DNA of 53,317 nucleotides, taken from NCBI GenBank assembly GCA_964395875.1, contig CAYNCS010000002.1, positions 1 through 53,317 on the forward strand, written 5' to 3'. The stretch comes from an uncultured Caulobacteraceae bacterium. Its GTDB lineage: Bacteria > Pseudomonadota > Alphaproteobacteria > Caulobacterales > Aquidulcibacteraceae. Both the position numbers and the translations under genes were made by a program. Below, piece after piece: positions 1 to 53,317 of this stretch. Numbering within the stretch: the first letter of the stretch is position 1; the number at the start of each line of letters is the position of its first letter. Under the pieces are notes generated by a model. It ran no database searches. It was not told where the DNA came from and saw nothing but the letters and a program-made list of their open reading frames with translations.

Positions 1-609
1 CGATTCACCACAGATTACTAATAAACAGAATTCTCGGGCCGCGGCGTCGGCATGGATGTGGTGAAAAAATCGATTCAGGCGTTGGGCGGGCGCATCACGA
101 TTACGTCTGCGCCGGGCAAAGGCTCTATCTTCACGATGAGTTTGCCGCTCACCCTGGCCGTTCTGGACGGCATGGTGGTGAAAGCAGGCGATCAGACGCT
201 CGTCGTACCGCTTACAACAATCGTCGAAACGCTGCAGCCGAAGCAGAACGACGTGCGCAGACTGGGAGCGCGCGGCAATGTGCTGTTTGTGCGAGGCACC
301 TATGTGCCGATGATCGACGTGGCCGAGCGACTCGGTTGGAGCGAGGGCGTCGGCGACCCAACAAAAGGCGTGATCTTGCTGGTCGAAGGCGAAGGCGGCG
401 GCCGGTCGGCGCTGCTCGTCGAAGAAATTCAGGGCCAGCGCCAGGTCGTCATCAAGAGCCTTGAGCAAAATTATCAAAGGGTGGAGGGCATCGCGGCGGC
501 CACCATCCTCGGCGACGGCCGCGTCGCCCTCATCCTGGACACCGACGCGGTGATCGCCGGCCTCAACGAAAGCGCTGAGATAGCGCCGCAATTTCTGGAA
601 GCGAGTTAA
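1..609 (+). CDS. cheA: Chemotaxis histidine kinase CheA, 3' part only (end of HATPase domain plus CheW-like P5 domain); cut by the window edge and possibly interrupted
   Basis: The frame of ORF 52..609 extended leftwards encodes ..SGRGVGMDVVKKSIQALGGRITITSAPGKGSIF (G2 box), then LPLTLAVLDGM and a CheW-like domain. M52 lies inside the G2 box, so it is not a real start. In-frame TAA TAA at nt 19-24 (see findings). Confidence 0.8.
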
Positions 610-612
610 GTC

Positions 613-1080
613 ATGACCGAGCACGCGCACTCTCTCATTGCAGCCGCCAGCGAACTCATCTCGTTCCGCATCGGCGACCAGGAATATTGCGTGGACATCA
701 TGTCCGTGCGGGAAATTCGGGGCTGGGCGCCTGCGACGCCGCTGCCGCGCGCGCCGAGCTTCATGCTTGGCGTCATCAATCTGCGCGGCGCCGTATTGCC
801 GGTGATCGATCTGTCCAGCCGCCTGGGCTTAGGGCAGACCACGCCGACGGCGCGGTCCGTGATCATCGTGGTGCGGATCGATTCTCATCTGGTCGGTCTT
901 CTGGTCGACGCCGTGTCGGATATCCTCACCGTTGAGGACAGCGTGGTGCAGCCGACGCCCGATGTCAGCTGCGACGCCGTGAAGTCCTTTGTAAAAGGCA
1001 TCATCGCGCTCGATGGGCGCATGATTTCCTGGATCGTCCTTGATCGCATTCTTCCGGAACAACAGGCGGAGGCGGCGTGA
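613..1080 (+). CDS. cheW: Chemotaxis coupling protein CheW
   Basis: 155-aa single CheW-like domain ([36 protein letters not shown]). Starts 4 nt after the cheA stop and lies between cheA and cheR. Confidence 0.9.
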
Positions 1081-1964
1081 CGCAGGACTCCAATTTCGAG
1101 CTACAGCCGCAAGCGGTGTTCGCCGAGGGTGAATTCGATTTCACCCCCGACGATTTTCGCGCGATCGCGAACACGCTGCACAAGGAAACCGGAATTTTCA
1201 TGCCGGAATCCAAGTCGACGCTCGTTTATTCGCGTCTGACGAAGCGGTTACGCAAGCTCGGCTTTGCATCCTTCAAGCAATACCGCAAATTTCTCGCGTC
1301 CCCCGAAGGGTCCGAGGAACGCATCGCCATGATGTCGGCCCTGACGACGAACCTCACCAAATTCTATCGCGAACCGCATCACTTCGATTTGCTGCGCCGG
1401 CAAGTGCTTGAGCCGCGCGCCGCGGAAGTGCGCGGCGGAGCTCCGTTGCGAATTTGGTCTGCTGCTTGTTCGACCGGCGAGGAGGCGTATTCCATCGCGC
1501 TCACTGTGCTGCAGGTCTTCCCTGACGCGCTGGATCTCGACGTCAAAATTCTTGCGACCGACATCGATCCTGTCGTGGTGCGCAGGGCCAGCGAAGGCCG
1601 CTATGCCGAGAGCTCCGTTGAGCCCATTCCCTCCGCGCTCCTGGAGCGGTGGTTTGAAGTGGACGGCGCGCGTGGGCAGCGCACTTACGCCGCTACGCCG
1701 GAGATGCGTTCGCTGATCTCATTCAAAGAACTGAACCTGATTGGTTCGTGGCCGATGAAGGGGAGGTTCGACGCGATCTATTGCCGCAATTGCGTGATCT
1801 ATTTCAATGACGAGACGCAAGCCGCGCTGTGGCCTCGCTTCGCCGCCGCTCTCAAGCCGAGCGGGCGGCTTTATATCGGGCATTCGGAACGCGTCAGCGA
1901 TCCAGGCTTCGAAAGCGACGGGTTGACCGCCTACCGCTTGAAAGCACAGAGAGCCGCGGCATGA
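1077..1964 (+). CDS. cheR: Chemotaxis protein methyltransferase CheR
   Basis: GTG start overlaps the cheW stop (GTGA). SAM-methyltransferase/CheR motifs [38 protein letters not shown]. Confidence 0.9.
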
Positions 1965-2995
1965 AGAAAACACGTGTACTGATCATAGACGACTCGGCCA
2001 CGATGCGTAAGGTGATCCGCACCTGCCTGTCGCAAGACCCTGAAATCGAAGTGTGCGGCGAAGCGGAAGATCCACTCGTTGCACGCGACGCCATTAAGGC
2101 GCTCAATCCAGACGTTCTCACGCTGGACGTTGAAATGCCGCGCATGAACGGTCTCGAGTTTCTCGAAAAGATCATGCGTCTGCGGCCGATGCCGGTGATC
2201 ATGGTTTCGACCTTGACCCAGCAAGGCGCCGACGTGACGCTGGCGGCGCTTGAAATGGGCGCGTTCGATTGCGTCGGAAAGCCTTCGCACTTCGCATCGG
2301 CTGAGGCGTTCACGGAATTGCCGGCCAAGGTGAGAGCTGCGGCGAGATCGCGCGTCAGAACGTCGGCGGACCGATTGCCGGCGGCGGCGCCAGCATTGTT
2401 CAAACCCAACGGCAAGCTGCTTGCGATCGGCTCCTCGACCGGCGGCGTTGAAGCCCTGGTGAACATCCTGACGCATTTTCCTGCCAATTGTCCGCCGACG
2501 GTCATCACCCAGCATATGCCGCCTACTTTCACGACCAGCTTCGCTGCGCGCCTGAACAGAATATGCGCGCCTGCGGTGGCGGAGGCGACCGAGGGCGCCG
2601 TGTTGGCGCCGGGGCACATCTACATTGCCCCAGGTGGAGACGCGCACCTCGAAGTGACAGGTTCAAAAACCCTGCGCTGCCGCCTGGTGTCGTCGCCTCC
2701 GGTGAACGGGCACTGCCCATCCGTCGACGTATTGTTTCGCTCCGTCGCGCAATGCGCGGGGGCGGAGGCCGTGGGCGTGATTTTGACGGGCATGGGCCGG
2801 GACGGCGCCGCGGGTTTGCTCGAAATGCGCAAAAAAGGCGCGCGCTCGATTGGGCAAGACGAGTCCTCTTGCGTTGTCTATGGTATGCCCAAGGCAGCGC
2901 AGGAAATTGGCGCAGTCGAGCGTCAATTGCATTTAAACAAGATTCCTGGCGCCGTGCTGAGCTTGTGTTCGGCTGAGACGCGGGAGGTTGCATAA
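1961..2995 (+). CDS. cheB: Chemotaxis response regulator protein-glutamate methylesterase CheB
   Basis: The ATG at 1961 overlaps the cheR stop (ATGA). N-terminal receiver ([25 protein letters not shown]) plus methylesterase domain ([19 protein letters not shown]). The ORF-track start at 1829 lies inside cheR and is rejected. Confidence 0.9.
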
Positions 2996-3384
2996 TGCCG
3001 GCTGCATCTGCTCTCAAAGTCTTGTTGGTTGACGATCAATTGTCCATGCGCGCCCTCGCGCGGGCGGCGCTGCAACAGATTGGCGTCGTGGACATATCGG
3101 ACGCCAGCGACGGCGAAGAAGCCTTCAAAGCACTGGTGCAGCGTCCCGTGCATCTTGTGATTTCTGACTTCAATATGCCGAAGCTGGACGGCCTCGGTCT
3201 GCTGCGCGCCATTCGCGCCCACGAACCTATTCGAGGGACGGCGTTCATCATGCTCACAGGTCGCGCCGACAAGGAGCTGGTGCAGCGCGCTATGCAATTC
3301 GGCGTGAACAATTACATCGTGAAGCCGTTCACCGCCGCGCAGCTTAAATCAAAAATCGAAGATGTGTTCGGAGCGTTGACATGA
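2995..3384 (+). CDS. cheY: Single-domain chemotaxis response regulator CheY
   Basis: 129-aa receiver domain (VLLVDDQLSMR, VISDFNMPKLDG, IVKPF). Its start overlaps the cheB stop. Confidence 0.9.
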   Translation: MPAASALKVLLVDDQLSMRALARAALQQIGVVDISDASDGEEAFKALVQRPVHLVISDFNMPKLDGLGLLRAIRAHEPIRGTAFIMLTGRADKELVQRAMQFGVNNYIVKPFTAAQLKSKIEDVFGALT

Positions 3385-3944
3385 CGGCCGCCGCCAACGC
3401 CGCCGAAAGATTGCAGCATGTGATTCAGGGCGAATTTGCCGTCACGGACGATCCGTCGATCGTCCTCACTGCGATCCTGGGATCATGCGTGGCCTGCTGC
3501 CTGCACGATCCTGCGCTGCGCATCGGCGGCATGAATCACTTTTTGTTGCCGGGCGATGAATCATCCAAGGACGACGGGTTGCGCTACGGCGTCAATTCGA
3601 TGGAATTGTTGATCAACGGCCTCTTGCGGCGCGGCGCGCGGCGTGAGCGCTTGGAAGCCAAACTCTTCGGCGGCGCCCGCGTTTTAGCCGGATTGTCCGA
3701 CATCGGCGCCCAAAATGCAGCCTTTGCACGGCGGTTTCTTAAGGAAGAAGGCATACCTTGCATTGGTGAAAGTCTCGGAGGCGACCGCGCCCGGCGCGTT
3801 CGCTTTTCCCCGACGTCCGGGGCTGCGCGTCAATTGTTGCTAGAAAAAGTCAACCAAAGCGCGCTGGCTGCGGAAATGCCGCGCCGGAAGGCGCCGGCGT
3901 CGACCCCGGAGCCCGAAGGCTCCGGCGACTTGGATTTGTTCTAA
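3381..3944 (+). CDS. cheD: Chemoreceptor glutamine deamidase CheD
   Basis: 187 aa with CheD-type motifs (LGSCVACCLHD, GGMNHFLLPG, KLFGGA). ATGA overlap with cheY. Confidence 0.85.
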   Translation: MTAAANAAERLQHVIQGEFAVTDDPSIVLTAILGSCVACCLHDPALRIGGMNHFLLPGDESSKDDGLRYGVNSMELLINGLLRRGARRERLEAKLFGGARVLAGLSDIGAQNAAFARRFLKEEGIPCIGESLGGDRARRVRFSPTSGAARQLLLEKVNQSALAAEMPRRKAPASTPEPEGSGDLDLF

Positions 3945-3981
3945 AAGAAGAGGGCAGGACTTTACCCCCTGTAACGCTCAC

Positions 3982-4350
3982 ATGGCCACTGGCGCAAATA
4001 CGGCCGTAGACGTGGCGGCCGTCATGGATGGCCTCGCGAAGGAGATGCATGTTCTCACTTTGCAGGCGCTGAATCTCGAAAGCTCCCTGACCGGGCTTTC
4101 GTTGCGGGAGTGCGAGCCGGAACTCGTCCACGATCTGCAGCTGCTCGATCTTCTGCTGCAGCACATGGGTGAGCTGCGCAATTTCATGTCCATCCTGGCC
4201 CACGGTATTCATTCCGAGCAGACGCTTTGCCTCGACCGCGCGCTGGACGCCGTGCGGCTGCATGCAATTCAGGGCCGTCTTGCGGAAGCGCTTGGCCGGG
4301 CCGTGTCGCACACCCAAGCCGCAGATACCGGCGACCTTGAGATGTTGTGA
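3982..4350 (+). CDS. Small helical hypothetical protein in the post-cheD slot of the che operon
   Basis: 122-aa Leu-rich ORF, co-directional, 37 nt after cheD. Rhizobial che operons carry a small poorly characterised gene at this position (from memory: orf10/cheT). No motif recognised. Confidence 0.5.
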   Translation: MATGANTAVDVAAVMDGLAKEMHVLTLQALNLESSLTGLSLRECEPELVHDLQLLDLLLQHMGELRNFMSILAHGIHSEQTLCLDRALDAVRLHAIQGRLAEALGRAVSHTQAADTGDLEML

Positions 4351-4359
4351 GCCGTCGCG

Positions 4360-4962
4360 ATGAAGCCCGTCGACGCCAACTCAAAGTTTAATCTCTCCAG
4401 CGCAGTCGTCATGGTGGTCGACCGCTCGACGCATTCGTCTGATGTGATCGTTCAGATTTTATCCGGATTTGGCGTGCATAAGATACTGCGCTGCCAGACG
4501 GCGAAAAGGGCGATGGAAATTTTCTCCGTCAACGCCGTGGACTTGATCTTAATCGATCCGGAGCTAGAGGACGAAGATGGTCTTGAGTTCATCCGCGACA
4601 TCCGGCGCTCAAAGTCGGAAAGCCGCTTCGTGCCGATCATCTTGATCAGCGGCCATGCCAAGATTTCGAGCATCAAGCGCGCGCGCGATTGCGGGGCGAA
4701 CTTCTTCATCGCCAAACCGCTCACGCCGGCCGTGGTGCTTCAGCGCATCCACTGGGTGGCGTCGGATAAGCGCCAGTTTATCGATGTGGCGGACGGGTCC
4801 TATGCCGGGCCAGACCGCCGCTTCAAGTTTGAAGGTCCGCCTCCCGGTTCGGAGGGCCGGCGTGAAACCGATCTGCCGGTGGAGCTGGGCGATCAGACCA
4901 GCGCCAACCTCTCGCAAAACGAACTCAACACCATGTTCAAGCCGCAGAAGATCTCGATATGA
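4360..4962 (+). CDS. Receiver-domain response regulator with an Arg-rich C-terminal extension
   Basis: 200 aa. Receiver motifs are present (VMVVDRS, DLILIDPELEDEDG, ILISGH, FIAKPL), followed by a ~70-aa tail (GPDRRFKFEGPPPGSEGRRETD...). No DNA-binding domain. Confidence 0.8.
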   Translation: MKPVDANSKFNLSSAVVMVVDRSTHSSDVIVQILSGFGVHKILRCQTAKRAMEIFSVNAVDLILIDPELEDEDGLEFIRDIRRSKSESRFVPIILISGHAKISSIKRARDCGANFFIAKPLTPAVVLQRIHWVASDKRQFIDVADGSYAGPDRRFKFEGPPPGSEGRRETDLPVELGDQTSANLSQNELNTMFKPQKISI

Positions 4963-5471
4963 CGGTTGAAAACGCGAATAAACCCAAATCCAAGGCTGCC
5001 TTTTACCAGCCCGAGCCGCGCATCAAGACGATGGTGAATCGGCGTGACGGCATGCTCGTCAGCGACGCCGTCAAGAAGGCCGAGGCCAACGTGCAGGCCT
5101 ACAAGGAAACGGGCGTCGCAAGCATGGACGTCAAGATCGGCGAACTGGCCGAAATTTGCGGACGCATGCGCGGGGGCATCACGGCGGCCGACGAACGCAA
5201 GGCCTATCTGCTTTCGAATGACATTTTCGACGTCGCCGGCATGTTCGGCGAACCGGAGCTTTCAGAGGCGGCGTACAGCTTGTGTGAGCTGATCGGCAAT
5301 CGCGCGGAAGATAAGGCGTTGTCGTGGGACGCCGTCAACGTGCATGTTTCGACTATGCGTATTCTACGTCAGTCCGCCGACAATGCTGATCCAGCAACGC
5401 GGCAGGCCGTGCTCGCTGGTTTGCGTAAGGTCACCGCGCGGATGTTGGCTGAGACAGGCGCCGGGGAATAA
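4959..5471 (+). CDS. Hypothetical helical protein, possibly a His-less Hpt-like domain
   Basis: 170-aa ORF whose ATG overlaps the stop of the preceding receiver gene (ATGA). Contains NDIFDVAGMFGE, which resembles the CheA-P1/Hpt signature HxxKGxAGxFG. Confidence 0.55.
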   Translation: MTVENANKPKSKAAFYQPEPRIKTMVNRRDGMLVSDAVKKAEANVQAYKETGVASMDVKIGELAEICGRMRGGITAADERKAYLLSNDIFDVAGMFGEPELSEAAYSLCELIGNRAEDKALSWDAVNVHVSTMRILRQSADNADPATRQAVLAGLRKVTARMLAETGAGE

Positions 5472-5614
5472 AAAACCCGATGCGCACGTTAGACTGCCGC
5501 CCCGGTTCTTTGCCGGCTCGCGGGCGCCTTTAACGTCTTGAAGCAATCCACCGCGACAAAGTTGAGCGCGGTCACACCGACCAGCACAACCAGAAACGCA
5601 AGCCTGCAAAGAAC

Positions 5615-6103
5615 TCAGCGGGATTTCCTGGCGGTGCGCTTCTTGGTCGGCGCGGGTTTAGACCGCGCTTTGGCTTTGGCGATCGCCGGCCTAGCCGCCT
5701 TCGCCGCGGACTCGGCTTCCGAGAGGAGCTTTCCCAGGGCGCCCAGAATTTTTTTCCTAGCGGCGGTGGACTTCAGCATCTTGATCCGCGATGCGACGGC
5801 GTCGATCTCCCGATCGATTGCGCTGGACGCACGTCCTCTAGATCGGCCGTTGGTCAGAAGCTCGCCAGGCGCACATCCTAGCGCATCGGCCACGCGCACG
5901 AGAATGGAGCTCGCTATCCGATTGGCGCCGCGCTCATATTTCTGAACTTGCTGAAACGACATGCCGATCCGGTCGGCGAGTTCGGCCTGACTCATGCCCA
6001 AGGCGGAACGGCGGACGCGGATGCGCTCTCCGATCTCCGCTTCAACAGCCTCTTGCAGATTGTCCAATCTGGGCATGGTCTGCCTCGTCGGCGTTACGTT
6101 CAC
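5615..6103 (-). CDS. XRE-family helix-turn-helix transcriptional regulator with a Lys/Ala/Pro-rich basic tail
   Basis: HTH_XRE core RIRVRRSALGMSQAELADRIGMSFQQVQKYERGANRI. C-terminal AAKAARPAIAKAKARSKPAPTKKRTARKSR. The opposite-strand ORF 5538..5945 is a shadow. Confidence 0.8.
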   Translation of the reverse strand: MNVTPTRQTMPRLDNLQEAVEAEIGERIRVRRSALGMSQAELADRIGMSFQQVQKYERGANRIASSILVRVADALGCAPGELLTNGRSRGRASSAIDREIDAVASRIKMLKSTAARKKILGALGKLLSEAESAAKAARPAIAKAKARSKPAPTKKRTARKSR

Positions 6104-6255
6104 CCGGTGTCGAAATTCTATTCGCGGAGTTTAAGCGTGTTCGCTCCGTCGCACGACGGAAAACAAGCCAATTGCCCCCAAAAGCCTTGTATCAAAGTTG
6201 CAGCCCCGGCGGAACTGCCGAACTTTCCGGCAAGAAGCTGGAACGTTGCGCGCAA

Positions 6256-7251
6256 TCAACCAACGCCGAAAATGCGTGGCTCGTGCACCGAGTGCCAAGC
6301 GAATGCGGTCTCGACCACCGCATCAAATTGAAATCTTGGCGACCATTTCAGCAATTCTCGCGGTTTAGCGTTGTTGGCGACCAAAATCGGAGCATCGCCC
6401 GCTCGGCGAGATTCGAGGCGGACATCAAATCTGCGGCCGGAAACGCGTTGCACGGCCTCGATGAGCTGCAGCACGCTTACGCCGACGCCGGCGCCCAAAT
6501 TGAATATGTTGCTAGGCGCGCCGTTCTGAAGCGAATTCAGCGCGGCGACATGCGCGGCCGCCAGGTCGGTGACGTGGATATAGTCTCGAATGGCGGAACC
6601 GTCGTCAGTTTCATAATCCGTGCCGAAAACGGAAAAATGATCGCGGCGTCCGAGCGCTGTGTGGATCGCCAAGGGCAACGCGTGCGATTCCGGTTGATGG
6701 CGTTCTCCGATTTCCCCGTCGGGGTCTGCGCCGGAAGCGTTGAAATAGCGCAAACTTACGTATCGCAACGGTGTATGCGCCGCGAGGTCCGCGAGGGTCT
6801 CGTCGATCATCAGCTTGGTGCGCCCGTAGGGACTCAAAGGACAGACGGGATGGGCTTCGTCCATGGGCGCGTACCGGGGCGCACCGTAGACCGCGCAAGT
6901 TGACGAGAAGACGACGTTCTCGACGCCTGCACGCAGCGCGGCGTTAAATACCTTTATCGCGCCGCCGACATTGTTGTCGTAAAAACGCGCCGGCTCCTTC
7001 ACGGACTCGCCAACCTCTATGAATGCGGCGCAGTGAATTACAGCTCTAGGGCGATATTCGGCCAAAGCGCGGGCGACCCTTTCGCCGTCACGAATGTCGC
7101 CTTCCACGAGCGGGCCCCATTTCACAAATGCGCGGTGACCGTTCGAGAAATTGTCGTAGACGACCGGCTCAAAGCCGGCCTGCGCGAGGGCCTTGCAAAT
7201 GTGTGAGCCGACATAGCCGGCCCCGCCTGTTACGAGGATTCTGTCGCTCAT
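6256..7251 (-). CDS. galE: UDP-glucose 4-epimerase (extended SDR)
   Basis: 331 aa. N-terminal Rossmann motif ILVTGGAGYVGSH, catalytic SPYGRTK (YxxxK), typical GalE length. Confidence 0.9.
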   Translation of the reverse strand: MSDRILVTGGAGYVGSHICKALAQAGFEPVVYDNFSNGHRAFVKWGPLVEGDIRDGERVARALAEYRPRAVIHCAAFIEVGESVKEPARFYDNNVGGAIKVFNAALRAGVENVVFSSTCAVYGAPRYAPMDEAHPVCPLSPYGRTKLMIDETLADLAAHTPLRYVSLRYFNASGADPDGEIGERHQPESHALPLAIHTALGRRDHFSVFGTDYETDDGSAIRDYIHVTDLAAAHVAALNSLQNGAPSNIFNLGAGVGVSVLQLIEAVQRVSGRRFDVRLESRRAGDAPILVANNAKPRELLKWSPRFQFDAVVETAFAWHSVHEPRIFGVG

Positions 7252-8140
7252 TCACTGTCGCCTGGTATTGGCGGCGGAGCCCAATTCCTTCCGAAGGCCC
7301 GTTCGCATCGCAACTAAATGACTGATGCGGAGAGGACTTGCGAACGAATTCTCTGTCCAGGCGCCGCAGACTGAAAAATCATCGCAGGGGTCGTAAATTT
7401 AATCTGTCGACATACAATTATTTGGCGGCCGCAACGGGAGGTTTATACTCTTGCTGCACCCACAGCCGCCGCCCTTGCGCCGCCGGGACGCTAAACGCGA
7501 GACGGTCTCTGCGGGTTCCGCGTCCGGATTTCCTCAAGGCCTCAACTTTCTCCCTGCCGGGCCGGCGCTTCAGTAAGGTTTAACCGCGATCGCCGATTAT
7601 GGCGCGGCCTTTATCAGGACCCCGCGTCCATGAATTTTTACCGTTACTCCCGGCCGGCTATTTTTCTACCCGGCGACGCGCGACGAACGCCGGCCTATGC
7701 GCGGCGCGCCGCCGCGCGGCCCGATTGCAGGCGGACGTCGGATCCGCTTGCGCCATATTTTGTTCGGTCCTCCTGGCGCCGGTCCGAGGCTTGTCTGCAT
7801 TACTGGCGTGTGGGCGCGTGGAGTGGATCGCCCCTATACCAAAAGTTGTATTTTAAGGCTTCCTACGCTTGTAAGCGGGTATTGCGCAGCATCGAACAGG
7901 CTGCCCTGGCCGCCCGGCGAGTCGCGATGCAGGCGCGTGAGAGCCTTATTCAGAAGGTATTTGCCGGATAATTGCGTGGCGCCGGCGCCCAAATTGGCCA
8001 TGGTTGCGGCGCAGCCTACAGATGGAGCCAGCTGTGTAGCTCCGCAAATATTGTCCGATCAGGCGAGCGCGCCTATTCTAATAAGGAGTATTCTTGTGTG
8101 AGTCTGGCGCGCGCCATTTTGCCGATGTGCCGAGATATTT

Positions 8141-8935
8141 GTGGCATGGACCCTTCCAAATGATGAGAAAATGCAGCGCTTAGGGACCAAACTGGATCGC
8201 TCCAACCACAAGATCGTACAAGCGGGGTTTCCGGAGGGAGCTTTGGGCTTCGCCGTCGGAGACATTCATGGCCGCGCGGATCTCCTGGCGAGAATGCTGG
8301 ACCGGCTGGAGGCGGAGGCCGCGGCGCATCCCCATTTGCGCCCGATCGTGGTCTTCCTGGGCGATTACGTCGACCGCGGCCTGGAGAGCGCCAGGGTGAT
8401 CGAGATGCTGCTCAGCGGCCGCCCTCACGGCTTTGAGCGCCACTTCCTGCGCGGCAATCACGAACAGGCGATGCAGGCTTTCATGCGGGATCCTGAACAG
8501 GGCCGCGCCTGGCTTGCCTATGGCGGCGCCGAGACCCTTCTGTCCTATCGCGTGAAGCCGGTGTTCGTTGAGGCGCCGGCCGCGGCTCTCGACACGGCCG
8601 CCAAGGCGCTCGTGGCGTCGATGCCCGCCGCGCATAAGGAGTTTCTGGACGCCCTTGTGCCGGCCGTGACGATCGGGGACTATTTTTTCGTCCATGCCGG
8701 GGTTGATCCGGATCGTGGCATCGACGATCAGACCGAGCACGACCTCTATTGGATCCGGCAGCGCTTTCTAAGCGACACCAGGCGCTGGGATAAAATTGTC
8801 GTCCATGGCCACAGCCCGGTCAAAGAGGCGTTTCGCGACCACAGACGCGTCGCCATCGATACGGGGGCTTACGCAACCGGCAGGCTCACAGCCGCCCGCT
8901 TGGAAGCGAACCAGATTGCGTTCATTTCAGATTGA
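8141..8935 (+). CDS. PPP-family metallophosphoesterase / Ser-Thr(-Tyr) protein phosphatase (PrpA/PrpB-like)
   Basis: Canonical motifs GDIHGR, GDYVDRG, GNHE, VHAG, HGH in the correct order; 264 aa. Confidence 0.85.
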   Translation: MAWTLPNDEKMQRLGTKLDRSNHKIVQAGFPEGALGFAVGDIHGRADLLARMLDRLEAEAAAHPHLRPIVVFLGDYVDRGLESARVIEMLLSGRPHGFERHFLRGNHEQAMQAFMRDPEQGRAWLAYGGAETLLSYRVKPVFVEAPAAALDTAAKALVASMPAAHKEFLDALVPAVTIGDYFFVHAGVDPDRGIDDQTEHDLYWIRQRFLSDTRRWDKIVVHGHSPVKEAFRDHRRVAIDTGAYATGRLTAARLEANQIAFISD

Positions 8936-8997
8936 CGAGACAAAAAGTCCGGGGCGCATTATGGTAAAGACGCTCACCAAAGGCTGTAGACTTACAA

Positions 8998-9576
8998 ATG
9001 TCACTGCGCGGACTTTTCTTCCTTTTTGCGGGCTTGCTCTTTGCGGCCTGCGCTTCAGGCGATCCCTCCGGACGGGTTGAACACGGCACGACGAAGCAGC
9101 TGCAAAGCGCTTCTCTTGAGGATTACAAGCTCGGTCCTGGCGATCGTCTTCGCATCGTCATTTATGACGAGCCGACCCTCTCCAACGAATATGTTGTGAG
9201 TCCAAAAGGCAAAATCGCGTTTCCGCTCGTGGGCGACGTCCAGGCGGAAGGAATGACGATCACGGATTTCTCGCGCGCGCTGGAAACCACGCTGAAGCAG
9301 GGCTTTCTCAAAAATCCTCAGGCCAGCGCCGAAGTGCTGATGTACCGGCCTTTTTATATTCTCGGTCAGGTTCAACGGCCTGGAACCTATCCTTTTGCCG
9401 CGGGCATGACCGTGATGAGCGCGGCCGCAACGGCCGGGGGTTTCACGTATCGTGCGGAGACGCATCGTGTTTTCATCAAGCACGTCGGTCAGGACGCGGA
9501 AGTGGCGTATGATCTGACCAGTCAGACCCCGGTGCAGCCGGGCGACACGGTGAGGATTGGAGAGCGGATTTTCTAG
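8998..9576 (+). CDS. Polysaccharide export outer-membrane lipoprotein (Wza/ExoF/GumB family, short form)
   Basis: Lipoprotein signal MSLRGLFFLFAGLLFAAC. Poly_export-type core YKLGPGDRLRIVIYDEP...FPLVGDVQAEGMT and an SLBB-like C-terminus. Confidence 0.85.
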   Translation: MSLRGLFFLFAGLLFAACASGDPSGRVEHGTTKQLQSASLEDYKLGPGDRLRIVIYDEPTLSNEYVVSPKGKIAFPLVGDVQAEGMTITDFSRALETTLKQGFLKNPQASAEVLMYRPFYILGQVQRPGTYPFAAGMTVMSAAATAGGFTYRAETHRVFIKHVGQDAEVAYDLTSQTPVQPGDTVRIGERIF

Positions 9577-9618
9577 GCGCTGCGTACCGTCGCGGTGGAG
9601 GGGAGCGGACAGCGCCAG

Positions 9619-11208
9619 ATGCAAACGAAGGCATCCTTACCGGAATACCCTCTCCGCGTGCGCGCCTCGGCCCCGCGCGAACCGCTCTTTCGCCTTGTGC
9701 TGCCGTTTCTCAACCGGCGCCGGTGGACCATCATCGTTGCATGGTTATTGTCCGCTTTGGTCATCGACGGCCTGCTGCACCTGCCAAAAACAGGATTCGC
9801 TGCGACCTCCAGCATTCTGTTGTCGCCGCCAGACTCTGACCCGGCCGCGGTTGCGCCTCCCGCCGTCGACGAAGGCGTGATCTGGAACGAAACGCGCGCC
9901 CTGCGCTCCGGAGTCCTGATCGGCGAGGCGGTCGATCGGCTGGATTTGGTGCACGACCGCAACTGGAATTACGGCTCGGCGTCGTTGCCGCCTGCGTTGG
10001 ATGGTCTGGCGCCCCGGCTGCAATCGCTGGGAGTGCAGCTGAAGCCGAATACGCCGTTGCGCGCACGTGCGGCGATTATCGAAAGATTGCGGCATGGCGT
10101 GCGGATCCGGCGCGTGAACGCAAGCCTCATCGTTGAGTTGAGCGTTACAACCCCTGTCCCTTCGGATTCCGTAGTGATCGCTAACACGCTTTCCGATTTG
10201 TATGTCGAGGATCGGCTGAAGGCGCAGCTTGCTGGCGTTTCGCAGACCGGTGCAGCCGGGCGACCCGCGTTCAGCGCGCGCGTCGTTGATCGCGCAGTCG
10301 AGGCCGAAAAGGCGGACAGTCCTCTTGGAAACCTGGCGCTCTGGAGTGCGGTGATCGGCCTGGTTGTGGGGGTCGGTTGCGCAGCGCTGATCGATTACTT
10401 GGATCGCGGGATCGGCGGCGCCGCGCGCGCGATGAGAAAAACCGGGCGTCCTGTGATTGGTTCCGTGCCGCTTCTGCGTGGACGCGACATTGCAGACTTG
10501 CCGCGCCACAAGGTTGCAGACGCTGTCATCGTCAACCCGATGTCGGCCTACGCCGAATCCCTCCGAAATCTGCGCACGTCGCTGCTTTACGCAGATCAAG
10601 GCGACCAACCCAGGCTGATCTGCATCACCGCCGCGCGGCATGGCGAAGGCAAGACAACGACCGCGCTGGCCCTGGCCCGCGTCGCGGCTTTGGCGGGACA
10701 ACGCACCCTGATCGTCGATTGCGATCTCCGGCGGCACGCTCTGAGCCGTATGCTCGGCTTGTCGCCGCAAAAGGGCATTTTCGAAGCGGCGAGCGGCGAA
10801 GTTGGCTGGCGCGACGCAGTGGTCCGGGACGCACAGTCGGGCGCGGATCTGATGCTGATGTCCGAATCCTATTATCGGCCGCGCGACTTTTTCGGCTCGC
10901 CGGCGATGGAGCGGCTCTTTTCGGAGTTTCGGAAGGCGTATGATCTGGTGATCCTGTCGGCGCCGCCAGCGCTCGCCGTCGCCGACGCGCGGACCATTTC
11001 GCGGCTCGCGGATCGGACCATTTTGGTGGCCCACTGGACGCGGACGCCCGCTACGATGATCAAAGCCGCCATCCGTCTGTTGGAGACCACGGGATCGGAC
11101 GTCTGCGGCCTCGTGTTGACGTTCGTAGACTCGCGCGCACGCGGACGCCTCACCGAAACCGATACGGCCTATCAGGCGAAGTTCGCAACACGCTATTACA
11201 AGTCGTAA
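9619..11208 (+). CDS. Polysaccharide co-polymerase / BY-kinase-like protein, short paralogue with atypical Walker B
   Basis: Two TM segments bracket a short periplasmic region. C-terminal P-loop domain has Walker A GEGKTT and Walker A' LIVDCDLRR, but Walker B reads LVILSAPP (Ser where Asp is expected). ATG 9619 is preceded by GGAGGGGAG; the ORF-track start at 9595 is GTG. Confidence 0.8.
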   Translation: MQTKASLPEYPLRVRASAPREPLFRLVLPFLNRRRWTIIVAWLLSALVIDGLLHLPKTGFAATSSILLSPPDSDPAAVAPPAVDEGVIWNETRALRSGVLIGEAVDRLDLVHDRNWNYGSASLPPALDGLAPRLQSLGVQLKPNTPLRARAAIIERLRHGVRIRRVNASLIVELSVTTPVPSDSVVIANTLSDLYVEDRLKAQLAGVSQTGAAGRPAFSARVVDRAVEAEKADSPLGNLALWSAVIGLVVGVGCAALIDYLDRGIGGAARAMRKTGRPVIGSVPLLRGRDIADLPRHKVADAVIVNPMSAYAESLRNLRTSLLYADQGDQPRLICITAARHGEGKTTTALALARVAALAGQRTLIVDCDLRRHALSRMLGLSPQKGIFEAASGEVGWRDAVVRDAQSGADLMLMSESYYRPRDFFGSPAMERLFSEFRKAYDLVILSAPPALAVADARTISRLADRTILVAHWTRTPATMIKAAIRLLETTGSDVCGLVLTFVDSRARGRLTETDTAYQAKFATRYYKS

Positions 11209-11214
11209 AGACGC

Positions 11215-12846
11215 TCAGAGAGCCGTCACAGCGCTTTGAGCGGGCGCTGACGCTGCTTGCTCCACCGCCGCAGTCCGCTCCATCTTGGCGCGCAGGCGCG
11301 CCGCTTTGTATCTGCCCAAAGCGAGCCCCGACATAATGCCGAACAGAATTCCGGGGTCGGGACCAGCAGAAGACGCCAGCAGGGGCGTCAACATCAGCAA
11401 TGCGGTCATGGCCGTGGCGCTGGTGAATCGCTCTACGCCTCCCGACCGGCTGCGCCACAGGATCCACAGCATCTGAATCACTTGCATGGAAAAAAAGATG
11501 CAACCGCCGACGCCCAGCGATCCCAGGATGGCCTGAAACAGGCCAGAGGACCGGAAGCTGCCTGGGCCGACGCCGAGTCCATGGGACACGTTAAATGCGA
11601 GGAACCCTTGCGCCGCCCATTGCCCGCGTTCGATGGCGGAACTGCTCGACGCCTTGCCCACCGTCATGCGTTGCGCCAGATCCGCGAAGGTGCTGCTGAA
11701 GGACGGCATCAGGAAGGCGAGCGCGGTCAACGCCGCGGCCCCGAAAAGAATGGCGCCCGCGAATTGCAGAAATTTGCGAAGGCGGACGCGTGGTCGCATC
11801 GGGACAAGGACGATTCCCGCCATCAAAACCAGAGAAAGCAACGCCAGCATCGCGAACGCCGTGGTGGAGGTCGACAGCGCCATCGCGACCGCCAGCGCAG
11901 CCGCCAAAGGTCCCGCTGGCGCGCCTTTCACGTCGAACAACCAAAGCAGTGAGAAATACGCCAGGGGCACGGCGCCGAACGTCGCAAAGCTTGAAGGTTC
12001 GGTGAAGGAGCCGGAGATGCGGCGAATGCCCATCTCTGATTGTGCGACCATCGCGTAGGATGCAGTCCGCGCCCAATCCATCAAATTGCCCGCGCCGCTG
12101 TAGAAGCCGATCAGATCCACCAGGGCGAACGTGAGAAAGGCGAGGCTCGCCAGCACCCAGCCGAGAGTTATCGCGGCTTCGGCTTTCGGCATACGCGCCG
12201 CAGTGTACGCCGAAATTGCCGCAAGCGCTGACAGACAAATGTAAGTCGATTGGGTGATGTTTTGGGACGTGAACGTCAGCGGCACGCGAAAAGGCATTGG
12301 CCGCATGGAAATAATGCTGATTGTGCCCTCGAAGAGACGCGGAAGGAAAACCGCGGCGATGACGCCATAGATCGCGAAAAGCACCAGCCAGATGTTCGCG
12401 AAAGCCGCTTCGCCCAGAAGCGGCGCGTTTTTGAACGCGACGAGCATCATCCGGAGAATGACAAACAGAACAAAGAAATAGGGCACAGCGAGCGACGCGC
12501 CGCCTAGCATCGGCAGCGCTACCGCTTCGGCGGAACCGAACACCGCGCAAACCAGCAAAACAAAAAGAAAGTCGCGAATGGGTCGCTTAAACACCAATAA
12601 GGTGAGCCCAATCGCCGCCGCCACAACGCCAAATAGAGTCAAAACCATCACAAGGCCCGCGCGCGCGTCTGATGTACAATGCTTATCTCGGAGCGCGGTA
12701 TGGCGCCAGATGAGGCCTCCTATTAGGTCGGTTCGGCGCAAGCGCGCGCCACCGATCGCGCTGCCGTCGGCGGCGGCGCCTTGGATTCTCGCAAGAGGCG
12801 AGCGCGTCCGATAAAAGCTTGCGCACCATTGCGAGGGACGACGCAA
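11215..12846 (-). CDS. Wzy-like polysaccharide polymerase / O-antigen-ligase-like polytopic membrane protein
   Basis: Highly hydrophobic multi-TM ORF lying between the two co-polymerase genes. Start uncertain: an internal ATG at 12648 just precedes the first TM segment. Confidence 0.65.
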   Translation of the reverse strand: MRRPSQWCASFYRTRSPLARIQGAAADGSAIGGARLRRTDLIGGLIWRHTALRDKHCTSDARAGLVMVLTLFGVVAAAIGLTLLVFKRPIRDFLFVLLVCAVFGSAEAVALPMLGGASLAVPYFFVLFVILRMMLVAFKNAPLLGEAAFANIWLVLFAIYGVIAAVFLPRLFEGTISIISMRPMPFRVPLTFTSQNITQSTYICLSALAAISAYTAARMPKAEAAITLGWVLASLAFLTFALVDLIGFYSGAGNLMDWARTASYAMVAQSEMGIRRISGSFTEPSSFATFGAVPLAYFSLLWLFDVKGAPAGPLAAALAVAMALSTSTTAFAMLALLSLVLMAGIVLVPMRPRVRLRKFLQFAGAILFGAAALTALAFLMPSFSSTFADLAQRMTVGKASSSSAIERGQWAAQGFLAFNVSHGLGVGPGSFRSSGLFQAILGSLGVGGCIFFSMQVIQMLWILWRSRSGGVERFTSATAMTALLMLTPLLASSAGPDPGILFGIMSGLALGRYKAARLRAKMERTAAVEQAASAPAQSAVTAL

Positions 12847-12971
12847 CCGCAGAGAAGACTTCGCTCAATCTGTGCACGGGCTGGCTAAGACGATATTATT
12901 TGCGATGGTTGTTTTGGCGCGACAAATTTCATTGTATCTAAAGATCGATCTGTGCCCGGAGGGCTGATGGC

Positions 12972-15413
12972 ATGGCAATGCACCAAATCCAACCCGAAAG
13001 CCCTCGAAGCCCGAAAAACGTAGCCGTCACCAACGCTGCGCGCACGCGCGCGCCGGAAGTCGAGGATGACGGAGGCGGTCTGGACGTCCGTGCGCTGCTC
13101 CGGTTTTTTCAGCGCCGGCAATGGATCATCCTGAGCGTCGGGTTTCTGGTGGCGGCGCTGTTCGCCGGCGTCACAATGTTGCAACCGAAAAAATATACGG
13201 CGACGGCCCTCGTTCTGATCTCGCCGCAACATGGCGACATCGCGCGGGCGGATCAGGCTGGCGCACCCGAGCAGAACCTTGATGCGGGCGCCATTGAATC
13301 CCAGATCGAGCTGCTCAAGACGCGCAAGCTGATGGGTCAGCTCGCCGATCGCCTGCAACTCGCCAAGAGTCCGGAATGGAATCCGTCTTTGGGGAAGAAG
13401 GGCCCCGTCGCGCTGCTGAAGTCCATCATCTGGCCAAACGATCAGAGCCGCACAGACGCGGGCGCTGCGCGGCAATTGCGCGAAGGCATTATCGACCGCA
13501 TCGCCGCATCAACGGATGCGCGGCGCAGGGGCCTTACATATGTGGTTGAGATCTCCGTCACCACGCTGACGGCGCAACAATCAGCGCGCATGGCGAACGA
13601 ATTGGTGGCGCTGTATTTCCAGGAGCAGGTGCGGGCCCGTTATGAAGCCAGTCAGAAAGCCAACTCCTGGCTGAGCGGTCGCTTGACCAGCCTGAAGTCT
13701 GAAGTGCAGCAAAAAGAAGCCGCGGTGGAGGCGTACCGCGCCCAGAGCGGGCTTTTGACGGCGCAAGGCGAGTCTCTCACGGAACAACAGATTACCGGTA
13801 TGCAGGGATCGGTCCTTCAGGCGCGCACTGAAGTTGCGGAGCGCGAGGCGCGCTATCAGCAGGTTCAGCAGATCATTCGCAGCGGCGGCTCTGCGGACTC
13901 GATCGCCGCCGTGATCAATTCGGAGACCATTCGTCTCCTGCGGGCGCAGGAAGCGGATGCGGCGCGCCGTCAGGCGGATCTGGAATCGCGTTATGGCGAC
14001 CTGCACCCCGCTATCGCCAACGCCCGTCAGGAACGCGCGGGCATCCAGACCCAGATCAAGGCGGAGGTCGAGCGTATCGCCGCCAATCTTAAGAATGAGG
14101 TGGAAGTCGCCCGCGCGCGTCTCGCCACGCTTGAAAACAACCAGTCGTCGATGCAGGGGCAATTGGTCGCCAACAATTCGGGCATGGTGCGGTTGCGCGA
14201 ACTGGAGCGTGACGCCGGTGCGACTCGCGCCATCTACGAAGCTTTCCTGCGCCGCTATCAGGAGATCTCGGAATCCGTCTCCATGGAGGTCACGGACGCG
14301 CAGCTCGTCAGTCCGGCGGCGGTGCCGAACGGCCACAGCTCGCCCAAACTGAGCCTTGCATTGATGCTGGGGCTGGTTCTGGGCGCGGTGATGGGCGTTG
14401 GATCCGGCCTGATCGTTGAATTCATGGACGAAGGCTTGGATGACGTGAAATCCGTCGAAGCCGAAACTGGAAAGCGCGTTTTGGCGGCGATCCCGATGGT
14501 CAAAAGCCAGGAGGTGAACAAGCACGCTTTCGAAGACTTCCGAAGCTTGGCCGAAAGCGCCGTAAAGGTCAGCAGCTTCGGCGACCTGACGACTTTCGCG
14601 AACCGCAGCAGCGGCCTTCTGGAGAAGCGGCTCGGACGGGCGCTAGCGTGGAGCAAGAGGACTACCGACGATGCTCCGGCGTCGGAAGCCACGCCCGAGC
14701 CTGTCGAAGATTGGAGCCCTGCACGTTATCTGGTGGACAAACCAATGTCCGCCTTCGCCGAAGGATTCCGCTCGCTGCGCACGTCGCTCTTGTATTCAGG
14801 CGGCGTCATGCACGCCAAAACGATCGCCGTTGCGTCCGCGATGCCGGGCGAGGGAAAAACCACGACGTCCATATGCCTGGCGCGCGTCTCCGGACTTTCG
14901 GGGCAGCGCGTCATCGCGGTGGACTGCGACTTGCGCCGCCGCTCGCTCAGCACCTTGGTGGATTCTCATCCCGAGAAAGGTTTGCTCCAGGTTTTGAGGG
15001 GCGAGGTCGGCTGGAGAAACGTCATCACCCGGGACGCTGTGTCCAGCGTGGACATTCTGCCGGCCGCCGAAGGCAGCTTCACGCCGTGGGACGTTTTCGG
15101 GTCGCCGGCGATGCAACAATTGCTGGACGAATTGGCGGATGAGTACGATCTGGTGCTTCTCGACTGCCCGCCTGTTCTCGCCGTCGCGGAATCGCGGATT
15201 ATCTGCAGCCTTGTGCAGCAAACGGTGTTGGTGGTGCGCTGGGCCAGCACGCCGGCCCGCGCCGCTTTCAGCGCCATCGAACAGATTGAACAGTGCGGCG
15301 GGCTGGTTGGAGGAATTGCGCTGAATTGCGTGGACGCGGGTGCGCCGGGGCGCGGCGCCTATGGCGACGTCACGTATCAATCCCGCTACGCCGGACATTA
15401 TTATCAGGGATAG
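12972..15413 (+). CDS. ExoP/Wzc-like polysaccharide co-polymerase with tyrosine autokinase domain (long paralogue)
   Basis: 813 aa. Wzz-type N-terminus, a long coiled-coil periplasmic region and a second TM. Walker A GEGKTT, A' IAVDCDLRR, B LVLLDCPP. Tyr-containing C-terminus AYGDVTYQSRYAGHYYQG. Confidence 0.85.
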   Translation: MAMHQIQPESPRSPKNVAVTNAARTRAPEVEDDGGGLDVRALLRFFQRRQWIILSVGFLVAALFAGVTMLQPKKYTATALVLISPQHGDIARADQAGAPEQNLDAGAIESQIELLKTRKLMGQLADRLQLAKSPEWNPSLGKKGPVALLKSIIWPNDQSRTDAGAARQLREGIIDRIAASTDARRRGLTYVVEISVTTLTAQQSARMANELVALYFQEQVRARYEASQKANSWLSGRLTSLKSEVQQKEAAVEAYRAQSGLLTAQGESLTEQQITGMQGSVLQARTEVAEREARYQQVQQIIRSGGSADSIAAVINSETIRLLRAQEADAARRQADLESRYGDLHPAIANARQERAGIQTQIKAEVERIAANLKNEVEVARARLATLENNQSSMQGQLVANNSGMVRLRELERDAGATRAIYEAFLRRYQEISESVSMEVTDAQLVSPAAVPNGHSSPKLSLALMLGLVLGAVMGVGSGLIVEFMDEGLDDVKSVEAETGKRVLAAIPMVKSQEVNKHAFEDFRSLAESAVKVSSFGDLTTFANRSSGLLEKRLGRALAWSKRTTDDAPASEATPEPVEDWSPARYLVDKPMSAFAEGFRSLRTSLLYSGGVMHAKTIAVASAMPGEGKTTTSICLARVSGLSGQRVIAVDCDLRRRSLSTLVDSHPEKGLLQVLRGEVGWRNVITRDAVSSVDILPAAEGSFTPWDVFGSPAMQQLLDELADEYDLVLLDCPPVLAVAESRIICSLVQQTVLVVRWASTPARAAFSAIEQIEQCGGLVGGIALNCVDAGAPGRGAYGDVTYQSRYAGHYYQG

Positions 15414-15444
15414 CCCGCGCGTTGTGATGATCGCGTGGTTCGAT

Positions 15445-15470
15445 TGCGCCGTCGCGGCGCAGGCTGTTTT
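15445..15470 (+). terminator. Possible intrinsic terminator after the exoP-like gene
   Basis: 7-bp GC stem tgcgccg/cggcgca with a 3-nt loop, followed 5 nt later by TTTT. The short loop and short T-run make this weak. Confidence 0.3.
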
Positions 15471-15788
15471 GTCGCGCCAATCAAACGTGATCCGACAGCA
15501 CAAGGATTAATTCAGAGTCTCGATTCTGTTGATCCAAGCTTAGCCAGATGATATCCGTAACAAATGTGGGAAAGGCGGAATACGTAGCCTGTTTTGAGCT
15601 ACGAGAATAATCCGCCACCGAACGGGTTGAGGACGACGTCGCGAACAAAATGTCAGCGGCGGCAACGGCATCCGCGCTGTTTGGATTTTCTGCAATCGTA
15701 CTGCTTTTTCGAAGCCTGAGTGGGCTTCGTATCGTAGCTGTATCGGGAAGCGCGGCGACGCACGCGTTTGAAAGATGGTGGGGCCGCA

Positions 15789-16055
15789 ATGAAAACAGAC
15801 GTCGAGAACGGCGTACGCGCGAAGATCAAGTCTTATATCGTCGAGAACCTTCTTCTGGGTGACGAATCGGGCTTCGATGATGACGTGTCCATGATCAGTG
15901 CGGGGATTTTGGATTCCACCGCGGCGATCGAATTGGTCGCCTTCATCGATGAGGCGTTTGGCGTTCAACTCGCGGACGAGGAAATCAGTCCGGAAAACCT
16001 GGACTCCATTTCCCGCATTGTAGCTTTGGTCGAGCGTAAAACCGGCGAAGCCTGA
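15789..16055 (+). CDS. Acyl/peptidyl carrier protein
   Basis: 88 aa from ATG 15789 (the ORF-track start at 15768 is TTG). Phosphopantetheine attachment motif GILDSTAAIELV. Its stop lies 2 nt before the ligase gene. Confidence 0.8.
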   Translation: MKTDVENGVRAKIKSYIVENLLLGDESGFDDDVSMISAGILDSTAAIELVAFIDEAFGVQLADEEISPENLDSISRIVALVERKTGEA

Positions 16056-16057
16056 CC

Positions 16058-17602
16058 GTGTTGGCGCGTGACCTGATACAAAGCGCAGCCCGCTTTTGGC
16101 CGGGCGCCGCGGCGATCAGCGCAAGGGGCCGCACGCTCTGCTTTGCCGAAATCGACGCCTTGAGCGATCAGGCGGCGGCGCTATTGCGCGCGGCCGGGAT
16201 CGGGCGCGGCGATCGCGTGGCGGCGCAGCTGGAAAACGGCGCGGAGTTCGTCATTGCTTTATGGGCTGCGTGGAAAGCGGGCGCGGTTTTCGTACCCTTG
16301 AACTATGCGGCGAAGCCGGCCTCGACCGCGCAAGTTCTCAAGGATTCCGGCGCCGCGATCTTGCTCGCCGCAAAAGCGCAGGCGGCGCGCAGCGCGGATG
16401 CGCTCAGCCGCCTGGACTCTCAGCCGCTATTGGTCGAGTTCGACGCCGCCGCGCCGCTGGAATCCTTGCTCGTTCAGCTTGGCGCGGCGTCGCAAGGCGA
16501 CCGGGCGATTCCGGATCGGCGCGAGCCGATCGACGAAGATCTTGCGCTCCTGATCTACACGTCGGGTTCGACGGGCGAGCCCAAAGGCGTGATGCTCACC
16601 CACCGCAATGTGGTGAACAACGCGACGGTCATCGGCGAGTATCTGGGATCGCGCAGCGACGACGTGATCCTCTGCGTGTTGCCCCTGGCGTTCGGCTACG
16701 GCCTGTTCCAGGTGCTGACGGCTGCGGCGACCGGCGCGCATGTGGTGCTGGAGCAATCCTTCGCATTCCCGGCGGAGCTGTTGAAACGCATCGCCGCTTA
16801 CAAGGTGACGGCGCTGCCTGGCGTGCCATCGCTCTTCGCCCGTTTGCTGGATCTGAAAACGACGGCCGCCGCCGATCTCTCCAGTTTGCGCTACCTCACC
16901 AATGCGGCCGCGCCCTTGTCGCCGGCGCATGTGCGCGGGCTGCAGGATCTGGCGCCGAATGCGCGCTTTTTTTCCATGTATGGTCTGACCGAATGTACGC
17001 GTGCGGCGTACATGCCGCCGGAGCGTCTCGCGCTGAAGCCCGGCAGCGTCGGCGGCGCCATCCCGAATTCCGAGGCGTTCGTCGCGGACGAACACGGACG
17101 CAAATTGCCCGCGGGTGAGGTCGGCGAACTCGTTGTGCGCGGCGCCAATGTGATGCGCGGCTATTGGAACAAGCCCGAAGCGACGGCGAAGGCGATCCAG
17201 ACCGATCCGCTGACCAATGACCGTCTGCTGCGGACGGGCGATCTTTTTTACGCGGACGAAGAGGGCGATCTGTTCTTCGTCGGCCGCGTTGACGACATGT
17301 TCAAGTGCCGCGGAGAGCGCGTTGCGCCGCGACTGGTTGAGGACGCGCTGCACGAAATTCCCGGGGTTCAGCAGGCCGCCGTCATCGGCGTCGACGATGC
17401 GGCGGACGGCAAAGCGGTGAAAGCGTTCGTGGTGCTTAGTCCCGGCGCCGAAATCGACGCGGCGAGCCTCCGCAAAGCTTGTCAGCGGAGCCTGGAATCC
17501 TGGCTCGTCCCGAAATTCATCGAGATCTGCGCCGAGCTGCCGCAGACCGATAGCGGCAAGGTTACGCGCGCAAAATTGCGTGAAGCGGAGCGGGCGCACT
17601 GA
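16058..17602 (+). CDS. AMP-forming acyl-CoA/ACP ligase (adenylate-forming enzyme superfamily)
   Basis: AMP-binding motifs LIYTSGSTGEPKGV, YGLTE, TGDL..DEEGDLFFVGRVDDMFK, and a terminal lysine region DSGKVTRAKL. Confidence 0.9.
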   Translation: MLARDLIQSAARFWPGAAAISARGRTLCFAEIDALSDQAAALLRAAGIGRGDRVAAQLENGAEFVIALWAAWKAGAVFVPLNYAAKPASTAQVLKDSGAAILLAAKAQAARSADALSRLDSQPLLVEFDAAAPLESLLVQLGAASQGDRAIPDRREPIDEDLALLIYTSGSTGEPKGVMLTHRNVVNNATVIGEYLGSRSDDVILCVLPLAFGYGLFQVLTAAATGAHVVLEQSFAFPAELLKRIAAYKVTALPGVPSLFARLLDLKTTAAADLSSLRYLTNAAAPLSPAHVRGLQDLAPNARFFSMYGLTECTRAAYMPPERLALKPGSVGGAIPNSEAFVADEHGRKLPAGEVGELVVRGANVMRGYWNKPEATAKAIQTDPLTNDRLLRTGDLFYADEEGDLFFVGRVDDMFKCRGERVAPRLVEDALHEIPGVQQAAVIGVDDAADGKAVKAFVVLSPGAEIDAASLRKACQRSLESWLVPKFIEICAELPQTDSGKVTRAKLREAERAH

Positions 17603-19629
17603 TGTGCGGGATCGCGGGCATAATCGCGGGCGACCGCGCACCGCCGCCGGACATCGGCGCCCTGCAGCGCATGGCGGGCGCGCTGCTGCATCGCGGGCCG
17701 GACGGCGCCGGGTTTTTTCGCGACGATCACATCGGCCTCGCCCACACACGGCTCAGCATTGTCGACCTCGCCGGCGGCGCGCAGCCGATGGCCGATCGCG
17801 ATGAAGAGATCTGGGTGTGCTTCAACGGAGAGATTTTCAATCACGTCGAGTTGCGCAACGATCTCATCGCCGCAGGCCGTGCATTCGCAACCTCAAGCGA
17901 CACCGAAGTGATCATCCAGGCCTACGCCGAATGGGGCGAACGGGCGTGGACGCTGTTCAACGGTCAATTCGCTTTCGCATTGTGGGACAAGCGGCGCCGC
18001 GCCGTCTGGCTGGTGCGGGATCGTCTGGGAATCCTGCCGTTGTATTACGCCGAAACGCCAGAAGGGATCGTATTCGCGTCCGAAGTCAAGGCCATCCACG
18101 CCAGCGGCGCGCTCGCCCGCGAATTCGATCCGGCGGGCCTTGTGGAATCGTTCGTGCGTTGGTCGCCGACGGCGCCGCAAACCGTGTTCAAAGGGGTCAG
18201 GCAGGCGCCGAGCGGCTGCGCGCTCAAGATCGGCATGGATCTGCAAATCGAGGAACGGCCCTATTGGTCGCCGACCCAGGCGCTCGACGCGCCGTGGCGC
18301 GGCGGCGAGGACGAAGCCTGCGACGCGCTGGAATCCCTGCTGGCGTCGTCGATCCGGTTGCGGCTGCGCGCCGATGTTCCGGTCGGCGCCTATGTCAGCG
18401 GCGGTCTGGACTCTTCGGTGATCGGCGTGTTCGCGCGCGAACTATTGGGCGAGGCGCCGCTCGACACATTCGGGATCGGTTTCGAGGAAGAACGCTACGA
18501 CGAGCGGCCGCAACAGCGCGCGATGGCGGACGTCATTCAAAGCCGGCACCATGAAATGATCTGCGCGGGAACGGACATCCGCGCCAGCCTCGACGAGGTC
18601 GTCTGGCACTGCGAGACGCCGCTTTTGCGCACTTCGCCGTCGCCGATGTTTCACCTGTCGCAATCGGTGCGGGACGCCGGCGTGAAAACCGTGCTGACGG
18701 GTGAGGGCGCCGACGAATTGTTTGGCGGCTACACCCTCTTCAAGGAAGATTCGATCCGCCGCTTCTGGGCGCGGCGTCCGGACTCCGCGATGCGGCCGGC
18801 CTTGTTGTCGCGCATCCACCATTATGTGGGGTCGGCGGAAGCGCGCTCGAATGCGTTGTGGCGGGACTTTTTCGGCTATCGCCTGAGCGAGACCGGGCAT
18901 CCGCATTATGCGCATCTGGTGCGCTGGAGGAACAATGCCTGGGCGTTGCGCCTGTTGGCGCCGGAAATCCGCAACGCGATGTCGCCCGAGGCTTTGGAAG
19001 AATCCCTCGCCCGCCGCCTGCCGCAGCATTGGATGGCGTATTCGCCGCTGGAGCGCGCGCAGGTCACGGAGATCCAGACCTTCATGACGCCCTATCTCCT
19101 CGCCTCGCAGGCGGATCGCGTCGCCATGGCGCATGGCGTGGAAGCGCGCTACCCGTTCCTCGATGCGCATCTGGTGGATTTCGCGCTGTCGCTGCCCGCA
19201 AACCTGAAGCTGCAGGGGCTCTCGGATAAAATTCTCCTGCGCAGACTCGCCGCTCGCAAATTGCCGCGCGATCTTTGGGCGCGGAAGAAACAGCCGTTCC
19301 GCGCGCCGATCGCCTCGGCGCTGCTGACGCGCGACAGCCTTGAAGACGTCGCCAATCTGCTCGAAGACAGCACATTGATCGACAAAAAATCCGCTGGGTT
19401 GTTTCTGGATCGCGTGCGCCGCCGCGACGGCCAGGGCCTGGGCGAGCGCGAGGAAATGGGCGTCGCGGGTCTCATCACGACCTGCATGCTGGCGCGGCGC
19501 TTCGGCAAAGAATTCGAAAGCAACATCCAGCGCGGCGTGAACGCCATTTCGCGGCGCGCGCCATCCGTGATGATCGACCGCGCTTGCGCGGCCGTGGGCG
19601 AGGAAAGACGCATTGTGGGGAATCTATGA
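17602..19629 (+). CDS. Asparagine synthase-family glutamine amidotransferase (AsnB-like)
   Basis: Ntn nucleophile MCGIAG at the N-terminus. PP-loop SGGLDSS in the synthetase domain. Its start overlaps the ligase stop. Confidence 0.9.
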   Translation: MCGIAGIIAGDRAPPPDIGALQRMAGALLHRGPDGAGFFRDDHIGLAHTRLSIVDLAGGAQPMADRDEEIWVCFNGEIFNHVELRNDLIAAGRAFATSSDTEVIIQAYAEWGERAWTLFNGQFAFALWDKRRRAVWLVRDRLGILPLYYAETPEGIVFASEVKAIHASGALAREFDPAGLVESFVRWSPTAPQTVFKGVRQAPSGCALKIGMDLQIEERPYWSPTQALDAPWRGGEDEACDALESLLASSIRLRLRADVPVGAYVSGGLDSSVIGVFARELLGEAPLDTFGIGFEEERYDERPQQRAMADVIQSRHHEMICAGTDIRASLDEVVWHCETPLLRTSPSPMFHLSQSVRDAGVKTVLTGEGADELFGGYTLFKEDSIRRFWARRPDSAMRPALLSRIHHYVGSAEARSNALWRDFFGYRLSETGHPHYAHLVRWRNNAWALRLLAPEIRNAMSPEALEESLARRLPQHWMAYSPLERAQVTEIQTFMTPYLLASQADRVAMAHGVEARYPFLDAHLVDFALSLPANLKLQGLSDKILLRRLAARKLPRDLWARKKQPFRAPIASALLTRDSLEDVANLLEDSTLIDKKSAGLFLDRVRRRDGQGLGEREEMGVAGLITTCMLARRFGKEFESNIQRGVNAISRRAPSVMIDRACAAVGEERRIVGNL

Positions 19630-20606
19630 AACCAACAAACGCCTCCATCGGGGCCTTGTCGCCCGACGTGTTCACGCTTGATCGTCCGGCGGAGATCGAG
19701 CGCATCAGCTATTTTCTCAAGCAGTCGGTGCGAAGTCTGAGCCGGCGCGGCCTGGTGATCGGCGTCAGCGGCGGCATCGATTCCGCCGTCTGCGCGGCGC
19801 TGGCGGAGCATTCTTTGGGCCCCAAACGCGTGTTTGGCCTGCTTATGCCGGAACGCGATATGACGGATGACGCCCATGCGCGCGGCGAACGGCTGTGCCA
19901 GAAGCTGGGCATTCCGTACGCTGTGGAGAGCATCGAAGAGTCTCTGGAAGCCATAGCTTGCTACAGCCGTCGCGACGACGCCATCCGGCGCATCGTGCCA
20001 GAATACCAGCGGGATTGGCGGCACAAGATCACGATCAGCCCCGCAGAGAACGACACGATCCCGTTTTTCAATCTGGTGACCCAGGATCCGAAGGGCGAGC
20101 AAACCACGCGGCGCATGCCGCTCGACGTTTATCTGACGGTGGTCGCGGCGACAAATTTCAAACAGCGCATCCGCAAGAACCTGGAATATTACCATGCGGA
20201 CCGTCTGAACTACGCGGTCATCGGAACGCCGAACAAGCTGGAATACGATCTCGGTTTCTTTGTGCGCGGCGGCGACGGGCTCGCGGACGTCAAACCGATC
20301 GCGCATCTCTACAAGAACCAGGTGTACGCCCTGGCCGAAACGCTGGGCGTGACCGAAGAGATTCGCCGCCAGACGCCGAGCACCAACACCTACAGCCTGC
20401 CGCAAACCCAGGAAGAGTTCTATTACGCGCTCGACTACAAGCGGGCCGACCTCGCTTTGTATGCGCTGCTGAACGAAATCGACGCGGCCGCAGCCGCGCC
20501 TGCCTTGGGCCTCACGCCGGAGCAAACAGCTCATGTCTATCGCGACTTTAACGGCAAGCGCCGCGCCGCCGCGCGCGGACTCGCCGATGCGCTCATTATC
20601 GGCTAA
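19626..20606 (+). CDS. NAD+ synthetase-like PP-loop ATP pyrophosphatase (NadE family)
   Basis: The ATG at 19626 overlaps the AsnB-like stop (ATGA). PP-loop VIGVSGGIDSAV. NadE-like downstream blocks (NFKQRIR, GTPNKLE, DVKPIAHLYKNQVY). Confidence 0.85.
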   Translation: MKPTNASIGALSPDVFTLDRPAEIERISYFLKQSVRSLSRRGLVIGVSGGIDSAVCAALAEHSLGPKRVFGLLMPERDMTDDAHARGERLCQKLGIPYAVESIEESLEAIACYSRRDDAIRRIVPEYQRDWRHKITISPAENDTIPFFNLVTQDPKGEQTTRRMPLDVYLTVVAATNFKQRIRKNLEYYHADRLNYAVIGTPNKLEYDLGFFVRGGDGLADVKPIAHLYKNQVYALAETLGVTEEIRRQTPSTNTYSLPQTQEEFYYALDYKRADLALYALLNEIDAAAAAPALGLTPEQTAHVYRDFNGKRRAAARGLADALIIG

Positions 20607-20640
20607 CGCGCAAGTGTCGGCCCTGTCGATCAAGGCGGAT

Positions 20641-21843
20641 ATGGATGCAGGGCTCGCCTGCGTCCGCGCCGCGCTGGATCAGCCGGGTTTCAAACGGATC
20701 GACGCGGCGCTGCCGGCCGATGCGCGCACGCCCGAATTCTGGTTCGGCCTGTTGTCCGGCTATCCGCTCGACGGAGAGCGCGTCGAACGTCTGAAAGGTC
20801 TCAAGCGCAGCGTCGCGTCCGCGCTGGAAGGCGTGTACTCGCTTGAGCGCTACGCCGTGCTGCGGTCGCTCCAGCACACAGCGCCGCAGTGGGCGTCGCA
20901 ATCGCTGCCGCCCTCGATCATCCATTATTGCGCGCTGTTCTGCGAAGAAGTCGCGGCGAACGAAGCGCAATGGGCGCCGATGTTTGACGTCGACAATGAA
21001 CCACAACGCTTCGACGATCTGACGAAGATCGCGACCTTGCGGCGTTTTATTGCTGGCGAGGTGGCGCTCTCTTACGAGCGCGTGCCGCCGGCTCGCGGTG
21101 TGCTCAGCGTTCATCCTTTGGCGCTGCCGGGCTATCTCGCGCACCTGGCTCTGGTGATGCGCGGCATACAGCCGGTCATGTCCGTCCATTTGAATTACGG
21201 GCGCAAGGGTTCGCTCATACTGTCGCGGGAAAATTTCGAACGCTCGCTGTGGCGTCTGGCGAAAGCCGTGGAGATGCAGCCGCAGCTCAAGGGGATCAAC
21301 ACGGCGGCCTGGCTCTATTCGAAAGTCACGGGCGAGATCACGCCGCATATGGCGTGGATGCGCGATCTGTTTCTGGAGGGCGGGGCATATCTTGTTGATA
21401 TGCAGCCGCACCCGGCGGACCGCTACAGCTTCACGCACAACAACAAGAAGCGGCAGCAATTGTATGATGCGGGAAAATTTTGTCCCCGTTACACCGCCGT
21501 CTATTGGCAGCGTGACGACTTCCTGCGCTGGGCGGCGGCGCGGCCCCACCTTGCGGATGCGCTCGATGACCCCATTCAGGCGCCCGAAAATGCCGGCCCG
21601 TTTCTCGTGGCCTCGCCCAAACCGGCGGCGCAAACCAAGCGCAATTCGCCGATCACGCTGTGGAACGGCGTCGCTTTGGCGGATCGCGTCGGCCTCGTCC
21701 GATACATTGCACTGACGATGGTGGCTCCGGGCCTCGCCGCGGCAGGTCTCTGTGTGGCGGCGGGGCGCCCACTTTTGGCGCCGTTCGCGTTTGTCGCGAC
21801 CTTGTGGTCGAGTCAGGCGATCCAATATTTCGTTTCGCAATAA
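20641..21843 (+). CDS. Hypothetical protein with C-terminal membrane anchor, no recognisable family
   Basis: Co-directional ORF directly after the NadE-like gene. Alternative starts at 20533 and 20587 overlap the NadE-like gene. C-terminal hydrophobic stretch YIALTMVAPGLAAAGLCVAAGRPLLAPFAFVATLW. The opposite-strand ORF is Arg-rich shadow. Confidence 0.55.
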   Translation: MDAGLACVRAALDQPGFKRIDAALPADARTPEFWFGLLSGYPLDGERVERLKGLKRSVASALEGVYSLERYAVLRSLQHTAPQWASQSLPPSIIHYCALFCEEVAANEAQWAPMFDVDNEPQRFDDLTKIATLRRFIAGEVALSYERVPPARGVLSVHPLALPGYLAHLALVMRGIQPVMSVHLNYGRKGSLILSRENFERSLWRLAKAVEMQPQLKGINTAAWLYSKVTGEITPHMAWMRDLFLEGGAYLVDMQPHPADRYSFTHNNKKRQQLYDAGKFCPRYTAVYWQRDDFLRWAAARPHLADALDDPIQAPENAGPFLVASPKPAAQTKRNSPITLWNGVALADRVGLVRYIALTMVAPGLAAAGLCVAAGRPLLAPFAFVATLWSSQAIQYFVSQ

Positions 21844-21865
21844 GCATCCAGGCGGAGAAAATGTC

Positions 21866-22630
21866 ATGATATCGCGGCGAGAAGTGATCGTGACGGGCGC
21901 CGCCCTTGCCCTGGCCGGCTGCGCGCAAGAAACATCGGAAGGAGCCAAAATGGCGATCAATACGCCCCAGGACGCTTTGGCGGGCGTGGCGGGCAAGCGC
22001 GTCGTGTTCGCGCACCAATCGGTGGGCGGCAATATTCTCGAGGGCGTCGCGTTGCTGTCGGCGGAAACCGGCGTGGCGCTGCATGTGATCGAAACAGACT
22101 CGCCGCCGGAAATCGGCGCCGGATTGTATCATTTCTATGTCGGTGAGAACGGATCGCCGGCCGGCAAGATCGAGCACTTCGCGCGGGTGATGTCCGCAAG
22201 CGGCGCACCGGCTGTGGACGTCGCTCTTTTGAAGCTGTGCTACGTCGACATCACGGCTGGGTCCGACGCCGGCGCCGTCGCGGACAAATATGTCGCGACC
22301 CTGGAGACCCTGAAGTCGATACGGCCGGACGTGGCCTTCATCGCGGTAACCTGTCCGCTGACGGCTATTCGATCGGGCGCCAAGGAATCTCTGAAGAAAA
22401 TGCTCGGACGCGGCGCGCCGGATGTCGAGGACAACGCGCAAAGAACGCGCTTCAATGAGGCGCTGCGCGCACGCATTCCAGCGGATCGCCTGTTCGACCT
22501 CGCCGCAGCGGAGAGCATCGCCAATCCTCCGTCCTTGGCCGCTGAGTTCACAAATGACGGCGGCCATTTGAACCAAACCGGTCAGCGGCGCGTCGCCGCC
22601 GAGTTCTTGCGCGTCATCGCAAGCGTTTGA
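21866..22630 (+). CDS. Lipoprotein with SGNH-hydrolase-like C-terminal block
   Basis: ATG 21866 is preceded by GGAGAA. Lipobox LALAGC. C-terminal DGGHLNQTGQRRVAAEF resembles SGNH block V (DxxH). Confidence 0.6.
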   Translation: MISRREVIVTGAALALAGCAQETSEGAKMAINTPQDALAGVAGKRVVFAHQSVGGNILEGVALLSAETGVALHVIETDSPPEIGAGLYHFYVGENGSPAGKIEHFARVMSASGAPAVDVALLKLCYVDITAGSDAGAVADKYVATLETLKSIRPDVAFIAVTCPLTAIRSGAKESLKKMLGRGAPDVEDNAQRTRFNEALRARIPADRLFDLAAAESIANPPSLAAEFTNDGGHLNQTGQRRVAAEFLRVIASV

Positions 22631-22725
22631 CGGCGTCGCGCGCCGTACCGCCATCGACAATGACCGGGCGGAAATATATTCTGAAGTATCCCGGAATTGC
22701 ATTCCTGCGAGGATAGAGGCTCGGC

Positions 22726-23820
22726 ATGTCCTACAATCGGAAGGCGTCTGGACAGCGCCCTCAGATCGGGCGCCGGCGATTTCTGCGCGGCGGCGTGGCG
22801 CTGGGCGTCGGCGTCGCCGCGCCGCTTCATTCGAGCAGGGCGCGGGGCCGTCAGCGTGCGGACCTCTCGGCGCCGGACGATTTGATCTGGGGCGTCAACG
22901 GGCATCCGATCACGGCCTATCCCGGCGTCTCCCTGAACGATCAGCTCGAACTGGTGCGCGATCTTGGATTCACGCACTATCGCATCAATCTGCGCGGCGA
23001 CGGCTCGGCCGATTACCTTGAGCAGATTCTACGAGCGGCCGATTCATGGGACGTCACCATTCTGCCGATCCTTGTTGGGGCGGAACTGGATTTGGACAAG
23101 GTTCCCGCAAACGAAATCAAGGCGGCGAACTTCGAACTCGGCAAACGAATGGCCGCGCGTTTCAAGGGCCGGGTGCCGATCTGGGAACTCGGCAACGAGC
23201 TGGAAAATTACGCCATCATCCAGCCTTGCGAGATTCGCGACGATGGGACGCAATATCCGTGTGAATGGGGCCACGCGGGCGGCGTCGGTCCGCTCGATTA
23301 TGTCGGTCAACGTTGGGCGAAGGTGAGCGCGGTGCTGTCGGGTCTGGCCGAAGGCGTCGCAGCGGCCGACAAGAAAGCGCTGCGCGCGATGGGGACGGCC
23401 GGGTTCGGCCATCTTGGCGCCTTCGAGCGCATGAAGAACGACGGCATCCCCTGGGAGATCACCGTCTGGCACGATTACGAGACGATCCGGGAATCCTACC
23501 TCGAAACGCTGAAGGAATACGGCCGGCCAATCTGGGTGACGGAGTTCAATGCGGGCGGCGGCGGCGATAACTCGCATGAAGAAAATGCACGCCAGCTTGT
23601 CGAACGCATCGGCTACTACCGGAAGATGCGGACGGACTACAATGTCACCGCCGCCTTCCCGTATGAATTGCTGGACGAGCCCTATTGGGGCGATCATTTC
23701 GAGGCGCGCATGGGCCTGGCTTCGCTCAAGCCGCATGCTGAACACGAAAACGGTTGGGCGATCGACGCGCTGAAACCGCAGGGGCTCGCGGTCCGGGACG
23801 CCATCCTGCGGGGGGCCTGA
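22726..23820 (+). CDS. Tat-exported clan GH-A (GH5-like) glycoside hydrolase
   Basis: Twin-arginine signal GRRRFLRGGVALGVGVAAP. Acid/base motif WELGNELEN and nucleophile motif WVTEFN, typical of (beta/alpha)8 clan A hydrolases. Confidence 0.75.
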   Translation: MSYNRKASGQRPQIGRRRFLRGGVALGVGVAAPLHSSRARGRQRADLSAPDDLIWGVNGHPITAYPGVSLNDQLELVRDLGFTHYRINLRGDGSADYLEQILRAADSWDVTILPILVGAELDLDKVPANEIKAANFELGKRMAARFKGRVPIWELGNELENYAIIQPCEIRDDGTQYPCEWGHAGGVGPLDYVGQRWAKVSAVLSGLAEGVAAADKKALRAMGTAGFGHLGAFERMKNDGIPWEITVWHDYETIRESYLETLKEYGRPIWVTEFNAGGGGDNSHEENARQLVERIGYYRKMRTDYNVTAAFPYELLDEPYWGDHFEARMGLASLKPHAEHENGWAIDALKPQGLAVRDAILRGA

Positions 23821-24089
23821 AGTGGCGCGGGAATGGGCGGCGCTTCGGCAATCGCCTCTCGACTCAAACAATGGTTTTGGCATTCCGCGGCGGTGGGCCT
23901 AGCTGTGTGGGTGGGCGGATGGCGCTGGGCGCATCTTGTCGGCAATTACGCCTCGCGCGGGACAGGACCTAGGTCGGGCCGCAATGATCGTGATAGGTGA
24001 AGGGTGAAGAAAGCGGGCGCTCCCTCCATGACATCAGTGCGGACCTCTCTGACGGCGCGGCGCACTCTGATTCTCCGGTGCTGACTCAC

Positions 24090-25406
24090 ATGCCGTCCGA
24101 TCTCCCCACGCCGCAAGACGCGCCCATCGCCAGAAGACGTTTCCGTCTGGATGCGACCATTCTACGGAACGTTGCGCTGACCGGCGTTTTGCAGCTGAGC
24201 AATTATGCGCTCGGCTTGCTCACGGTGCCGTATCTTGCGCGCGTCCTGGGCGTGGAGCCTTATGGCGTCCTCGCGTTTTCGATCAGCCTCAACGCCTATT
24301 TATGGATGCTCATCGATTGGGGCTTCACCTTGAGCGCGACCAAGAACGTGGCGCGTCTTCGAGAAGATCCCGAAGCGTTGCGGAAGGTTTTCTGGGAAAC
24401 GATCGAAGCCAAGGCGTTGATCGGCGTTCTCGGTTTGACCTCGGTCGTCGCCGTGTCGTTTGCGGCGCCGGCGCAATACCGCGTACTGATCATTCTCGCC
24501 GGCGTGCTGAACATGCTGGGCTCCATCATTCAGATGGAATGGTTTGCACGCGGGCTTGAAGCGCTTGGCCGCTTCACGACAATGGCCGTCAGCGTGCGCG
24601 TGGTGACCGCTCTTCTGACGTTCCTTATCATTCACAAACCCGAAGATCTCTGGCTCATGCTCTTGCTGCAGGGTCTGTCGGGCTTTCTGATCGGCGCCTT
24701 GAGCTATTGGTACATCCAGCGTCAGTGGCGCTTCGCGCGTGTGGCGCATCCTTTGTCTGTGCTGTGGGCTCAGATATGGGATTGTCGGCACTATTTTCTG
24801 AGCCAGACCGCCGCGATCGGTTACGCCGCCGCCGCGCCTTTAATCCTGAGTCTGGTGTCGAATCCCGCTCAGGTCGGCCTCTACGCCGCCTCCGACAAAC
24901 TCGTCCGCGTCGCACTGATGGTCCTTGCGCCGATCAATCTCGCCATCTACCCGCGGATCAACGCGCTTATGACGAAGAACCCGGCGGCAGCGGCGCGCTT
25001 GGGCGTCATGGCGCTGGGGGCGCAGATGGCGATTGGAATCTGCCTGGCCGGCGGTCTGCAGCTTTTTGCTGATCCGGTGATCAATCTGGTCATGGGCCGC
25101 GCCTTCAACGCGGCGGTGCCAAGCTTTCAGGTGATGGCGCTTTTGCCTGCGCTCGCCGCGGCGAACGGCGTATTCAATCTGCTGTTTCTTTTGCCGCTTG
25201 GGCACAAGGATCTGGTCTCGCGCATCAGCGTCAGAACATTCTTCGCGTTTCTTGTCGCCGCGCCGGTTCTCGGCTGGCGCTTCGGCGCACTTGGCGGCGC
25301 CGTCGCGCTTATCGCCGCGGAGATCGGCATGTTCGTCTGGATGGCCTGGTCGTTGTGGAGCCGAGAACGCGGATACCTGCTCAGCGGACTGCGGCTGCGG
25401 CGCTAG
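24090..25406 (+). CDS. Wzx-type oligosaccharide flippase (MOP superfamily polysaccharide biosynthesis protein)
   Basis: Polytopic membrane protein of about 12 TM. N-terminal region RNVALTGVLQLSNYALGLLTVPYLARVLGVEPYGVLAF is typical of Wzx/RfbX. Start chosen at ATG 24090 (the ORF-track start at 23997 is GTG). Confidence 0.8.
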   Translation: MPSDLPTPQDAPIARRRFRLDATILRNVALTGVLQLSNYALGLLTVPYLARVLGVEPYGVLAFSISLNAYLWMLIDWGFTLSATKNVARLREDPEALRKVFWETIEAKALIGVLGLTSVVAVSFAAPAQYRVLIILAGVLNMLGSIIQMEWFARGLEALGRFTTMAVSVRVVTALLTFLIIHKPEDLWLMLLLQGLSGFLIGALSYWYIQRQWRFARVAHPLSVLWAQIWDCRHYFLSQTAAIGYAAAAPLILSLVSNPAQVGLYAASDKLVRVALMVLAPINLAIYPRINALMTKNPAAAARLGVMALGAQMAIGICLAGGLQLFADPVINLVMGRAFNAAVPSFQVMALLPALAAANGVFNLLFLLPLGHKDLVSRISVRTFFAFLVAAPVLGWRFGALGGAVALIAAEIGMFVWMAWSLWSRERGYLLSGLRLRR

Positions 25407-26485
25407 GCGGCGAAGCTGGAAATGATTTCCAGCAATTGCGCCGCGCTTTTGCGCCAAGTGAATTGGCTGGCGTGCGCCGCGCCTTGCGTCCTCTGCGCCT
25501 CCCATAAAGCGGGTTGCGTTGCGAGGGAACGCATGGCGCCAGCCCATTCCTGCGGAGAGTGCGCGCCGGCGTAGAGCGCCGCCGATCCGCAGACTTCCGG
25601 CAGCGCGCCGCATGGCGCCACGATAGCGGGGCAGCCGGTCAGCATGGCTTCCAGCGGCGGCAGGCCGAACCCTTCCGTCAAGGATGGACAGGCAAAGCAC
25701 AAAGCATCCATCATCAGGCCGCGCATGTCGGAATCGGAGACGCGCCCGGCGAAGATCACTTTGTCGTTTGGCGGAAACCCCGCGGCGGTGAAATCTTCGG
25801 CCTTTGCGCCGCCGATCAGAACCAGACGCATGTCCGCATCGTCCAGGAGTTCGATGGCTTTGAAGAGAAGGCCGATATTCTTGTGCGCCTGGGTGTTTGC
25901 AAGCGCCAGGACGAACTTTCGGGGCGAAAGATTCAGTCTCGCCGCTGCGTCGCACGCAGGCGTCACGCGCAGTATGTGATCGACGCCATTGTGCAGCACG
26001 CGAATCTTTTCGAGCGGCGCGACCTTGTGCTGCGCCAGCATCTGCCGGGAATATTCCGAGACCGTCAGCACGCAGGCGGACCTGTGGCCCAGGGTGGGAA
26101 GCGCGAGCTTGTACCAGGCGACGAACGCCGGCGAATAGGATTCCGGCGTGATGTAGATCTGCGCGTCGTGGATCATGGTCAGCGCGCGCGCCGCCGCCAA
26201 AGGCCCCAGATTGCAGAGATTGACCAGCAAGCCGTCACGGGCACGGACGGGCAGTTCGAGCTGCTCCCACCAGATCCAGGGCAGCTTGCCGGGTTCTGCG
26301 CATTGAATACGCGCGAATCCTCCGACGGCGCCGGCGTTCGACGGCAACAGAATATCCATTGTCTGGCGCGCGCCGGACTCAGCGAGAATGTCGTCCATCG
26401 CGCGCAGCAATTCCTCCGCTACGCGGTGAACGCCGGTCATGTGGGCGGAGTAGAACTTTCCGTTCAGATAGACCGGCAAGGTCAT
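25403..26485 (-). CDS. Glycosyltransferase family 4 (GT-B, retaining)
   Basis: E-x7-E region PSLTEGFGLPPLEAM; 360 aa. Confidence 0.85.
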   Translation of the reverse strand: MTLPVYLNGKFYSAHMTGVHRVAEELLRAMDDILAESGARQTMDILLPSNAGAVGGFARIQCAEPGKLPWIWWEQLELPVRARDGLLVNLCNLGPLAAARALTMIHDAQIYITPESYSPAFVAWYKLALPTLGHRSACVLTVSEYSRQMLAQHKVAPLEKIRVLHNGVDHILRVTPACDAAARLNLSPRKFVLALANTQAHKNIGLLFKAIELLDDADMRLVLIGGAKAEDFTAAGFPPNDKVIFAGRVSDSDMRGLMMDALCFACPSLTEGFGLPPLEAMLTGCPAIVAPCGALPEVCGSAALYAGAHSPQEWAGAMRSLATQPALWEAQRTQGAAHASQFTWRKSAAQLLEIISSFAA

Positions 26486-27645
26486 TCAGCGGCGCGCTCG
26501 AGAGGGCCTGCCAAAGCGCCGTTCACAGAGCGAGGGCGGTTAAGGTCCGCCAAGGCGCCCACGACGCTGGACTGAAACGCAGCGTCGAAATGTTCAGGCG
26601 CGAATCGCGAGACGCTATTTTTGCAGGCTTCCGGAGAAAAATCCGAAAGGAAGCGTTCAAAGTCTTGGATGCCGGCAATCAATCCGTCGATGGAGGGGTC
26701 ATCGAAGAAGCGCCCCGACACGCCGTCTGTGACTGTGTCCAGCGCGCCGCCCCTCTGAAACGCCAGGACCGGCCGGCCGGACGCCATCATTTCGACGGGC
26801 ACGATTCCGAAATCCTCTTCCGCGGTGAAGATCAGTCCTCGCGCCGTCGCATAGGCTTTCTTCAGCGCGGCGTAAGGCAGGTTCTTGGCGAACCGGATGT
26901 TGGAATTCGCTTGCGCCCGCAGTTTGGGCTCCAGCTCGCCGTCCCCCACCATCAGAAGCGGCAGACCCAAGCGGTTGAACGCCTCCACCGCCAGATCAGG
27001 TCGCTTGTAGGCGGTCATCTGTCCGAGCCACAAATAATGCGGTTCCACGTCAGGGGAGATGGAAAATGCATCGACCTCCACAGGAGGAAAAACCACCGCC
27101 GCGTCGCGTCGGTAATATTTGCGAATCCGGCTTGCGATAAAATTGGAATTCGCCATGAAGCGGTCGACGCGCTGCGCGGACGTAACATCCCAGATGCGCA
27201 GATCGTGGGAAAACAAATCCATTCCCAGGCGGGCGACAAGACCTGCGTTCTTCCGATAGAGCGGGGCCTGATCCCACAGATACCGCATAGGAGAGTGGCA
27301 ATAGCAGACGTGCGCGGCGTCGGGTTTCGCTATGACGCCTTTGGCGGGTCCCGCCTCGCTGCTGATCACGAGATCGTATGCGCCGAGATCGAGGGCCTCC
27401 AGGGCGCGCGGCATCAACGGCAGATACTTCTGGTAGTGCCGGGTGGCGCCGGGAAGTTTCTGGATAAAGGTCGTTTGAACGTTCGCGGAGCGAATTCGGT
27501 CGGATACGCGCTCCGGCGCATAAACGTGCGTGAATATGTCGGCGTTCGGATAGAGATTCAGGATTCGCTCAAGCACCCGCTCCCCGCCGCGCATGCCGAC
27601 GAGCCAGTAATGGACGATAGCGACTCTCAATCCCACCCCAACCAC
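26482..27645 (-). CDS. Glycosyltransferase family 4 (GT-B)
   Basis: C-terminal GT1/GT4 motif TAEEDFGIVPVEMMASGRPV. 4-nt overlap with the downstream GT4 gene. Confidence 0.85.
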   Translation of the reverse strand: MVGVGLRVAIVHYWLVGMRGGERVLERILNLYPNADIFTHVYAPERVSDRIRSANVQTTFIQKLPGATRHYQKYLPLMPRALEALDLGAYDLVISSEAGPAKGVIAKPDAAHVCYCHSPMRYLWDQAPLYRKNAGLVARLGMDLFSHDLRIWDVTSAQRVDRFMANSNFIASRIRKYYRRDAAVVFPPVEVDAFSISPDVEPHYLWLGQMTAYKRPDLAVEAFNRLGLPLLMVGDGELEPKLRAQANSNIRFAKNLPYAALKKAYATARGLIFTAEEDFGIVPVEMMASGRPVLAFQRGGALDTVTDGVSGRFFDDPSIDGLIAGIQDFERFLSDFSPEACKNSVSRFAPEHFDAAFQSSVVGALADLNRPRSVNGALAGPLERAAE

Positions 27646-27731
27646 CTGAATTCAGGCTACGGCCTGTCTATAAGTAGCGCGTTTTCCACGCTGCTCATAG
27701 CGATCAATGAAGCGATTGCCCAGCGTCCGGC

Positions 27732-28511
27732 TCAGACGCCTTTGGAGGACCCCAGCATCGCCGGGATCGTCTTCAGAATGATCACGACGTCACGCTGCAG
27801 GCTCCAGTTCGCAACATATTCCGCGTCGAGTTCCGTACGGCGTTCGTAGGTCGTGGAATTGCGGCCGCTGACCTGCCAAAGTCCGGTGAGGCCTGGACGC
27901 GCCGACAAATACGCCGCCCGGCGGTCGCCATACCGGAAGAGCTCTTCCTCGGTCACAGGACGTGGGCCGACCAGGCTCATTTCGCCGCGCAGAACGTTGA
28001 TCAATTGCGGCAGTTCATCGAGGCTGGTCTTGCGAAGGATTGCGCCGATTGTTGTGATCCGTGGGTCTTTGCGCAACTTCTGGTCGCGCATCCATTCCTC
28101 GGCGGCTTCCGGGTTCTCGGCCAGATAGCGTTTGAGCCGCACTTCGGCGTCTGGCGCCATGCTGCGGAACTTCAGGCACCGGAAGGCGCCGCCGCGAAAC
28201 CCAATCCGCCGATGACCGAAAAAGACGCCGCCGGCGCCTTGCAGCGCCGCCGCGATAAAGGCCAGCGCGATAAGCGGAAGGGCCAGCAGGATTATCGCGC
28301 TGGCGCCGATGACGTCGAACGCACGTTTTGTTGCGCCGCCGACAGGCTCGGCGGTGACTGCGTTTGGGTAGCGAATGATTTTGGCCGCGGGTCGGGCGAG
28401 CGCCGTTGCGACGGATTGCCGGAGGCTGGCGCGGATGACTTCCGCAAGAAGATCCTTGCGAGGGACGCTCATGGCGACGTCTGCAATCGGCTCGTCGAGT
28501 TTTTCGGCCAT
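27732..28511 (-). CDS. Priming polyprenyl-phosphate sugar-phosphate transferase (bacterial sugar transferase, ExoY/WbaP C-terminal type), copy 1
   Basis: Single TM followed by RIGFRGGAFRCLKFRSM...[33 protein letters not shown]...[13 protein letters not shown]. Start uncertain (28580, 28511 or 28472). Confidence 0.85.
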   Translation of the reverse strand: MAEKLDEPIADVAMSVPRKDLLAEVIRASLRQSVATALARPAAKIIRYPNAVTAEPVGGATKRAFDVIGASAIILLALPLIALAFIAAALQGAGGVFFGHRRIGFRGGAFRCLKFRSMAPDAEVRLKRYLAENPEAAEEWMRDQKLRKDPRITTIGAILRKTSLDELPQLINVLRGEMSLVGPRPVTEEELFRYGDRRAAYLSARPGLTGLWQVSGRNSTTYERRTELDAEYVANWSLQRDVVIILKTIPAMLGSSKGV

Positions 28512-28616
28512 TGTGGTCACCGGCAAATGCAAGTGGAATGGTGAGAAAGTAACGTTCTGAACCGGCAAAATAAAACACAAGAGAACCAGAAGCTACCGGC
28601 GCCTTGGAGACCGCGC

Positions 28617-28639
28617 TTAAATGCGGCGCCTGCATTTAA
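28617..28639. promoter_or_regulatory. AT-rich inverted repeat TTAAATGC-N7-GCATTTAA in a divergent promoter region
   Basis: Perfect 8-bp arms read directly from the sequence. It lies between the divergently transcribed priming transferase and gtrA-like genes. Candidate operator only. Confidence 0.25.
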
Positions 28640-28830
28640 AAGGCGGCGCAAAACGTGCAGATTCGGCAATCATATTGGGCGCCAGGGCGGGTCAAGGTCC
28701 TCAAAAGGAAAAATCAAGCATGGGCGCATAGTACGCTTTCTTTCACGCGCGCTGGATTCCACCTAGAAAAGAGTGATCGGGACGCCATGCATCGCGGCGA
28801 TGGGTCGGGCGAGTTTGACGGAGACGCCGA

Positions 28831-29286
28831 ATGCTCACCGCCCCGGTGGCGCCAATTAAGAGGTATACTGAGGTGATCAGAGAAAAATTGTTGGAGGCCG
28901 CCGCACGCCGCCCCGGTCTCAAACAGTTCTTTCTGTTCGCCGCGGCCGGCGGCGTGGCGACCATCGTCCAATATTGCACCCTGATTGCTCTCGTCGAGAT
29001 AGGGCGAGTCCCACCAACCTATGCGGCTGTTCCGGCTTATATATGCGGCGCCATCACCAGTTATTCGCTGAATCGGCGGTTTGCCTTCACCGGGACAGCG
29101 CGAAGCTCCAGAAGCACCTTTCTGAAGTTCTTTCTCGTGAACCTCATCGGATTGGGCTTGAACACCTTGCTGCTCGGTCTTTTCCTGAAAGCGGGGGCTC
29201 ATTATTTGGTTGGGCAGGCGGCCGCCACGATCCTGGTGCTGTTCTGGAACTTCGCCGGAGCGAAGTTTTTCGCGTTCAGGTCGTAA
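28831..29286 (+). CDS. GtrA-family small membrane protein
   Basis: 151 aa with four hydrophobic segments. GtrA-type signature FFLFAAAGGVATIVQY...NRRFAF...KFFLVNLIGLGLN. Confidence 0.8.
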   Translation: MLTAPVAPIKRYTEVIREKLLEAAARRPGLKQFFLFAAAGGVATIVQYCTLIALVEIGRVPPTYAAVPAYICGAITSYSLNRRFAFTGTARSSRSTFLKFFLVNLIGLGLNTLLLGLFLKAGAHYLVGQAAATILVLFWNFAGAKFFAFRS

Positions 29287-30858
29287 TCAGAAGGGAAGGA
29301 CGCCCGGCGGCATCAGCATAGCCCCGATCATGCACGCGCCGCCGAAGGCGGCCACCGCCCATGATGTGCGGTCCCTGAATGCAAATACGAGCGGATCGTC
29401 GTGCATTTCCCCACGATCCGCCATCAGCCAAACCCGGCAGACCCAAAAAACCACCGCCGCCGGCAAGCCCCAAAGCAAAAACGGCTCATTATAGCGCGCG
29501 GTGATGGAATCATCCTGCAAGTAGAGTGCAAGCACCAGCGCTGACACAAAGCCGGCGCTCACGCCCATCATTTTCAGCATGGCCCCGTCGGTGCTGAAGT
29601 AGGAGCGCCGGCTCAACTCACCACCAGAACGGGCGCGCAAGGCGTCGACCTCCGCCGCGCGTTTGGCCAAGGCCAGATTCAAAAAGAAGAAGCACGAAAA
29701 CGCCAGCAACCAATCGGAGGCGGGATCGCCGGTCGCCTGTCCGCCCAGGATCACACGCAGAGTATAAAGGCTGGCGAGCAGAAACACGTCGATCAACACG
29801 ACCTGCTTGAGCCAAAAAGTATAAAGCGTGGTGGAGACGAGATAGAGAAGAAGAAGACCCAGCACGCCGGCCGCGGAGCCAAGATAGAGACCGATCCCCA
29901 GGAACACGAAAGAGGCCGCAACGCCGGTGACGGGCGACAGCGCGCCGCTCGCGAAGGGGCGCGTCCGTTTCCGGTGGTGGCGGCGATCGGCGTCGATGTC
30001 CGAAGCGTCGTTGATCAGATACACGCTCGACGCCGTGAAGCTGAGCGCCCAGAACGCCGTAAACGCCTGGAGCCAGGACACGGGGTCCATCCAGCCCTGG
30101 CCCACAAGCATGGGCAGAAAAACCAGGACGTTCTTGGCCCATTGCTGCGGACGAATCGCCTTTATGAAAGCGCGCAGCTTGCCGCCATGGGCAGGGAACG
30201 TTTTTTCGACGGGGGCGCTTGCTTGCGCCTGGCGTCCAATGGCCGGTGGTACGCTGACCAGGACGGCGCCGCTAGCTTTCGCCCACACCTTGAGATCGGC
30301 GGCTTCGTTCCCCGCGTATACAAAGCCTTCCGGATACGCAGCCTGGAGCGCGTCCGCCTTGCGATGGGACTTGAGGTTCGTGTCCGTGTCGGAGGCGAAG
30401 ACCGCGGAAAATAATCCCAGGTGCGCCGCGACCCGCTCCGCTTCGCTCCTATGCGACGCCGTTGCGAGAACGACGGTCCGGCCGTCTCCGACTTCATCCT
30501 GCAGCCATGCGACCACGCGATCGTCAAATGGCAGCGATGCCGGATCGCACGGCGAGATCTCGGCGAGTCTGGACTTTACATAGGCTCGGCCCTTTAGGAA
30601 CCAGAGGGCGAGCTCCAAAGCGCGCCAGGGAGAGCGAAACAGGAGACGGAGAAGCGCTTCGACAAATAGATCGGTGCGGATCAGCGTTCCATCGAGGTCG
30701 ACGGCGAGAGGCGGTTTCCCATCGCGGGCTGGAACGGTCCGCGCCGCTGCAACAACCTGCTCATTCACGGTCGTTCTCCTGTTCGCCTTGAAGGCCCTGT
30801 CATCCGGAACGGGAATGGTCATATTCGCCAATACCTGCTCCACCCGCACAGATTTCAT
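29287..30858 (-). CDS. Fusion of a HAD-like phosphatase domain and a UbiA-family polyprenyl-phosphate phosphoribosyltransferase-like domain
   Basis: N-terminal HAD motifs AVDLDGTL, LATAS, GNEAADL. C-terminal UbiA domain with INDASDIDADRRH (NDxxDxxxD), as in decaprenyl-phosphate phosphoribosyltransferase, and multiple TM segments. Confidence 0.85.
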   Translation of the reverse strand: MKSVRVEQVLANMTIPVPDDRAFKANRRTTVNEQVVAAARTVPARDGKPPLAVDLDGTLIRTDLFVEALLRLLFRSPWRALELALWFLKGRAYVKSRLAEISPCDPASLPFDDRVVAWLQDEVGDGRTVVLATASHRSEAERVAAHLGLFSAVFASDTDTNLKSHRKADALQAAYPEGFVYAGNEAADLKVWAKASGAVLVSVPPAIGRQAQASAPVEKTFPAHGGKLRAFIKAIRPQQWAKNVLVFLPMLVGQGWMDPVSWLQAFTAFWALSFTASSVYLINDASDIDADRRHHRKRTRPFASGALSPVTGVAASFVFLGIGLYLGSAAGVLGLLLLYLVSTTLYTFWLKQVVLIDVFLLASLYTLRVILGGQATGDPASDWLLAFSCFFFLNLALAKRAAEVDALRARSGGELSRRSYFSTDGAMLKMMGVSAGFVSALVLALYLQDDSITARYNEPFLLWGLPAAVVFWVCRVWLMADRGEMHDDPLVFAFRDRTSWAVAAFGGACMIGAMLMPPGVLPF

Positions 30859-31014
30859 CGTCGGTGGACGGAAAAAACCTATACCATGGGTATAACGTAA
30901 CCATCACAGCGTAAAATACGTTCGCGCTGGCCGCGTGAAACAGCGCGCTTCTGGATAGCCTTGCTTGTTTGGTCCCCCTGATATCGATAGGTGAGGGCGA
31001 CGGGGGGCAATCAA

Positions 31015-32391
31015 ATGGCGTCTCAAATGCAGGGCCGAGGGCTAAACAAAACCATCGCGGAGGGGTTGAACGCCTTTCACCGCCTTTGGCGCCGCCTTAA
31101 TGACGACCCCGCGGGCAAGATCGTCCTGGCCGGATTCTATATCGTTGCGGCCCTCATTCCCCTGAACGTCGTCCAATATAAATTGCTCGGCTGGTCGACT
31201 TTCCCGGCGTGGAAGGAATGGCTGACGAATTTTCACTTCGGCAATTGGGATTCCTGGGAGCCGATGCGCCAGGCGCTGGCATATGCCCGGACCGACAAAG
31301 CGGGCACACTGTACCAGGAGATTTTCTTCAACCGGCACGTGAAGTTCCAATACGCCCCCACGGCGCTTCTTCCGTTGGCGGCGTTGCAGGGTCTTGGGAT
31401 CAACACCTCCGACGCCTTCCTGAACAATCTGAATCGGTTGCTGGTGCTGGCGAATGCGCTCGGCGTCGGTTTTGTTTTCAGGCTCACGCTCACAAGGACA
31501 ATGGGTGCGGAATATGCGCGCTCGGCAATTGGCGTCGCCGGCGCGATTATGAGCGGCGTTTCCGTATTCGTTTTCTACCCGGTGATGATGGCGTTCTGGT
31601 CCGGGCAAATCCAAATTTGGATCGACCTGTGTTTCACGCTGGCTTGCATAGCCTTTTTGCTGAAGCGGGACGCCACGGCGGGCGTCCTGGTCGGGTTCGT
31701 CTGTTTGCTGAAGCCGCAACTGGCGGTTCTGGCGCTATGGGCGCTCGTGCGGCGCAGATGGCGGTTCATGTTTGGCGCCGCCGCTGTTCTCATTCCCTGC
31801 GGACTCATATCGCTGGCGACTTTTGGGTTGGGCGCGCATCTGGGCTATCTCGAAGTCCTGAGTTTCCTGTCGCGTCACGGCGAAGCCATGATCGCGAATA
31901 ACTCGGTCAATGGAATGCTCAACAATTGGATGGGGATGGCCAATCCCCTGATCTGGGAGGAGCACGGTTTCCCCGCTTACAATCCGATCGTCTATTATGG
32001 CGGGCTATTGGCTGCGGTTCTTCTGGTGGGCGCATCCTTGTGGCCCAAAGCGGGCTCGTCGGAGGTTCTTGGCCTATTCGATTTTCAAGCCGCGGCTTTG
32101 GCCTACACGATGGCGGCGCCGATCGCGTGGGAGCACCATTACGGCATTCTGCCGCCAATGTTCGCGGGATTGGCGGCGGCGCTCGTCAGTGCGCCGAGTT
32201 CCCCACTGGGCGCCAAGAATTTGCTGCTAATGGCGGGCGCGTTCCTCCTGTCCGCCATTTGCATCACATCGCACAAATATATATCCGCCACGCCACTGAA
32301 CTTGCTGCATGGCTATCTCTTCGTCGCAGGGCTGCTGGTGTTGCGGCTGTTATGGGACGCACCCAAAAGCCTTTCGCCCGCGCGGGGTTAA
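31015..32391 (+). CDS. GT-C fold polytopic membrane glycosyltransferase (DUF2029/GT87-like)
   Basis: About 11 hydrophobic segments and no soluble domain. General resemblance to the 36138..37439 protein (e.g. LLKPQLAVLALW vs VTKPPLALFGFF). Start at ATG 31015 after a G-rich RBS (the ORF-track start at 30991 is GTG). Family assignment by architecture only. Confidence 0.65.
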   Translation: MASQMQGRGLNKTIAEGLNAFHRLWRRLNDDPAGKIVLAGFYIVAALIPLNVVQYKLLGWSTFPAWKEWLTNFHFGNWDSWEPMRQALAYARTDKAGTLYQEIFFNRHVKFQYAPTALLPLAALQGLGINTSDAFLNNLNRLLVLANALGVGFVFRLTLTRTMGAEYARSAIGVAGAIMSGVSVFVFYPVMMAFWSGQIQIWIDLCFTLACIAFLLKRDATAGVLVGFVCLLKPQLAVLALWALVRRRWRFMFGAAAVLIPCGLISLATFGLGAHLGYLEVLSFLSRHGEAMIANNSVNGMLNNWMGMANPLIWEEHGFPAYNPIVYYGGLLAAVLLVGASLWPKAGSSEVLGLFDFQAAALAYTMAAPIAWEHHYGILPPMFAGLAAALVSAPSSPLGAKNLLLMAGAFLLSAICITSHKYISATPLNLLHGYLFVAGLLVLRLLWDAPKSLSPARG

Positions 32392-32458
32392 AAACCCCGC
32401 CTGCGTCCAGAGCCGCGGAACTCTGACAAACGCTTAAAACAAAAAGTCCCGCTGGACG

Positions 32459-33301
32459 TCAGTAGGCGCGCGAAGACGGAAGCAGTTCAGGGACCGTGCG
32501 CAGCACGATTTTGAGGTCACTGAGAAGGGACCAGCGCCGCACATATTCCTCGTCGAGCGCCGTCCGCCGCTCATAGGTTGTAGAATTGCGACCGCTCACC
32601 TGCCAGAGGCCAGTAATGCCAGGGCGCGCCGACAGGTACGAAGTCTTGCGCGACCCATATCGCGCAAGTTCATCCGCGGTGACGGGCCGAGGACCGACGA
32701 GGCTCATCTCGCCGCGCAGAACGTTCAGGAGCTGCGGCAATTCATCCAGGCTTGTCTTGCGAAGAATGCCGCCGATACGGGTGATCCGCGGATCGTGACG
32801 AAGCTTTTGCGTTTCGGCCCATTCGAGCGCCGCTGCTTTATTCGCCGCCAGATGTTCGGCCAAACGGTCTTCGGCGTCGACCACCATCGTGCGGAACTTC
32901 CAGCACGTGAATTCGCGACCCCTGAATCCGACCCGACGATGTCCGAAGAGCAACGGACCCGTGCTGGACAGTTTGGCGCACACCGCGACGGCGAGAATGA
33001 GTGGAGACGCCAGCAGGGCGATGCCGCACACGGCGGCCACATCGACCGCGCGTTTGGCCGCGCCGCCAACCGGCGTTGAGCGTACGGCGGCGTTGGGGTG
33101 ATAGATGATTTCCGCGCTCTCGACGGCCGCGGACTCTGCTGCGGCGCTGGCGAGGTGAATATCCGCCAAGAGATCACGCGCCGACGCAGCCGCCTCCGTT
33201 CGTAGCGGTTGCTCGTCGTTTTTTTCGATTGAATTTGGATTGTAGGCCACTTGGCCCCCCGTATCCCCAACGCTTCTATAATCTACTCGTTCCGGTGGCA
33301 A
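32459..33301 (-). CDS. Priming polyprenyl-phosphate sugar-phosphate transferase, copy 2 (paralogue of 27732..28511)
   Basis: [17 protein letters not shown]...[37 protein letters not shown]...[13 protein letters not shown]. Collinear with copy 1 along its whole length, including the N-terminal extension. Confidence 0.85.
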
Positions 33302-33539
33302 AACAAGTGGCGGCGTTCAAGAATGCCAAAGCAAAACGACAAATCCAGAGACGATGAGGCAAAAATACTCCAGGCGCCTCTTCAAATATCGGACAGGCAC
33401 GTCTCCTCGCTAGAGTGACGGTCCAACATAATCGCTCAGGTAGTAGAGACTGTGCTTTCGCTGCGCGCCGTGAGTATGGCGCGGCGATCAGATGTCCAGC
33501 CGCGTCAAGTTCGCAGTTTTGTGACGACGGTGATGCACC

Positions 33540-34811
33540 TCACTCGCGCGCCGGCGGCAAGGCGACGGGACCGCCGGGATAGAAGCCAATTTCCCTGTAG
33601 GTGACCGCAGACGGAAGACTCGACCGCTCGCGGTCGAAAAGGGCCGGCTTGCGCCCCTTCAAATGAACGTCAAAGAAATCCCGGCTATACAAATTTATGG
33701 CGTTATAAAAATTGATGGGATTGTCCAGGAGCCAAACCCGGGACAAATGCGGCTCCAAAGCAGCATCGCTAAAGCTGGAATGATCGCTCCGCAAGATACG
33801 TACGCCCGCACTGCCGGGGCGCGCCGCCAAATGTATCCGTTCGCGGAACTCACGCGCCAACAAACGTGAGGGATAGCGCTCCTGCGGAGATGACGCGTTC
33901 AGCGCCGCCGCGTCGGGAACAGGATAATCGCGCGTGAAATCAAGATAAGGCGCGCTAACTTTGCCCAGGAGCGCTTGCCCAAAAAGATCGCCGTCGAGGT
34001 TCACAACCGCAGCGATACGTGGATCCAGCGTGGCGGCTTCCGCCGCCGCGGCCCCGCCGATCGAATATCCAAGAAAGCCGACTCGATCAAAATTGACCGA
34101 ACCCAGCCAGTTTGGCGCGGGGATGCGCCTGGCGCAGGCGCTGAGCCGGTCAAGCGCGGCCAACGCTTTCACTGCCTGCAATCGAACGCGTATATCGTTG
34201 AGCGACAAAGTGCGCGCGTATTCTTGGTCCGTGGCGAATGGCCAGTCATGCAGGCGCGCCGCCTCTTCCTCCGGCGTGGCTTCGATCGGAGGATCGAGCC
34301 AGACGTCGTTTAGCGCCACAATGATGTAACCGTGGCTCGCTAGATAAGACACCCGCGCCGAATTGTCGTAGCCGGGCCCGCGAAAATGCGGAGCGTAGAG
34401 AATCGCGCGCGTTGGATCTTCTTCGCGCGTCAGGGGAAGAGCATCCAGCGCTTCACAGGTCTGCACGTCCCGCTCGCTTTGCTTGGCTGCGGCGGGATAC
34501 CAAAGCCGTACATAAATTGGGCCCCGATAAGCGTCCGGCGCATCGCGCGGGAGCGTTACTTCCGCGAAGGCGGGTTGATAAGGGCCATTGGGCGCTAGGG
34601 GGCGAAGTGCAACCAGTGAGGGCGGAACGGCAAAGCCGATGCACAAAAGCATGGCGATTCCGAACATGGAAAGGCGCAATCGCGGATGGCGCGTGATGAA
34701 AGACGGCGGCCGCAGAAGGATGACCGTGCCAATGGCGGCCATAATCGCCGCGGCGAACCAGCCGGAGGCGCCGCTCAGCGCAACGAATATGGCGTCCAGG
34801 AAACCGATCAT
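33540..34811 (-). CDS. Membrane-anchored alpha/beta hydrolase (PAF-acetylhydrolase/dienelactone-hydrolase-like)
   Basis: N-terminal TM helices. Nucleophile elbow VGFLGYSIGGAAA (GxSxG). 423 aa. Confidence 0.7.
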   Translation of the reverse strand: MIGFLDAIFVALSGASGWFAAAIMAAIGTVILLRPPSFITRHPRLRLSMFGIAMLLCIGFAVPPSLVALRPLAPNGPYQPAFAEVTLPRDAPDAYRGPIYVRLWYPAAAKQSERDVQTCEALDALPLTREEDPTRAILYAPHFRGPGYDNSARVSYLASHGYIIVALNDVWLDPPIEATPEEEAARLHDWPFATDQEYARTLSLNDIRVRLQAVKALAALDRLSACARRIPAPNWLGSVNFDRVGFLGYSIGGAAAAEAATLDPRIAAVVNLDGDLFGQALLGKVSAPYLDFTRDYPVPDAAALNASSPQERYPSRLLAREFRERIHLAARPGSAGVRILRSDHSSFSDAALEPHLSRVWLLDNPINFYNAINLYSRDFFDVHLKGRKPALFDRERSSLPSAVTYREIGFYPGGPVALPPARE

Positions 34812-35092
34812 GAAATCTGCTTGGCTGTGGTCTTGCGCGGCAGAAAAGCAGCCCTGCCGTCGATCGCGCCAGAAGACGCAAGCGTGCAGCGTCTTTGCAA
34901 TAGAAGAGCTACCGGAGATTGTCGGTGGACAGACTATGCCAATATTTTAATTGGCGAAAGTTGTCTGCTGTATCAATTTTCGCCGTTGCGCGAGAGCGGG
35001 GGCGGTGATACGCCCGCGCCGCCCGCGCGTAGGTGTTCAGGGTTGAGTGGCCCCATTTGACGGCCCTTGGCGGATAAGAAGGCGTCGCCGCG

Positions 35093-35968
35093 ATGCGGAT
35101 AGGAATAGTGATCGCGACGACCGGCCGGCGCGATACAGTAGAGCGAACGGCGCCGCTTTGGGCTGCGCAAACCAGCCCGTACGATCGTTTGGTCTTCAGC
35201 GTTCCGAGCCCGGAGGACATCGGCCCCCTCGCCGCGGGATTGCCGGGCGCTGAAATAAAATTGTCGCCAAAAGGGCTCACCAAGCAACGGAATTGCGCGC
35301 TCGATCACTTGGGATCGGATTGCGACATCGTTCTGTTTGCTGACGATGATTTCGTACCCTCTCACCGCTACATTCAGGCGGTGCGCGATATCATGGCGGC
35401 GGAAACCGACATCGTCATCCTGTCGGGATATGTGCTCGCGGACGGGATCAACAGCGAAGGAATCTCCTTCGAGGACGCCGTGAATATCGTTTCAGATCAT
35501 GAGTCTAAGCCAGTCATCACGCCGCCGGTGATGGACGTCATGCCGCACGCTTATGGTTGCAACATGGCCATTCGCGTGACGGCCCATCCGGAGCTCCGCT
35601 TCGACGAACGCCTGCCCTTGTATGGTTGGCTCGAGGATCTGGATTATTCCCGGCGGATCGCCAGCCGCGGCCGCTTGATCAGATGCAGCGCCGTCGCGGG
35701 CGTTCACATGGGGACGAAACGCGGCCGTCAATCAGGCTTGAAACTCGGCTATTCGCAGGTCGCCAATCCGCTTTATTTCGTTGGAAAGGGCACCATGCCC
35801 TTGAGCGAGGCGGTTACTCAAATCGGCCGCAACGTCGCGGCGAATCTCGTGCGGTGCGTGCATCCCGAACCGTGGGTGGATCGCCTCGGCCGGTTGCATG
35901 GCAACATCCTGGCCTTTGGCGACGCGCTATTCGGGCGCATGCGTCCTGAGCGGGTGGAAGAGCTCTGA
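35093..35968 (+). CDS. Glycosyltransferase family 2-like
   Basis: MRIGIVIATTGRR N-terminus, DxD region VLFADDDFVP, later GCNMAIR and EDLDYSRR blocks. Confidence 0.75.
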   Translation: MRIGIVIATTGRRDTVERTAPLWAAQTSPYDRLVFSVPSPEDIGPLAAGLPGAEIKLSPKGLTKQRNCALDHLGSDCDIVLFADDDFVPSHRYIQAVRDIMAAETDIVILSGYVLADGINSEGISFEDAVNIVSDHESKPVITPPVMDVMPHAYGCNMAIRVTAHPELRFDERLPLYGWLEDLDYSRRIASRGRLIRCSAVAGVHMGTKRGRQSGLKLGYSQVANPLYFVGKGTMPLSEAVTQIGRNVAANLVRCVHPEPWVDRLGRLHGNILAFGDALFGRMRPERVEEL

Positions 35969-36137
35969 CGGCGCCCGCCTTCACCGCCGCCTGAACGGAA
36001 TCGCGCTGCTTTGAAGGCGCCTGAAGATACAGCCCGTCGCGTTTGGCGAGCGTCGTTGCCAAGCGCGCCGCGCCGGTGAACATAGGCGCGCGCCGAACAG
36101 GCCGGGTCAGGCGCCCCGAAATGCAGGACGCCGACTT

Positions 36138-37439
36138 GTGCACACGCTTTTGTTTGGGGTTCACCTAATCCTTGCGGTTGCGGCGCTGGCCGGAGTCGAT
36201 CTCTTGTCGCGCCGCAATCTCCTGCCGGACCTGGCGAAGGCGCCATGGATGCTCGCGCTTCTGTTTGCGGCGGGCGCGGCGTTCGTTTTCGTCATGTTGA
36301 GAGCCAGCAGCCCGCCCGCTTACTTTTGGGATTATATCAACGCCTATCATGCGGCCGGCGAAGCCGCGTTGAAACATGACCCGGTGCGGTTACGGGAATT
36401 GATGGCCGTGGGCGCTTATGGCGGCTTCGTGAACATCCCCGGCTATGCGTATGCATTTGCACCCTTTGCGCTGATGCCGGCCAAGGCCGCCGCGATCGTG
36501 TTCAGCATTCTAGGCGTTCTATGCGTGACCTTCGCCTGGCGCATTTTGGTGCGCCTGGCGCACCTGGAACAGCGCGAGCGCTGGCAATTGGCGATCTTGT
36601 TTGTGGTCAGCGGCCCCCTGCTGAACGGCTTCAAGTTCGGAAATCTGAGCTATTTTCTCATTCTCGCTCTGGCGGGGGGATTGGCGCTGCTGCGGGCCAA
36701 GCGGCCGGTCTGGGCCGGAATCGTCCTTGGATTGGCGGCCGTGACCAAACCGCCGCTGGCTTTGTTCGGCTTCTTTTTCCTGTTTCGCCGCGACTTCCGC
36801 GGACTGGCCGGATTTGCGGCGACAGGCATCGCCGCGGTGGCGTTCTCGCTTCTGGCGTTCGGCTGGGAGACGAACCTGTTTTGGTTCGAAACCAGCGTCC
36901 TCAAATACAGTCAGAGCTGGCTGGCGGACTTCTCCGTCCAGTCGATTCCCGCCTTTCTGGAGCGGATCAGCCTGGGCGGCGGTGGAGACTGGGCGCCCAG
37001 AGCGCCGTCGCCATTGGAAAAACTCGTCGCTCAGTCGCTTACGGCGATCATAATCGCCATGGCGGCTTATGCGTGCTGGAAGAACGCGGCCAATAGAGAG
37101 AGCGATCCGCGAGATCGCCTGACGTTGCAATTCCTCATGGTCGTCACCTTGAGCATCGCCGCGAGCCCGTTGTCCTGGGCGCATTATTATATGTGGCTGC
37201 TGGCGCCTGCGGCTTTCTTTCTCGGCTGGCGAGAAGCGCTTTCAAGGCATGAACAGCTTTGGGGCTGGGTTGGAATCGCCTGCATCACGCCGCTCGTGAC
37301 CTGGACGCCGCCGGAGGCGCGGGCGGCGCTGCCAGCGATCTACACGTCCTTTCTTGCGTCGCATTTCCTTTTTGGCGGCTTGATCTGGTTCGGTCTGATC
37401 GCAAGGCGATTGCTCAAGGCCGCCCCTGCTCAAGCGTAG
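36138..37439 (+). CDS. GT-C fold polytopic membrane glycosyltransferase (DUF2029/GT87-like), second copy
   Basis: 433 aa, about 11 TM segments, GTG start. Architecture as for 31015..32391. Confidence 0.65.
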   Translation: MHTLLFGVHLILAVAALAGVDLLSRRNLLPDLAKAPWMLALLFAAGAAFVFVMLRASSPPAYFWDYINAYHAAGEAALKHDPVRLRELMAVGAYGGFVNIPGYAYAFAPFALMPAKAAAIVFSILGVLCVTFAWRILVRLAHLEQRERWQLAILFVVSGPLLNGFKFGNLSYFLILALAGGLALLRAKRPVWAGIVLGLAAVTKPPLALFGFFFLFRRDFRGLAGFAATGIAAVAFSLLAFGWETNLFWFETSVLKYSQSWLADFSVQSIPAFLERISLGGGGDWAPRAPSPLEKLVAQSLTAIIIAMAAYACWKNAANRESDPRDRLTLQFLMVVTLSIAASPLSWAHYYMWLLAPAAFFLGWREALSRHEQLWGWVGIACITPLVTWTPPEARAALPAIYTSFLASHFLFGGLIWFGLIARRLLKAAPAQA

Positions 37440-38349
37440 AATCAGGGTTGGCTGGCGGTTGCGCTTTGGGCGACACGTCATGGCGCGCCAGAAACGACAG
37501 GATATCGCCGAGAATTGGTGCGTTCGATGCGATGGGCAGTCCACCGAAGGCGTCGCGCGTATCGCTGTGGCTGACGGACGGATACAAGATGGCCTCCGCC
37601 TCGCCGCCTTTTTCCCGGACCCTCTTCGCCGCTTCCGGGGAGTTCGACGGTCCGGCCGCGCGATCGTCGGCGCCGACCAACAAAAGCAAAGGCGGAGAGC
37701 GTCCGTCGATATGCGCGTAGGGCTCGGTATAGTCTCTGCCTTCACCGAAAATCGCATGCTCGCGGTCTCCATCGAGCGGCATCATGCTGTACGGTCCCGA
37801 AAGGCCGATGACGGCTTTCACGTCGTTTTTCGGGTCCAGGCCCTCCGCGTCGAGCCAGCGGCGGTCAACGGCGAGACTGAACACGTTGAAGGCGCCGGAA
37901 GAATGCCCCACCAGCACGATCTTGTTGGGATCACCGCCATATTGAGCAATTTTGCGATGCGTCCAGGCGACCGCCGCAGCGTTGTCTTGGAGGAAGAGGG
38001 GCCACAGGCCTTCGGGATAAATGCGATAGTCCGGGATCACTGCGACGAAGCCGCGCCGGGCGAGAGATGCGCCGATCCAGGCGCTTTCTTCCTTGCTGCC
38101 TGAAGCCCAGGCGCCCCCATATATGTAGACAATAACGGGGGCGTCGCCGTCGCCGGCATTTGGAGAATAGACGTCCAGCGACTGCCGCGGTCCGGCTGCA
38201 TAGGCGATGTCGCGCGTGATGTTTAAATCGTGCGTCGACCCAATCGATAAATTGTGGTCGATCTCCGGCTCCGGCGTGCGCCTACAGCCTCCGGCGGACA
38301 TCGCAAAAAAGGCGGTCAGCAGGCAGATCACGGATCGGCGAAGCATCAA
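37414..38349 (-). CDS. Lipoprotein alpha/beta-fold esterase (carboxylesterase/lipase fold-3 type)
   Basis: Lipobox FFAMSAGGC. Oxyanion-region VIVYIYGGAW. Nucleophile elbow LVGHSSGAF. Its 3' end overlaps the convergent GT-C gene by 26 nt. Confidence 0.8.
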   Translation of the reverse strand: MMLRRSVICLLTAFFAMSAGGCRRTPEPEIDHNLSIGSTHDLNITRDIAYAAGPRQSLDVYSPNAGDGDAPVIVYIYGGAWASGSKEESAWIGASLARRGFVAVIPDYRIYPEGLWPLFLQDNAAAVAWTHRKIAQYGGDPNKIVLVGHSSGAFNVFSLAVDRRWLDAEGLDPKNDVKAVIGLSGPYSMMPLDGDREHAIFGEGRDYTEPYAHIDGRSPPLLLLVGADDRAAGPSNSPEAAKRVREKGGEAEAILYPSVSHSDTRDAFGGLPIASNAPILGDILSFLARHDVSPKAQPPANPDSTLEQGRP

Positions 38350-38564
38350 ATCCCCATTGGGCGGCGCTGAGCATGGCCTGCTCCGTGCACAAATTTATGG
38401 GCCGCCGCCACTTAATATTGCCAGCCTGACGCCGGCAATTCACGGACGCTCGCGTTGTCAGCGTGGAATCCGCTCAAAATCGTCAAACGCGCTCAGCTGA
38501 ATCGACCTCGGGTACGCGCTGCGATAAGGACGACGAGATGTAGCGCGGGGGCGTTGGCGACAAA

Positions 38565-40958
38565 ATGCCGGTGGGGAAAGGAAGACTGAGCGCCATCGGC
38601 CACAAGGCGGCCACGGCTTTTTATTGGCTTCTGGCGGCCGCCGTGTTCGGAAGCGGCGCATTGCTCGGCGGATTGGGCGCGAAACTCGCTGCCGCCGGCG
38701 GCAGCCTGTTTTATGCCTTGTCCGGCGTCGTCCTGATCGCGTGCGGCGTTCAATTGATGCGAAAGCGCGCATCGGCGACGCATCTGGCGATCCTCAATTT
38801 TGCGATGACTTGGGCATGGGCGCTCTGGGAGGTGGGGCTGAACGGCTGGGCCCTTCTGCCGCGCGTCAATCTTGTTTGCATTCTCACTCCGCTGATTTTT
38901 CTAAGCGCCATCCAGAGCCGGCTGTACGAGGACTGGCGCAATGCCGCCGCCGTCCGGATGCGCAAGGTCTTTCCGGCGGCCTCCGCAACCTTCGTGGCGA
39001 TCGTGATTGCGGCGGTGGCGCTTCTGGGATGGCGCGGTGCGCAGGGCGTGCGGCCGGTTGCTGAAATCCAGAAAGCGGCGCCGATCCAGCAACGCACGGA
39101 CTGGCCATATTTTGGGCAGGACCCCGGTGGGACGAAGTTTTCCTCGCTCCGCGAGATCGATCGGACAAACGCGGGTCAGCTCCGCCAAATCTGGGAACAC
39201 GTCGAACCCCGCCCGACAGGCGCGGGCGAAACTGTTGCGCGCAAGGATGAAGCGACGCCAATTCAGGCGGATGGGAAACTGTTCGTGTGCCGGCCGGACA
39301 ACGTCATTCTGGCGCTGGACGCGGAAGACGGGCGCCTGGTCTGGCGTTACGAGCCGCACACGGACCTGACCGGCGTCAAAAGCGCGGTCTGCCGGGGCGT
39401 GGCGTATTGGGAATCGCCGTCAAAGACCGGCGCCTGCGCGAAGCGCATTCTCACCGCCACGGTGGACGCGCGTCTGATCGCGCTCGACGCTGATGATGGA
39501 AAACCGTGCGCGGATTTCGGCGAAGGCGGAGCGGTCTCGCTCAAGGCCGGCCTGGGCGCGTTTGATCCCGGCCAATATTACGTCACGTCGCCGCCCGCGG
39601 TCACGCATGGCGTCGCAATCGTCGGCGGTCTGGTTCAGGACAACGTCGCCAGAAAACTGCCGTCCGGCGTGGTCCGGGCTTTTGACGCGGGCACGGGAAA
39701 GCTGATCTGGGCCTGGGACATGGGGCGTGCGGGGAAATCTCGGGCGCCGCTGGCCCCGGACGAAATCTTCACGCCCGGCACGCCAAACGCCTGGTCGATC
39801 CTCACTGTCGATGAAAGCCTAGGATTGGTGTTTCTGCCGACAGGAAATGAAACGCCCGATTTTGTTGGAACGGGCCGGCTGGAAGCGTCGGAAAAATATT
39901 CCAGCTCGATCGTCGCGCTTGATGCAAAGACCGGGGACGTGCGCTGGTCGTTCCAGTTCGTGCACCACGACCTTTGGGATTATGACGCGTCGGCGCCGCC
40001 GGCGCTGTTCGACATGCCGGGCGCCAATGGCCCGATCCCTGCGCTCGCCGCCATCGGCAAGCACGGCGTCTTTTTTGTTCTCGATCGCAGAACGGGCGTG
40101 GCCGTTTCCAGCGTGAAGGAGCAGCCGGCGCCGCAGACCGACGTTCCCGGCGAATGGTCCGCGGCGACGCAACCGGACTCGCCGGACATGCCCAAGCTTG
40201 CAGGGGCGCCCCTGCGCGAACGCGACATGTGGGGCATCAGCCCCTTCGATCAATTATGGTGCCGGTTGGAATTCCGGAAGCTGCGGTATGACGGCGCGTT
40301 CACGCCGCCGTCGCTGCGCGGCTCGATTCAATATCCGGGCCTCGCCGGCGGCGCCGATTGGGGCGGCGTGGCCATTGACGGCGAGCGGAACCTGCTTTTC
40401 GCACCATCCTTCAATATGGCGTCCGTCGTGCAGCTCCTGCCGCGCGACGCCGCGGCGAAAGGCGCGAAATTCTCGGACGAGCAGGCCGGCACGCCTTTTC
40501 TGGCGAATGTGAACTGGTTCATCACGCGGCTGGGCGTGCCATGCCAGCAGCCGCCTTACGGTATGCTGAATGCGATCGATCTGCGCACGAAGACGCTGGC
40601 CTGGAGCATTCCACTCGGCACGGCGGAGGAACTCGGGCCGCGTGGGATCGCCTCGCATCTGCCCTTCACCATCGGCGCCGCGCCCATGATCGGCGGCCCC
40701 ATCGCGACCGCCGGCGACGTCGTCTTTATCGGCGCGACGGGAGACAGGCGGCTGCGGGCGATCGACAGCCTGACGGGACGCGTTCTGTGGTCGCAGAAAC
40801 TGCCGCAGGGCAATCAGGCCACCCCGATCACCTATCGGGCGCCGCGCTCTGGCCGGCAGATGGTCGTAATGGTCTCCGGCTCTTACGGCCGGCTAAACGA
40901 CACGGCGATCCTGCCGACCCATATCATCGCCTATGCTTTGCCGGAGAAGACGCGATGA
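38565..40958 (+). CDS. Membrane-bound PQQ-dependent dehydrogenase (glucose/quinate/shikimate dehydrogenase family)
   Basis: 797 aa. Five N-terminal TM segments, then a quinoprotein beta-propeller (WPYFGQDPGGTKFS, repeated W-containing propeller motifs, DLWDYD). Confidence 0.9.
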   Translation: MPVGKGRLSAIGHKAATAFYWLLAAAVFGSGALLGGLGAKLAAAGGSLFYALSGVVLIACGVQLMRKRASATHLAILNFAMTWAWALWEVGLNGWALLPRVNLVCILTPLIFLSAIQSRLYEDWRNAAAVRMRKVFPAASATFVAIVIAAVALLGWRGAQGVRPVAEIQKAAPIQQRTDWPYFGQDPGGTKFSSLREIDRTNAGQLRQIWEHVEPRPTGAGETVARKDEATPIQADGKLFVCRPDNVILALDAEDGRLVWRYEPHTDLTGVKSAVCRGVAYWESPSKTGACAKRILTATVDARLIALDADDGKPCADFGEGGAVSLKAGLGAFDPGQYYVTSPPAVTHGVAIVGGLVQDNVARKLPSGVVRAFDAGTGKLIWAWDMGRAGKSRAPLAPDEIFTPGTPNAWSILTVDESLGLVFLPTGNETPDFVGTGRLEASEKYSSSIVALDAKTGDVRWSFQFVHHDLWDYDASAPPALFDMPGANGPIPALAAIGKHGVFFVLDRRTGVAVSSVKEQPAPQTDVPGEWSAATQPDSPDMPKLAGAPLRERDMWGISPFDQLWCRLEFRKLRYDGAFTPPSLRGSIQYPGLAGGADWGGVAIDGERNLLFAPSFNMASVVQLLPRDAAAKGAKFSDEQAGTPFLANVNWFITRLGVPCQQPPYGMLNAIDLRTKTLAWSIPLGTAEELGPRGIASHLPFTIGAAPMIGGPIATAGDVVFIGATGDRRLRAIDSLTGRVLWSQKLPQGNQATPITYRAPRSGRQMVVMVSGSYGRLNDTAILPTHIIAYALPEKTR

Positions 40959-41077
40959 CGAAACAGGCGTCATGGACGGCAAATAGCTGGAATCAGGCGA
41001 AAGCGGATGACGAACGCCGCCGCGGCGTGATTGTGAACGGAGAGAAGAATACGGAGCTTCACGCATGGCGCGGTTGA
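40955..41077 (+). CDS. Possible 40-codon linker ORF (MTKQASWTANSWNQAKADDERRRGVIVNGEKNTELHAWRG)
   Basis: Its ATG overlaps the dehydrogenase stop (ATGA at 40955-40958) and its stop lies 13 nt inside the next gene. No homology evidence; it could be fortuitous. Confidence 0.2.
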   Translation: MTKQASWTANSWNQAKADDERRRGVIVNGEKNTELHAWRG

Positions 41078-41859
41078 GCGTCTTCGCCAAAGGCAATGTC
41101 GATGTGCACGATTCCCTGCATTCGTGCGTCATTGGCGGCCAATTGCACTGGAACGGGATCAACGACATCCTGCGCAAGCGGCATCCAGGCACGCTCATCC
41201 GCCTGAAGCATGAAACCTTCGTCCGGTCGGACGCGCTGCTCGCGGCTGACGGCCAGGTTCCGGCGGAGCTGGCGAACCGGGATCTGCCTTTGGGGTCCTA
41301 TCCGGCGCCCATGCAATTCAGCACGGCGCTCTTCGACTTCAAGGCCGACGTCTATGTGCTGTCGATCATGCCCGACGTCGCGACGTGTCCTCTGAAACAC
41401 AAACAGACCGGCTTCATGTTCTATCCGAACGACGTGACGGCATGGCCGGCGGCCGACCGCGAATGGCTGCGGAGCGAGTTCGAATCCTTGCCGCTGATGG
41501 ATGTGCAGACCTCGATCGAAAACATCGAGCGCATCATCAACAAAATCCGCGAGACTTCCGAGGCGCCGATCCTGATCTACAATATGTCGCCGATCGTGCC
41601 GGGGCCGATCGTGCATTGTCTGGCCGGGCTTGGTGAAACTTTTGCAACGCGCATCCGGCGGTTCAATCTTGCGCTGGCGGAATTGTCCGAACGAACGGGG
41701 ATTTCCATCGTGGACGTGGATGAGATTCTCGCGCGGGCCGGGGCGGATTCGCTCAAGGTGGACGCGATGCACCTGGCGCCCGAGGCCTATCGGCTCATCG
41801 CCGAGGAAGTCGTGCGCGTGCTGGAAGACCTGTACATTCTGGAACCACCGGCGGATTGA
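41065..41859 (+). CDS. SGNH-like hypothetical protein, paralogue A
   Basis: 264 aa with high GC3 in this frame. C-terminal block RIRRFNLALAELSERTGISIVDVDEILARAGADSLKVDAMHLAPEAYRLIAEEV (SGNH block-V-like DxxH). No signal peptide. The opposite-strand ORF 41059..41883 is Arg/His-rich shadow. Confidence 0.6.
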   Translation: MARLSVFAKGNVDVHDSLHSCVIGGQLHWNGINDILRKRHPGTLIRLKHETFVRSDALLAADGQVPAELANRDLPLGSYPAPMQFSTALFDFKADVYVLSIMPDVATCPLKHKQTGFMFYPNDVTAWPAADREWLRSEFESLPLMDVQTSIENIERIINKIRETSEAPILIYNMSPIVPGPIVHCLAGLGETFATRIRRFNLALAELSERTGISIVDVDEILARAGADSLKVDAMHLAPEAYRLIAEEVVRVLEDLYILEPPAD

Positions 41860-41875
41860 GGCGCGGAAGCGGACC

Positions 41876-43132
41876 ATGAGCACCTACACGCGCGCGCCCG
41901 GCTACAAACCCAAAACCGATGAGCGGTTTCGCGCCGCGCCAGAGGCGGAGATCGTCGATCTGTTGTTGCTGGTCAGCGGCGTGTTCGACTTGGAGGCCAA
42001 GGGCCGCGCCGCCGCTGAGGAAACCGTGAAAGCGGCGATCGAGCGCTGGATCGGCGCGGGCCTGGGTTACCGCGCGGCGCCGGGCGGCGGACGCCTGTTC
42101 GATCCGGCGGAAGTGATCAACTTCATGAAATGGCGCGGCGTCGCGGGCGAGGATTCCTATTGGCGCGAGCATTTCGTTCAGACGCACCGCGATTTTGTCG
42201 ACGAGTTCAAAGGCCGTGCGCGGACCCCGCGCCGCTTCGACTTTACATTCCGGCGGGCCTTCGATTTGTCGGGGTTTGAGGAGGGCGCGAACCTGCGCCT
42301 GCGCATGCCGGTTCCGCTGACCGAGCCCTATTTGCGTGAACTGCGCAGCGATTTCGCGGTCCCGGAGGAATGGCGTGACGCCGCGGCCGTCCGGGACAAT
42401 TATGTCGAGCTGCGCTTAAAGAAGGGCGCTGAGCCAAGCCTGACGCTCGGCGCCGAATACGCGTTCACCGCCGGGTTCCAGTCGCCGGACGCTTTGACCG
42501 ATCGCGAGCGCGAAACCTATCTGAAAAAGTCCGAAGGCTTCATCCGCGTCACGCAGCGCATCGAGGCGCTGGCGGCGGAACTCGACGCGGGCGACCCGCG
42601 CGCTACTCTGGCGGCCATCTGGGATTACATGATGAATGCGCTGTATTCCGGCATGGTGCGGTATGCGCATATCCCGCCGGAGGCGCCGGGCGATTTTGTA
42701 CTCGAACACGGCTGGTACGATTGCCAATTGGGCGCGGCGCTGTTCGCATCGCTCTGCCGGGCGCGGGGTGTTCCGGCGCGGCTGATCAATGGCCATCTCC
42801 TGTATCGAACGCAGCCGATCAGCCATTATTGGGCGGAAGCGTGGATCGACGGCGAGGGCTGGCTGCCCTTCGACGTCATTGCCTGGGATTTGTCGATGGC
42901 GGGCGAGGATCTGGAGTGGCGCGATCTATTCGCCGGCGCGATCGACTACCGTTTTGTGACGCAGTGCTTTCCAACGGCTTTTACCGGTCCAATGAGCGTC
43001 CGGTTTCCGCCGGCCTGGCATATGCTGCAAAAACGGGCGGGCGCGGGCGTGGAAATCACCTATCAGGACGTCGACACGGGGGCGATCCTGTATCAGGACT
43101 ATGCGGAAGCGCGGGATCGCGGCGCAGGTTAG
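41876..43132 (+). CDS. Transglutaminase-like (papain-fold Cys-His-Asp) protein
   Basis: Start at ATG 41876; the ORF-track start at 41630 lies inside the previous gene. Core GWYDCQLGAALFASLCRARGVPARLINGH...HYWAEAWIDGEGWLPFD carries the Cys, His and Asp in canonical spacing. Confidence 0.75.
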   Translation: MSTYTRAPGYKPKTDERFRAAPEAEIVDLLLLVSGVFDLEAKGRAAAEETVKAAIERWIGAGLGYRAAPGGGRLFDPAEVINFMKWRGVAGEDSYWREHFVQTHRDFVDEFKGRARTPRRFDFTFRRAFDLSGFEEGANLRLRMPVPLTEPYLRELRSDFAVPEEWRDAAAVRDNYVELRLKKGAEPSLTLGAEYAFTAGFQSPDALTDRERETYLKKSEGFIRVTQRIEALAAELDAGDPRATLAAIWDYMMNALYSGMVRYAHIPPEAPGDFVLEHGWYDCQLGAALFASLCRARGVPARLINGHLLYRTQPISHYWAEAWIDGEGWLPFDVIAWDLSMAGEDLEWRDLFAGAIDYRFVTQCFPTAFTGPMSVRFPPAWHMLQKRAGAGVEITYQDVDTGAILYQDYAEARDRGAG

Positions 43133-43313
43133 ACGAGCCGTTTTTCCGCACCACACACGCAACAAGAGATTCTATTCGTATACGTCGAGACAAGAGACGC
43201 TGAATTGTGCAGCAGGCGCTCAACCGGCCCGTCATGCGCACACAATATTGAATCCGTCTCGGTCGCGAGCTAGAGCACTGATACAGAATTGCCGCGCGGG
43301 CTTGGGGTTTTGC

Positions 43314-43682
43314 ATGATCTATGAGTTCAAGTTGCCGTCGATCGTGGCCCAGATGACGGGCGCCACCATCGAATGTCTGCACGCCAAGCCAGGCGAAGCC
43401 TTGAAGATGGGCAGCAAATTGTTCGACGTCAGCGTCGACCTCTCGAGCGCCTTCGCCCAGGAATGCCCGCCGATATCATTCTTTAGGGTTGTGATGCGCG
43501 AGCCGGGCTATCTCAGGAAAATCGAACTCACGCCCGGCCAGTTCTGCAAGTTGGATGAAGTGATGGCGGTGTTCAGCACCACGCCCGACGAAGACTTGAG
43601 TGCGCCCGCCGCGCGTCCGGTCCGCACCACCGTCGCCGGCATCGTGCACCATGACGGCATGTATACGGGGAGCGTCCGCTAA
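43314..43682 (+). CDS. Lipoyl/biotinyl-domain-like protein lacking the modifiable lysine
   Basis: 122 aa from ATG 43314. MIYEFKLPSIVAQMTGATIECLHAKPGEALKMGSKLFDVSVDLSSAF aligns with the lipoyl protein on the other strand (MIYKLLVPAAVPGVEEIRVMEWHGEPGAEFQAGDLIVELETHKAVV), but the E-T-x-K motif is replaced. Both share the ...AVFSTTPDED / AIFSDTPDEP ending. Confidence 0.55.
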   Translation: MIYEFKLPSIVAQMTGATIECLHAKPGEALKMGSKLFDVSVDLSSAFAQECPPISFFRVVMREPGYLRKIELTPGQFCKLDEVMAVFSTTPDEDLSAPAARPVRTTVAGIVHHDGMYTGSVR

Positions 43683-45046
43683 TGGGCCTCGACATTCGCC
43701 TCGGACCATTGCGGGCGGATGGCTTCAACATCATGCGTTCGGGCGTGCGCTGGCTGTGCGAGCCGGGCCAGTATTGCCGTCCGAACCAGATTTTCGCGTA
43801 TTGCAATCTGACGCTGGAGCCGACGGGCGGCCGCCTCGCCGGTCCGTCGCCGTTCGCCGAAGAGCTGGAGCTGCAGATCGGCATCGCATCGCGCGTCGGC
43901 GGCCGGGTCTTTGCGAACGCCGAAGCCGCGCGCGGCGGCTATCTCAGCATCCGCTCCGTCGATCTGTGGGACCCCGACTACGTCGTTGCGACCTTCGAGC
44001 CCGAGGACGGCGCGGGCATTTCTGACGCTTCTTCGCGCGCACGTCTCCTGGCGCTGGCCGGCCGGCGCATGACCGATCTGGCCGATACGCATTCCGGCCT
44101 TTTGCCCGGATGGCATGCACGCAGCCGCGGCTGGTGGTGCGATGAAGGCGAAACGCCGCTGACATTGCTGGCGCTTGGCGTGTGCGACGTCACCGGCGTG
44201 ATGCTGGGCGAGGAATGCGCGTTCTTCGAAATGTTCGAAAGCGTGCCGCAAGCCGCGCAAATGGTCGTGGTGCCTGATCATCCTCTGGCGCCGGCTGTGC
44301 CGGTTTTGCTGGATCAATTGCGCCGCACGCCCGCGCAATTCGATGCGCTGTCCGAAGACCTGCAGAGTTTCTTTGCGCGCCCGAACGTCAAGCCCACGCC
44401 GAACGATCTTTCGTTTGCGGGCATCATGCTGTCGATGATGCAGCGCAATCCGATCCGCGAGAATTACAGTGTCTTCACGCCGCGCGGGTTGTTGAGTCTC
44501 GGCCCGGCGGACGCGGTTTTGCTGTCGCTCGCCGTCGAGCCGACCTCGATCCTGCGGCACAAGAAGCTCGGCTGTCACGTGCATATCATGCGCCACCACC
44601 AGACGGCGGCGGGTCCGGCCATGCGCGCATGGCTGTCGGAAGCGTTCGAGCCGGTGAAGCGGTCGATCAGCGACATCAAGCGCGACTACGAAACCATGAT
44701 CGACTCCATCGCGCGCACCACAGGCGGCCGGGTCATCGTGCTCAACCGCATGTCGACGTCCGGCCACGAAGACATTTCCAACTACATGGCGTTCGACGCG
44801 CCGATGAGCGACACGCTCACCTACATCTCCGCCAAGGAAACCAATCTGATGCTGGAAGACATCGCGGCGGAGCGCGAAATCTACATCATCGACGTTGACG
44901 CAATCGCGGCGGACGTCGGCGGGGCGGAGCACCTGCCCGACGGCATCCATCAGAGCGGCGAAATGCAGACCCTGTTGCGGCAGGAATTGCGCGCGGCGCT
45001 CGACCAGATCGGCCAGAGCGCGGCGCGGACCGCAGCGGTCAGATAA
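43682..45046 (+). CDS. Two-part hypothetical protein: N-terminal Lys-less lipoyl-like segment plus C-terminal SGNH-like domain (paralogue C)
   Basis: Its ATG shares 1 nt with the preceding stop (TAATG). N-terminus GVRWLCEPGQYCRPNQIFAYCNLTLEP fits the lipoyl-domain pattern but without the Lys. C-terminus ISAKETNLMLEDIAAEREIYIIDVDAIAADVGGAEHLPDGIHQSGEMQTLLRQEL. The opposite-strand ORF 43679..44950 is shadow. Confidence 0.6.
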   Translation: MGLDIRLGPLRADGFNIMRSGVRWLCEPGQYCRPNQIFAYCNLTLEPTGGRLAGPSPFAEELELQIGIASRVGGRVFANAEAARGGYLSIRSVDLWDPDYVVATFEPEDGAGISDASSRARLLALAGRRMTDLADTHSGLLPGWHARSRGWWCDEGETPLTLLALGVCDVTGVMLGEECAFFEMFESVPQAAQMVVVPDHPLAPAVPVLLDQLRRTPAQFDALSEDLQSFFARPNVKPTPNDLSFAGIMLSMMQRNPIRENYSVFTPRGLLSLGPADAVLLSLAVEPTSILRHKKLGCHVHIMRHHQTAAGPAMRAWLSEAFEPVKRSISDIKRDYETMIDSIARTTGGRVIVLNRMSTSGHEDISNYMAFDAPMSDTLTYISAKETNLMLEDIAAEREIYIIDVDAIAADVGGAEHLPDGIHQSGEMQTLLRQELRAALDQIGQSAARTAAVR

Positions 45047-45341
45047 CGTCGAATTCGATTTTCAGATCGGAAAAGTCGTCGCCTTCGGGCAGCGGCTCGT
45101 CGGGCGTGTCGCTGAAAATCGCCAACACCAGACCGATGGCGCACCAATCGCCCGGCTCGGCGTTCACCTTGCGCAGAAAGCCGGGTTGCCCGGCGCGCGC
45201 CTCGACAACCGCTTTGTGCGTCTCCAGTTCGACGATCAGGTCCCCCGCCTGAAACTCGGCGCCCGGCTCGCCATGCCATTCCATGACGCGAATTTCTTCG
45301 ACGCCGGGCACAGCCGCGGGCACCAGCAATTTATAGATCAT
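45039..45341 (-). CDS. Free-standing lipoyl-attachment (biotinyl/lipoyl carrier) domain protein
   Basis: About 100 aa. GDLIVELETHKAVVEARAGQPGFL matches the lipoyl-lysine hairpin (E-T-x-K-A). ATG 45341 is preceded by GGAG (the ORF-track GTG is at 45350). It lies 25-35 nt downstream of the E1-beta gene. Confidence 0.75.
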   Translation of the reverse strand: MIYKLLVPAAVPGVEEIRVMEWHGEPGAEFQAGDLIVELETHKAVVEARAGQPGFLRKVNAEPGDWCAIGLVLAIFSDTPDEPLPEGDDFSDLKIEFDVI

Positions 45342-45375
45342 TCCCCACACTCCATCTGGACGTTTCTTCGCAACG

Positions 45376-46362
45376 TCACCGCGACACTAATTCCCGGATC
45401 GCCTGCGCCACGCGTTGCGGATCGGGCAGGCAGGCGGGTTCCAGGACAGGATTCGAAGACACCGGTGCGGGCACGGCGCCGATACGCACCCAGGGGCGCG
45501 GGCCAATGCGCTCAAACACACGGGCCATAACCTCCACGCCGACGCCGGTCGTGGTCTGGCCTTCCTCAAGCGTCGCCAGGCGGCCGGTCTTTTCAACCGA
45601 ACGCACCACCGTGCCCACATCCATCGGGGCGAGGCTGCGCAAATCGACGACTTCGCAAGATATGCCTTCCTCGGCGAGCAGCTCCGCCGCCTGCAGCGCC
45701 ACGCGCGTGATGAAGCCGTGCACGCTGATCGTGACGTCGGCCCCCTCGCGCCGCACGATCGCTTCGCCGAACGGAATTGCAAATTCCTCCACCGGCACTT
45801 CACCCGGCGTCGGGAACAGCTTTTTGTGGTCGATGAACACAACGGGACCGTCGCAACGCAGCGCCGTCTTCATCAGGCCATAGGCGTCGGCGGGCGTGGA
45901 CGGCGCGACGACCTTCAGGCCCGGCACGCTCATCAGCCAGGCTTCAATGCATTGGGAATGCGCTACGCCCTGGCCCGCGGCGCCCGCCGTCGTCTTCACG
46001 ACCAGCGGCGCCGTCAATCGGCCATTGGTCTTGTAGCGGAGCTTCGCGGCGTAATTGATCAGCGGATCGAAGCCGAGCATCAGGAAGTCCATATAGGTGA
46101 TGCTCACCAGCGGGCGATAGCCGAAGGCCGCCGCGCCCGCGCCAATCCCGATGCTGGCGTTTTCCGAAACCGGCGTATCGCGCACGCGCTCCGGCCCGAA
46201 TTCGGTGAAGATTCCATCGAACTCCCGATAGGAGCCGCCGAACGAGCCGACGTCCTGACCCATCAGCAGGATGCGCGGATCGGCGCGCATTTCCTCGCGC
46301 ACGGCGCGCGCGATCGCTTCGCGGAAAAAAATCTTCTTTGTGGCGGGCGGATTACTCGACAT
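45376..46362 (-). CDS. 2-oxoacid (pyruvate/acetoin/branched-chain) dehydrogenase E1 component, beta subunit
   Basis: Start at ATG 46362 (MSSNPPATKKIFFREAI...). Transketolase-like pyrimidine-binding and C-terminal domains (LLMGQDVGSFGG, RVRDTPVSENASIG, GVAHSQC, LKVVAPSTPADAYGL). Confidence 0.9.
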   Translation of the reverse strand: MSSNPPATKKIFFREAIARAVREEMRADPRILLMGQDVGSFGGSYREFDGIFTEFGPERVRDTPVSENASIGIGAGAAAFGYRPLVSITYMDFLMLGFDPLINYAAKLRYKTNGRLTAPLVVKTTAGAAGQGVAHSQCIEAWLMSVPGLKVVAPSTPADAYGLMKTALRCDGPVVFIDHKKLFPTPGEVPVEEFAIPFGEAIVRREGADVTISVHGFITRVALQAAELLAEEGISCEVVDLRSLAPMDVGTVVRSVEKTGRLATLEEGQTTTGVGVEVMARVFERIGPRPWVRIGAVPAPVSSNPVLEPACLPDPQRVAQAIRELVSR

Positions 46363-47284
46363 GGTCGAGCACTCCGGCCGGATCTGGGTACGGCGAGGCG
46401 TCGGCGAAGGCGAGCGCGGCCGCTGCGCCATCCGCCGCTTCCTTCTCCAGCGCCGCGAAGTCATCGACGCTCAGGTTCAGGCGCGCCGCGATCTTCTTGA
46501 TGGGGCAGAATTCCCGCAACGCCGCCAGTTCAGCACGCGAGCGTGTTTCGCGCGCGGTGGTGGAGTGCGAGCGCAACCGGATGGAGATGCATTCGACGAA
46601 AGCCGGCCCGGCGCCGTTTCGCACGTGATCGACCGCCTCCTTCATCGCCGCTGCGACCGCTTCCACGTCGAGGCCGTCCACGGTCTTTGACAACAATCCG
46701 AAGGTTGCGCCTAGGTCGGAGAGTTTTTTCGGCGCCAGCGCGTCTGTGCGCGCCACCGACACCGACAATTGGTTGTTGTTGCAGACGAACAGCAGCGGCA
46801 GCTTCCAGTTCGCCGCCATGTTCAGGGTTTCATGCAGCGCGCCCGCGCCGCAGGCGCCGTCGCCGAACATGATGACGACCACGCCGCCGTCTTTTTCCAT
46901 CTGCTTGGCGAGCGCGATGCCCGCCGCGATGCTGATATTGCCGCCGACCACGGCGTGTGCGCCGAAGAAGCCAGCGGACGGTTCCGAGAAATGCCCGCGT
47001 CCCGCGCGGCCTCCATTAAAGCCCGCAACCTTGCCCAGCAATTCCGCCATCATGCCGCCGGGATCGACGCCGCGCGCCAGAGCCGGCCCGATCGAACGGC
47101 CGCCCGTCAGCAATTGATCGCGTTCATCCAGAACGGAGGCCAGGCCGACCGCGACCGCTTCTTCGCCCGAGGACAGCAACTGGAATCCGTGATCCTTGCG
47201 TTCGGACAGCGCCGTCTCAAACGCGCGAATGCGCATCATGGCGCGCAGGGATTCATGCAGGTCAATTACCGTGGACATGCTCAT
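46352..47284 (-). CDS. 2-oxoacid dehydrogenase E1 component, alpha subunit (TPP-binding)
   Basis: TPP motif GDGACGAGALHETLNMAANWKLPLLFVCNNN. 310 aa. Overlaps the beta-subunit gene by 11 nt. Confidence 0.9.
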   Translation of the reverse strand: MSMSTVIDLHESLRAMMRIRAFETALSERKDHGFQLLSSGEEAVAVGLASVLDERDQLLTGGRSIGPALARGVDPGGMMAELLGKVAGFNGGRAGRGHFSEPSAGFFGAHAVVGGNISIAAGIALAKQMEKDGGVVVIMFGDGACGAGALHETLNMAANWKLPLLFVCNNNQLSVSVARTDALAPKKLSDLGATFGLLSKTVDGLDVEAVAAAMKEAVDHVRNGAGPAFVECISIRLRSHSTTARETRSRAELAALREFCPIKKIAARLNLSVDDFAALEKEAADGAAAALAFADASPYPDPAGVLDHVE

Positions 47285-48162
47285 CTCTGCGGCTGACGCT
47301 GACGGAAGAGGCGGGACACGCCCTGCGCCAATAGAATCACGCTTTCTTTGGCGCCGCGATTGCGGATCGCCTGGTTGAGGCGATGAAAGGCTTCCTGCGG
47401 ACCGATGCGGCCGTTCAGCACCTGTCGCACCAGCCAGCCCACGTGATTTTCCTGCACGGTGTCGGTGACCGTGGCCGCCATCTGCCGGCGCCGGCCCTGG
47501 CCCATGGCCACGACGTCGGACAATTTGATGTCGGTCGCCAGACCGGCGGCGGGTTTGTGCGCCTCAAGAAATGCGCGCGCGGAATCCTGGATTTCAAAGG
47601 AGGCGAGGGCGTCCAGGGCGTTGGCGGCGACGCAGGTCGCGATCGCGTTGGCGGCGTGATCCACGACGACGGCGCCGCCGAGGCGATAATCGGTCTGCAG
47701 CCGGCGGCCGCCGATGTCCGCGAGTATCCGGTCAAGGTCGATCACGAAGCAGCCATACTCACGCGACATTTCCGCCGCCAGCAAGTTCAACCGGCGGATG
47801 CGCAGCAATCGCCGCTGGGCGTCTTCCTCCGAGGGCGGAACATGGCGCAGGATCGTGCAAAGGAAGACCGGATCGCCCGCTCCGCTCAACGCTTCGCAGG
47901 TCTGACGCAATTGCGCTTCCGCTTCAGACCAGAGCGTATCCAGCTGATCCAGCGCCGGGATCAGCGAGACGATTGTGATCGCGCCGTCGGCGGGCGCGTC
48001 CTGAAGGGCGGCGGCCTCCGGCGCAACGCTGATTTCGGCGCGCCAATCTTCGGTTGAGGCTTGCTTCAGCGCATCACACAGCAGGAGTCCCGCGCGGCCG
48101 ACGATCGCCTGCTCCTGGGGCGGGACGGCGGCGCGAATCCTGATCGTGTGCGCTTCGCTCAT
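47281..48162 (-). CDS. SGNH-like hypothetical protein, paralogue B
   Basis: 293 aa. LLRIRRLNLLAAEMSREYGCFVIDLDRILADIGGRRLQTD is collinear with paralogues A and C. 4-nt overlaps with both neighbouring genes. Confidence 0.6.
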   Translation of the reverse strand: MSEAHTIRIRAAVPPQEQAIVGRAGLLLCDALKQASTEDWRAEISVAPEAAALQDAPADGAITIVSLIPALDQLDTLWSEAEAQLRQTCEALSGAGDPVFLCTILRHVPPSEEDAQRRLLRIRRLNLLAAEMSREYGCFVIDLDRILADIGGRRLQTDYRLGGAVVVDHAANAIATCVAANALDALASFEIQDSARAFLEAHKPAAGLATDIKLSDVVAMGQGRRRQMAATVTDTVQENHVGWLVRQVLNGRIGPQEAFHRLNQAIRNRGAKESVILLAQGVSRLFRQRQPQR

Positions 48163-49178
48163 GCGCTCTCCAGCGCGTAGCGCATGTGGGCTGCGCGCAC
48201 GGCGTCCCGTCCGAGGATGCCCTTGCAGCGTTCAGCTGCGGCGGCGAGGTCGGCCAGGGAATGCAGCCGCGCCGCTTCGGGCAGGGTCGTCGATTCGCTG
48301 AGGCTGTCCCACAGGACCGCCATCAAGGCGACTTCGGGCAGCGGGTGTTCGGCGTAAAAGATGTTTTCCCACTCCGGCTCGTGCAGCGGGTCGCGCCAGC
48401 CGCTTCGGTGAGTCATGTGGTACGTGCGGCCGGTGCAGCCGGCCATGCGCAGACCATTCGCACACAGACGAAGCGCCAATTCACGATGCTCGTTGATCGT
48501 GATGGCGGGATGAAAGCCGCCGCTGGACAGAAAGGCCTCGCGCGACAGCGACTGATTGGAGCCGGACGCCGCGCACCACAGCACGGGATTGTCCGGCTCG
48601 GACATCAGCGCGTCCATTTCCATCTCGAACAATTTGCGCGGACCGAAGCCGGGATAGATGCCGCCCTGCCCGCGCTTGTCGACTGCGGGAAAGTCGGTGC
48701 GGATCTGTTCCCGAGTGACGCGGTTCCGCGCCAGTTCGTTTGCGCTCATGCGGGCGACGCGGGCTTCCTCGCCCGGCATCGGCGTGCCGGTTTCGGGGTC
48801 CTGGAACGACCGTGTGCAGCGCAGATGATAGGTTTCGCCCCGCACCACAAGATGGGGCGCGCGCCGGTGCTGCTCCATATGGCGCTCGACAAGGTCCGGT
48901 GCGGCCAGCGTGTCGCCGTCGAGGAAGATGACGATCTCGCCCGACGCCAGATTGGCCCCGGCGTTCGCGGCGCCGGAGCGGCCGGCGGGTTTGTCATGAT
49001 GGATCGGTGCGAGATCCATCGCGCCCTGCATTTCAGCGATGACGGCGCGCGTGTGATCGGACGAGCCGTCATTGACGACGACGACCTGCGCCGGCTCCGT
49101 CTGATGCGCGAGGGACGTCAGCGTCAGACGCAGCCGATCCGCTTCATCTTTCGATCTGATCACCACGCTGGCGCGCAT
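48159..49178 (-). CDS. Glycosyltransferase family 2
   Basis: MRASVVIRSKDEADRLRLTLTSL..., VVVVNDGSSDHT, DxD at IFLDGDTL. ATG 49178 is preceded by GGGGGAA (the ORF-track start at 49286 is TTG). Confidence 0.8.
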   Translation of the reverse strand: MRASVVIRSKDEADRLRLTLTSLAHQTEPAQVVVVNDGSSDHTRAVIAEMQGAMDLAPIHHDKPAGRSGAANAGANLASGEIVIFLDGDTLAAPDLVERHMEQHRRAPHLVVRGETYHLRCTRSFQDPETGTPMPGEEARVARMSANELARNRVTREQIRTDFPAVDKRGQGGIYPGFGPRKLFEMEMDALMSEPDNPVLWCAASGSNQSLSREAFLSSGGFHPAITINEHRELALRLCANGLRMAGCTGRTYHMTHRSGWRDPLHEPEWENIFYAEHPLPEVALMAVLWDSLSESTTLPEAARLHSLADLAAAAERCKGILGRDAVRAAHMRYALESA

Positions 49179-49689
49179 TGTTCCCCCGAACATTCTTGGA
49201 TCGAACTCTTTTAAAGCTGCGTAGGGGCAGAGATTGAACAGCGATTGCGCAAAGCGCGCCGCCAGCTGCTCACTTCCCGTCGGCAATGCTCAAGCGCGTG
49301 CGATCTCGCAAAAAAATCCATCGCCCAAGCACCCGAAAGGTTAATCCGTGAGCAGGGCAATGGGTAGAGCTTTCACCCAATATTCATGCAGCGATACTCG
49401 CGGTACGGGTGTACGTGACCAGAAAATTGGCGCTCTGAAAGCCAGGCGACAATTAACGGAGCGCCTGGCGGCGTTCCGCGCCTCGGATTGCATGGAATTA
49501 TTCTTGGTAGGGACGATTACCGCTGCCGGGCGCCATCACATTTGTGTGCGGGCGCTGCGGTGCGTTTCTGCATCCCGCGCCGTGGGCGGCTGACCGCATT
49601 AGGGTTGCGGCAGGATGCTCCGGCGCCTCTGCGATTGAGTGGAGGCCCTGTTGAGGCGCCGTCGTCCAATGGAGTCCGGAAAAGTGGGA

Positions 49690-49765
<76 letters not shown>

Positions 49766-49880
49766 GGACCATTCTGTAGACCGGTTTGGGGGCCGGTCAT
49801 TTTGAGGCGCGGAACATAGTGTCGGTTCCGCGATCGATCAAGCGGCTATTCTATGGCCGCCGCGCCTTGAGGTGAAGGCC

Positions 49881-50348
49881 TTACAGGTCTTCGTCTTTTT
49901 CGCCGATATCCCCGATTTCCTCTTCGAATTCGTCGTCATCGTCTTCGAGGAACGGAACGGAATCGTCGTCTTCAGCGTCTTCGACTTCGACGTCGGCTTC
50001 CGAGAAACCTTCGCCCAGATCCTCTTCCTCACCGGCGACGGTATCGTCGTCGTCGTCGATCAGCGTGCCTTCCGGCGCGTCGTCGGCGACTTCCTCAAGC
50101 TCCGCCGCCTCGACTTCTTCGTCGTCAGGCGCCGCCGCTTCTTCGTTCTCCGGCGCCTCTTCGTCGTCAGTGGCCGGGTCATAGGCGCCGGCGCGGGTGG
50201 CCTTCACGCGGCGGGTGCGAAAGACCTCGTCGCCTGGGTCAAAGGTGAACGCGCATTTAGGGCACACCGCCGGGCGGCGGGTCAGGTCATAAAACTTGGC
50301 TCCGCATTGCGGGCAGGTTTGTTTTTCGCCGACATCAATCTTGGGCAC
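49881..50348 (-). CDS. Zinc-ribbon protein with long acidic tail (FYDLN_acid / TIGR02300-like)
   Basis: N-terminus CPQCGAKFYDLTRRPAVCPKC, followed by a ~100-aa Asp/Glu-rich tail. Divergent from aroA. Confidence 0.8.
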   Translation of the reverse strand: MPKIDVGEKQTCPQCGAKFYDLTRRPAVCPKCAFTFDPGDEVFRTRRVKATRAGAYDPATDDEEAPENEEAAAPDDEEVEAAELEEVADDAPEGTLIDDDDDTVAGEEEDLGEGFSEADVEVEDAEDDDSVPFLEDDDDEFEEEIGDIGEKDEDL

Positions 50349-50428
50349 GGGCTATCCGACGATCCATGTGAATGGGCGCGACCGCTTGCCACGTTCGCAG
50401 CGCCCTGTCAAAACCCCGCGAACCCAAA

Positions 50429-51805
50429 ATGACGATTTCAGCCAATCCTATCGCCGCCGCGGCGGCGCCCTTCTCGTCCAAGTCCTCTTCGGGCCTGCGC
50501 GGCGTAGCCGCTGCGCCGGGCGACAAGTCGGTGTCGCACCGGGCTTTGCTGCTGGGCGGGATGGCAGAAGGCGAGACGGCGATCACCGGCCTGCTGGAAA
50601 GCGACGATGTTCTGAACACCGCCAAGGCGGTGGCGGCCCTGGGCGCGGAGGTGACGCATCTCGGGCCGGGCGCCTGGCGGGTGCGGGGCGTCGGGGCCAG
50701 GGGCTTCTCAAGTCCGGCCCAGACCCTGGATTTCGGCAATTCCGGCACCGGCTCGCGCCTCGCCATGGGCGTGGTCGCCGGCTATCCGATCGCGGCGACG
50801 TTCGATGGGGATTCCTCATTGCGCGGCCGGCCTATGGAGCGCGTTCTGGCCCCGCTGCGCCTGATGGGCGCCGAGGCGGAGACCGCGCCGGGCGGCAAGC
50901 TGCCGCTGACGTTGCGCGGCCGGAAAGCCTTGAAAGCCATTGAGTTTGCGCCGCCCCAGGCTTCCGCCCAGGTGAAATCCGCGATCCTTTTGGCCGGCCT
51001 GCATGCGGACGGGGTCACGCTGGTGGATGAAAGCCACGCCACGCGCGACCACTCTGAAAACATGCTGCGCGGCTTCGGCGCGCGCGTGGAGACCGAGGCG
51101 CTTGGACTGCGCAGGCTGGTCCGGATTTGGGGCGGGGCGCAGCTGAAGGGCCAGACCATCGCCACGCCCGGAGATCCCTCCTCGGCGGCGTTTCTGGTGG
51201 CGGCCGCCTTGTTGATCCCGGGCTCTGACGTCCGGGTGACCGGCGTGATGCTGAACCCGACGCGCACCGGCTTGTTCGAGACCCTGAAGGACATGGGCGC
51301 GGATCTGACGATCGAAAACGTCCGCTCTGAAGGCGGCGAGCCTGCGGGCGATCTGGTCGTCCGCCATTCGGCGCTCAAGGGCGTCACCGTGCCGCCCGAG
51401 CGCGCGCCGTCGATGATCGACGAATATCCGATCCTGTCGGTGATCGCCAGCTTCGCCGAGGGCGAGACGCGGATGTTGGGCGTGCACGAATTGCGGGTGA
51501 AGGAAAGCGACCGCATCGCGTTGTCGATGGATGTGCTGCGGGCGGCGGGCGTGACCTGCGCCGACGGTCCGGACGAATTGATCGTGCAGGGAAAGGGCGC
51601 CGGGGGCGTCGAGGGCTGGGGCGTCAAGGACGCGCTGCCCACGCACGGCGATCACCGCATCGCGATGTCGGGCCTGGTCCTGGGGCTGGCCAGCAAGAAG
51701 GGCGCGCGCGTCGCCGAGGCGGACATGATCGCCACCTCGTTCCCGGATTTTTTCGACCGCATGGAGAGCCTGGGGGCGGTTTTCGCTGAAAGGCCGGGCG
51801 TTTGA
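50429..51805 (+). CDS. aroA: 3-phosphoshikimate 1-carboxyvinyltransferase (EPSP synthase)
   Basis: APGDKSVSHRALLLGGMAEGET, LDFGNSGTGSRL, VKESDRI, HGDHRIAMS motifs. Start chosen at ATG 50429. Confidence 0.9.
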   Translation: MTISANPIAAAAAPFSSKSSSGLRGVAAAPGDKSVSHRALLLGGMAEGETAITGLLESDDVLNTAKAVAALGAEVTHLGPGAWRVRGVGARGFSSPAQTLDFGNSGTGSRLAMGVVAGYPIAATFDGDSSLRGRPMERVLAPLRLMGAEAETAPGGKLPLTLRGRKALKAIEFAPPQASAQVKSAILLAGLHADGVTLVDESHATRDHSENMLRGFGARVETEALGLRRLVRIWGGAQLKGQTIATPGDPSSAAFLVAAALLIPGSDVRVTGVMLNPTRTGLFETLKDMGADLTIENVRSEGGEPAGDLVVRHSALKGVTVPPERAPSMIDEYPILSVIASFAEGETRMLGVHELRVKESDRIALSMDVLRAAGVTCADGPDELIVQGKGAGGVEGWGVKDALPTHGDHRIAMSGLVLGLASKKGARVAEADMIATSFPDFFDRMESLGAVFAERPGV

Positions 51806-52440
51806 GCGCCCCGCTCGTTATCGCTATCGACGGGCCGACGGCCTCGGGCAAAGGCACGATCGCCCGCCGTCTGGCCGCGATCTTCGGTCTGCCCTATCTG
51901 GACACCGGCTCGCTTTACCGGGCTGTGGCCTTGGCTAGGCTGGAGGCTGGCGGGGCGCTGGAGGACGAACAGGCCGCTGAATTGGCTGCGGCGACGCTCG
52001 ATCCCGAGGCCATCGATCCCAATAAAATTCGCTCGGCCGAGGCCGGCGCGGCGGCTTCGGTCGTCGCGGCCATGCCAAAGGTCCGGACGGCGCTGTTGAA
52101 GCTGCAGCGGGATTTCGCCGCGGCCCCCGGCGGCGCGGTGCTCGACGGCCGGGACATCGCCACCGTGATCTGCCCGGAAGCGCCGGTTAAGATCTATGTG
52201 ACGGCCAGCGAGGACGAGCGCACCCGCCGCCGTCTGAACGAGCTGAACGCCGCGGGCGGCGCGTTTTCCTTCGATCAAGTCCTGGCGCAGGTCCGGGCCC
52301 GGGACGACAGGGACCAGAACCGGGCCGTCGCCCCCGCCATGCGGGCCCCTGACGCGCACTTGCTCGACACCACCCTTCTCGATATAGAAGCCGCCGTCGA
52401 ACAGGCGCGCGCGATCGTTGAAAAGGCGATGGCGCGCTAG
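51802..52440 (+). CDS. cmk: Cytidylate kinase
   Basis: P-loop IAIDGPTASGKGT. 212 aa. TTGA start/stop overlap with aroA (TTG start at 51802). aroA-cmk-rpsA synteny. Confidence 0.9.
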   Translation: MSAPLVIAIDGPTASGKGTIARRLAAIFGLPYLDTGSLYRAVALARLEAGGALEDEQAAELAAATLDPEAIDPNKIRSAEAGAAASVVAAMPKVRTALLKLQRDFAAAPGGAVLDGRDIATVICPEAPVKIYVTASEDERTRRRLNELNAAGGAFSFDQVLAQVRARDDRDQNRAVAPAMRAPDAHLLDTTLLDIEAAVEQARAIVEKAMAR

Positions 52441-52570
52441 GGCTTTTAGGCCCCTTCTTCGGCAATCGATCTTGTCGGGCGTCTGCCCGGCCCATGGTGG
52501 GCCGGAACGGACGCCAAGACCGCCGGACACAACCGGCTGGCCCTAACGACACAATTTGGAGACGTTATTA

Positions 52571-53317
52571 ATGGCTGATGCAGCCCCGCGCCGCGAGGAT
52601 TTCGCGGAACTTCTGGAAGCCAGCTTCCACTCCCGCAATATTCAAGAAGGCAAGGTTCTCACCGCCCGCGTGGCCGGGATCGAGAACGACTTCGTCATCG
52701 TCGATGTCGGCCTGAAGACGGAAGGGCGCATTCCGCTGCGCGAATTCTCCGCCGACAATCGCCAGCTGAAAGTGGGCGACGACGTTGAGGTTTATCTGGA
52801 CCGCATTGAAAACGCTTTGGGCGACGCGGTCATCTCTCGTGAAAAGGCGCGCCGCGAAGAAGCCTGGACGCGCCTTGAAAAGTCTTTCGCCGCGAACGAG
52901 CCGGTCAACGGCACGATCGTCGGGCGCGTGAAGGGCGGCTTCACCGTCGACCTCGGCGGCGCCTCGGCCTTCCTGCCGGGCTCGCAGATCGACATCCGTC
53001 CGGTGCGCGACGTCGCCCCGCTGATGCACGTCGAACAGCCCTTCTCGATCCTGAAAATGGACCGTCCGCGCGGCAATATCGTGGTGTCCCGCCGCGCCGT
53101 GCTGGAAGAATCCCGCGCCGAACAGCGCGCCGAAATCGTCGGCCAGCTGCAGGAAGGCGAAATCCGCGAAGGCGTGGTCAAGAACATCACCGATTACGGT
53201 GCGTTCGTGGACCTCGGCGGCATCGACGGCCTGCTGCACGTCACCGACATGAGCTACAAGCGCGTGAACCACCCTTCGGAAGTGATCGCCATCGGCGACA
53301 CGGTGAAGGTGCAGATC
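52571..53317 (+). CDS. rpsA: 30S ribosomal protein S1, 5' part (runs off the window)
   Basis: The ATG at 52571 reads MADAAPRREDFAELLEASFHSRNIQEGKVLTARVAGIENDFVIVDVGLKTEGRIPLREF, with successive S1 motifs. The frame stays open to the window end, so it is absent from the ORF track. ORF 52568..53272 (-) is its shadow. Confidence 0.9.
   Translation, partial: MADAAPRREDFAELLEASFHSRNIQEGKVLTARVAGIENDFVIVDVGLKTEGRIPLREFSADNRQLKVGDDVEVYLDRIENALGDAVISREKARREEAWTRLEKSFAANEPVNGTIVGRVKGGFTVDLGGASAFLPGSQIDIRPVRDVAPLMHVEQPFSILKMDRPRGNIVVSRRAVLEESRAEQRAEIVGQLQEGEIREGVVKNITDYGAFVDLGGIDGLLHVTDMSYKRVNHPSEVIAIGDTVKVQI

Follow-up and report, generated by a model that had tools for sequence, protein, structure and literature searches.

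A probable three-component system for extracytoplasmic ribofuranosylation in an exopolysaccharide gene cluster of an uncultured alphaproteobacterium

Which sugar does the HAD-UbiA fusion protein encoded at this locus load onto a lipid, and where is that sugar put to use? To answer this we analysed the window, the whole 53,317-nt stretch of DNA that contains the gene (Table 1). We consider it probable that the fusion protein, a GtrA-family protein and a GT-C glycosyltransferase form a three-component extracytoplasmic pentofuranosylation system making lipid-linked ribofuranose, within a Wzx/Wza/Wzc-type exopolysaccharide (EPS) cluster of an uncultured alphaproteobacterium. The cluster is probably Wzy-dependent, and its two WbaP-type paralogues are 59% identical to each other. 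The AroA protein is at most 59% identical to that of any reference genome.

Table 1. Genes and domains of the module and of the surrounding cluster, with their positions in the window.
Feature	Position (nt)	Strand	Supporting match
GtrA-family small membrane protein	28831..29286	+	Pfam PF04138 GtrA_DPMS_TM, 84.6 bits
HAD-UbiA fusion, putative polyprenyl-phosphate 5-phosphoribosyltransferase (PPPRS) with N-terminal phosphoribose phosphatase (PRP)	29287..30858	-	NF006088, 570 bits
HAD phosphatase domain, residues ~46-225	30184..30723	-	motifs and SerB-type fold
UbiA-fold phosphoribosyltransferase domain, residues ~228-515	29314..30177	-	Rv3806c match
Adjacent GT-C of the GT87 family, candidate periplasmic ribofuranosyltransferase	30991..32391	+	Pfam GT87, 49.5 bits
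Second GT87-family GT-C, highly divergent	36138..37439	+	Pfam GT87, 118.8 bits
Small WbaP-type phosphoglycosyl transferase, polymer initiation (context)	27732..28580	-	Bac_transf, 200 bits
Second small WbaP-type phosphoglycosyl transferase (context)	32459..33301	-	Bac_transf, 208.6 bits
Wzx-type flippase of the EPS cluster (context)	23997..25406	+	Polysacc_synt, 109.5 bits
Wza-like	8998-9576		Poly_export/SLBB domains
Wzc-like, two genes	9595-11208 and 12972-15413		Wzz/GNVR/AAA_31 domains
GT4s	25403-27645		GT4 domains
Canonical GalE (UDP-glucose 4-epimerase)	6256..7251	-	TIGR01179, 406 bits (cutoff 262); Pfam Epimerase, 191.7 bits

The GtrA gene, the fusion gene and both GT-C genes were found where the original prediction had placed them. 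The GtrA and fusion genes are convergent and, as had been claimed, separated by no intergenic bases: when the junction was read directly, the GtrA stop codon (TAA, 29284-29286) abutted that of the fusion (TCA, the reverse complement of TGA, 29287-29289). The adjacent GT-C gene is divergent from the fusion gene.

The fusion protein matched the NCBIfam equivalog NF006088/PRK08238 ('UbiA family prenyltransferase') end to end, with residues 46-515 covering profile positions 9-481 of 482 at 570.3 bits against a cutoff of 351, and more than 6000 protein clusters resemble it at E<=1e-10. Judged by this full-length profile match, the HAD+UbiA architecture is that of a conserved family. The true start is likely a GTG at codon 31 (nt 30768) with AGGAG upstream, which gives a protein of 493 aa, matching homologues of ~489 aa. 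Within the open reading frame, the predicted HAD motifs DLDGT, ATAS and GNEAAD are indeed present, at positions 54, 132 and 183, followed by NDASDIDADRRH at 283. The HAD signature consists of motif I (D54-x-D56-G-T58), motif II (T133), motif III (K167) and motif IV (G183-N-x3-D188); homologues down to 35% identity show no change in motif I, K167, G183 or D188, and at the position of T133 they have Ser or Thr. The Pfam HAD model scored 25.8 bits, slightly below its gathering score of 27, and in a Foldseek search the domain, taken from an AF2 model of the fusion (pLDDT 91.1), matched SerB-type HAD phosphatases with a probability of 1.00. A PAP2 domain was absent by Pfam scans from all scanned ORFs of the window, the fused HAD domain being present instead.

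The UbiA domain (Pfam UbiA, 67.1 bits for the fusion) had been assigned to the Rv3806c type, and this assignment was borne out. Its best sequence match in the PDB was M. tuberculosis Rv3806c (E=1.6e-26, the runner-up having E=0.003), which was also its best Foldseek match (TM 0.80). Its key residues are N283-D284-x2-D287-x3-D291-R292, K242, Y280, Y346, Y365 and K399-R400-x2-E403. Among these, K242, Y280 and Y365 align with K28, Y70 and Y157 of Rv3806c, which contact the PRPP 5'-phosphate, while N283 and D287 align with N73 and D77 (Mg/ribose), and Y346 with Y138. The aligned PRPP-contact residues are invariant or almost so in two groups of homologues (A1 and A3), and D284 and D291 are conserved as well; Gln135 of Rv3806c, a ribose O3 contact, is replaced by Thr343. 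The NCBIfam DPPRS models gave 105-143 bits, below the cutoffs of 207-474 of the equivalogs NF008976-8, and by these scores the fusion is a homologue, not an equivalog, of the mycobacterial DPPRS.

Several homologues carry the public (JGI) name '4-hydroxybenzoate polyprenyltransferase/phosphoserine phosphatase', and the fusion does match the generic UbiA and HAD models of Pfam, which would suit an aromatic prenyltransferase joined to a phosphoserine phosphatase. This reading is effectively refuted already. The NCBIfam models for UbiA, haem O synthase and DGGGP enzymes reached at most 44 bits (haem and quinone models 40 or less) against cutoffs above 200, whereas the DPPRS and NF006088 models scored as given above. 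The residues contacting the PRPP 5'-phosphate are kept, and PRPP use has been demonstrated for a homologue of identical architecture (PMC11127046). Taken together, the sequence data support a PRPP-dependent polyprenyl-phosphate phosphoribosyltransferase rather than a quinone or haem prenyltransferase.

That homologue is ORF15 of the Citrobacter youngae O1 system, in which ORF15 is a PRP-PPPRS, ORF14 a transporter and ORF12 a GT-C (GT136), responsible for alpha-ribofuranosylation (Kelly et al. 2024, PMC11127046). The system was shown biochemically to make undecaprenyl-P-ribofuranose for periplasmic side-chain addition; with PRPP as substrate ORF15 forms farnesyl-P-Ribf, whereas in the D18A mutant the product that still bears the 5-phosphate builds up (PMC11127046). 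The fusion shares with ORF15 the N-terminal HAD PRP, the C-terminal UbiA PPPRS and the distance from the HAD nucleophile to the NDxxD motif, as D54 to N283 spans 229 residues, exactly as D18 to N247 does in ORF15. As in C. youngae, a small transporter gene and a GT-C gene are adjacent, the module lacks an epimerase, and the predicted product is a PRPP-derived polyprenyl-P-Ribf for use outside the cytoplasm. The elements of this kind of system are found in the window: a PPPRS domain, what by its sequence is a DxDGT HAD domain, an adjacent small transporter and an enzyme of GT-C fold. There are also differences. The transporter of the window belongs to the GtrA family and that of C. youngae is MATE/ArnEF-like, although both MATE-type and SMR/GtrA-type transporters occur among the candidate loci, GtrA being grouped as 'SMR' with Rv3789 (PMC11127046). 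The GT-Cs of the window are of the GT87 family (PimE-like), in two divergent copies without an appended CBM, unlike the GT136 enzyme. Finally, the glycan pathway of the window, read from its genes, looks Wzx/Wza/Wzc-dependent, whereas the C. youngae OPS is ABC-transporter-dependent.

By analogy with C. youngae, we propose that the fused N-terminal HAD domain would strip the 5-phosphate to yield polyprenyl-P-beta-D-ribofuranose, the carrier lipid presumably being C55, not C50. The sugar would remain ribofuranose because the module encodes no C2 or C3 epimerase. The adjacent GtrA protein would move the sugar, linked to its lipid, across to the periplasmic leaflet, where the adjacent GT87-type GT-C would transfer ribofuranose to the polysaccharide after the latter has been flipped; the second GT-C, 5 kb away, probably does likewise. 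An inverting mechanism like that of PimE would give an alpha linkage. Removal of the 5-phosphate by the fused HAD domain, and a donor kept as ribofuranose and added on the periplasmic face, had both been suggested originally, and the C. youngae precedent (PMC11127046) supports them by analogy. The accompanying suggestion of unusual chemistry for a proteobacterial EPS was not supported, as the pathway has been described as widespread in Proteobacteria, with DprE1/E2 homologues where the glycan contains Araf and an SDR epimerase where it contains Xylf (PMC11127046). The locus is most likely a further example of a pathway that had long escaped notice before it was described experimentally in 2024, and not new chemistry.

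The mycobacterial decaprenyl-P-arabinose pathway resembles the module in its homologous phosphoribosyltransferase with the PRPP contacts kept (Rv3806c), in its GtrA-family protein (Rv3789-like) and in the use of polyprenyl-P-pentofuranose outside the cytoplasm by GT-Cs (Aft/Emb), which is predicted here. It differs in that the fusion does not reach the DPPRS equivalog cutoffs (143 vs 207 bits) and in its 5-phosphatase, since Rv3807c is a separate protein, unrelated to the HAD-family PRPs (PMC11127046), and the window has the fused HAD. The window also lacks DprE1/DprE2, and for that reason no arabinose is expected at this locus.

The absence of a DprE1/DprE2 pair, as originally claimed, was confirmed for the 53 kb: Pfam/NCBIfam scans of candidate ORFs and gaps detected neither protein, and a six-frame tblastn with proteobacterial DprE1 and DprE2 seeds, which had been validated against the PDB (E=1.5e-84 and 3.9e-29, respectively), gave a best E of 0.7. 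The related claim that there is no adjacent short-chain reductase holds for the module, which has no internal SDR epimerase; the window as a whole encodes a single SDR, 22 kb off, namely GalE, an extended SDR that is not DprE2-like. To place this absence in context, 90 loci bearing the fusion were surveyed, of which 60 had 4 kb or more of sequence on either side. In 42 of the 90 a DprE1 gene was detected, never farther than ~450 nt from the fusion gene and mostly abutting it, and DprE2 usually lay ~0.6-2.8 kb from the fusion gene. Half of the well-flanked loci had neither gene (30), the others having both (26) or DprE1 alone (4). In the clade of the window, none of 17 loci had DprE1 within 10 kb of the fusion, and most had a GtrA gene adjoining it; a GtrA gene lay within 100 nt of the fusion in 11 of the 30 epimerase-less loci. 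Since DprE1/E2, where present, are encoded beside the fusion, and the clade of the window has none, the survey favours treating the missing pair as meaningful.

Ribose is nevertheless a sugar that we infer, since our view of the genome is limited to 53 kb. One alternative explanation is that the same module operates but its lipid-linked ribose is epimerised, to Araf by an unlinked DprE1/DprE2 or to Xylf by an SDR, for which the GalE-family protein would be a candidate. The visible 53 kb has no close reference genome, and roughly half of the fusion-bearing loci do have DprE1/E2; the extended cluster does encode this GalE-family SDR, motifs of GalE recur in ORF13, the known Xylf-forming C3 epimerase, and the GT-C of the ORF13 system takes both Ribf and Xylf. 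We regard this alternative as unlikely, given the tight linkage of DprE1 to the fusion in all 42 loci and its absence from the 17 loci of the clade. Moreover, the SDR of the window scores far above the GalE equivalog cutoff, and UDP-Gal supply to the two WbaP-type initiating transferases is a simple explanation for a gene so distant, whereas ORF13 is located inside its own module.

An alphaproteobacterial locus on a Rhizobium leguminosarum plasmid (NZ_CP016289) illustrates the epimerase-containing arrangement. Its HAD-UbiA gene, whose product is 35% identical to that of the window, is followed by GtrA, but DprE1-like and DprE2-like genes follow directly downstream (E=1.5e-84 and 3.9e-29 against the PDB), and then a gene for a 518-aa membrane protein that, unlike the partner in the window, is not GT87. 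As this DprE1/DprE2 pair is genuine, the predicted sugar there is arabinofuranose.

For the adjacent GT-C, we took the database start at 31015 (458 aa) as the probable start. Its AF2 model (pLDDT 93.3) matched PimE best in a Foldseek search (9dm5, E=1.2e-7, probability 1.00; TM up to 0.69 over 9dm5/9dm7), followed by PIG-M, ALG6, ALG9 and ArnT; these leading matches are all GT-C enzymes using polyprenyl-P-sugars. An almost invariant D-S-W motif (D87 of the ORF) directly follows the first long helix, and PimE shares such a conserved Asp, which is predicted to lie in the first periplasmic loop, just past this helix. The identity to PimE is just 18-20%, and PimE acts from polyprenyl-P-mannose on phosphatidylinositol mannosides, whereas here, from the linked donor synthase, the donor is predicted to be a pentofuranose and the acceptor a polysaccharide. 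Both GT-Cs exceed the gathering score of 25 of Pfam PF09594, and they match each other only at E=0.002; a counterpart of the second is present on a syntenic contig (L001). By their GT87 matches, and by the nearness of the model of the adjacent enzyme to PimE, they appear distinct from GT136. GT87 also takes in AftC, a mycobacterial Araf transferase.

Could these GT-Cs serve another pathway? The functionally named GT87 relatives found are all mannosyltransferases (the PimE fold match; NF009915), so donor specificity is read from gene linkage, which points to a pentofuranose donor. The GT87s could instead have nothing to do with the fusion and be transferases of the usual kind, acting from polyprenyl-P-mannose (or hexose), with the fusion and GtrA feeding another, unlinked acceptor pathway such as LPS core, lipid A or protein. 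PimE, the nearest solved GT87 structure, is after all a mannosyltransferase, the second GT-C (GT87b) weakly matches a PimE-type NCBIfam model (37 bits), and some pairs of fusion and GtrA genes lie outside polysaccharide clusters, for example in Viadribacter (L004). We find this explanation distinctly improbable. Domain scans of the 53-kb window revealed no polyprenyl-P-hexose synthase of GtrB/ArnC/Ppm1 type; its GT2 proteins are EpsD/HfsG-like, the ArnC model giving 22.8 bits against a cutoff of 529. The subfamily of the adjacent enzyme (GT87a) is tied to HAD-UbiA, GtrA or both in four separate contexts. Of its homologues, those with 86%, 54% and 34% identity adjoin a HAD-UbiA gene, one at 42% lies ~8 kb from a faint GtrA match at the edge of its locus, and one homologous locus is a co-directional operon of HAD-UbiA, GtrA and GT87. 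In loci of Acetobacteraceae and Paraburkholderia, too, GT87-type genes are found close to the fusion. The Gtr glucosylation systems of Shigella and Salmonella (GtrA, GtrB, Gtr*) similarly combine GtrA with a GT-C for periplasmic decoration from a polyprenyl-monophosphate sugar, but their donor synthase is the GT2 enzyme GtrB, using UDP-hexose, and that of the window is a UbiA-fold protein with a phosphatase domain, predicted to use PRPP.

The preferred reading retains the GT87 enzymes as partners of the fusion. The second GT-C may attach a further pentofuranosyl residue, or serve a different acceptor or linkage. More tentatively, with a chance that we put at somewhat below even, both would be polyprenyl-P-ribofuranose-dependent ribofuranosyltransferases, the two divergent copies each decorating a Wzx/Wzy-made alphaproteobacterial EPS with a pentofuranosyl group of its own. 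If so, GT87 would gain both a donor specificity and an acceptor class that are new to the family, and the pentofuranosylation paradigm of 2024 would reach beyond O-antigen side chains, to the Wzy-dependent EPS of environmental Alphaproteobacteria.

All the open reading frames of the original prediction were found exactly where it had placed them (see the table), and the motifs it claimed for the HAD-UbiA fusion were located at residues 54 (DLDGT), 132 (ATAS), 183 (GNEAAD) and 283 (NDASDIDADRRH). The claim that the GtrA gene meets the fusion tail-to-tail with zero intergenic nucleotides was confirmed from the sequence, as the GtrA stop codon TAA (29284-29286) directly touches the fusion's stop codon on the reverse strand (29287-29289). 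Two start sites deserve comment: codon 31 of the fusion is a GTG preceded by AGGAG, giving a protein of 493 aa that matches homologues of ~489 aa, and GT87a, the GT-C gene adjacent to the fusion, starts in the database at 31015, a correction to 30991.

Features of the proposed pentose donor module and the surrounding polysaccharide cluster
Feature	Position	Strand	Evidence
GalE, canonical, 331-aa extended SDR	6256-7251	-	TIGR01179 406 bits (cutoff 262)
Wza-like exporter	8998-9576		
Wzc-like protein	9595-11208		
12-TM protein, possible polymerase	11215-12846		
Wzc-like protein	12972-15413		
Acyl-CoA ligase, then asparagine-synthase-family amidotransferase, then NAD-synthase-like ORF	16058-20606	+	
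Wzx	23997-25406		
Small WbaP-type phosphoglycosyl transferase (280 aa, single TM)	27732-28580	-	
GtrA-family protein, 151 aa	28831-29286	+	Pfam GtrA_DPMS_TM 84.6 bits
HAD-UbiA fusion, 523 aa	29287-30858	-	Pfam UbiA 67.1 bits; HAD 25.8 bits (slightly below the gathering score of 27)
GT87a, 466-aa multi-pass membrane protein	30991-32391	+	Pfam GT87 49.5 bits
Small WbaP-type phosphoglycosyl transferase (280 aa, single TM)	32459-33301	-	
Hydrolase-type ORF, N-terminal TM segments, GYSIGG serine motif	33540-34811	-	no Pfam match
GT87b, 433-aa multi-pass membrane protein	36138-37439	+	Pfam GT87 118.8 bits
BD-FAE/carboxylesterase-like hydrolase-type ORF	37414-38349	-	

The NCBIfam equivalog NF006088/PRK08238 covers the entire fusion end to end (570 bits against a cutoff of 351), so that the two-domain HAD-UbiA architecture is itself a catalogued family. 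The next best models, those of decaprenyl-phosphate phosphoribosyltransferase, scored 105-143 bits, under their cutoffs, and the haem-O-synthase, UbiA and DGGGP-synthase models reached 44 bits at most; these scores rule out an aromatic-prenyltransferase reading of the protein. A sequence search of the PDB returned a single strong match, Rv3806c of M. tuberculosis (E=1.6e-26; next E=0.003), on which the AlphaFold model of the fusion (pLDDT 91.1) superposes at TM 0.80, while the N-terminal domain of that model matches SerB-type HAD phosphatases with probability 1.00. In Rv3806c the 5'-phosphate of PRPP is contacted by Lys28/Tyr70/Tyr157, Mg2+ and ribose by Asn73/Asp77, and ribose O3 by Gln135, with Tyr138 as a further contact (PMC10994848). 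In a HMMER alignment these correspond in the fusion to K242/Y280/Y365, N283/D287, T343 (at Gln135) and Y346, all of which, T343 excepted, are invariant or nearly so in alignments down to 35% identity. Also invariant among the homologues are D54, D56, G57 and T58 of HAD motif I, together with K167, G183 and D188, and T133 is kept as Ser/Thr. By scores, PDB match and conserved contacts the UbiA domain is thus of the Rv3806c type, as predicted, and falls outside the quinone and haem prenyltransferases.

A characterized precedent is ORF15 of Citrobacter youngae O1, which joins an N-terminal HAD 'phosphoribose phosphatase' to a C-terminal UbiA-family 'polyprenyl phosphoribose synthase' domain and produces farnesyl-P-ribofuranose from PRPP (Kelly, Duong, Nothof, Lowary, Whitfield, PNAS 2024, PMC11127046). 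Mutation of its HAD nucleophile D18 yields the 5-phosphate product, and transfer requires N247/D248/D251/D255; ORF15, a small transporter and the founding GT-C of family GT136 jointly decorate the O antigen with alpha-Ribf side chains on the periplasmic side (PMC11127046). The HAD nucleophile and the Asn of the NDxxD motif are separated by 229 residues in both proteins (D18-N247 in ORF15; D54-N283 here). This likeness supports the mechanism originally proposed for the module (formation of lipid-ribose from PRPP, dephosphorylation by the fused HAD domain and transfer by a periplasmic GT-C) and makes it the established one. The same paper overturns the further suggestion that this would be unusual chemistry for a proteobacterial EPS, as the route was shown in Citrobacter and is called widespread by its authors (PMC11127046). 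Compared with C. youngae O1, the transporter here is of the GtrA type, the GT-Cs are two divergent GT87-type copies whereas the prototype has GT136, and the setting is a Wzx/Wza/Wzc-type, probably Wzy-dependent, EPS cluster. Such differences are modest, and that of the transporter had already been foreseen: the supplement of Kelly et al. lists candidate loci with MATE or 'SMR' (GtrA/Rv3789-type) transporters, one Rhizobium strain included (PMC11127046). The Rhizobium sp. CCGE531 record which they cite did not appear among the plasmid matches listed. A literature search for later work returned nothing beyond that paper and its commentary.

Neither GT-C enzyme found a match in a sequence search of the PDB. 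A model of GT87a built from 56 homologues (pLDDT 93.3, pTM 0.93) had as its top fold match PimE, a GT87 enzyme (E=1.2e-7, probability 1.00, TM up to 0.69), followed by GPI mannosyltransferase I, ALG6, ALG9 and ArnT; all of the matches are GT-C enzymes using polyprenyl-monophosphate sugars. Mycobacterial AftC has also been assigned to GT87. A nearly invariant D-S-W motif (D87 of the ORF) closely follows the first long helix and falls in the predicted first periplasmic loop, the place of the catalytic Asp in GT-C enzymes, and D87 is proposed as that residue. GT87a homologues keep their linkage to the donor synthase: the one with 86% identity is syntenic, the 54% one shares a syntenic cluster with the fusion at a distance of 7 kb, the 42% one (Ramlibacter) has a gene with a faint GtrA match ~8 kb away at the locus edge, and the 34% one comes third in an operon of HAD-UbiA, GtrA and GT87. 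GT87-type genes also occur near the fusion in one Acetobacteraceae and one Paraburkholderia locus. No GtrB/ArnC/Ppm1-type lipid-hexose synthase able to feed the GT87s was found in the window, and this GT87 subfamily is a likely pentofuranosyltransferase partner of the fusion. GT87b, the second GT-C, can hardly be aligned with GT87a (E=0.002); a difference in acceptor or linkage between them is therefore probable. In L001, a syntenic metagenomic contig, the GT87b counterpart (1325-2629) is called as two ORFs of 284 and 148 aa, a sign of a frameshift, an early stop codon or a misassembly.

The DprE1/DprE2 seeds came from a plasmid of Rhizobium leguminosarum, on which they are the genes after a HAD-UbiA fusion and GtrA, and were checked against the PDB, in which DprE1 (E=1.5e-84) and DprE2 (E=3.9e-29) were each the top match. 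A six-frame tblastn of all 53 kb with these seeds gave a best E of 0.7, in agreement with the original observation that no such pair lies near the module. The fusion-bearing loci were then surveyed by iterative HMM searches of all six-frame ORFs (80 genomic loci plus plasmid and metagenome loci, 90 in total). Sixty loci had 4 kb or more of sequence on each flank; of these, 26 carried both DprE1 and DprE2, four DprE1 only and 30 neither; of the 30 epimerase-less loci, 11 had an adjacent GtrA and 10 an adjacent small EamA-type transporter. Wherever DprE1 was detected (42/42 loci) it lay no more than ~450 nt from the fusion gene, in most cases directly abutting it, and DprE2 was usually ~1.1-1.4 kb away (range 0.1-2.8 kb). 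Since the pair, when present, adjoins the HAD-UbiA gene across the 90 loci, its absence beside that gene predicts ribofuranose. In a neighbour-joining tree of the fusion proteins only, the window's neighbours are its 92%-identical twin L001, L003, L011 and Caulobacterales/Hyphomonadaceae loci; DprE1/E2 within 10 kb was found in 0 of the 17 terminals of this clade, which are related loci and not independent events. A true ribofuranose subtype would give this pattern. That the sugar is ribose rather than its epimer, as well as its acceptor and linkage, is what we infer.

Several other loci of the survey deserve mention. GMC-family FAD oxidoreductases lie beside HAD-UbiA/GtrA/GT87 modules devoid of DprE1/E2 in L003 (4143-5588) and in L172 (2827-4464, 10559-12184 and 16497-17446), where a 481-aa epimerase-family protein and another GtrA are also encoded. 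They could provide an alternative oxidation/epimerisation route for the lipid-linked pentose; no GMC oxidoreductase that might substitute as the oxidase was found in the window. In four Nitratireductor/Mesorhizobium loci (L059, L075, L077 and L087) a DprE1-like gene abuts the fusion, DprE2 was not detected by HMM and the gene of a small EamA-type transporter is found at a distance of 1.2-1.5 kb; these may use a different reductase, or the pathway may stop at the keto-pentose. A full arabinose-type set (HAD-UbiA, GtrA, DprE1-like, DprE2-like and a 518-aa multi-pass membrane protein) occupies 9001-14746 of L009 (R. leguminosarum NZ_CP016289); homologues of its fusion gene occur on 32 Rhizobium plasmids, the neighbourhood having been viewed in NZ_CP016289 alone, and no characterisation of this locus was found in the literature. 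Proteobacterial-type fusion genes on contigs binned as Akkermansia muciniphila, Bifidobacterium and Bifidobacteriaceae MAGs (L019, L029, L039) probably reflect bin contamination, not a real distribution.

The module is embedded in a polysaccharide cluster (~6.2-38.3 kb) whose members include two GT4s, a GT2-like protein and two esterases. On either side of it stand the two WbaP-type transferases, which are 59% identical, suggesting a local duplication or two glycans with common decoration machinery. When all the gaps left in the window's gene map were scanned, they yielded the Wza-like exporter, the NAD-synthase-like protein and SGNH hydrolases, and no oxidoreductase other than GalE. In Kelly et al. 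candidate systems pair DprE1/E2 homologues with Araf glycans and an ORF13-type SDR epimerase with Xylf glycans (PMC11127046); for GalE, an ORF13-like action on the lipid-linked pentose is a less likely reading. ORF13 of C. youngae O2 resembles GalE at the motif level only and sits inside its own module, whereas the present protein scores far past the GalE cutoff and is encoded at the cluster's edge, 22 kb away from the module. A simpler explanation is UDP-Gal supply, as both initiating transferases are of the WbaP type and named WbaP members use galactose-1-phosphate; GalE probably serves these two enzymes.

Among specific NCBIfam models, the acyl-CoA ligase within the EPS cluster comes closest to TIGR03098, the exosortase-A-associated ligase (422 bits, under the cutoff of 592), and the amidotransferase to TIGR03108 of the XrtA/PEP-CTERM type (395 bits, also short of its cutoff); no exosortase was seen in the window. 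The two hydrolase-type ORFs may be polysaccharide O-acyl esterases or transferases, and the esterase adjoining a PQQ dehydrogenase is conserved also in the related contigs L001 and L170. The 3' end carries aroA, cmk and the beginning of another ORF, which indicate a chromosomal location. No reference genome matches AroA at more than 59% identity, and the best matches include Caulobacteraceae and Rhodobacterales, which points to an uncultured alphaproteobacterial host without a close sequenced relative; the fusion's best match in a search for such a relative is 58-65% identical. Looking up the exact sequences of the fusion and of one GT-C gave no record.

Taken together, the module is a further member of the system type described in 2024 and not new chemistry, and it opens no new kind of biology. 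Public annotations are misleading, homologues of the fusion being named '4-hydroxybenzoate polyprenyltransferase/phosphoserine phosphatase' and those of its GT87 partner 'alpha-1,2-mannosyltransferase'. For sugar prediction the 90 loci offer a practical rule, which is to look for DprE1/DprE2 directly beside the HAD-UbiA gene, and the PRPP-to-lipid-ribose pentofuranosylation proven in Citrobacter can be recognised in the raw sequence of an uncultured alphaproteobacterium.

Follow-up and report, generated by a model that had tools for sequence, protein, structure and literature searches.

The window, a stretch of 53,317 nucleotides from an uncultured Caulobacteraceae bacterium, carries nine open reading frames arranged in two convergent operons. 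All nine were found where they had been predicted, and a junction check confirmed the overlaps between them. The minus-strand operon runs from a GT2 glycosyltransferase gene (48159-49178) through SGNH-like B (47281-48162), E1 alpha (46352-47284) and E1 beta (45376-46362) to a gene for a lipoyl protein (45039-45341). An ATGA overlap joins GT2 to SGNH-like B, and a second one joins SGNH-like B to E1 alpha. E1 alpha and E1 beta overlap by 11 nt and a gap of 34 nt precedes the lipoyl gene, in agreement with the layout of the original prediction (4-, 4- and 11-nt overlaps and a gap of ~30 nt). On the plus strand, SGNH-like A (41065-41859) is followed by a transglutaminase-like gene (41873-43132) and, after a gap of 181 nt, by a gene for a lipoyl-like protein without lysine (43314-43682), which is joined by a TAATG overlap to the gene of a 454-aa protein (43682-45046). 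The 3' ends of the two operons, that is the 454-aa gene and the lipoyl gene, share 8 nt (45039-45046). Junction analysis revealed translational coupling among the cluster genes. Hydrophobic segments were absent from all nine proteins, which are predicted to be cytoplasmic.

An orphan E1 with a stand-alone lipoyl carrier

E1 alpha (310 aa) matches E1_dh with 188.7 bits, and its translation contains the thiamine diphosphate motif GDG-X26-NN and the SHS histidine. Its score against TIGR03182 (249.5 bits) lies under the equivalog cut-off of 393.85, and it matches human PDH E1 alpha at 6e-35. E1 beta (328 aa) matches Transket_pyr (131 bits) and Transketolase_C (95.7 bits), retains the HSQ histidine, scores 297.6 bits against PRK09212 and aligns to E1 beta chains in the PDB at 1e-70 to 1e-51. 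The nearest relatives of this pair are E1 components of the PDH/acetoin type. The lipoyl carrier is a free protein of 100 aa (Biotin_lipoyl 34.5 bits, cut-off 22.1) with an ELETHKA motif, in which the lysine is invariant in 38 sequences. In NCBIfam it scores best against the lipoyl domains of AcoC, SucB and PdhB. Wherever a locus contains E1 and all three genes were detected, E1 beta is followed by a lipoyl carrier with the invariant lysine.

The original prediction had asked whether E2 or E3 genes are ever part of the set. None were found: the E2 catalytic domain (2-oxoacid_dh) is absent from the called genes of the annotated loci, scans of the window and 95 fetched loci detected neither the E2 motif DHRxxDG nor the E3 redox motif in operon context, and no E2 subunit-binding domain was found at the cluster. 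The cluster itself has no linked E3; a housekeeping E3 may be encoded elsewhere in the genome.

Two further enzymes complete this part of the gene set. The transglutaminase-like protein (419 aa; Transglut_core 52.7 bits, cut-off 23) has a Cys-His-Asp triad that aligns to 3isr and is invariant in 9 loci. GT2 is a soluble glycosyltransferase (Glycos_transf_2, 78 bits) of ~339 aa when read from the ATG at 49178. Its longest open reading frame extends to 49286, and homologues align from residue ~34-40 of that frame. The motifs NDGSSD and DGD in the translation correspond to a GT-A domain with DxD. The predicted assignments of E1 alpha/beta, lipoyl carrier, transglutaminase-like protein and GT2 are all supported by Pfam scores above the curated cut-offs.

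SGNH-like proteins and a cysteine-bearing lipoyl paralogue

Three GDSL_2 matches were detected in the cluster with 30.8, 24.7 and 16.9 bits, all under the Pfam cut-off of 32.9. The highest score belongs to SGNH-like A (264 aa), for which an AF2 model (pLDDT 86) gave 64 Foldseek matches at E<=1e-3, the lowest at 4.8e-8. Almost all of the best 50 of these 64 matches are enzymes of the SGNH/GDSL family, and on the strength of this model SGNH-like A is assigned the SGNH fold. It lacks the block I serine, since an invariant KGNVD places Gly-Asn-Val where GDS is expected; N173, D233 and H236 are invariant, and with them the block III Asn and the block V Asp-x-x-His are kept. SGNH-like B (293 aa; GDSL_2 24.7 bits) lacks the serine as well, has Thr instead of Asn and DYRL instead of the motif with His, and carries an additional C-terminal domain. 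SGNH-like B is probably not catalytic.

The 454-aa protein had no sequence match in Pfam or the PDB, and its full-length AF2 model (pLDDT 79) had no Foldseek match at E<=1e-3. The N-terminal region of the model is rich in beta strands and is followed by an alpha/beta region. The C-terminal half aligns with the SGNH-like A family (hhalign 97.8%), and a three-family alignment together with hhalign identifies SGNH-like A, SGNH-like B and this C-terminal part as paralogues. Because of this paralogy, an SGNH fold can be assigned to SGNH-like B and to the C-terminal half of the 454-aa protein. C168, H293, N355 and H423 do not vary among members of the 454-aa family at 21-44% identity; D420 with H423 corresponds to the block V Asp-x-x-His and N355 to the block III Asn, and Cys168 lies within an LGVCD motif. 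The protein may therefore have an SGNH fold with Cys168 in place of serine, a placement derived from the order of motifs and secondary structure elements rather than from superposition. Of the three SGNH-like proteins that had been proposed, the fold thus held for SGNH-like A by its model and for the other two by paralogy, while the canonical serine is missing.

The 122-aa protein has no Pfam match. Its alignment with the lipoyl proteins of the clusters (hhalign 97.3%, E 1.8e-11) identifies it as a genuine lipoyl-protein paralogue. In the alignments, the ETHKA hairpin is replaced by an 11-residue insertion bearing an invariant Cys51-Pro52; Cys51 is invariant in 33 unique sequences. Translational coupling links the gene of this Cys carrier to that of the 454-aa protein in all cases, and no fusion to an enzyme was found among 268 homologues. 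The original prediction had also counted the N-terminus of the 454-aa protein as lipoyl-like. Here the hhalign probability against the lipoyl domain was 3-9%, which is not significant, with a collinear alignment. The 100-aa and 122-aa assignments were upheld, so the confirmed lipoyl-type proteins number two, with the N-terminal domain of the 454-aa protein as a possible third.

Distribution and genomic neighborhood

With shuffled gene order, the cluster recurs in Acetobacteraceae, Sphingomonadales, Labrys, Stellaceae, Acidobacteriaceae, Polynucleobacter and metagenomes. Its conservation extends over at least three phyla or classes, and many soil bacteria carry it; conservation beyond one strain had been named beforehand as a test of the prediction, and recurrence was found in several families as well as in metagenomes. 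Eight of the 10 loci analyzed first have the full nine-gene set. Among these 10, L001 is truncated where the fetched sequence ends. L009 has no transglutaminase-like gene, and its contig stops shortly after SGNH-like A. Of the metagenome loci that are 12 kb or longer, 22/25 have all nine genes, and GT2 is present in every cluster. This co-occurrence supports the prediction that both convergent operons belong to a single, conserved functional unit. In two variants (L012 and L014, the latter from Polynucleobacter) seven genes including the lipoyl protein are kept with no E1 nearby, and both carriers, the lipoyl protein and the Cys paralogue, are retained. Linkage to E1 is thus not required: it belongs to the unit in most loci but not universally. 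A diverged full cluster (L015) contains a membrane O-acyltransferase of the Acyl_transf_3+SGNH type between the transglutaminase-like and lipoyl genes. As anticipated, no characterized pathway for this gene unit was found in profile libraries or the literature, nor was any paper on the cluster.

An EPS locus lies upstream in the window (Wzz-type kinase, Wzx, GT4s and WbaP-like), as had been noted originally. In several genomes the core repeatedly has EPS, GT-C glycan or UbiA-HAD genes as neighbors. The proposed link to glycan O-acylation is circumstantial and comes from the O-acyltransferase insertion in L015 and from the EPS and GT-C neighbors. Directly upstream on the plus strand, a membrane-bound PQQ-dependent dehydrogenase of the glucose/quinate/shikimate family is encoded (38565-40958; PF01011 707.6 bits, TIGR03074 808.3 bits). 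This recurrent neighbor adjoins the cluster or lies within it in the window as well as in 11/35 tabulated fetched loci (3/10 and 8/25). Occasional accessory neighbors are a HAD-UbiA fusion resembling decaprenyl-phosphate phosphoribosyltransferase (29287-30858, minus strand; NF006088 570.3 bits; also in L001, L003, L006, L018 and L019), GT87 (GT-C) glycosyltransferases (36138-37439, plus strand, and a second copy at 30991-32391; PF09594, the two copies scoring 118.8 and 49.5 bits; also in L003 and L006) and a small GT2-like protein of 291 aa (35093-35968, plus strand; weak Glycos_transf_2 and HfsG matches), homologues of which adjoin the core in L002, L003, L010 and 5/25 metagenome loci. In some loci a carboxylesterase gene adjoins the cluster.

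A possible lipoyl-bound acyl relay

With PDH and the acetoin dehydrogenase AcoABCL, the cluster shares a heterotetramer-type (alpha2beta2) E1 in which the thiamine diphosphate motif and the catalytic histidines are present, as well as a lipoyl domain that has kept the conserved lysine; at family level, PDH E1 and the AcoC lipoyl domain score highest. Unlike these complexes, it lacks an E2 CAT-like domain, a peripheral subunit-binding domain and E3, and its lipoyl domain is a free protein accompanied by SGNH-like, transglutaminase-like and GT2 proteins. Outside the classical complexes, lipoyl proteins that are free or borrowed operate in GcvH-L/SirTM, LbpA/sHdr and DlaT-AhpD. To our knowledge, none of these joins the carrier with E1, GT2, SGNH-like and transglutaminase-like proteins, and none has a paralogue with Cys for Lys. 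A split E1-type enzyme and a lipoyl domain serve biosynthesis in QncN/QncL/QncM (and SclQ1-4), where glycolicacyl-ACP is formed and the acyl group is loaded onto a carrier protein, not CoA (PMC6335953). The Qnc system, which feeds an NRPS, includes both a canonical E2 acyltransferase domain and a phosphopantetheinyl ACP, whereas the cluster has the Cys-bearing lipoyl paralogue and Cys enzymes in their place; Pfam and NCBIfam detected no phosphopantetheinyl ACP domain in it. As in the AT3-SGNH (OafA/OatA) and MBOAT-SGNH (PatA/PatB, AlgIJFX) systems, SGNH-fold proteins are tied to glycan genes. However, these O-acyltransferase systems are extracytoplasmic, use a Ser-His-Asp triad and draw on an acyl-CoA donor, as do the known AT3 enzymes (PMC9558356); the cluster proteins are predicted to be cytoplasmic and lack the serine.

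The reading we favor, at a probability of roughly 0.4, is that the nine genes encode a cytoplasmic pathway in which a lipoyl-bound acyl group is passed by thiol enzymes, independently of CoA, to a sugar-containing product. E1 alpha/beta would decarboxylate a small 2-oxoacid, most likely pyruvate, and reductively acylate the lipoyl-lysine of the 100-aa carrier. The acyl thioester would be accepted by cysteine enzymes, namely the 454-aa protein (Cys168/Asn355/His423), the transglutaminase-like Cys-His-Asp protein or both, and the lipoyl paralogue may, through its Cys51 loop, be a second carrier. The final acceptor would be a glycoside made by GT2. SGNH-like A would serve either as the transferase or as an editor, SGNH-like B would be a partner without catalytic activity, and a housekeeping E3 would re-oxidize the carrier. 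In many genomes the product would probably enter envelope or EPS glycan assembly. Every step of this chemistry, from 2-oxoacid through lipoyl carrier and SGNH protein to glycan, is one that we infer. In its favor are the conserved, coupled gene set, the intact E1 motifs, the invariant lipoyl lysine without E2/E3 in cis, and the invariant residues of the transglutaminase-like protein (Cys-His-Asp), the 454-aa protein (C168/H293/N355/H423) and the lipoyl paralogue (Cys51-Pro52). The L015 insertion and the recurrent EPS, GT-C and UbiA-HAD neighbors add circumstantial support, and the loading of a carrier protein by QncN/L/M offers a precedent. Counted against the relay are the E1-less variants L012 and L014, the missing cluster-linked E3, acetyl-CoA as the obvious cheaper donor together with the use of acyl-CoA by known AT3 enzymes, the placement of Cys168 by motif order with no Foldseek match at E<=1e-3 for the full-length model, and the recurrent PQQ dehydrogenase, which has no role in the scheme.

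Other uses of the same proteins were weighed. The dihydrolipoyl arm could be a reductant or a sulfur/acyl shuttle for the Cys51 carrier in a thiol/redox relay or in the maturation of a protein-bound group, the product being a modified carrier protein, e.g. S-glycosylated by GT2 or acylated by the transglutaminase-like enzyme. Lipoyl proteins serve as thiol reductants in Lpd-DlaT-AhpD and GcvH-L/SirTM, and two paralogous carriers with Lys in one and an invariant Cys at the same hairpin in the other, the constant coupling of the Cys carrier with the 454-aa protein and the retention of both carriers in E1-less variants would fit. We nevertheless consider this unlikely: the cluster contains no peroxiredoxin, thioredoxin-like or sulfurtransferase genes, the Cys carrier is not fused to any enzyme in its 268 homologues, and three SGNH-like paralogues together with the AT3-SGNH insertion indicate acyl chemistry.

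Synthesis of a branched sugar, in which E1 alpha/beta acts as a carboligase adding the two-carbon unit of pyruvate to a keto-sugar, GT2 transfers the sugar and the other proteins tailor it, is quite improbable. GT2 and glycan genes are close by, and orphan pairs without E2/E3 such as Plm8/Plm9 and AviB1/AviB2 carry out this reaction in a glycosylation context, in the paulomycin, avilamycin and kosinostatin clusters (PMC4802897). Those systems require no lipoyl carrier and are surrounded by NDP-deoxysugar genes, whereas here an invariant-Lys carrier follows E1 beta, the remainder of the cluster is kept in E1-less variants, and profile annotation of the window cluster and the annotated loci found no NDP-sugar dehydratase, ketoreductase or nucleotidyltransferase. 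A catabolic operon, that is an acetoin/pyruvate-type dehydrogenase borrowing E2/E3 from elsewhere and esterases degrading acylated sugars, would match the PDH/acetoin-type E1, the frequent esterase activity of SGNH-fold proteins and the carboxylesterase and PQQ dehydrogenase that are sometimes neighbors. It is hardly credible given that the biosynthetic GT2 is always there, that the SGNH-like proteins lack the hydrolytic serine, that no transporter, regulator or E2/E3 genes occur in the cluster of the annotated loci, and that all proteins are predicted to be cytoplasmic.

More tentatively, the relay may represent a new kind of acyl carrier, in which a lipoyl-Lys carrier and its Cys-loop paralogue exchange an acyl or thiol-bound group via the Cys-SGNH and transglutaminase-like enzymes; this remains rather doubtful. 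If true, the loading module would be interchangeable, with E1 in most genomes and something else in the E1-less variants, and widespread soil bacteria would possess a CoA-independent donor for glycan or glycolipid modification.

Layout and conservation of the nine-gene cluster

The nine genes form two convergent operons, whose order, coordinates and gene overlaps in the original prediction were reproduced by the ORF list and the junction sequences. On the minus strand, the GT2 gene (48159-49178) comes first; its longest ORF extends to 49286, and homologues align only from residue ~34-40 of that ORF. SGNH-like B (47281-48162) and E1 alpha (46352-47284) follow, each joined to the preceding gene by an ATGA overlap, then E1 beta (45376-46362), which overlaps E1 alpha by 11 nt, and, after a 34-nt gap, the gene of a 100-aa lipoyl protein (45039-45341). 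The plus-strand operon consists of SGNH-like A (41065-41859), a transglutaminase-like protein (41873-43132), a 122-aa lipoyl-like protein that lacks the lysine (43314-43682) and is preceded by a 181-nt gap, and a 454-aa protein (43682-45046), linked to it by a TAATG overlap. The stop codons of the two operons overlap by 8 nt. GC3 ranges from 0.73 to 0.82 over the nine ORFs, typical of real genes in the window. All nine proteins are likely cytoplasmic, as they lack hydrophobic segments. No conserved element was visible in the 181-nt gap when 36 loci were compared, a promoter and terminator scan performed no better than on shuffles, and the Rfam search returned tRNA-Ala only, hence no riboswitch.

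The 454-aa protein served as the seed of a genome scan with degenerate back-translated patterns, which recovered five true loci, in Gluconacetobacter johannae, Labrys okinawensis and MAGs of Sphingomonadales, Acidobacteriaceae and Stellaceae. Protein look-ups added Komagataeibacter and several metagenome contigs carrying the cluster. The nine genes are complete in these homologous loci (numbered with L below) except for L001, which is truncated by the boundary of the fetched stretch, and L009, which lacks the transglutaminase-like gene and whose contig stops shortly after SGNH-like A. With SGNH-like A as the seed, a metagenome scan yielded 215 relatives, and all nine genes were present in 22 of 25 metagenome loci of at least 12 kb, the remaining three being split or cut at the contig end. 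Thus, the gene set is conserved beyond a single strain, as the original prediction required. The cluster is common among the Acetobacteraceae, with cellulose producers and the plant-endophytic Gluconacetobacter diazotrophicus among its hosts, and also in sphingomonads, Acidobacteria and other bacteria of soil and peat. A search of a plasmid collection gave no match.

Gene order is variable, with the transglutaminase-like gene, SGNH-like A and GT2 changing place. Two blocks persist, A-GT2-B-E1 alpha-E1 beta-lipoyl protein and the 122-aa protein followed by the 454-aa protein, and they are nearly always arranged 3' end to 3' end. The possibility that E2 or E3 genes are sometimes included did not hold: an E2 catalytic domain or E3 is absent from every annotated locus, and a motif scan of the window and 95 loci found neither in operon context.

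Carriers and enzymes of the cluster

Pfam scores exceeded the curated cut-offs for E1 alpha/beta (E1_dh, 188.7 bits; Transket_pyr, 131 bits; Transketolase_C, 95.7 bits), the lipoyl protein (Biotin_lipoyl, 34.5 bits), the transglutaminase-like protein (Transglut_core, 52.7 bits) and the GT2 (Glycos_transf_2, 78 bits). In NCBIfam and PDB searches the E1 groups with the heterotetrameric PDH/acetoin/BCKDH type; its nearest matches, PDH E1 alpha 'y' and PRK09212 E1 beta, are both under the equivalog cut-offs. The translations contain the thiamine diphosphate motif GDG-X26-NN and the histidines in SHS (alpha) and HSQ (beta) that E1 enzymes use for reductive acylation, a reaction for which this E1 looks competent. 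Cys, His and Asp of the transglutaminase-like protein are kept in all nine aligned loci. Papain-like Cys-His-Asp enzymes have precedent as thioester-dependent acyltransferases in the arylamine N-acetyltransferases and LRAT-type enzymes.

Three lipoyl-like domains had been proposed, of which two are upheld, in the lipoyl protein and in the 122-aa protein; the third, at the N-terminal end of the 454-aa protein, is not supported statistically. Although Pfam gives no match for the 122-aa protein, its paralogy to the lipoyl protein is clear (hhalign 97.3%, E 1.8e-11). In the alignment, an 11-residue insertion replaces the ELETHKA hairpin, giving VDLSSAFAQECPPxSYYR. While true lipoyl proteins keep the lysine in 38/38 sequences, the cysteine of the paralogue is invariant in 33 unique sequences, and Cys51-Pro52 persists even in copies at 30% identity. 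This Cys carrier belongs to a family of 268 homologues of about 122 aa, the best 120 of which include no fusion to other proteins; among the named organisms are Gluconacetobacter diazotrophicus PAl 5 (Cys carrier ACI50542.1/CAP56451.1), Novosphingobium flavum, Komagataeibacter kakiaceti, a Bradyrhizobium MAG and Polynucleobacter.

GDSL_2 matches of the SGNH-like proteins were all under the Pfam cut-off and covered only the C-terminal half of the profile. The AlphaFold model of SGNH-like A (pLDDT 86) gave 64 Foldseek matches in the PDB at E<=1e-3; among the 50 listed, nearly all were SGNH/GDSL-family enzymes, the best being 7e16 (4.8e-8). Paralogy links A, B and the C-terminal half of the 454-aa protein (mafft; hhalign 97.8%, E 1e-12). 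Together, these results support the SGNH fold that had been predicted, but the catalytic signature is not there: in A an invariant K-G-N-V-D occupies the GDS position, with N173, D233 and H236 retained, and in B the Asn and His are lost too (DYRL). We noticed that the C-terminal ~90 aa of B (47281-47550) form a conserved extension (…NHVGWLxRQVL…RRRG…), which has no family match and is absent from the short forms in L004, L012, L014 and L015.

The 454-aa protein had no match in Pfam, NCBIfam or PDB sequences, and PDB sequence and profile searches with two alignments of the family (A1 and A5) gave no meaningful match either. Its named homologues are all annotated 'hypothetical', and the family comprises 256 clusters at 50% identity (E<=1e-3; 1.84 billion representatives searched). 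Full-length members, some with as little as 21% identity, have only ten invariant residues in common: G74, R129, C168, G176, H293, N355, N388, D404, G413 and H423. In the predicted model Cys168 lies in LGVCDxTG, with a beta strand just before and a helix after, and thereby appears to be placed, in a matching context, where SGNH enzymes have the GDS serine; N355 and H423 seem to correspond to the Asn and His retained by A. We therefore read residues ~150-454, from motif order and secondary structure, as a putative SGNH-type domain with a cysteine nucleophile. Foldseek with the full-length model gave no match at E<=1e-3, only weak alpha/beta-hydrolase matches and designed scaffolds. Comparison of the N-terminal domain with lipoyl profiles was not significant (hhalign probability 3-9%), though the alignment is collinear and the model beta-rich. 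Homologues at 21-30% identity stand alone or outside any cluster, mostly on short contigs (L011, L013 and two JGI contigs), so that the family is wider than the nine-gene system. They still keep Cys168, Asn355 and His423; no functional clue was obtained from them.

Variant clusters and neighbouring genes

Two clusters have no E1 within the contig, L012 (3486-14163; 15 kb) and L014 from Polynucleobacter paneuropaeus (5334-12347). Both keep seven genes, namely those of the two carriers (the Lys lipoyl protein and the Cys carrier), of the 454-aa and transglutaminase-like proteins, and GT2, A and a short B. Just downstream in L012, two ANL (AMP-binding) paralogues follow a response regulator, and the 454-aa homologue of this locus bears an additional 250-aa C-terminal domain without a family match. 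Such variants hint at a loading step that is modular or provided in trans. They weaken the case for E1 as a defining part, but not the case for the carriers and Cys enzymes as the core. L015 is diverged (30-58% identity) but complete, and its lipoyl motif is the canonical ETDKA. Between its transglutaminase-like and lipoyl genes lies a 670-aa Acyl_transf_3+SGNH protein (1247-3259, minus strand) with the same architecture as the OafA/OatA glycan O-acyltransferases.

The core occurs without any of the neighbours described here in L007 and L008. A membrane-bound PQQ dehydrogenase adjoins or lies inside the cluster, at varying positions, in the window and in 11 of 35 tabulated fetched loci; the window copy (38565-40958, plus strand) belongs to the glucose/quinate/shikimate family (808 bits, just below the 832 cut-off). 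None of the explanations weighed below accounts for its role. A HAD-UbiA fusion of the decaprenyl-phosphate phosphoribosyltransferase type accompanies GT87 and DUF6798 (membrane glycosyltransferase-like) proteins in the window, L001 (4520-7869), L003 (2362-7002), L006 (16563-21305; with an EamA protein as well) and L019. In the window these are the fusion at 29287-30858 (minus strand; NF006088) and GT87 GT-C transferases at 30991-32391 and 36138-37439 (plus strand). Together they look like a polyprenyl-phospho-pentose donor/transfer module in Gram-negative bacteria. A small GT2-like protein is also a recurrent neighbour.

Wzz/Wzx/GT4 EPS genes lie near the core in the window and in L010. The window's EPS locus (9595-28600), upstream of the cluster, contains two AAA_31/tyrosine-kinase-like proteins (one with Wzz and GNVR), a Wzx-type flippase, two GT4 genes, an AMP-binding enzyme, asparagine synthase and an NAD-synthase-like protein. 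Further along are a WbaP-like priming transferase (32459-33301), a 423-aa multi-pass membrane protein without family match (33540-34811, minus strand), whose homologue at 43% identity sits beside the core in L010, and a BD-FAE/carboxylesterase-like protein (37414-38349, minus strand), whose 3' end overlaps the GT87 gene end by 26 nt and whose homologues adjoin the core in L010 and L019. On the other side, tRNA-Ala(GGC) (49690-49765, minus strand) bounds the cluster, followed by a small acidic zinc-ribbon protein with an FYDLN motif (49881-50348, minus strand) and plus-strand ORFs whose translations resemble aroA, cmk and the start of rpsA (50372-53317). The cluster appears chromosomal; no mobility genes were noticed.

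A candidate acyl relay, its rivals and its meaning

The most economical reading, to which we give a probability of roughly 0.4, is an acyl relay from the lipoyl carrier via Cys enzymes to a GT2-made glycoside. It draws on the E1, the lipoyl carrier, the absence of a CAT-type E2 or ACP and the invariant cysteines that three proteins have at catalytic or carrier-like sites, and likewise on SGNH paralogues without the hydrolytic serine, a soluble GT2 and the repeated association with glycan machinery, including the AT3-SGNH insertion. A 2-oxoacid, probably pyruvate given the nearest relatives of the E1, would be converted to the acyl-dihydrolipoyl-carrier. Transthioesterification would then move the acyl group to Cys168 of the 454-aa protein and/or the transglutaminase-like cysteine, with Cys51 of the paralogous carrier as a possible intermediate, before final transfer onto the glycoside. 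The 454-aa protein, possibly a lipoyl-like N-terminus joined to an acyltransferase domain of another fold, would be a functional stand-in for E2.

A thiol/redox relay or the maturation of a modified carrier protein would account for the pairing of Lys and Cys carriers and for the variants without E1; this reading leaves the three SGNH paralogues and the AT3-SGNH link unexplained, and we regard it as unlikely. Somewhat less probable still is that the E1 acts by carboligation in the synthesis of a branched sugar, as with Plm8/9 (PMC4802897), which explains neither the invariant lipoyl lysine nor the absence of NDP-sugar genes. We give very little credence to a catabolic dehydrogenase-plus-esterase operon, and the rest of the probability goes to something not yet imagined. 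Readings as a defence system or a RiPP pathway were dropped, no supporting genes having been seen.

The cluster shares an E1 and a lipoyl domain with 2-oxoacid dehydrogenase complexes, but lacks their E2 catalytic domain and E3. The same two parts are common to the loading system QncN/L/M (PMC6335953), whose E2 catalytic domain and ACP are missing here. Glycan O-acyltransferases have the SGNH fold in common with the cluster, but their serine and extracytoplasmic location are absent, and the acyl-CoA they use as donor (PMC9558356) would not be used by the proposed relay. A full-text literature search for the gene combination gave no description, in line with the original view that no described pathway is known to have this composition, and three of the nine protein families are absent from Pfam. 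On these grounds we place the cluster outside every described kind of system, all of its parts having known folds and its function being inferred.

If the relay is true, it would represent a new logic for acyl-group activation and delivery, and lipoyl domains would have a wider role than the one they play in the classical dehydrogenase complexes. Two catalytic or carrier types so far unrecognised would come with it: a paralogue of the lipoyl domain with Cys in place of Lys, and an SGNH enzyme of the Cys type. As the cluster is common in soil and peat taxa, its product may be a widespread, so far unnoticed modification of the envelope or exopolysaccharide. With three proteins outside Pfam, hundreds of genes now called 'hypothetical' would gain an annotation from assigning their function even in part.

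Follow-up and report, generated by a model that had tools for sequence, protein, structure and literature searches.

We analysed an entire 53-kb contig (53,317 nucleotides; hereafter the window) from an uncultured Caulobacteraceae bacterium, and found that the genes for E1 alpha, E1 beta and the lipoyl carrier Lip100 belong to a cassette of nine genes that spans 41065-49286 (Table 1). An earlier note on this DNA had recognized the trio, which is indeed present, but its account was incomplete, as only three of the nine cassette genes had been noticed. The cassette further encodes a GT2 glycosyltransferase, three SGNH-like paralogs (SGNH264, S293 and the C-terminal domain of U454), a transglutaminase-like Cys-His enzyme and the lipoyl-protein paralog LipLike122. 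Within each cassette operon the genes overlap or abut: the E1 alpha stop and the E1 beta start overlap by 11 nt, and S293 overlaps each of its neighbours by 4 nt. The stops of U454 and Lip100 also overlap.

Table 1. Genes of the cassette and the neighbouring PQQ-dependent dehydrogenase gene, in the order of the window.
Feature	Position	Strand	Family match
Membrane PQQ-dependent dehydrogenase, recurrent but not constant cassette neighbour	38565-40958	+	PF01011, E=2e-212
SGNH264, SGNH/GDSL-like, 264 aa (N173, D233xxH236)	41065-41859	+	PF13472, E=5e-7
Transglutaminase-core (Cys-His-Asp) enzyme, 418 aa	41876-43132	+	PF01841, E=5.9e-14
LipLike122, lipoyl-protein paralog	43314-43682	+	BLASTP to Lip100 E=3e-14, hhalign 98.2%
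U454, 454-aa signature protein	43682-45046	+	No Pfam/NCBIfam family
Lip100, stand-alone lipoyl-domain carrier, 100 aa (ELETHKA)	45039-45341	-	PF00364
E1 beta, 328 aa	45376-46362	-	PF02779 + PF02780
E1 alpha (TPP-binding), 310 aa	46352-47284	-	PF00676, E=1.6e-55
S293, diverged SGNH-like paralog	47281-48162	-	PF13472, E=3.9e-5 (sub-threshold)
GT2 glycosyltransferase	48159-49286	-	PF00535, E=1.1e-21

The earlier note had described both E1 subunits as intact, and this was borne out by their Pfam domains and by the catalytic residues kept in each. E1 alpha carries the TPP motif FGDGACGAG...VCNNNQ (GDG...NNN), and the active-site His in its RSHS motif pairs in the alignment with that of human E1alpha (HGHS). 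Likewise, E1 beta retains the cofactor-activating Glu (DTPVSE) and the His (AHSQ), as compared with solved E1beta structures. Judged from these residues, E1 is shown to be a catalytically complete α2β2-type TPP enzyme. PDH-type E1 proteins were the most similar, with human E1alpha scoring 124 bits against E1 alpha; the top NCBIfam match of E1 alpha, TIGR03182, gave 249 bits without reaching its cut-off of 394, and NF006667 gave 297.6 bits with E1 beta, also short of the cut-off (321). Among the cassette proteins, E1 is the best conserved, with at least 95% conservation at 96 of 310 alpha positions among 61 orthologues and at 123 of 328 beta positions. Members of the cassette E1 clade share at least 58% (beta) or 50% (alpha) identity with one another, but at most 48% with all other E1 proteins compared, including those of Thermus and AcoAB, and no more than 45% with any E1 carried on a plasmid.

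The Lip100 reading frame extends over 45039-45350 with a GTG start or over 45039-45341 with an ATG start, the latter (MIYKL...) being common to all homologues. Lip100 matched PF00364 with 34.5 bits (cut-off 22.1), thus as an E2-type and not a GcvH-like lipoyl domain, and its best NCBIfam match was the N-terminus of AcoC (E=3.6e-11). In the alignment, Lys43 pairs with the lipoyl-lysine of the human E2p domains, and this residue is kept in all 69 Lip100 sequences. Lip100 is shown to be a genuine lipoyl-type domain whose lysine is invariant. The His in place of the usual Asp before this Lys (ETHKA versus ETDKA), remarked on before, proved typical of the family (65 of the 69 sequences have H, three have Y and one has N), and the stand-alone nature of the protein was confirmed by a steady length of 98-102 aa in the 68 related loci that carry it. 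The idea that Lip100 is what a frameshift left of a full-length E2, for which its position after E1 beta is the one argument, was refuted and retains virtually no probability: its homologues form 241 protein clusters, those in the 68 loci are of this constant length, the DNA downstream is filled by the convergent, conserved U454 gene on the opposite strand, and no E2 motif or domain appears in any frame.

The claim that no E2 core or E3 lies within reach held throughout the 53 kb. In six-frame translation, the window contains neither a DH[RK]xx[DE]G motif nor the redox-disulfide motif of E3. A PSBD or 2-oxoacid_dh domain was likewise not detected in it, and Pfam and NCBIfam scans of most of its large ORFs, including every ORF long enough for an E3, revealed no E2 or E3. 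A 423-aa antisense ORF downstream of Lip100 gave no match. The same absence of a nearby E2 core or E3 was observed in 73 related loci, which had been selected by the U454 gene.

U454 matched no Pfam or NCBIfam family, and none of its 360 homologues is named. It consists of an N-terminal beta domain, an Arg/Trp-rich middle and a C-terminal SGNH-like domain (S282, D420xxH423). In its AF2 model (pLDDT 81), the top fold matches of the N-terminal domain were lipoyl domains (9a5h_B, 2dnc, 1ghj), weakly suggesting a lipoyl-like fold, and those of the C-terminal domain were SGNH hydrolases such as 4h08 and 4q9a, in both cases with E > 1e-3. The C-terminal domain is paralogous to SGNH264 (99.5% by hhalign), as is S293 (97.7%). 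These paralogs retain the N/S and DxxH blocks, except that S293 has DxxR and hence no catalytic His; its conserved residues are S66, D142, D144 and R145. All SGNH assignments in the cassette fall under the Pfam cut-offs, SGNH264 only just (30.8 bits). LipLike122 has, in place of the Lys hairpin, a loop seven residues longer with an invariant Cys51-Pro-Pro, and the motif VDL(S/T)x6CPPxS is kept across 73 sequences. The transglutaminase-like enzyme shows at least 95% conservation of D282-C283 and H317-W319-E321 and at least 80% of the Asp in its PFD motif; its Cys283 is invariant, as is Cys168 of U454. GT2 is at least 95% conserved at 83 of 375 positions, including a DGD motif, and is weakly similar to solved GT-A enzymes; its ORF begins with TTG at 49286, and the true start is probably an ATG at 49193 or 49178. 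By eye, no obvious signal peptide was seen in the N-terminal translations of the nine cassette proteins.

The cassette was present in 72 of 185,579 species genomes scanned, from Alpha-, Beta- and Gammaproteobacteria, Acidobacteriota, Verrucomicrobiota and Eremiobacterota, with one more copy in Komagataeibacter. All nine genes occur in conserved order in 47 of the 73 loci. Since the identity of U454 across phyla does not track taxonomy (59% to the protein of one member of the Acidobacteriaceae, only 35-45% to some Alphaproteobacteria), the sequences indicate horizontal transfer. E1 accompanies Lip100 in 61 of 68 loci, and no E1 without Lip100 was found among the 73 loci. In the other seven of the 68 (in Eremiobacterota, Novosphingobium and a Rhodospirillales MAG), Lip100 is kept although no E1 lies within 20 kb. 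A dedicated E1 is therefore not indispensable to the carrier, which makes the carrier the core part; E1 would be an accessory feeder. The cassette often lies in envelope-glycan islands and here adjoins EPS or glycan genes; elsewhere it adjoins a second GT2 (32 loci), HAD-UbiA, GT87 or the PQQ dehydrogenase, a homologue of which was found in about 15 of the 73 loci.

We then compared the cassette with known systems. The acetoin dehydrogenase (AcoA/AcoB/AcoC/AcoL) likewise has a TPP E1 split into alpha and beta, followed by a lipoyl-bearing gene. However, identity between the cassette E1 and AcoA/AcoB is only 35-46%, the cassette lipoyl domain forms a 100-aa protein of its own without the E3-binding domain of AcoC, AcoL/E3 is missing, and the context is glycosyltransferases rather than catabolism. 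The three-gene architecture is also annotated in a Thermus plasmid trio of E1alpha, E1beta and a stand-alone 82-aa lipoyl protein (ENDKA) directly after E1 beta; this trio is unrelated at the family level (29% identity of the lipoyl proteins, 37-48% of E1), is limited to Thermus (33 matches), and is flanked by a TRAP transporter and a regulator instead of GT2, SGNH or transglutaminase-like genes. In the quinocarcin/naphthyridinomycin C2-unit system (QncN/QncL/QncM), an acyl unit is reportedly fed into a biosynthetic pathway by an E2-type acyltransferase fused to a lipoyl domain, and is said to be passed to the ACP of an NRPS line. In both cases, an E1-like TPP enzyme and a lipoyl arm would serve biosynthesis instead of central metabolism, but no ACP, NRPS/PKS or E2-type acyltransferase was found in the window or the 73 loci. 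The analogy to C2-unit transfer in secondary metabolism, drawn in the earlier note, is thus a misfit, the conserved partners being instead GT2, the SGNH-like proteins and the transglutaminase-like enzyme. Finally, LbpA of sHdr sulfur oxidation is also a free-standing lipoylated carrier that operates apart from the 2-oxoacid dehydrogenase and glycine cleavage complexes and is encoded in a gene cluster of its own; it is GcvH-like, associated with hdr genes and served by its own LplA-like ligases (PMC6067878), whereas Lip100 is of the E2 type, stands beside E1 and has no ligase in its cassette.

Several readings of the trio were considered. Given its closeness to PDH-type E1, E1 could be the housekeeping PDH E1 of the organism, with E2 and E3 encoded elsewhere and Lip100 incidental. 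Speaking against this, the housekeeping genes pdhA-pdhB-pdhC-lpd of Alphaproteobacteria form a cluster, in which PdhB often bears an N-terminal lipoyl domain itself (model PRK11892). We regard this reading as very improbable, as the E1 scores lie below the NCBI PDH cut-offs, this E1 clade occurs with the cassette in so few genomes and in those loci always inside it, and the off-taxonomy identities point to horizontal transfer; the earlier view that this is no ordinary housekeeping PDH thus stands. E1, Lip100 and U454, the latter as an AcoC-like hydrolase-fold E2, might instead cleave a 2-oxoacid or acetoin-like compound to acyl-CoA, with the carrier recycled by the host E3 and the glycosyl and SGNH genes serving substrate release. 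The best match of Lip100 to AcoC, the hydrolase fold of the AcoC catalytic domain, the combination of lipoyl-like and hydrolase folds predicted for U454, and the independent, catabolic-looking Thermus trio beside its TRAP transporter would all agree with such a catabolic role. It is nevertheless unlikely: none of the nine genes encodes a transporter, regulator or E3, nor is one prominent among the recurrent neighbours; the constant partners, one or two GT2 and the transglutaminase-like enzyme, do not belong in a cleavage pathway; the cassette is located in glycan-synthesis islands; and E1 is dispensable in seven loci.

Alternatively, Lip100 together with LipLike122 might be a dithiol or sulfur/redox carrier rather than an acyl carrier, with E1 only reducing the lipoyl arm, similar to LbpA in sulfur oxidation or to lipoyl-dependent peroxidase systems. 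The persistence of Lip100 where E1 is absent, the invariant Cys at the LipLike122 hairpin tip, those in U454 and the transglutaminase-like protein, and the established roles of free lipoate-binding proteins (PMC6067878) are consistent with this. Still, we consider it quite improbable, because E1 accompanies most Lip100 genes and is the most conserved cassette protein, Lip100 is not GcvH-like, and Pfam/NCBIfam assigned none of the nine proteins to a peroxiredoxin, Hdr or thioredoxin-fold family, nor is any such family prominent among the recurrent flanking genes.

We tentatively propose, at somewhat under an even chance, that the trio is a dedicated acyl-generating module in a mobile cassette, whose acyl group is transferred by a hydrolase-fold enzyme to a GT2-made glycoside. 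In favour of this are the intact E1 and its distinct clade, the invariant lysine of Lip100, the conserved gene order, the catalytic residues retained in the SGNH-like and transglutaminase-like proteins, the seeming absence of signal peptides and the glycan genes nearby; the sub-threshold SGNH matches, the missing His of S293 and the seven loci without E1 weigh against it. Lys43 of Lip100 would be lipoylated by the general machinery of the host, as is assumed because no lipoate ligase is found among the nine cassette genes. E1 would decarboxylate a small 2-oxoacid, pyruvate being the simplest choice, and reductively acylate the lipoyl arm; in the E1-less cassettes, another E1 would load the carrier. 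A hydrolase-fold transferase would then take the acyl thioester in place of a classical E2, candidates being the Ser-His-Asp SGNH domain of U454 or SGNH264, and/or the Cys-His transglutaminase-like enzyme. Indeed, a protein annotated as AcoC (NCBIfam PRK14875) was seen here to consist of lipoyl (Biotin_lipoyl), E3_binding and Abhydrolase domains, so a serine-hydrolase fold can do the job of an E2 without a CAT-like core, although the AcoC fold is alpha/beta-hydrolase and the cassette candidates are SGNH-like. OctT of mycobacterial MGLP is reportedly a cytoplasmic SGNH-type sugar acyltransferase. TviD of the Vi antigen is a cytoplasmic SGNH-type O-acetyltransferase (PMC8760489). Such enzymes resemble the candidates in lacking a signal peptide, in their atypical block I and, as proposed for the cassette, in acting with glycosyltransferases and using a thioester acyl donor. 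However, TviD and OctT use acyl-CoA, whereas the proposed donor here is a lipoyl thioester, and the similarity of the cassette proteins to known SGNH acyltransferases is weak (OctT model NF043016, E=0.0075). The acyl group would be placed on a glycoside or glycoconjugate made by GT2, and the dihydrolipoyl arm would be re-oxidised by the housekeeping E3, an assumption made because the cassette has none. We found no paper describing the nine genes, a cassette of so far undescribed function that recurs with little change among bacteria from soils and bogs belonging to several phyla.

The two E1 subunits carry the complete domain set of a heterotetrameric alpha2beta2 TPP-dependent E1, with E1_dh in alpha and Transket_pyr plus Transketolase_C in beta. 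Alignment to human E1alpha revealed that the alpha subunit keeps the TPP motif FGDGACGAG...VCNNNQ as well as the active-site His (RSHS, against HGHS in the human protein), and in alignment with four solved E1beta structures the beta subunit retains the cofactor-activating Glu (DTPVSE) and His (AHSQ). Judged by these features, the enzyme is catalytically complete. We then placed it by pairwise identities and HMM scores. Within the cassette set, identities were 58-97% for E1 beta and 50-96% for E1 alpha, and E1 was the best-conserved part of the cassette; identities to the E1s of Thermus and Pseudoroseomonas (AcoAB) were 35-48%, and a PLSDB search with E1 beta found no cassette on plasmids, all plasmid-borne matches being at most 45% identical. 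The closest relatives of the alpha subunit were mitochondrial and alphaproteobacterial PDH E1 alpha, and those of the beta subunit were Thermus and archaeal E1 beta. The NCBIfam PDH equivalog cut-offs were missed (TIGR03182, 249.5 against 393.85; NF006667, 297.6 against 321; NF008854, 288.2 against 454). By sequence, the cassette E1s form a distinct clade of PDH/acetoin-type E1s, and the trio of E1 alpha, E1 beta and the lipoyl protein Lip100 is assigned to E1 and lipoyl-domain families, not to PDH equivalogs or E2.

The Lip100 reading frame starts 35 nt downstream of E1 beta, and its ATG start (MIYKL...) is common to all homologues. It scored 34.5 bits against PF00364 (gathering cut-off, 22.1), and in Pfam and NCBIfam it matched this family and E2 models only, with no peripheral-subunit-binding or CAT-like domain in Pfam. 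In an alignment to human E2p domains, Lys43 fell on their lipoyl-lysine, the motif being ETHKA against ETDKA. A search of 5.8 billion proteins yielded 241 clusters of homologues, of which almost all of the best 120 have a length of about 100 aa, and the 69 sequences recovered from genomes measure 98-102 aa. Lys43 and Thr41 are invariant in all 69, and the residue before Lys43 is His in 65, Tyr in three and Asn in one; the His is therefore a conserved family signature and not a one-off oddity. A Lip100 profile search of 1.84 billion representatives returned multi-domain E2s interleaved with cassette-type proteins of 100 aa, and no informative nearest clade could be picked out. These features identify Lip100 as a probable lipoyl-type carrier with an invariant lysine.

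The E2 motif DH[RK]xx[DE]G was absent from all six frames of the 53-kb window, which spans the entire contig, and the 73 cassette loci, chosen by the gene for the 454-aa signature protein U454, gave only three chance matches to it, all in junk frames. The E3 redox-disulfide motif (CxxxxC) occurred in no frame of the window, nor in the 73 loci. Furthermore, Pfam and NCBIfam scans of most of the large ORFs of the window, including all those long enough for an E3, detected neither enzyme. The cassette loci thus consistently lack an E2 core and an E3. The DNA past the Lip100 stop is the conserved U454 gene on the opposite strand, with the stop codons overlapping (by 8 nt, 45039-45046), and a long antisense ORF in that stretch had no Pfam or NCBIfam match. 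The earlier note is therefore upheld in describing intact E1 subunits, a stand-alone lipoyl protein of about 100 aa after E1 beta (only PF00364 was found in it), His where Asp is usual, and 53 kb with no E2 core or E3, whereas the frameshifted full-length E2, of which Lip100 would be a remnant in one of its refuting cases, is excluded by the length of family members, by the conserved gene that converges on Lip100 and by the motif scans.

The same note had presented a three-gene finding; the trio itself stands, but it is only one third of a nine-gene cassette. In the operon that holds the trio, a glycosyltransferase (GT2) gene and then that of the SGNH-like protein S293 lie upstream of E1 alpha, and a second operon runs towards the lipoyl gene from the other side. 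There was no terminator-like site between the two operons, and a promoter and terminator scan of the cassette gave nothing exceeding chance.

Features of the window, with features of other loci used for comparison (locus handle given with the position)
Feature	Position	Strand	Remarks
Chemotaxis cluster	52-5471	plus	left contig end; two CheW, CheR, CheB, CheD, response regulator; unrelated to the cassette
Exopolysaccharide (EPS) locus	~9595-38349
Membrane PQQ-dependent dehydrogenase	38565-40958	plus	directly beside the cassette
SGNH264	41065-41859	plus	second, converging operon; 264 aa; GDSL/SGNH-like
Transglutaminase-core protein	41876-43132	plus	second, converging operon; PF01841
LipLike122	43314-43682	plus	second, converging operon; 122 aa
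U454	43682-45046	plus	second, converging operon; 454 aa
Lip100	45039-45341 (from ATG)	minus	100 aa (103 aa from GTG 45350); PF00364
E1 beta	45376-46362	minus	328 aa; PF02779 4.7e-38, PF02780 2.4e-27; 11-nt overlap with alpha stop
E1 alpha	46352-47284	minus	310 aa; PF00676 1.6e-55
S293	47281-48162	minus	operon of the trio, upstream; 293 aa
GT2 glycosyltransferase	48159-49286	minus	operon of the trio, upstream
tRNA-Ala(GGC)	49690-49765	minus	between the cassette and the aroA-cmk region
Second GT2, examples	L039 7363-8196; L051 7547-8395
CysD and CysN-CysC fusion	L051 2917-5594		PAPS synthesis; near an E1-less cassette (Eremiobacterota)
Thermus trio	L074 5030-7217		Thermus thermophilus plasmid pAA2-2b; E1 alpha, E1 beta, 82-aa lipoyl protein (ENDKA)

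A survey with a U454 profile against one genome per species (185,579 species) returned 72 loci, in Alpha-, Beta- and Gammaproteobacteria, Acidobacteriaceae, Verrucomicrobia/Methylacidiphilales and Eremiobacterota. The majority lie in metagenome-assembled genomes of peat, bog and acid soil; among the hosts in culture are Gluconacetobacter, Labrys, Aureimonas, Methylocapsa and Novosphingobium, and the nine-gene set was also found in Komagataeibacter. By tblastn mapping, 47 of the 73 loci hold all nine genes in conserved order, and most of the others are cut by contig ends. Lip100 is thus co-inherited with E1, a glycosyltransferase, and enzymes of hydrolase-fold and Cys-His type. One U454 from Acidobacteriaceae shares 59% identity with the window copy, and those of some Alphaproteobacteria only 35-45%; since this identity is out of step with taxonomy, the cassette moves horizontally. 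In the window, its G+C content (63-65%) equals that of the flanks, giving no sign of a recent insertion. A role in anti-phage defence was also considered and rejected, none of the nine proteins being matched in PADLOC.

The same mapping showed that E1 never occurs without Lip100 among the 73 loci, whereas seven loci (four Eremiobacterota, two Novosphingobium and one Rhodospirillales) retain Lip100 and the rest of the cassette but no E1. This shows that the carrier is the core part and E1 an accessory feeder. In one E1-less Eremiobacterota locus (L051), no substitute TPP enzyme was present within 20 kb. In five of the seven (L051, L053, L054, L060 and L068), Val follows the lipoyl-lysine (ETHKV); every E1-bearing cassette has Ala there, and none has Val; it is possible that this position marks which E1 loads the carrier. 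The neighbours of the L051 cassette include CysD/CysNC, PPK2 and a peptidase, and the CysD/CysN-CysC pair may be a coincidence or a hint of sulfation.

The remaining proteins of the cassette include three SGNH-like members. SGNH264, S293 and the C-terminal domain of U454 scored 30.8, 24.7 and 16.9 bits against PF13472 (Lipase_GDSL_2), all below the cut-off of 32.9. Profile comparison by hhalign nevertheless identifies them as mutual paralogs, at 99.5% for SGNH264 against the C-terminal half of U454, 97.7% for SGNH264 against S293 and 82.8% for S293 against U454. SGNH264 retains the block III N-x-S and the block V D233xxH236, and U454 retains S282, D420xxH423 and 50 other near-invariant residues, whereas S293 has DxxR where DxxH is expected; block I is atypical. 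The U454 family comprises 360 clusters, all annotated publicly as 'hypothetical'. An AlphaFold2 model of U454 (pLDDT 81, pTM 0.83) gave weak SGNH and esterase matches in a whole-protein fold search, and its C-terminal domain matched SGNH hydrolases such as 4h08 and 4q9a with probabilities up to 1.0, every E-value being above 1e-3. For the N-terminal 260 residues, modelled separately (pLDDT 68), the best fold matches were lipoyl domains (9a5h_B, probability 1.0; 2dnc, target TM 0.56; 1ghj, 0.58), and two hhalign attempts at sequence homology to lipoyl domains were not significant. The model offers a hint only of a lipoyl-like fold in this region.

LipLike122 is a clear paralog of Lip100 (BLASTP, 3e-14; hhalign, 98.2%), in which a loop seven residues longer, with Cys-Pro-Pro, takes the place of the lysine hairpin. 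The Cys-Pro-Pro of its motif VDLSx6CPPxS is invariant in all 73 sequences. LipLike122 is a lipoyl-fold protein with a thiol at the cofactor position, and the invariant Cys might serve as another thiol station or as a site of glycosylation. The transglutaminase-like protein scored 52.7 bits against PF01841 (cut-off, 23); within its triad, conservation is at least 95% for Cys283 and His317 and at least 80% for the PFD-motif Asp, and it had no match among PDB sequences. GT2, which after E1 is the best conserved protein and has 83 near-invariant positions, DGD among them, gave only weak GT-A matches there. A signal peptide was not evident at any of the nine N-termini, as judged by eye from the translations, and the cassette chemistry is therefore probably cytoplasmic.

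In the window, an EPS locus of 28 kb and the gene of a PQQ dehydrogenase adjoin the cassette. The EPS locus encodes two Wzc-like tyrosine-kinase/chain-length proteins, a NadE-like protein, a flippase, two GT4, two Bac_transf, a HAD-UbiA fusion, two GT87, a GT2-like protein, a BD-FAE esterase and several proteins of 350-540 aa without a family. Its AMP-ligase and Asn-synthase-like amidotransferase resemble XrtA/PEP-CTERM-associated models, with scores below cut-off. Elsewhere, the genes that recur beside the cassette encode a second GT2 (32 loci), the PQQ dehydrogenase (adjacent in about 15 of the 73 loci, more commonly than a random neighbour), the HAD-UbiA fusion (12 loci) and GT87/GT-C proteins. 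The second GT2 (~280 aa), usually beside the transglutaminase-like gene and not in the window, is a tenth, optional member of the cassette. This genomic setting agrees with a glycan target.

We propose that host enzymes would lipoylate Lys43 of Lip100; no lipoate ligase is encoded in the cassette, an LplA domain being absent from all nine proteins (Pfam/NCBIfam). E1 would decarboxylate a small 2-oxoacid, for which pyruvate is the simplest guess, and acylate the lipoyl arm reductively; one hydrolase-fold enzyme would then take the thioester and move the acyl group to the GT2 product, while the housekeeping E3 would recycle the arm. We consider the E1-to-Lip100 step quite probable, and give the whole scheme, from E1 through Lip100 and a hydrolase-fold transferase to the GT2 product, a little under an even chance. 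One annotated AcoC (acetoin dehydrogenase E2) consists of lipoyl, E3-binding and alpha/beta-hydrolase domains, which shows that a serine-hydrolase fold can stand in for the CAT-like core; TviD is a cytoplasmic SGNH-type O-acetyltransferase that works beside glycosyltransferases (PMC8760489). The hydrolase-fold transfer step is reasonable because of these two precedents. It is conceivable, if rather doubtful, that the cassette represents an unrecognised swinging-arm machine, in which the E1-loaded free lipoyl protein passes acyl groups to transferases of SGNH and transglutaminase fold, which would modify the product of a glycosyltransferase, with LipLike122 and its Cys-Pro-Pro hairpin acting as a second, cofactor-free thiol carrier or as the glycosylated scaffold.

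A catabolic AcoC-like complex producing acyl-CoA draws support from the AcoC affinity of Lip100 and from the independent trio on Thermus plasmids, which likewise sets a stand-alone lipoyl protein beside E1 and adjoins a TRAP transporter. That trio is, however, unrelated, and has an HTH regulator adjacent as well, whereas the cassette contains neither transporters nor regulators; its constant GT2 and transglutaminase partners are also hard to fit. We thus regard a catabolic role as unlikely. U454 differs from AcoC-type E2s, which join lipoyl, E3-binding and alpha/beta-hydrolase domains in one chain, in having a lipoyl-like region at fold level only, no E3_binding domain (Pfam) and an SGNH-like C-terminus. 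A housekeeping PDH E1 is highly improbable, since the distribution is sparse, cassette-bound and horizontally scattered, and the scores fall under the NCBI PDH equivalog cut-offs. The E1-less loci and the conserved cysteines would suit a redox or sulfur carrier resembling LbpA, a GcvH-like protein that functions with hdr genes and an LplA-like ligase of its own (PMC6067878). This reading is quite unlikely, because domain searches identified no redox enzyme among the nine proteins, none is prominent among the genes that recur nearby, and no other part of the cassette is as conserved as E1. In contrast to LbpA, Lip100 is not GcvH-like, no Hdr or LplA domain occurs in the nine proteins, and neither family is prominent among the recurrent neighbours.

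Lipoyl arms are parts of a handful of central-metabolic complexes, and to our knowledge there are few exceptions, namely LbpA in sulfur oxidation and Qnc/Nap C2-unit transfer. The latter reportedly employs an E2-like acyltransferase, a dedicated ACP and an NRPS assembly line encoded in the cluster, whereas domain scans of the cassette and flanking proteins detected no PP-binding, condensation or E2 domains. The analogy with C2-unit transfer in secondary metabolism drawn in the earlier note accordingly fails, the cassette having no ACP, NRPS or E2-like acyltransferase. Its view that E1 paired with a free lipoyl protein is unusual holds in part: the Thermus trio, whose 82-aa lipoyl family is restricted to Thermus (33 matches), also shows this pairing, and the bare architecture is therefore only moderately unusual and not unique. 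What is new is the nine-gene context, which is conserved, together with the lipoyl paralog that bears Cys-Pro-Pro, and our literature search found no published description of the cassette.

Compared with 2-oxoacid dehydrogenase complexes, the proposed system of E1, Lip100 and a hydrolase-fold transferase would resemble a stripped-down front end, E1 plus lipoyl arm, that feeds non-E2 transferases. If correct, it would bring lipoate biochemistry into the tailoring of glycans or glycolipids without an E2 core or E3, and would reveal hydrolase-fold replacements of E2 beyond AcoC. The swinging-arm machine, if real, would provide CoA-independent acylation of envelope glycans or glycolipids in acid-soil bacteria. 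A lipoyl-fold paralog with Cys at the lysine position is a natural experiment in carrier design, and the cultured hosts Komagataeibacter, Gluconacetobacter, Labrys and Methylocapsa make the cassette testable. The cassette also gives a context to several unnamed protein families that occur commonly in metagenomes from peat, bog and acid soil.
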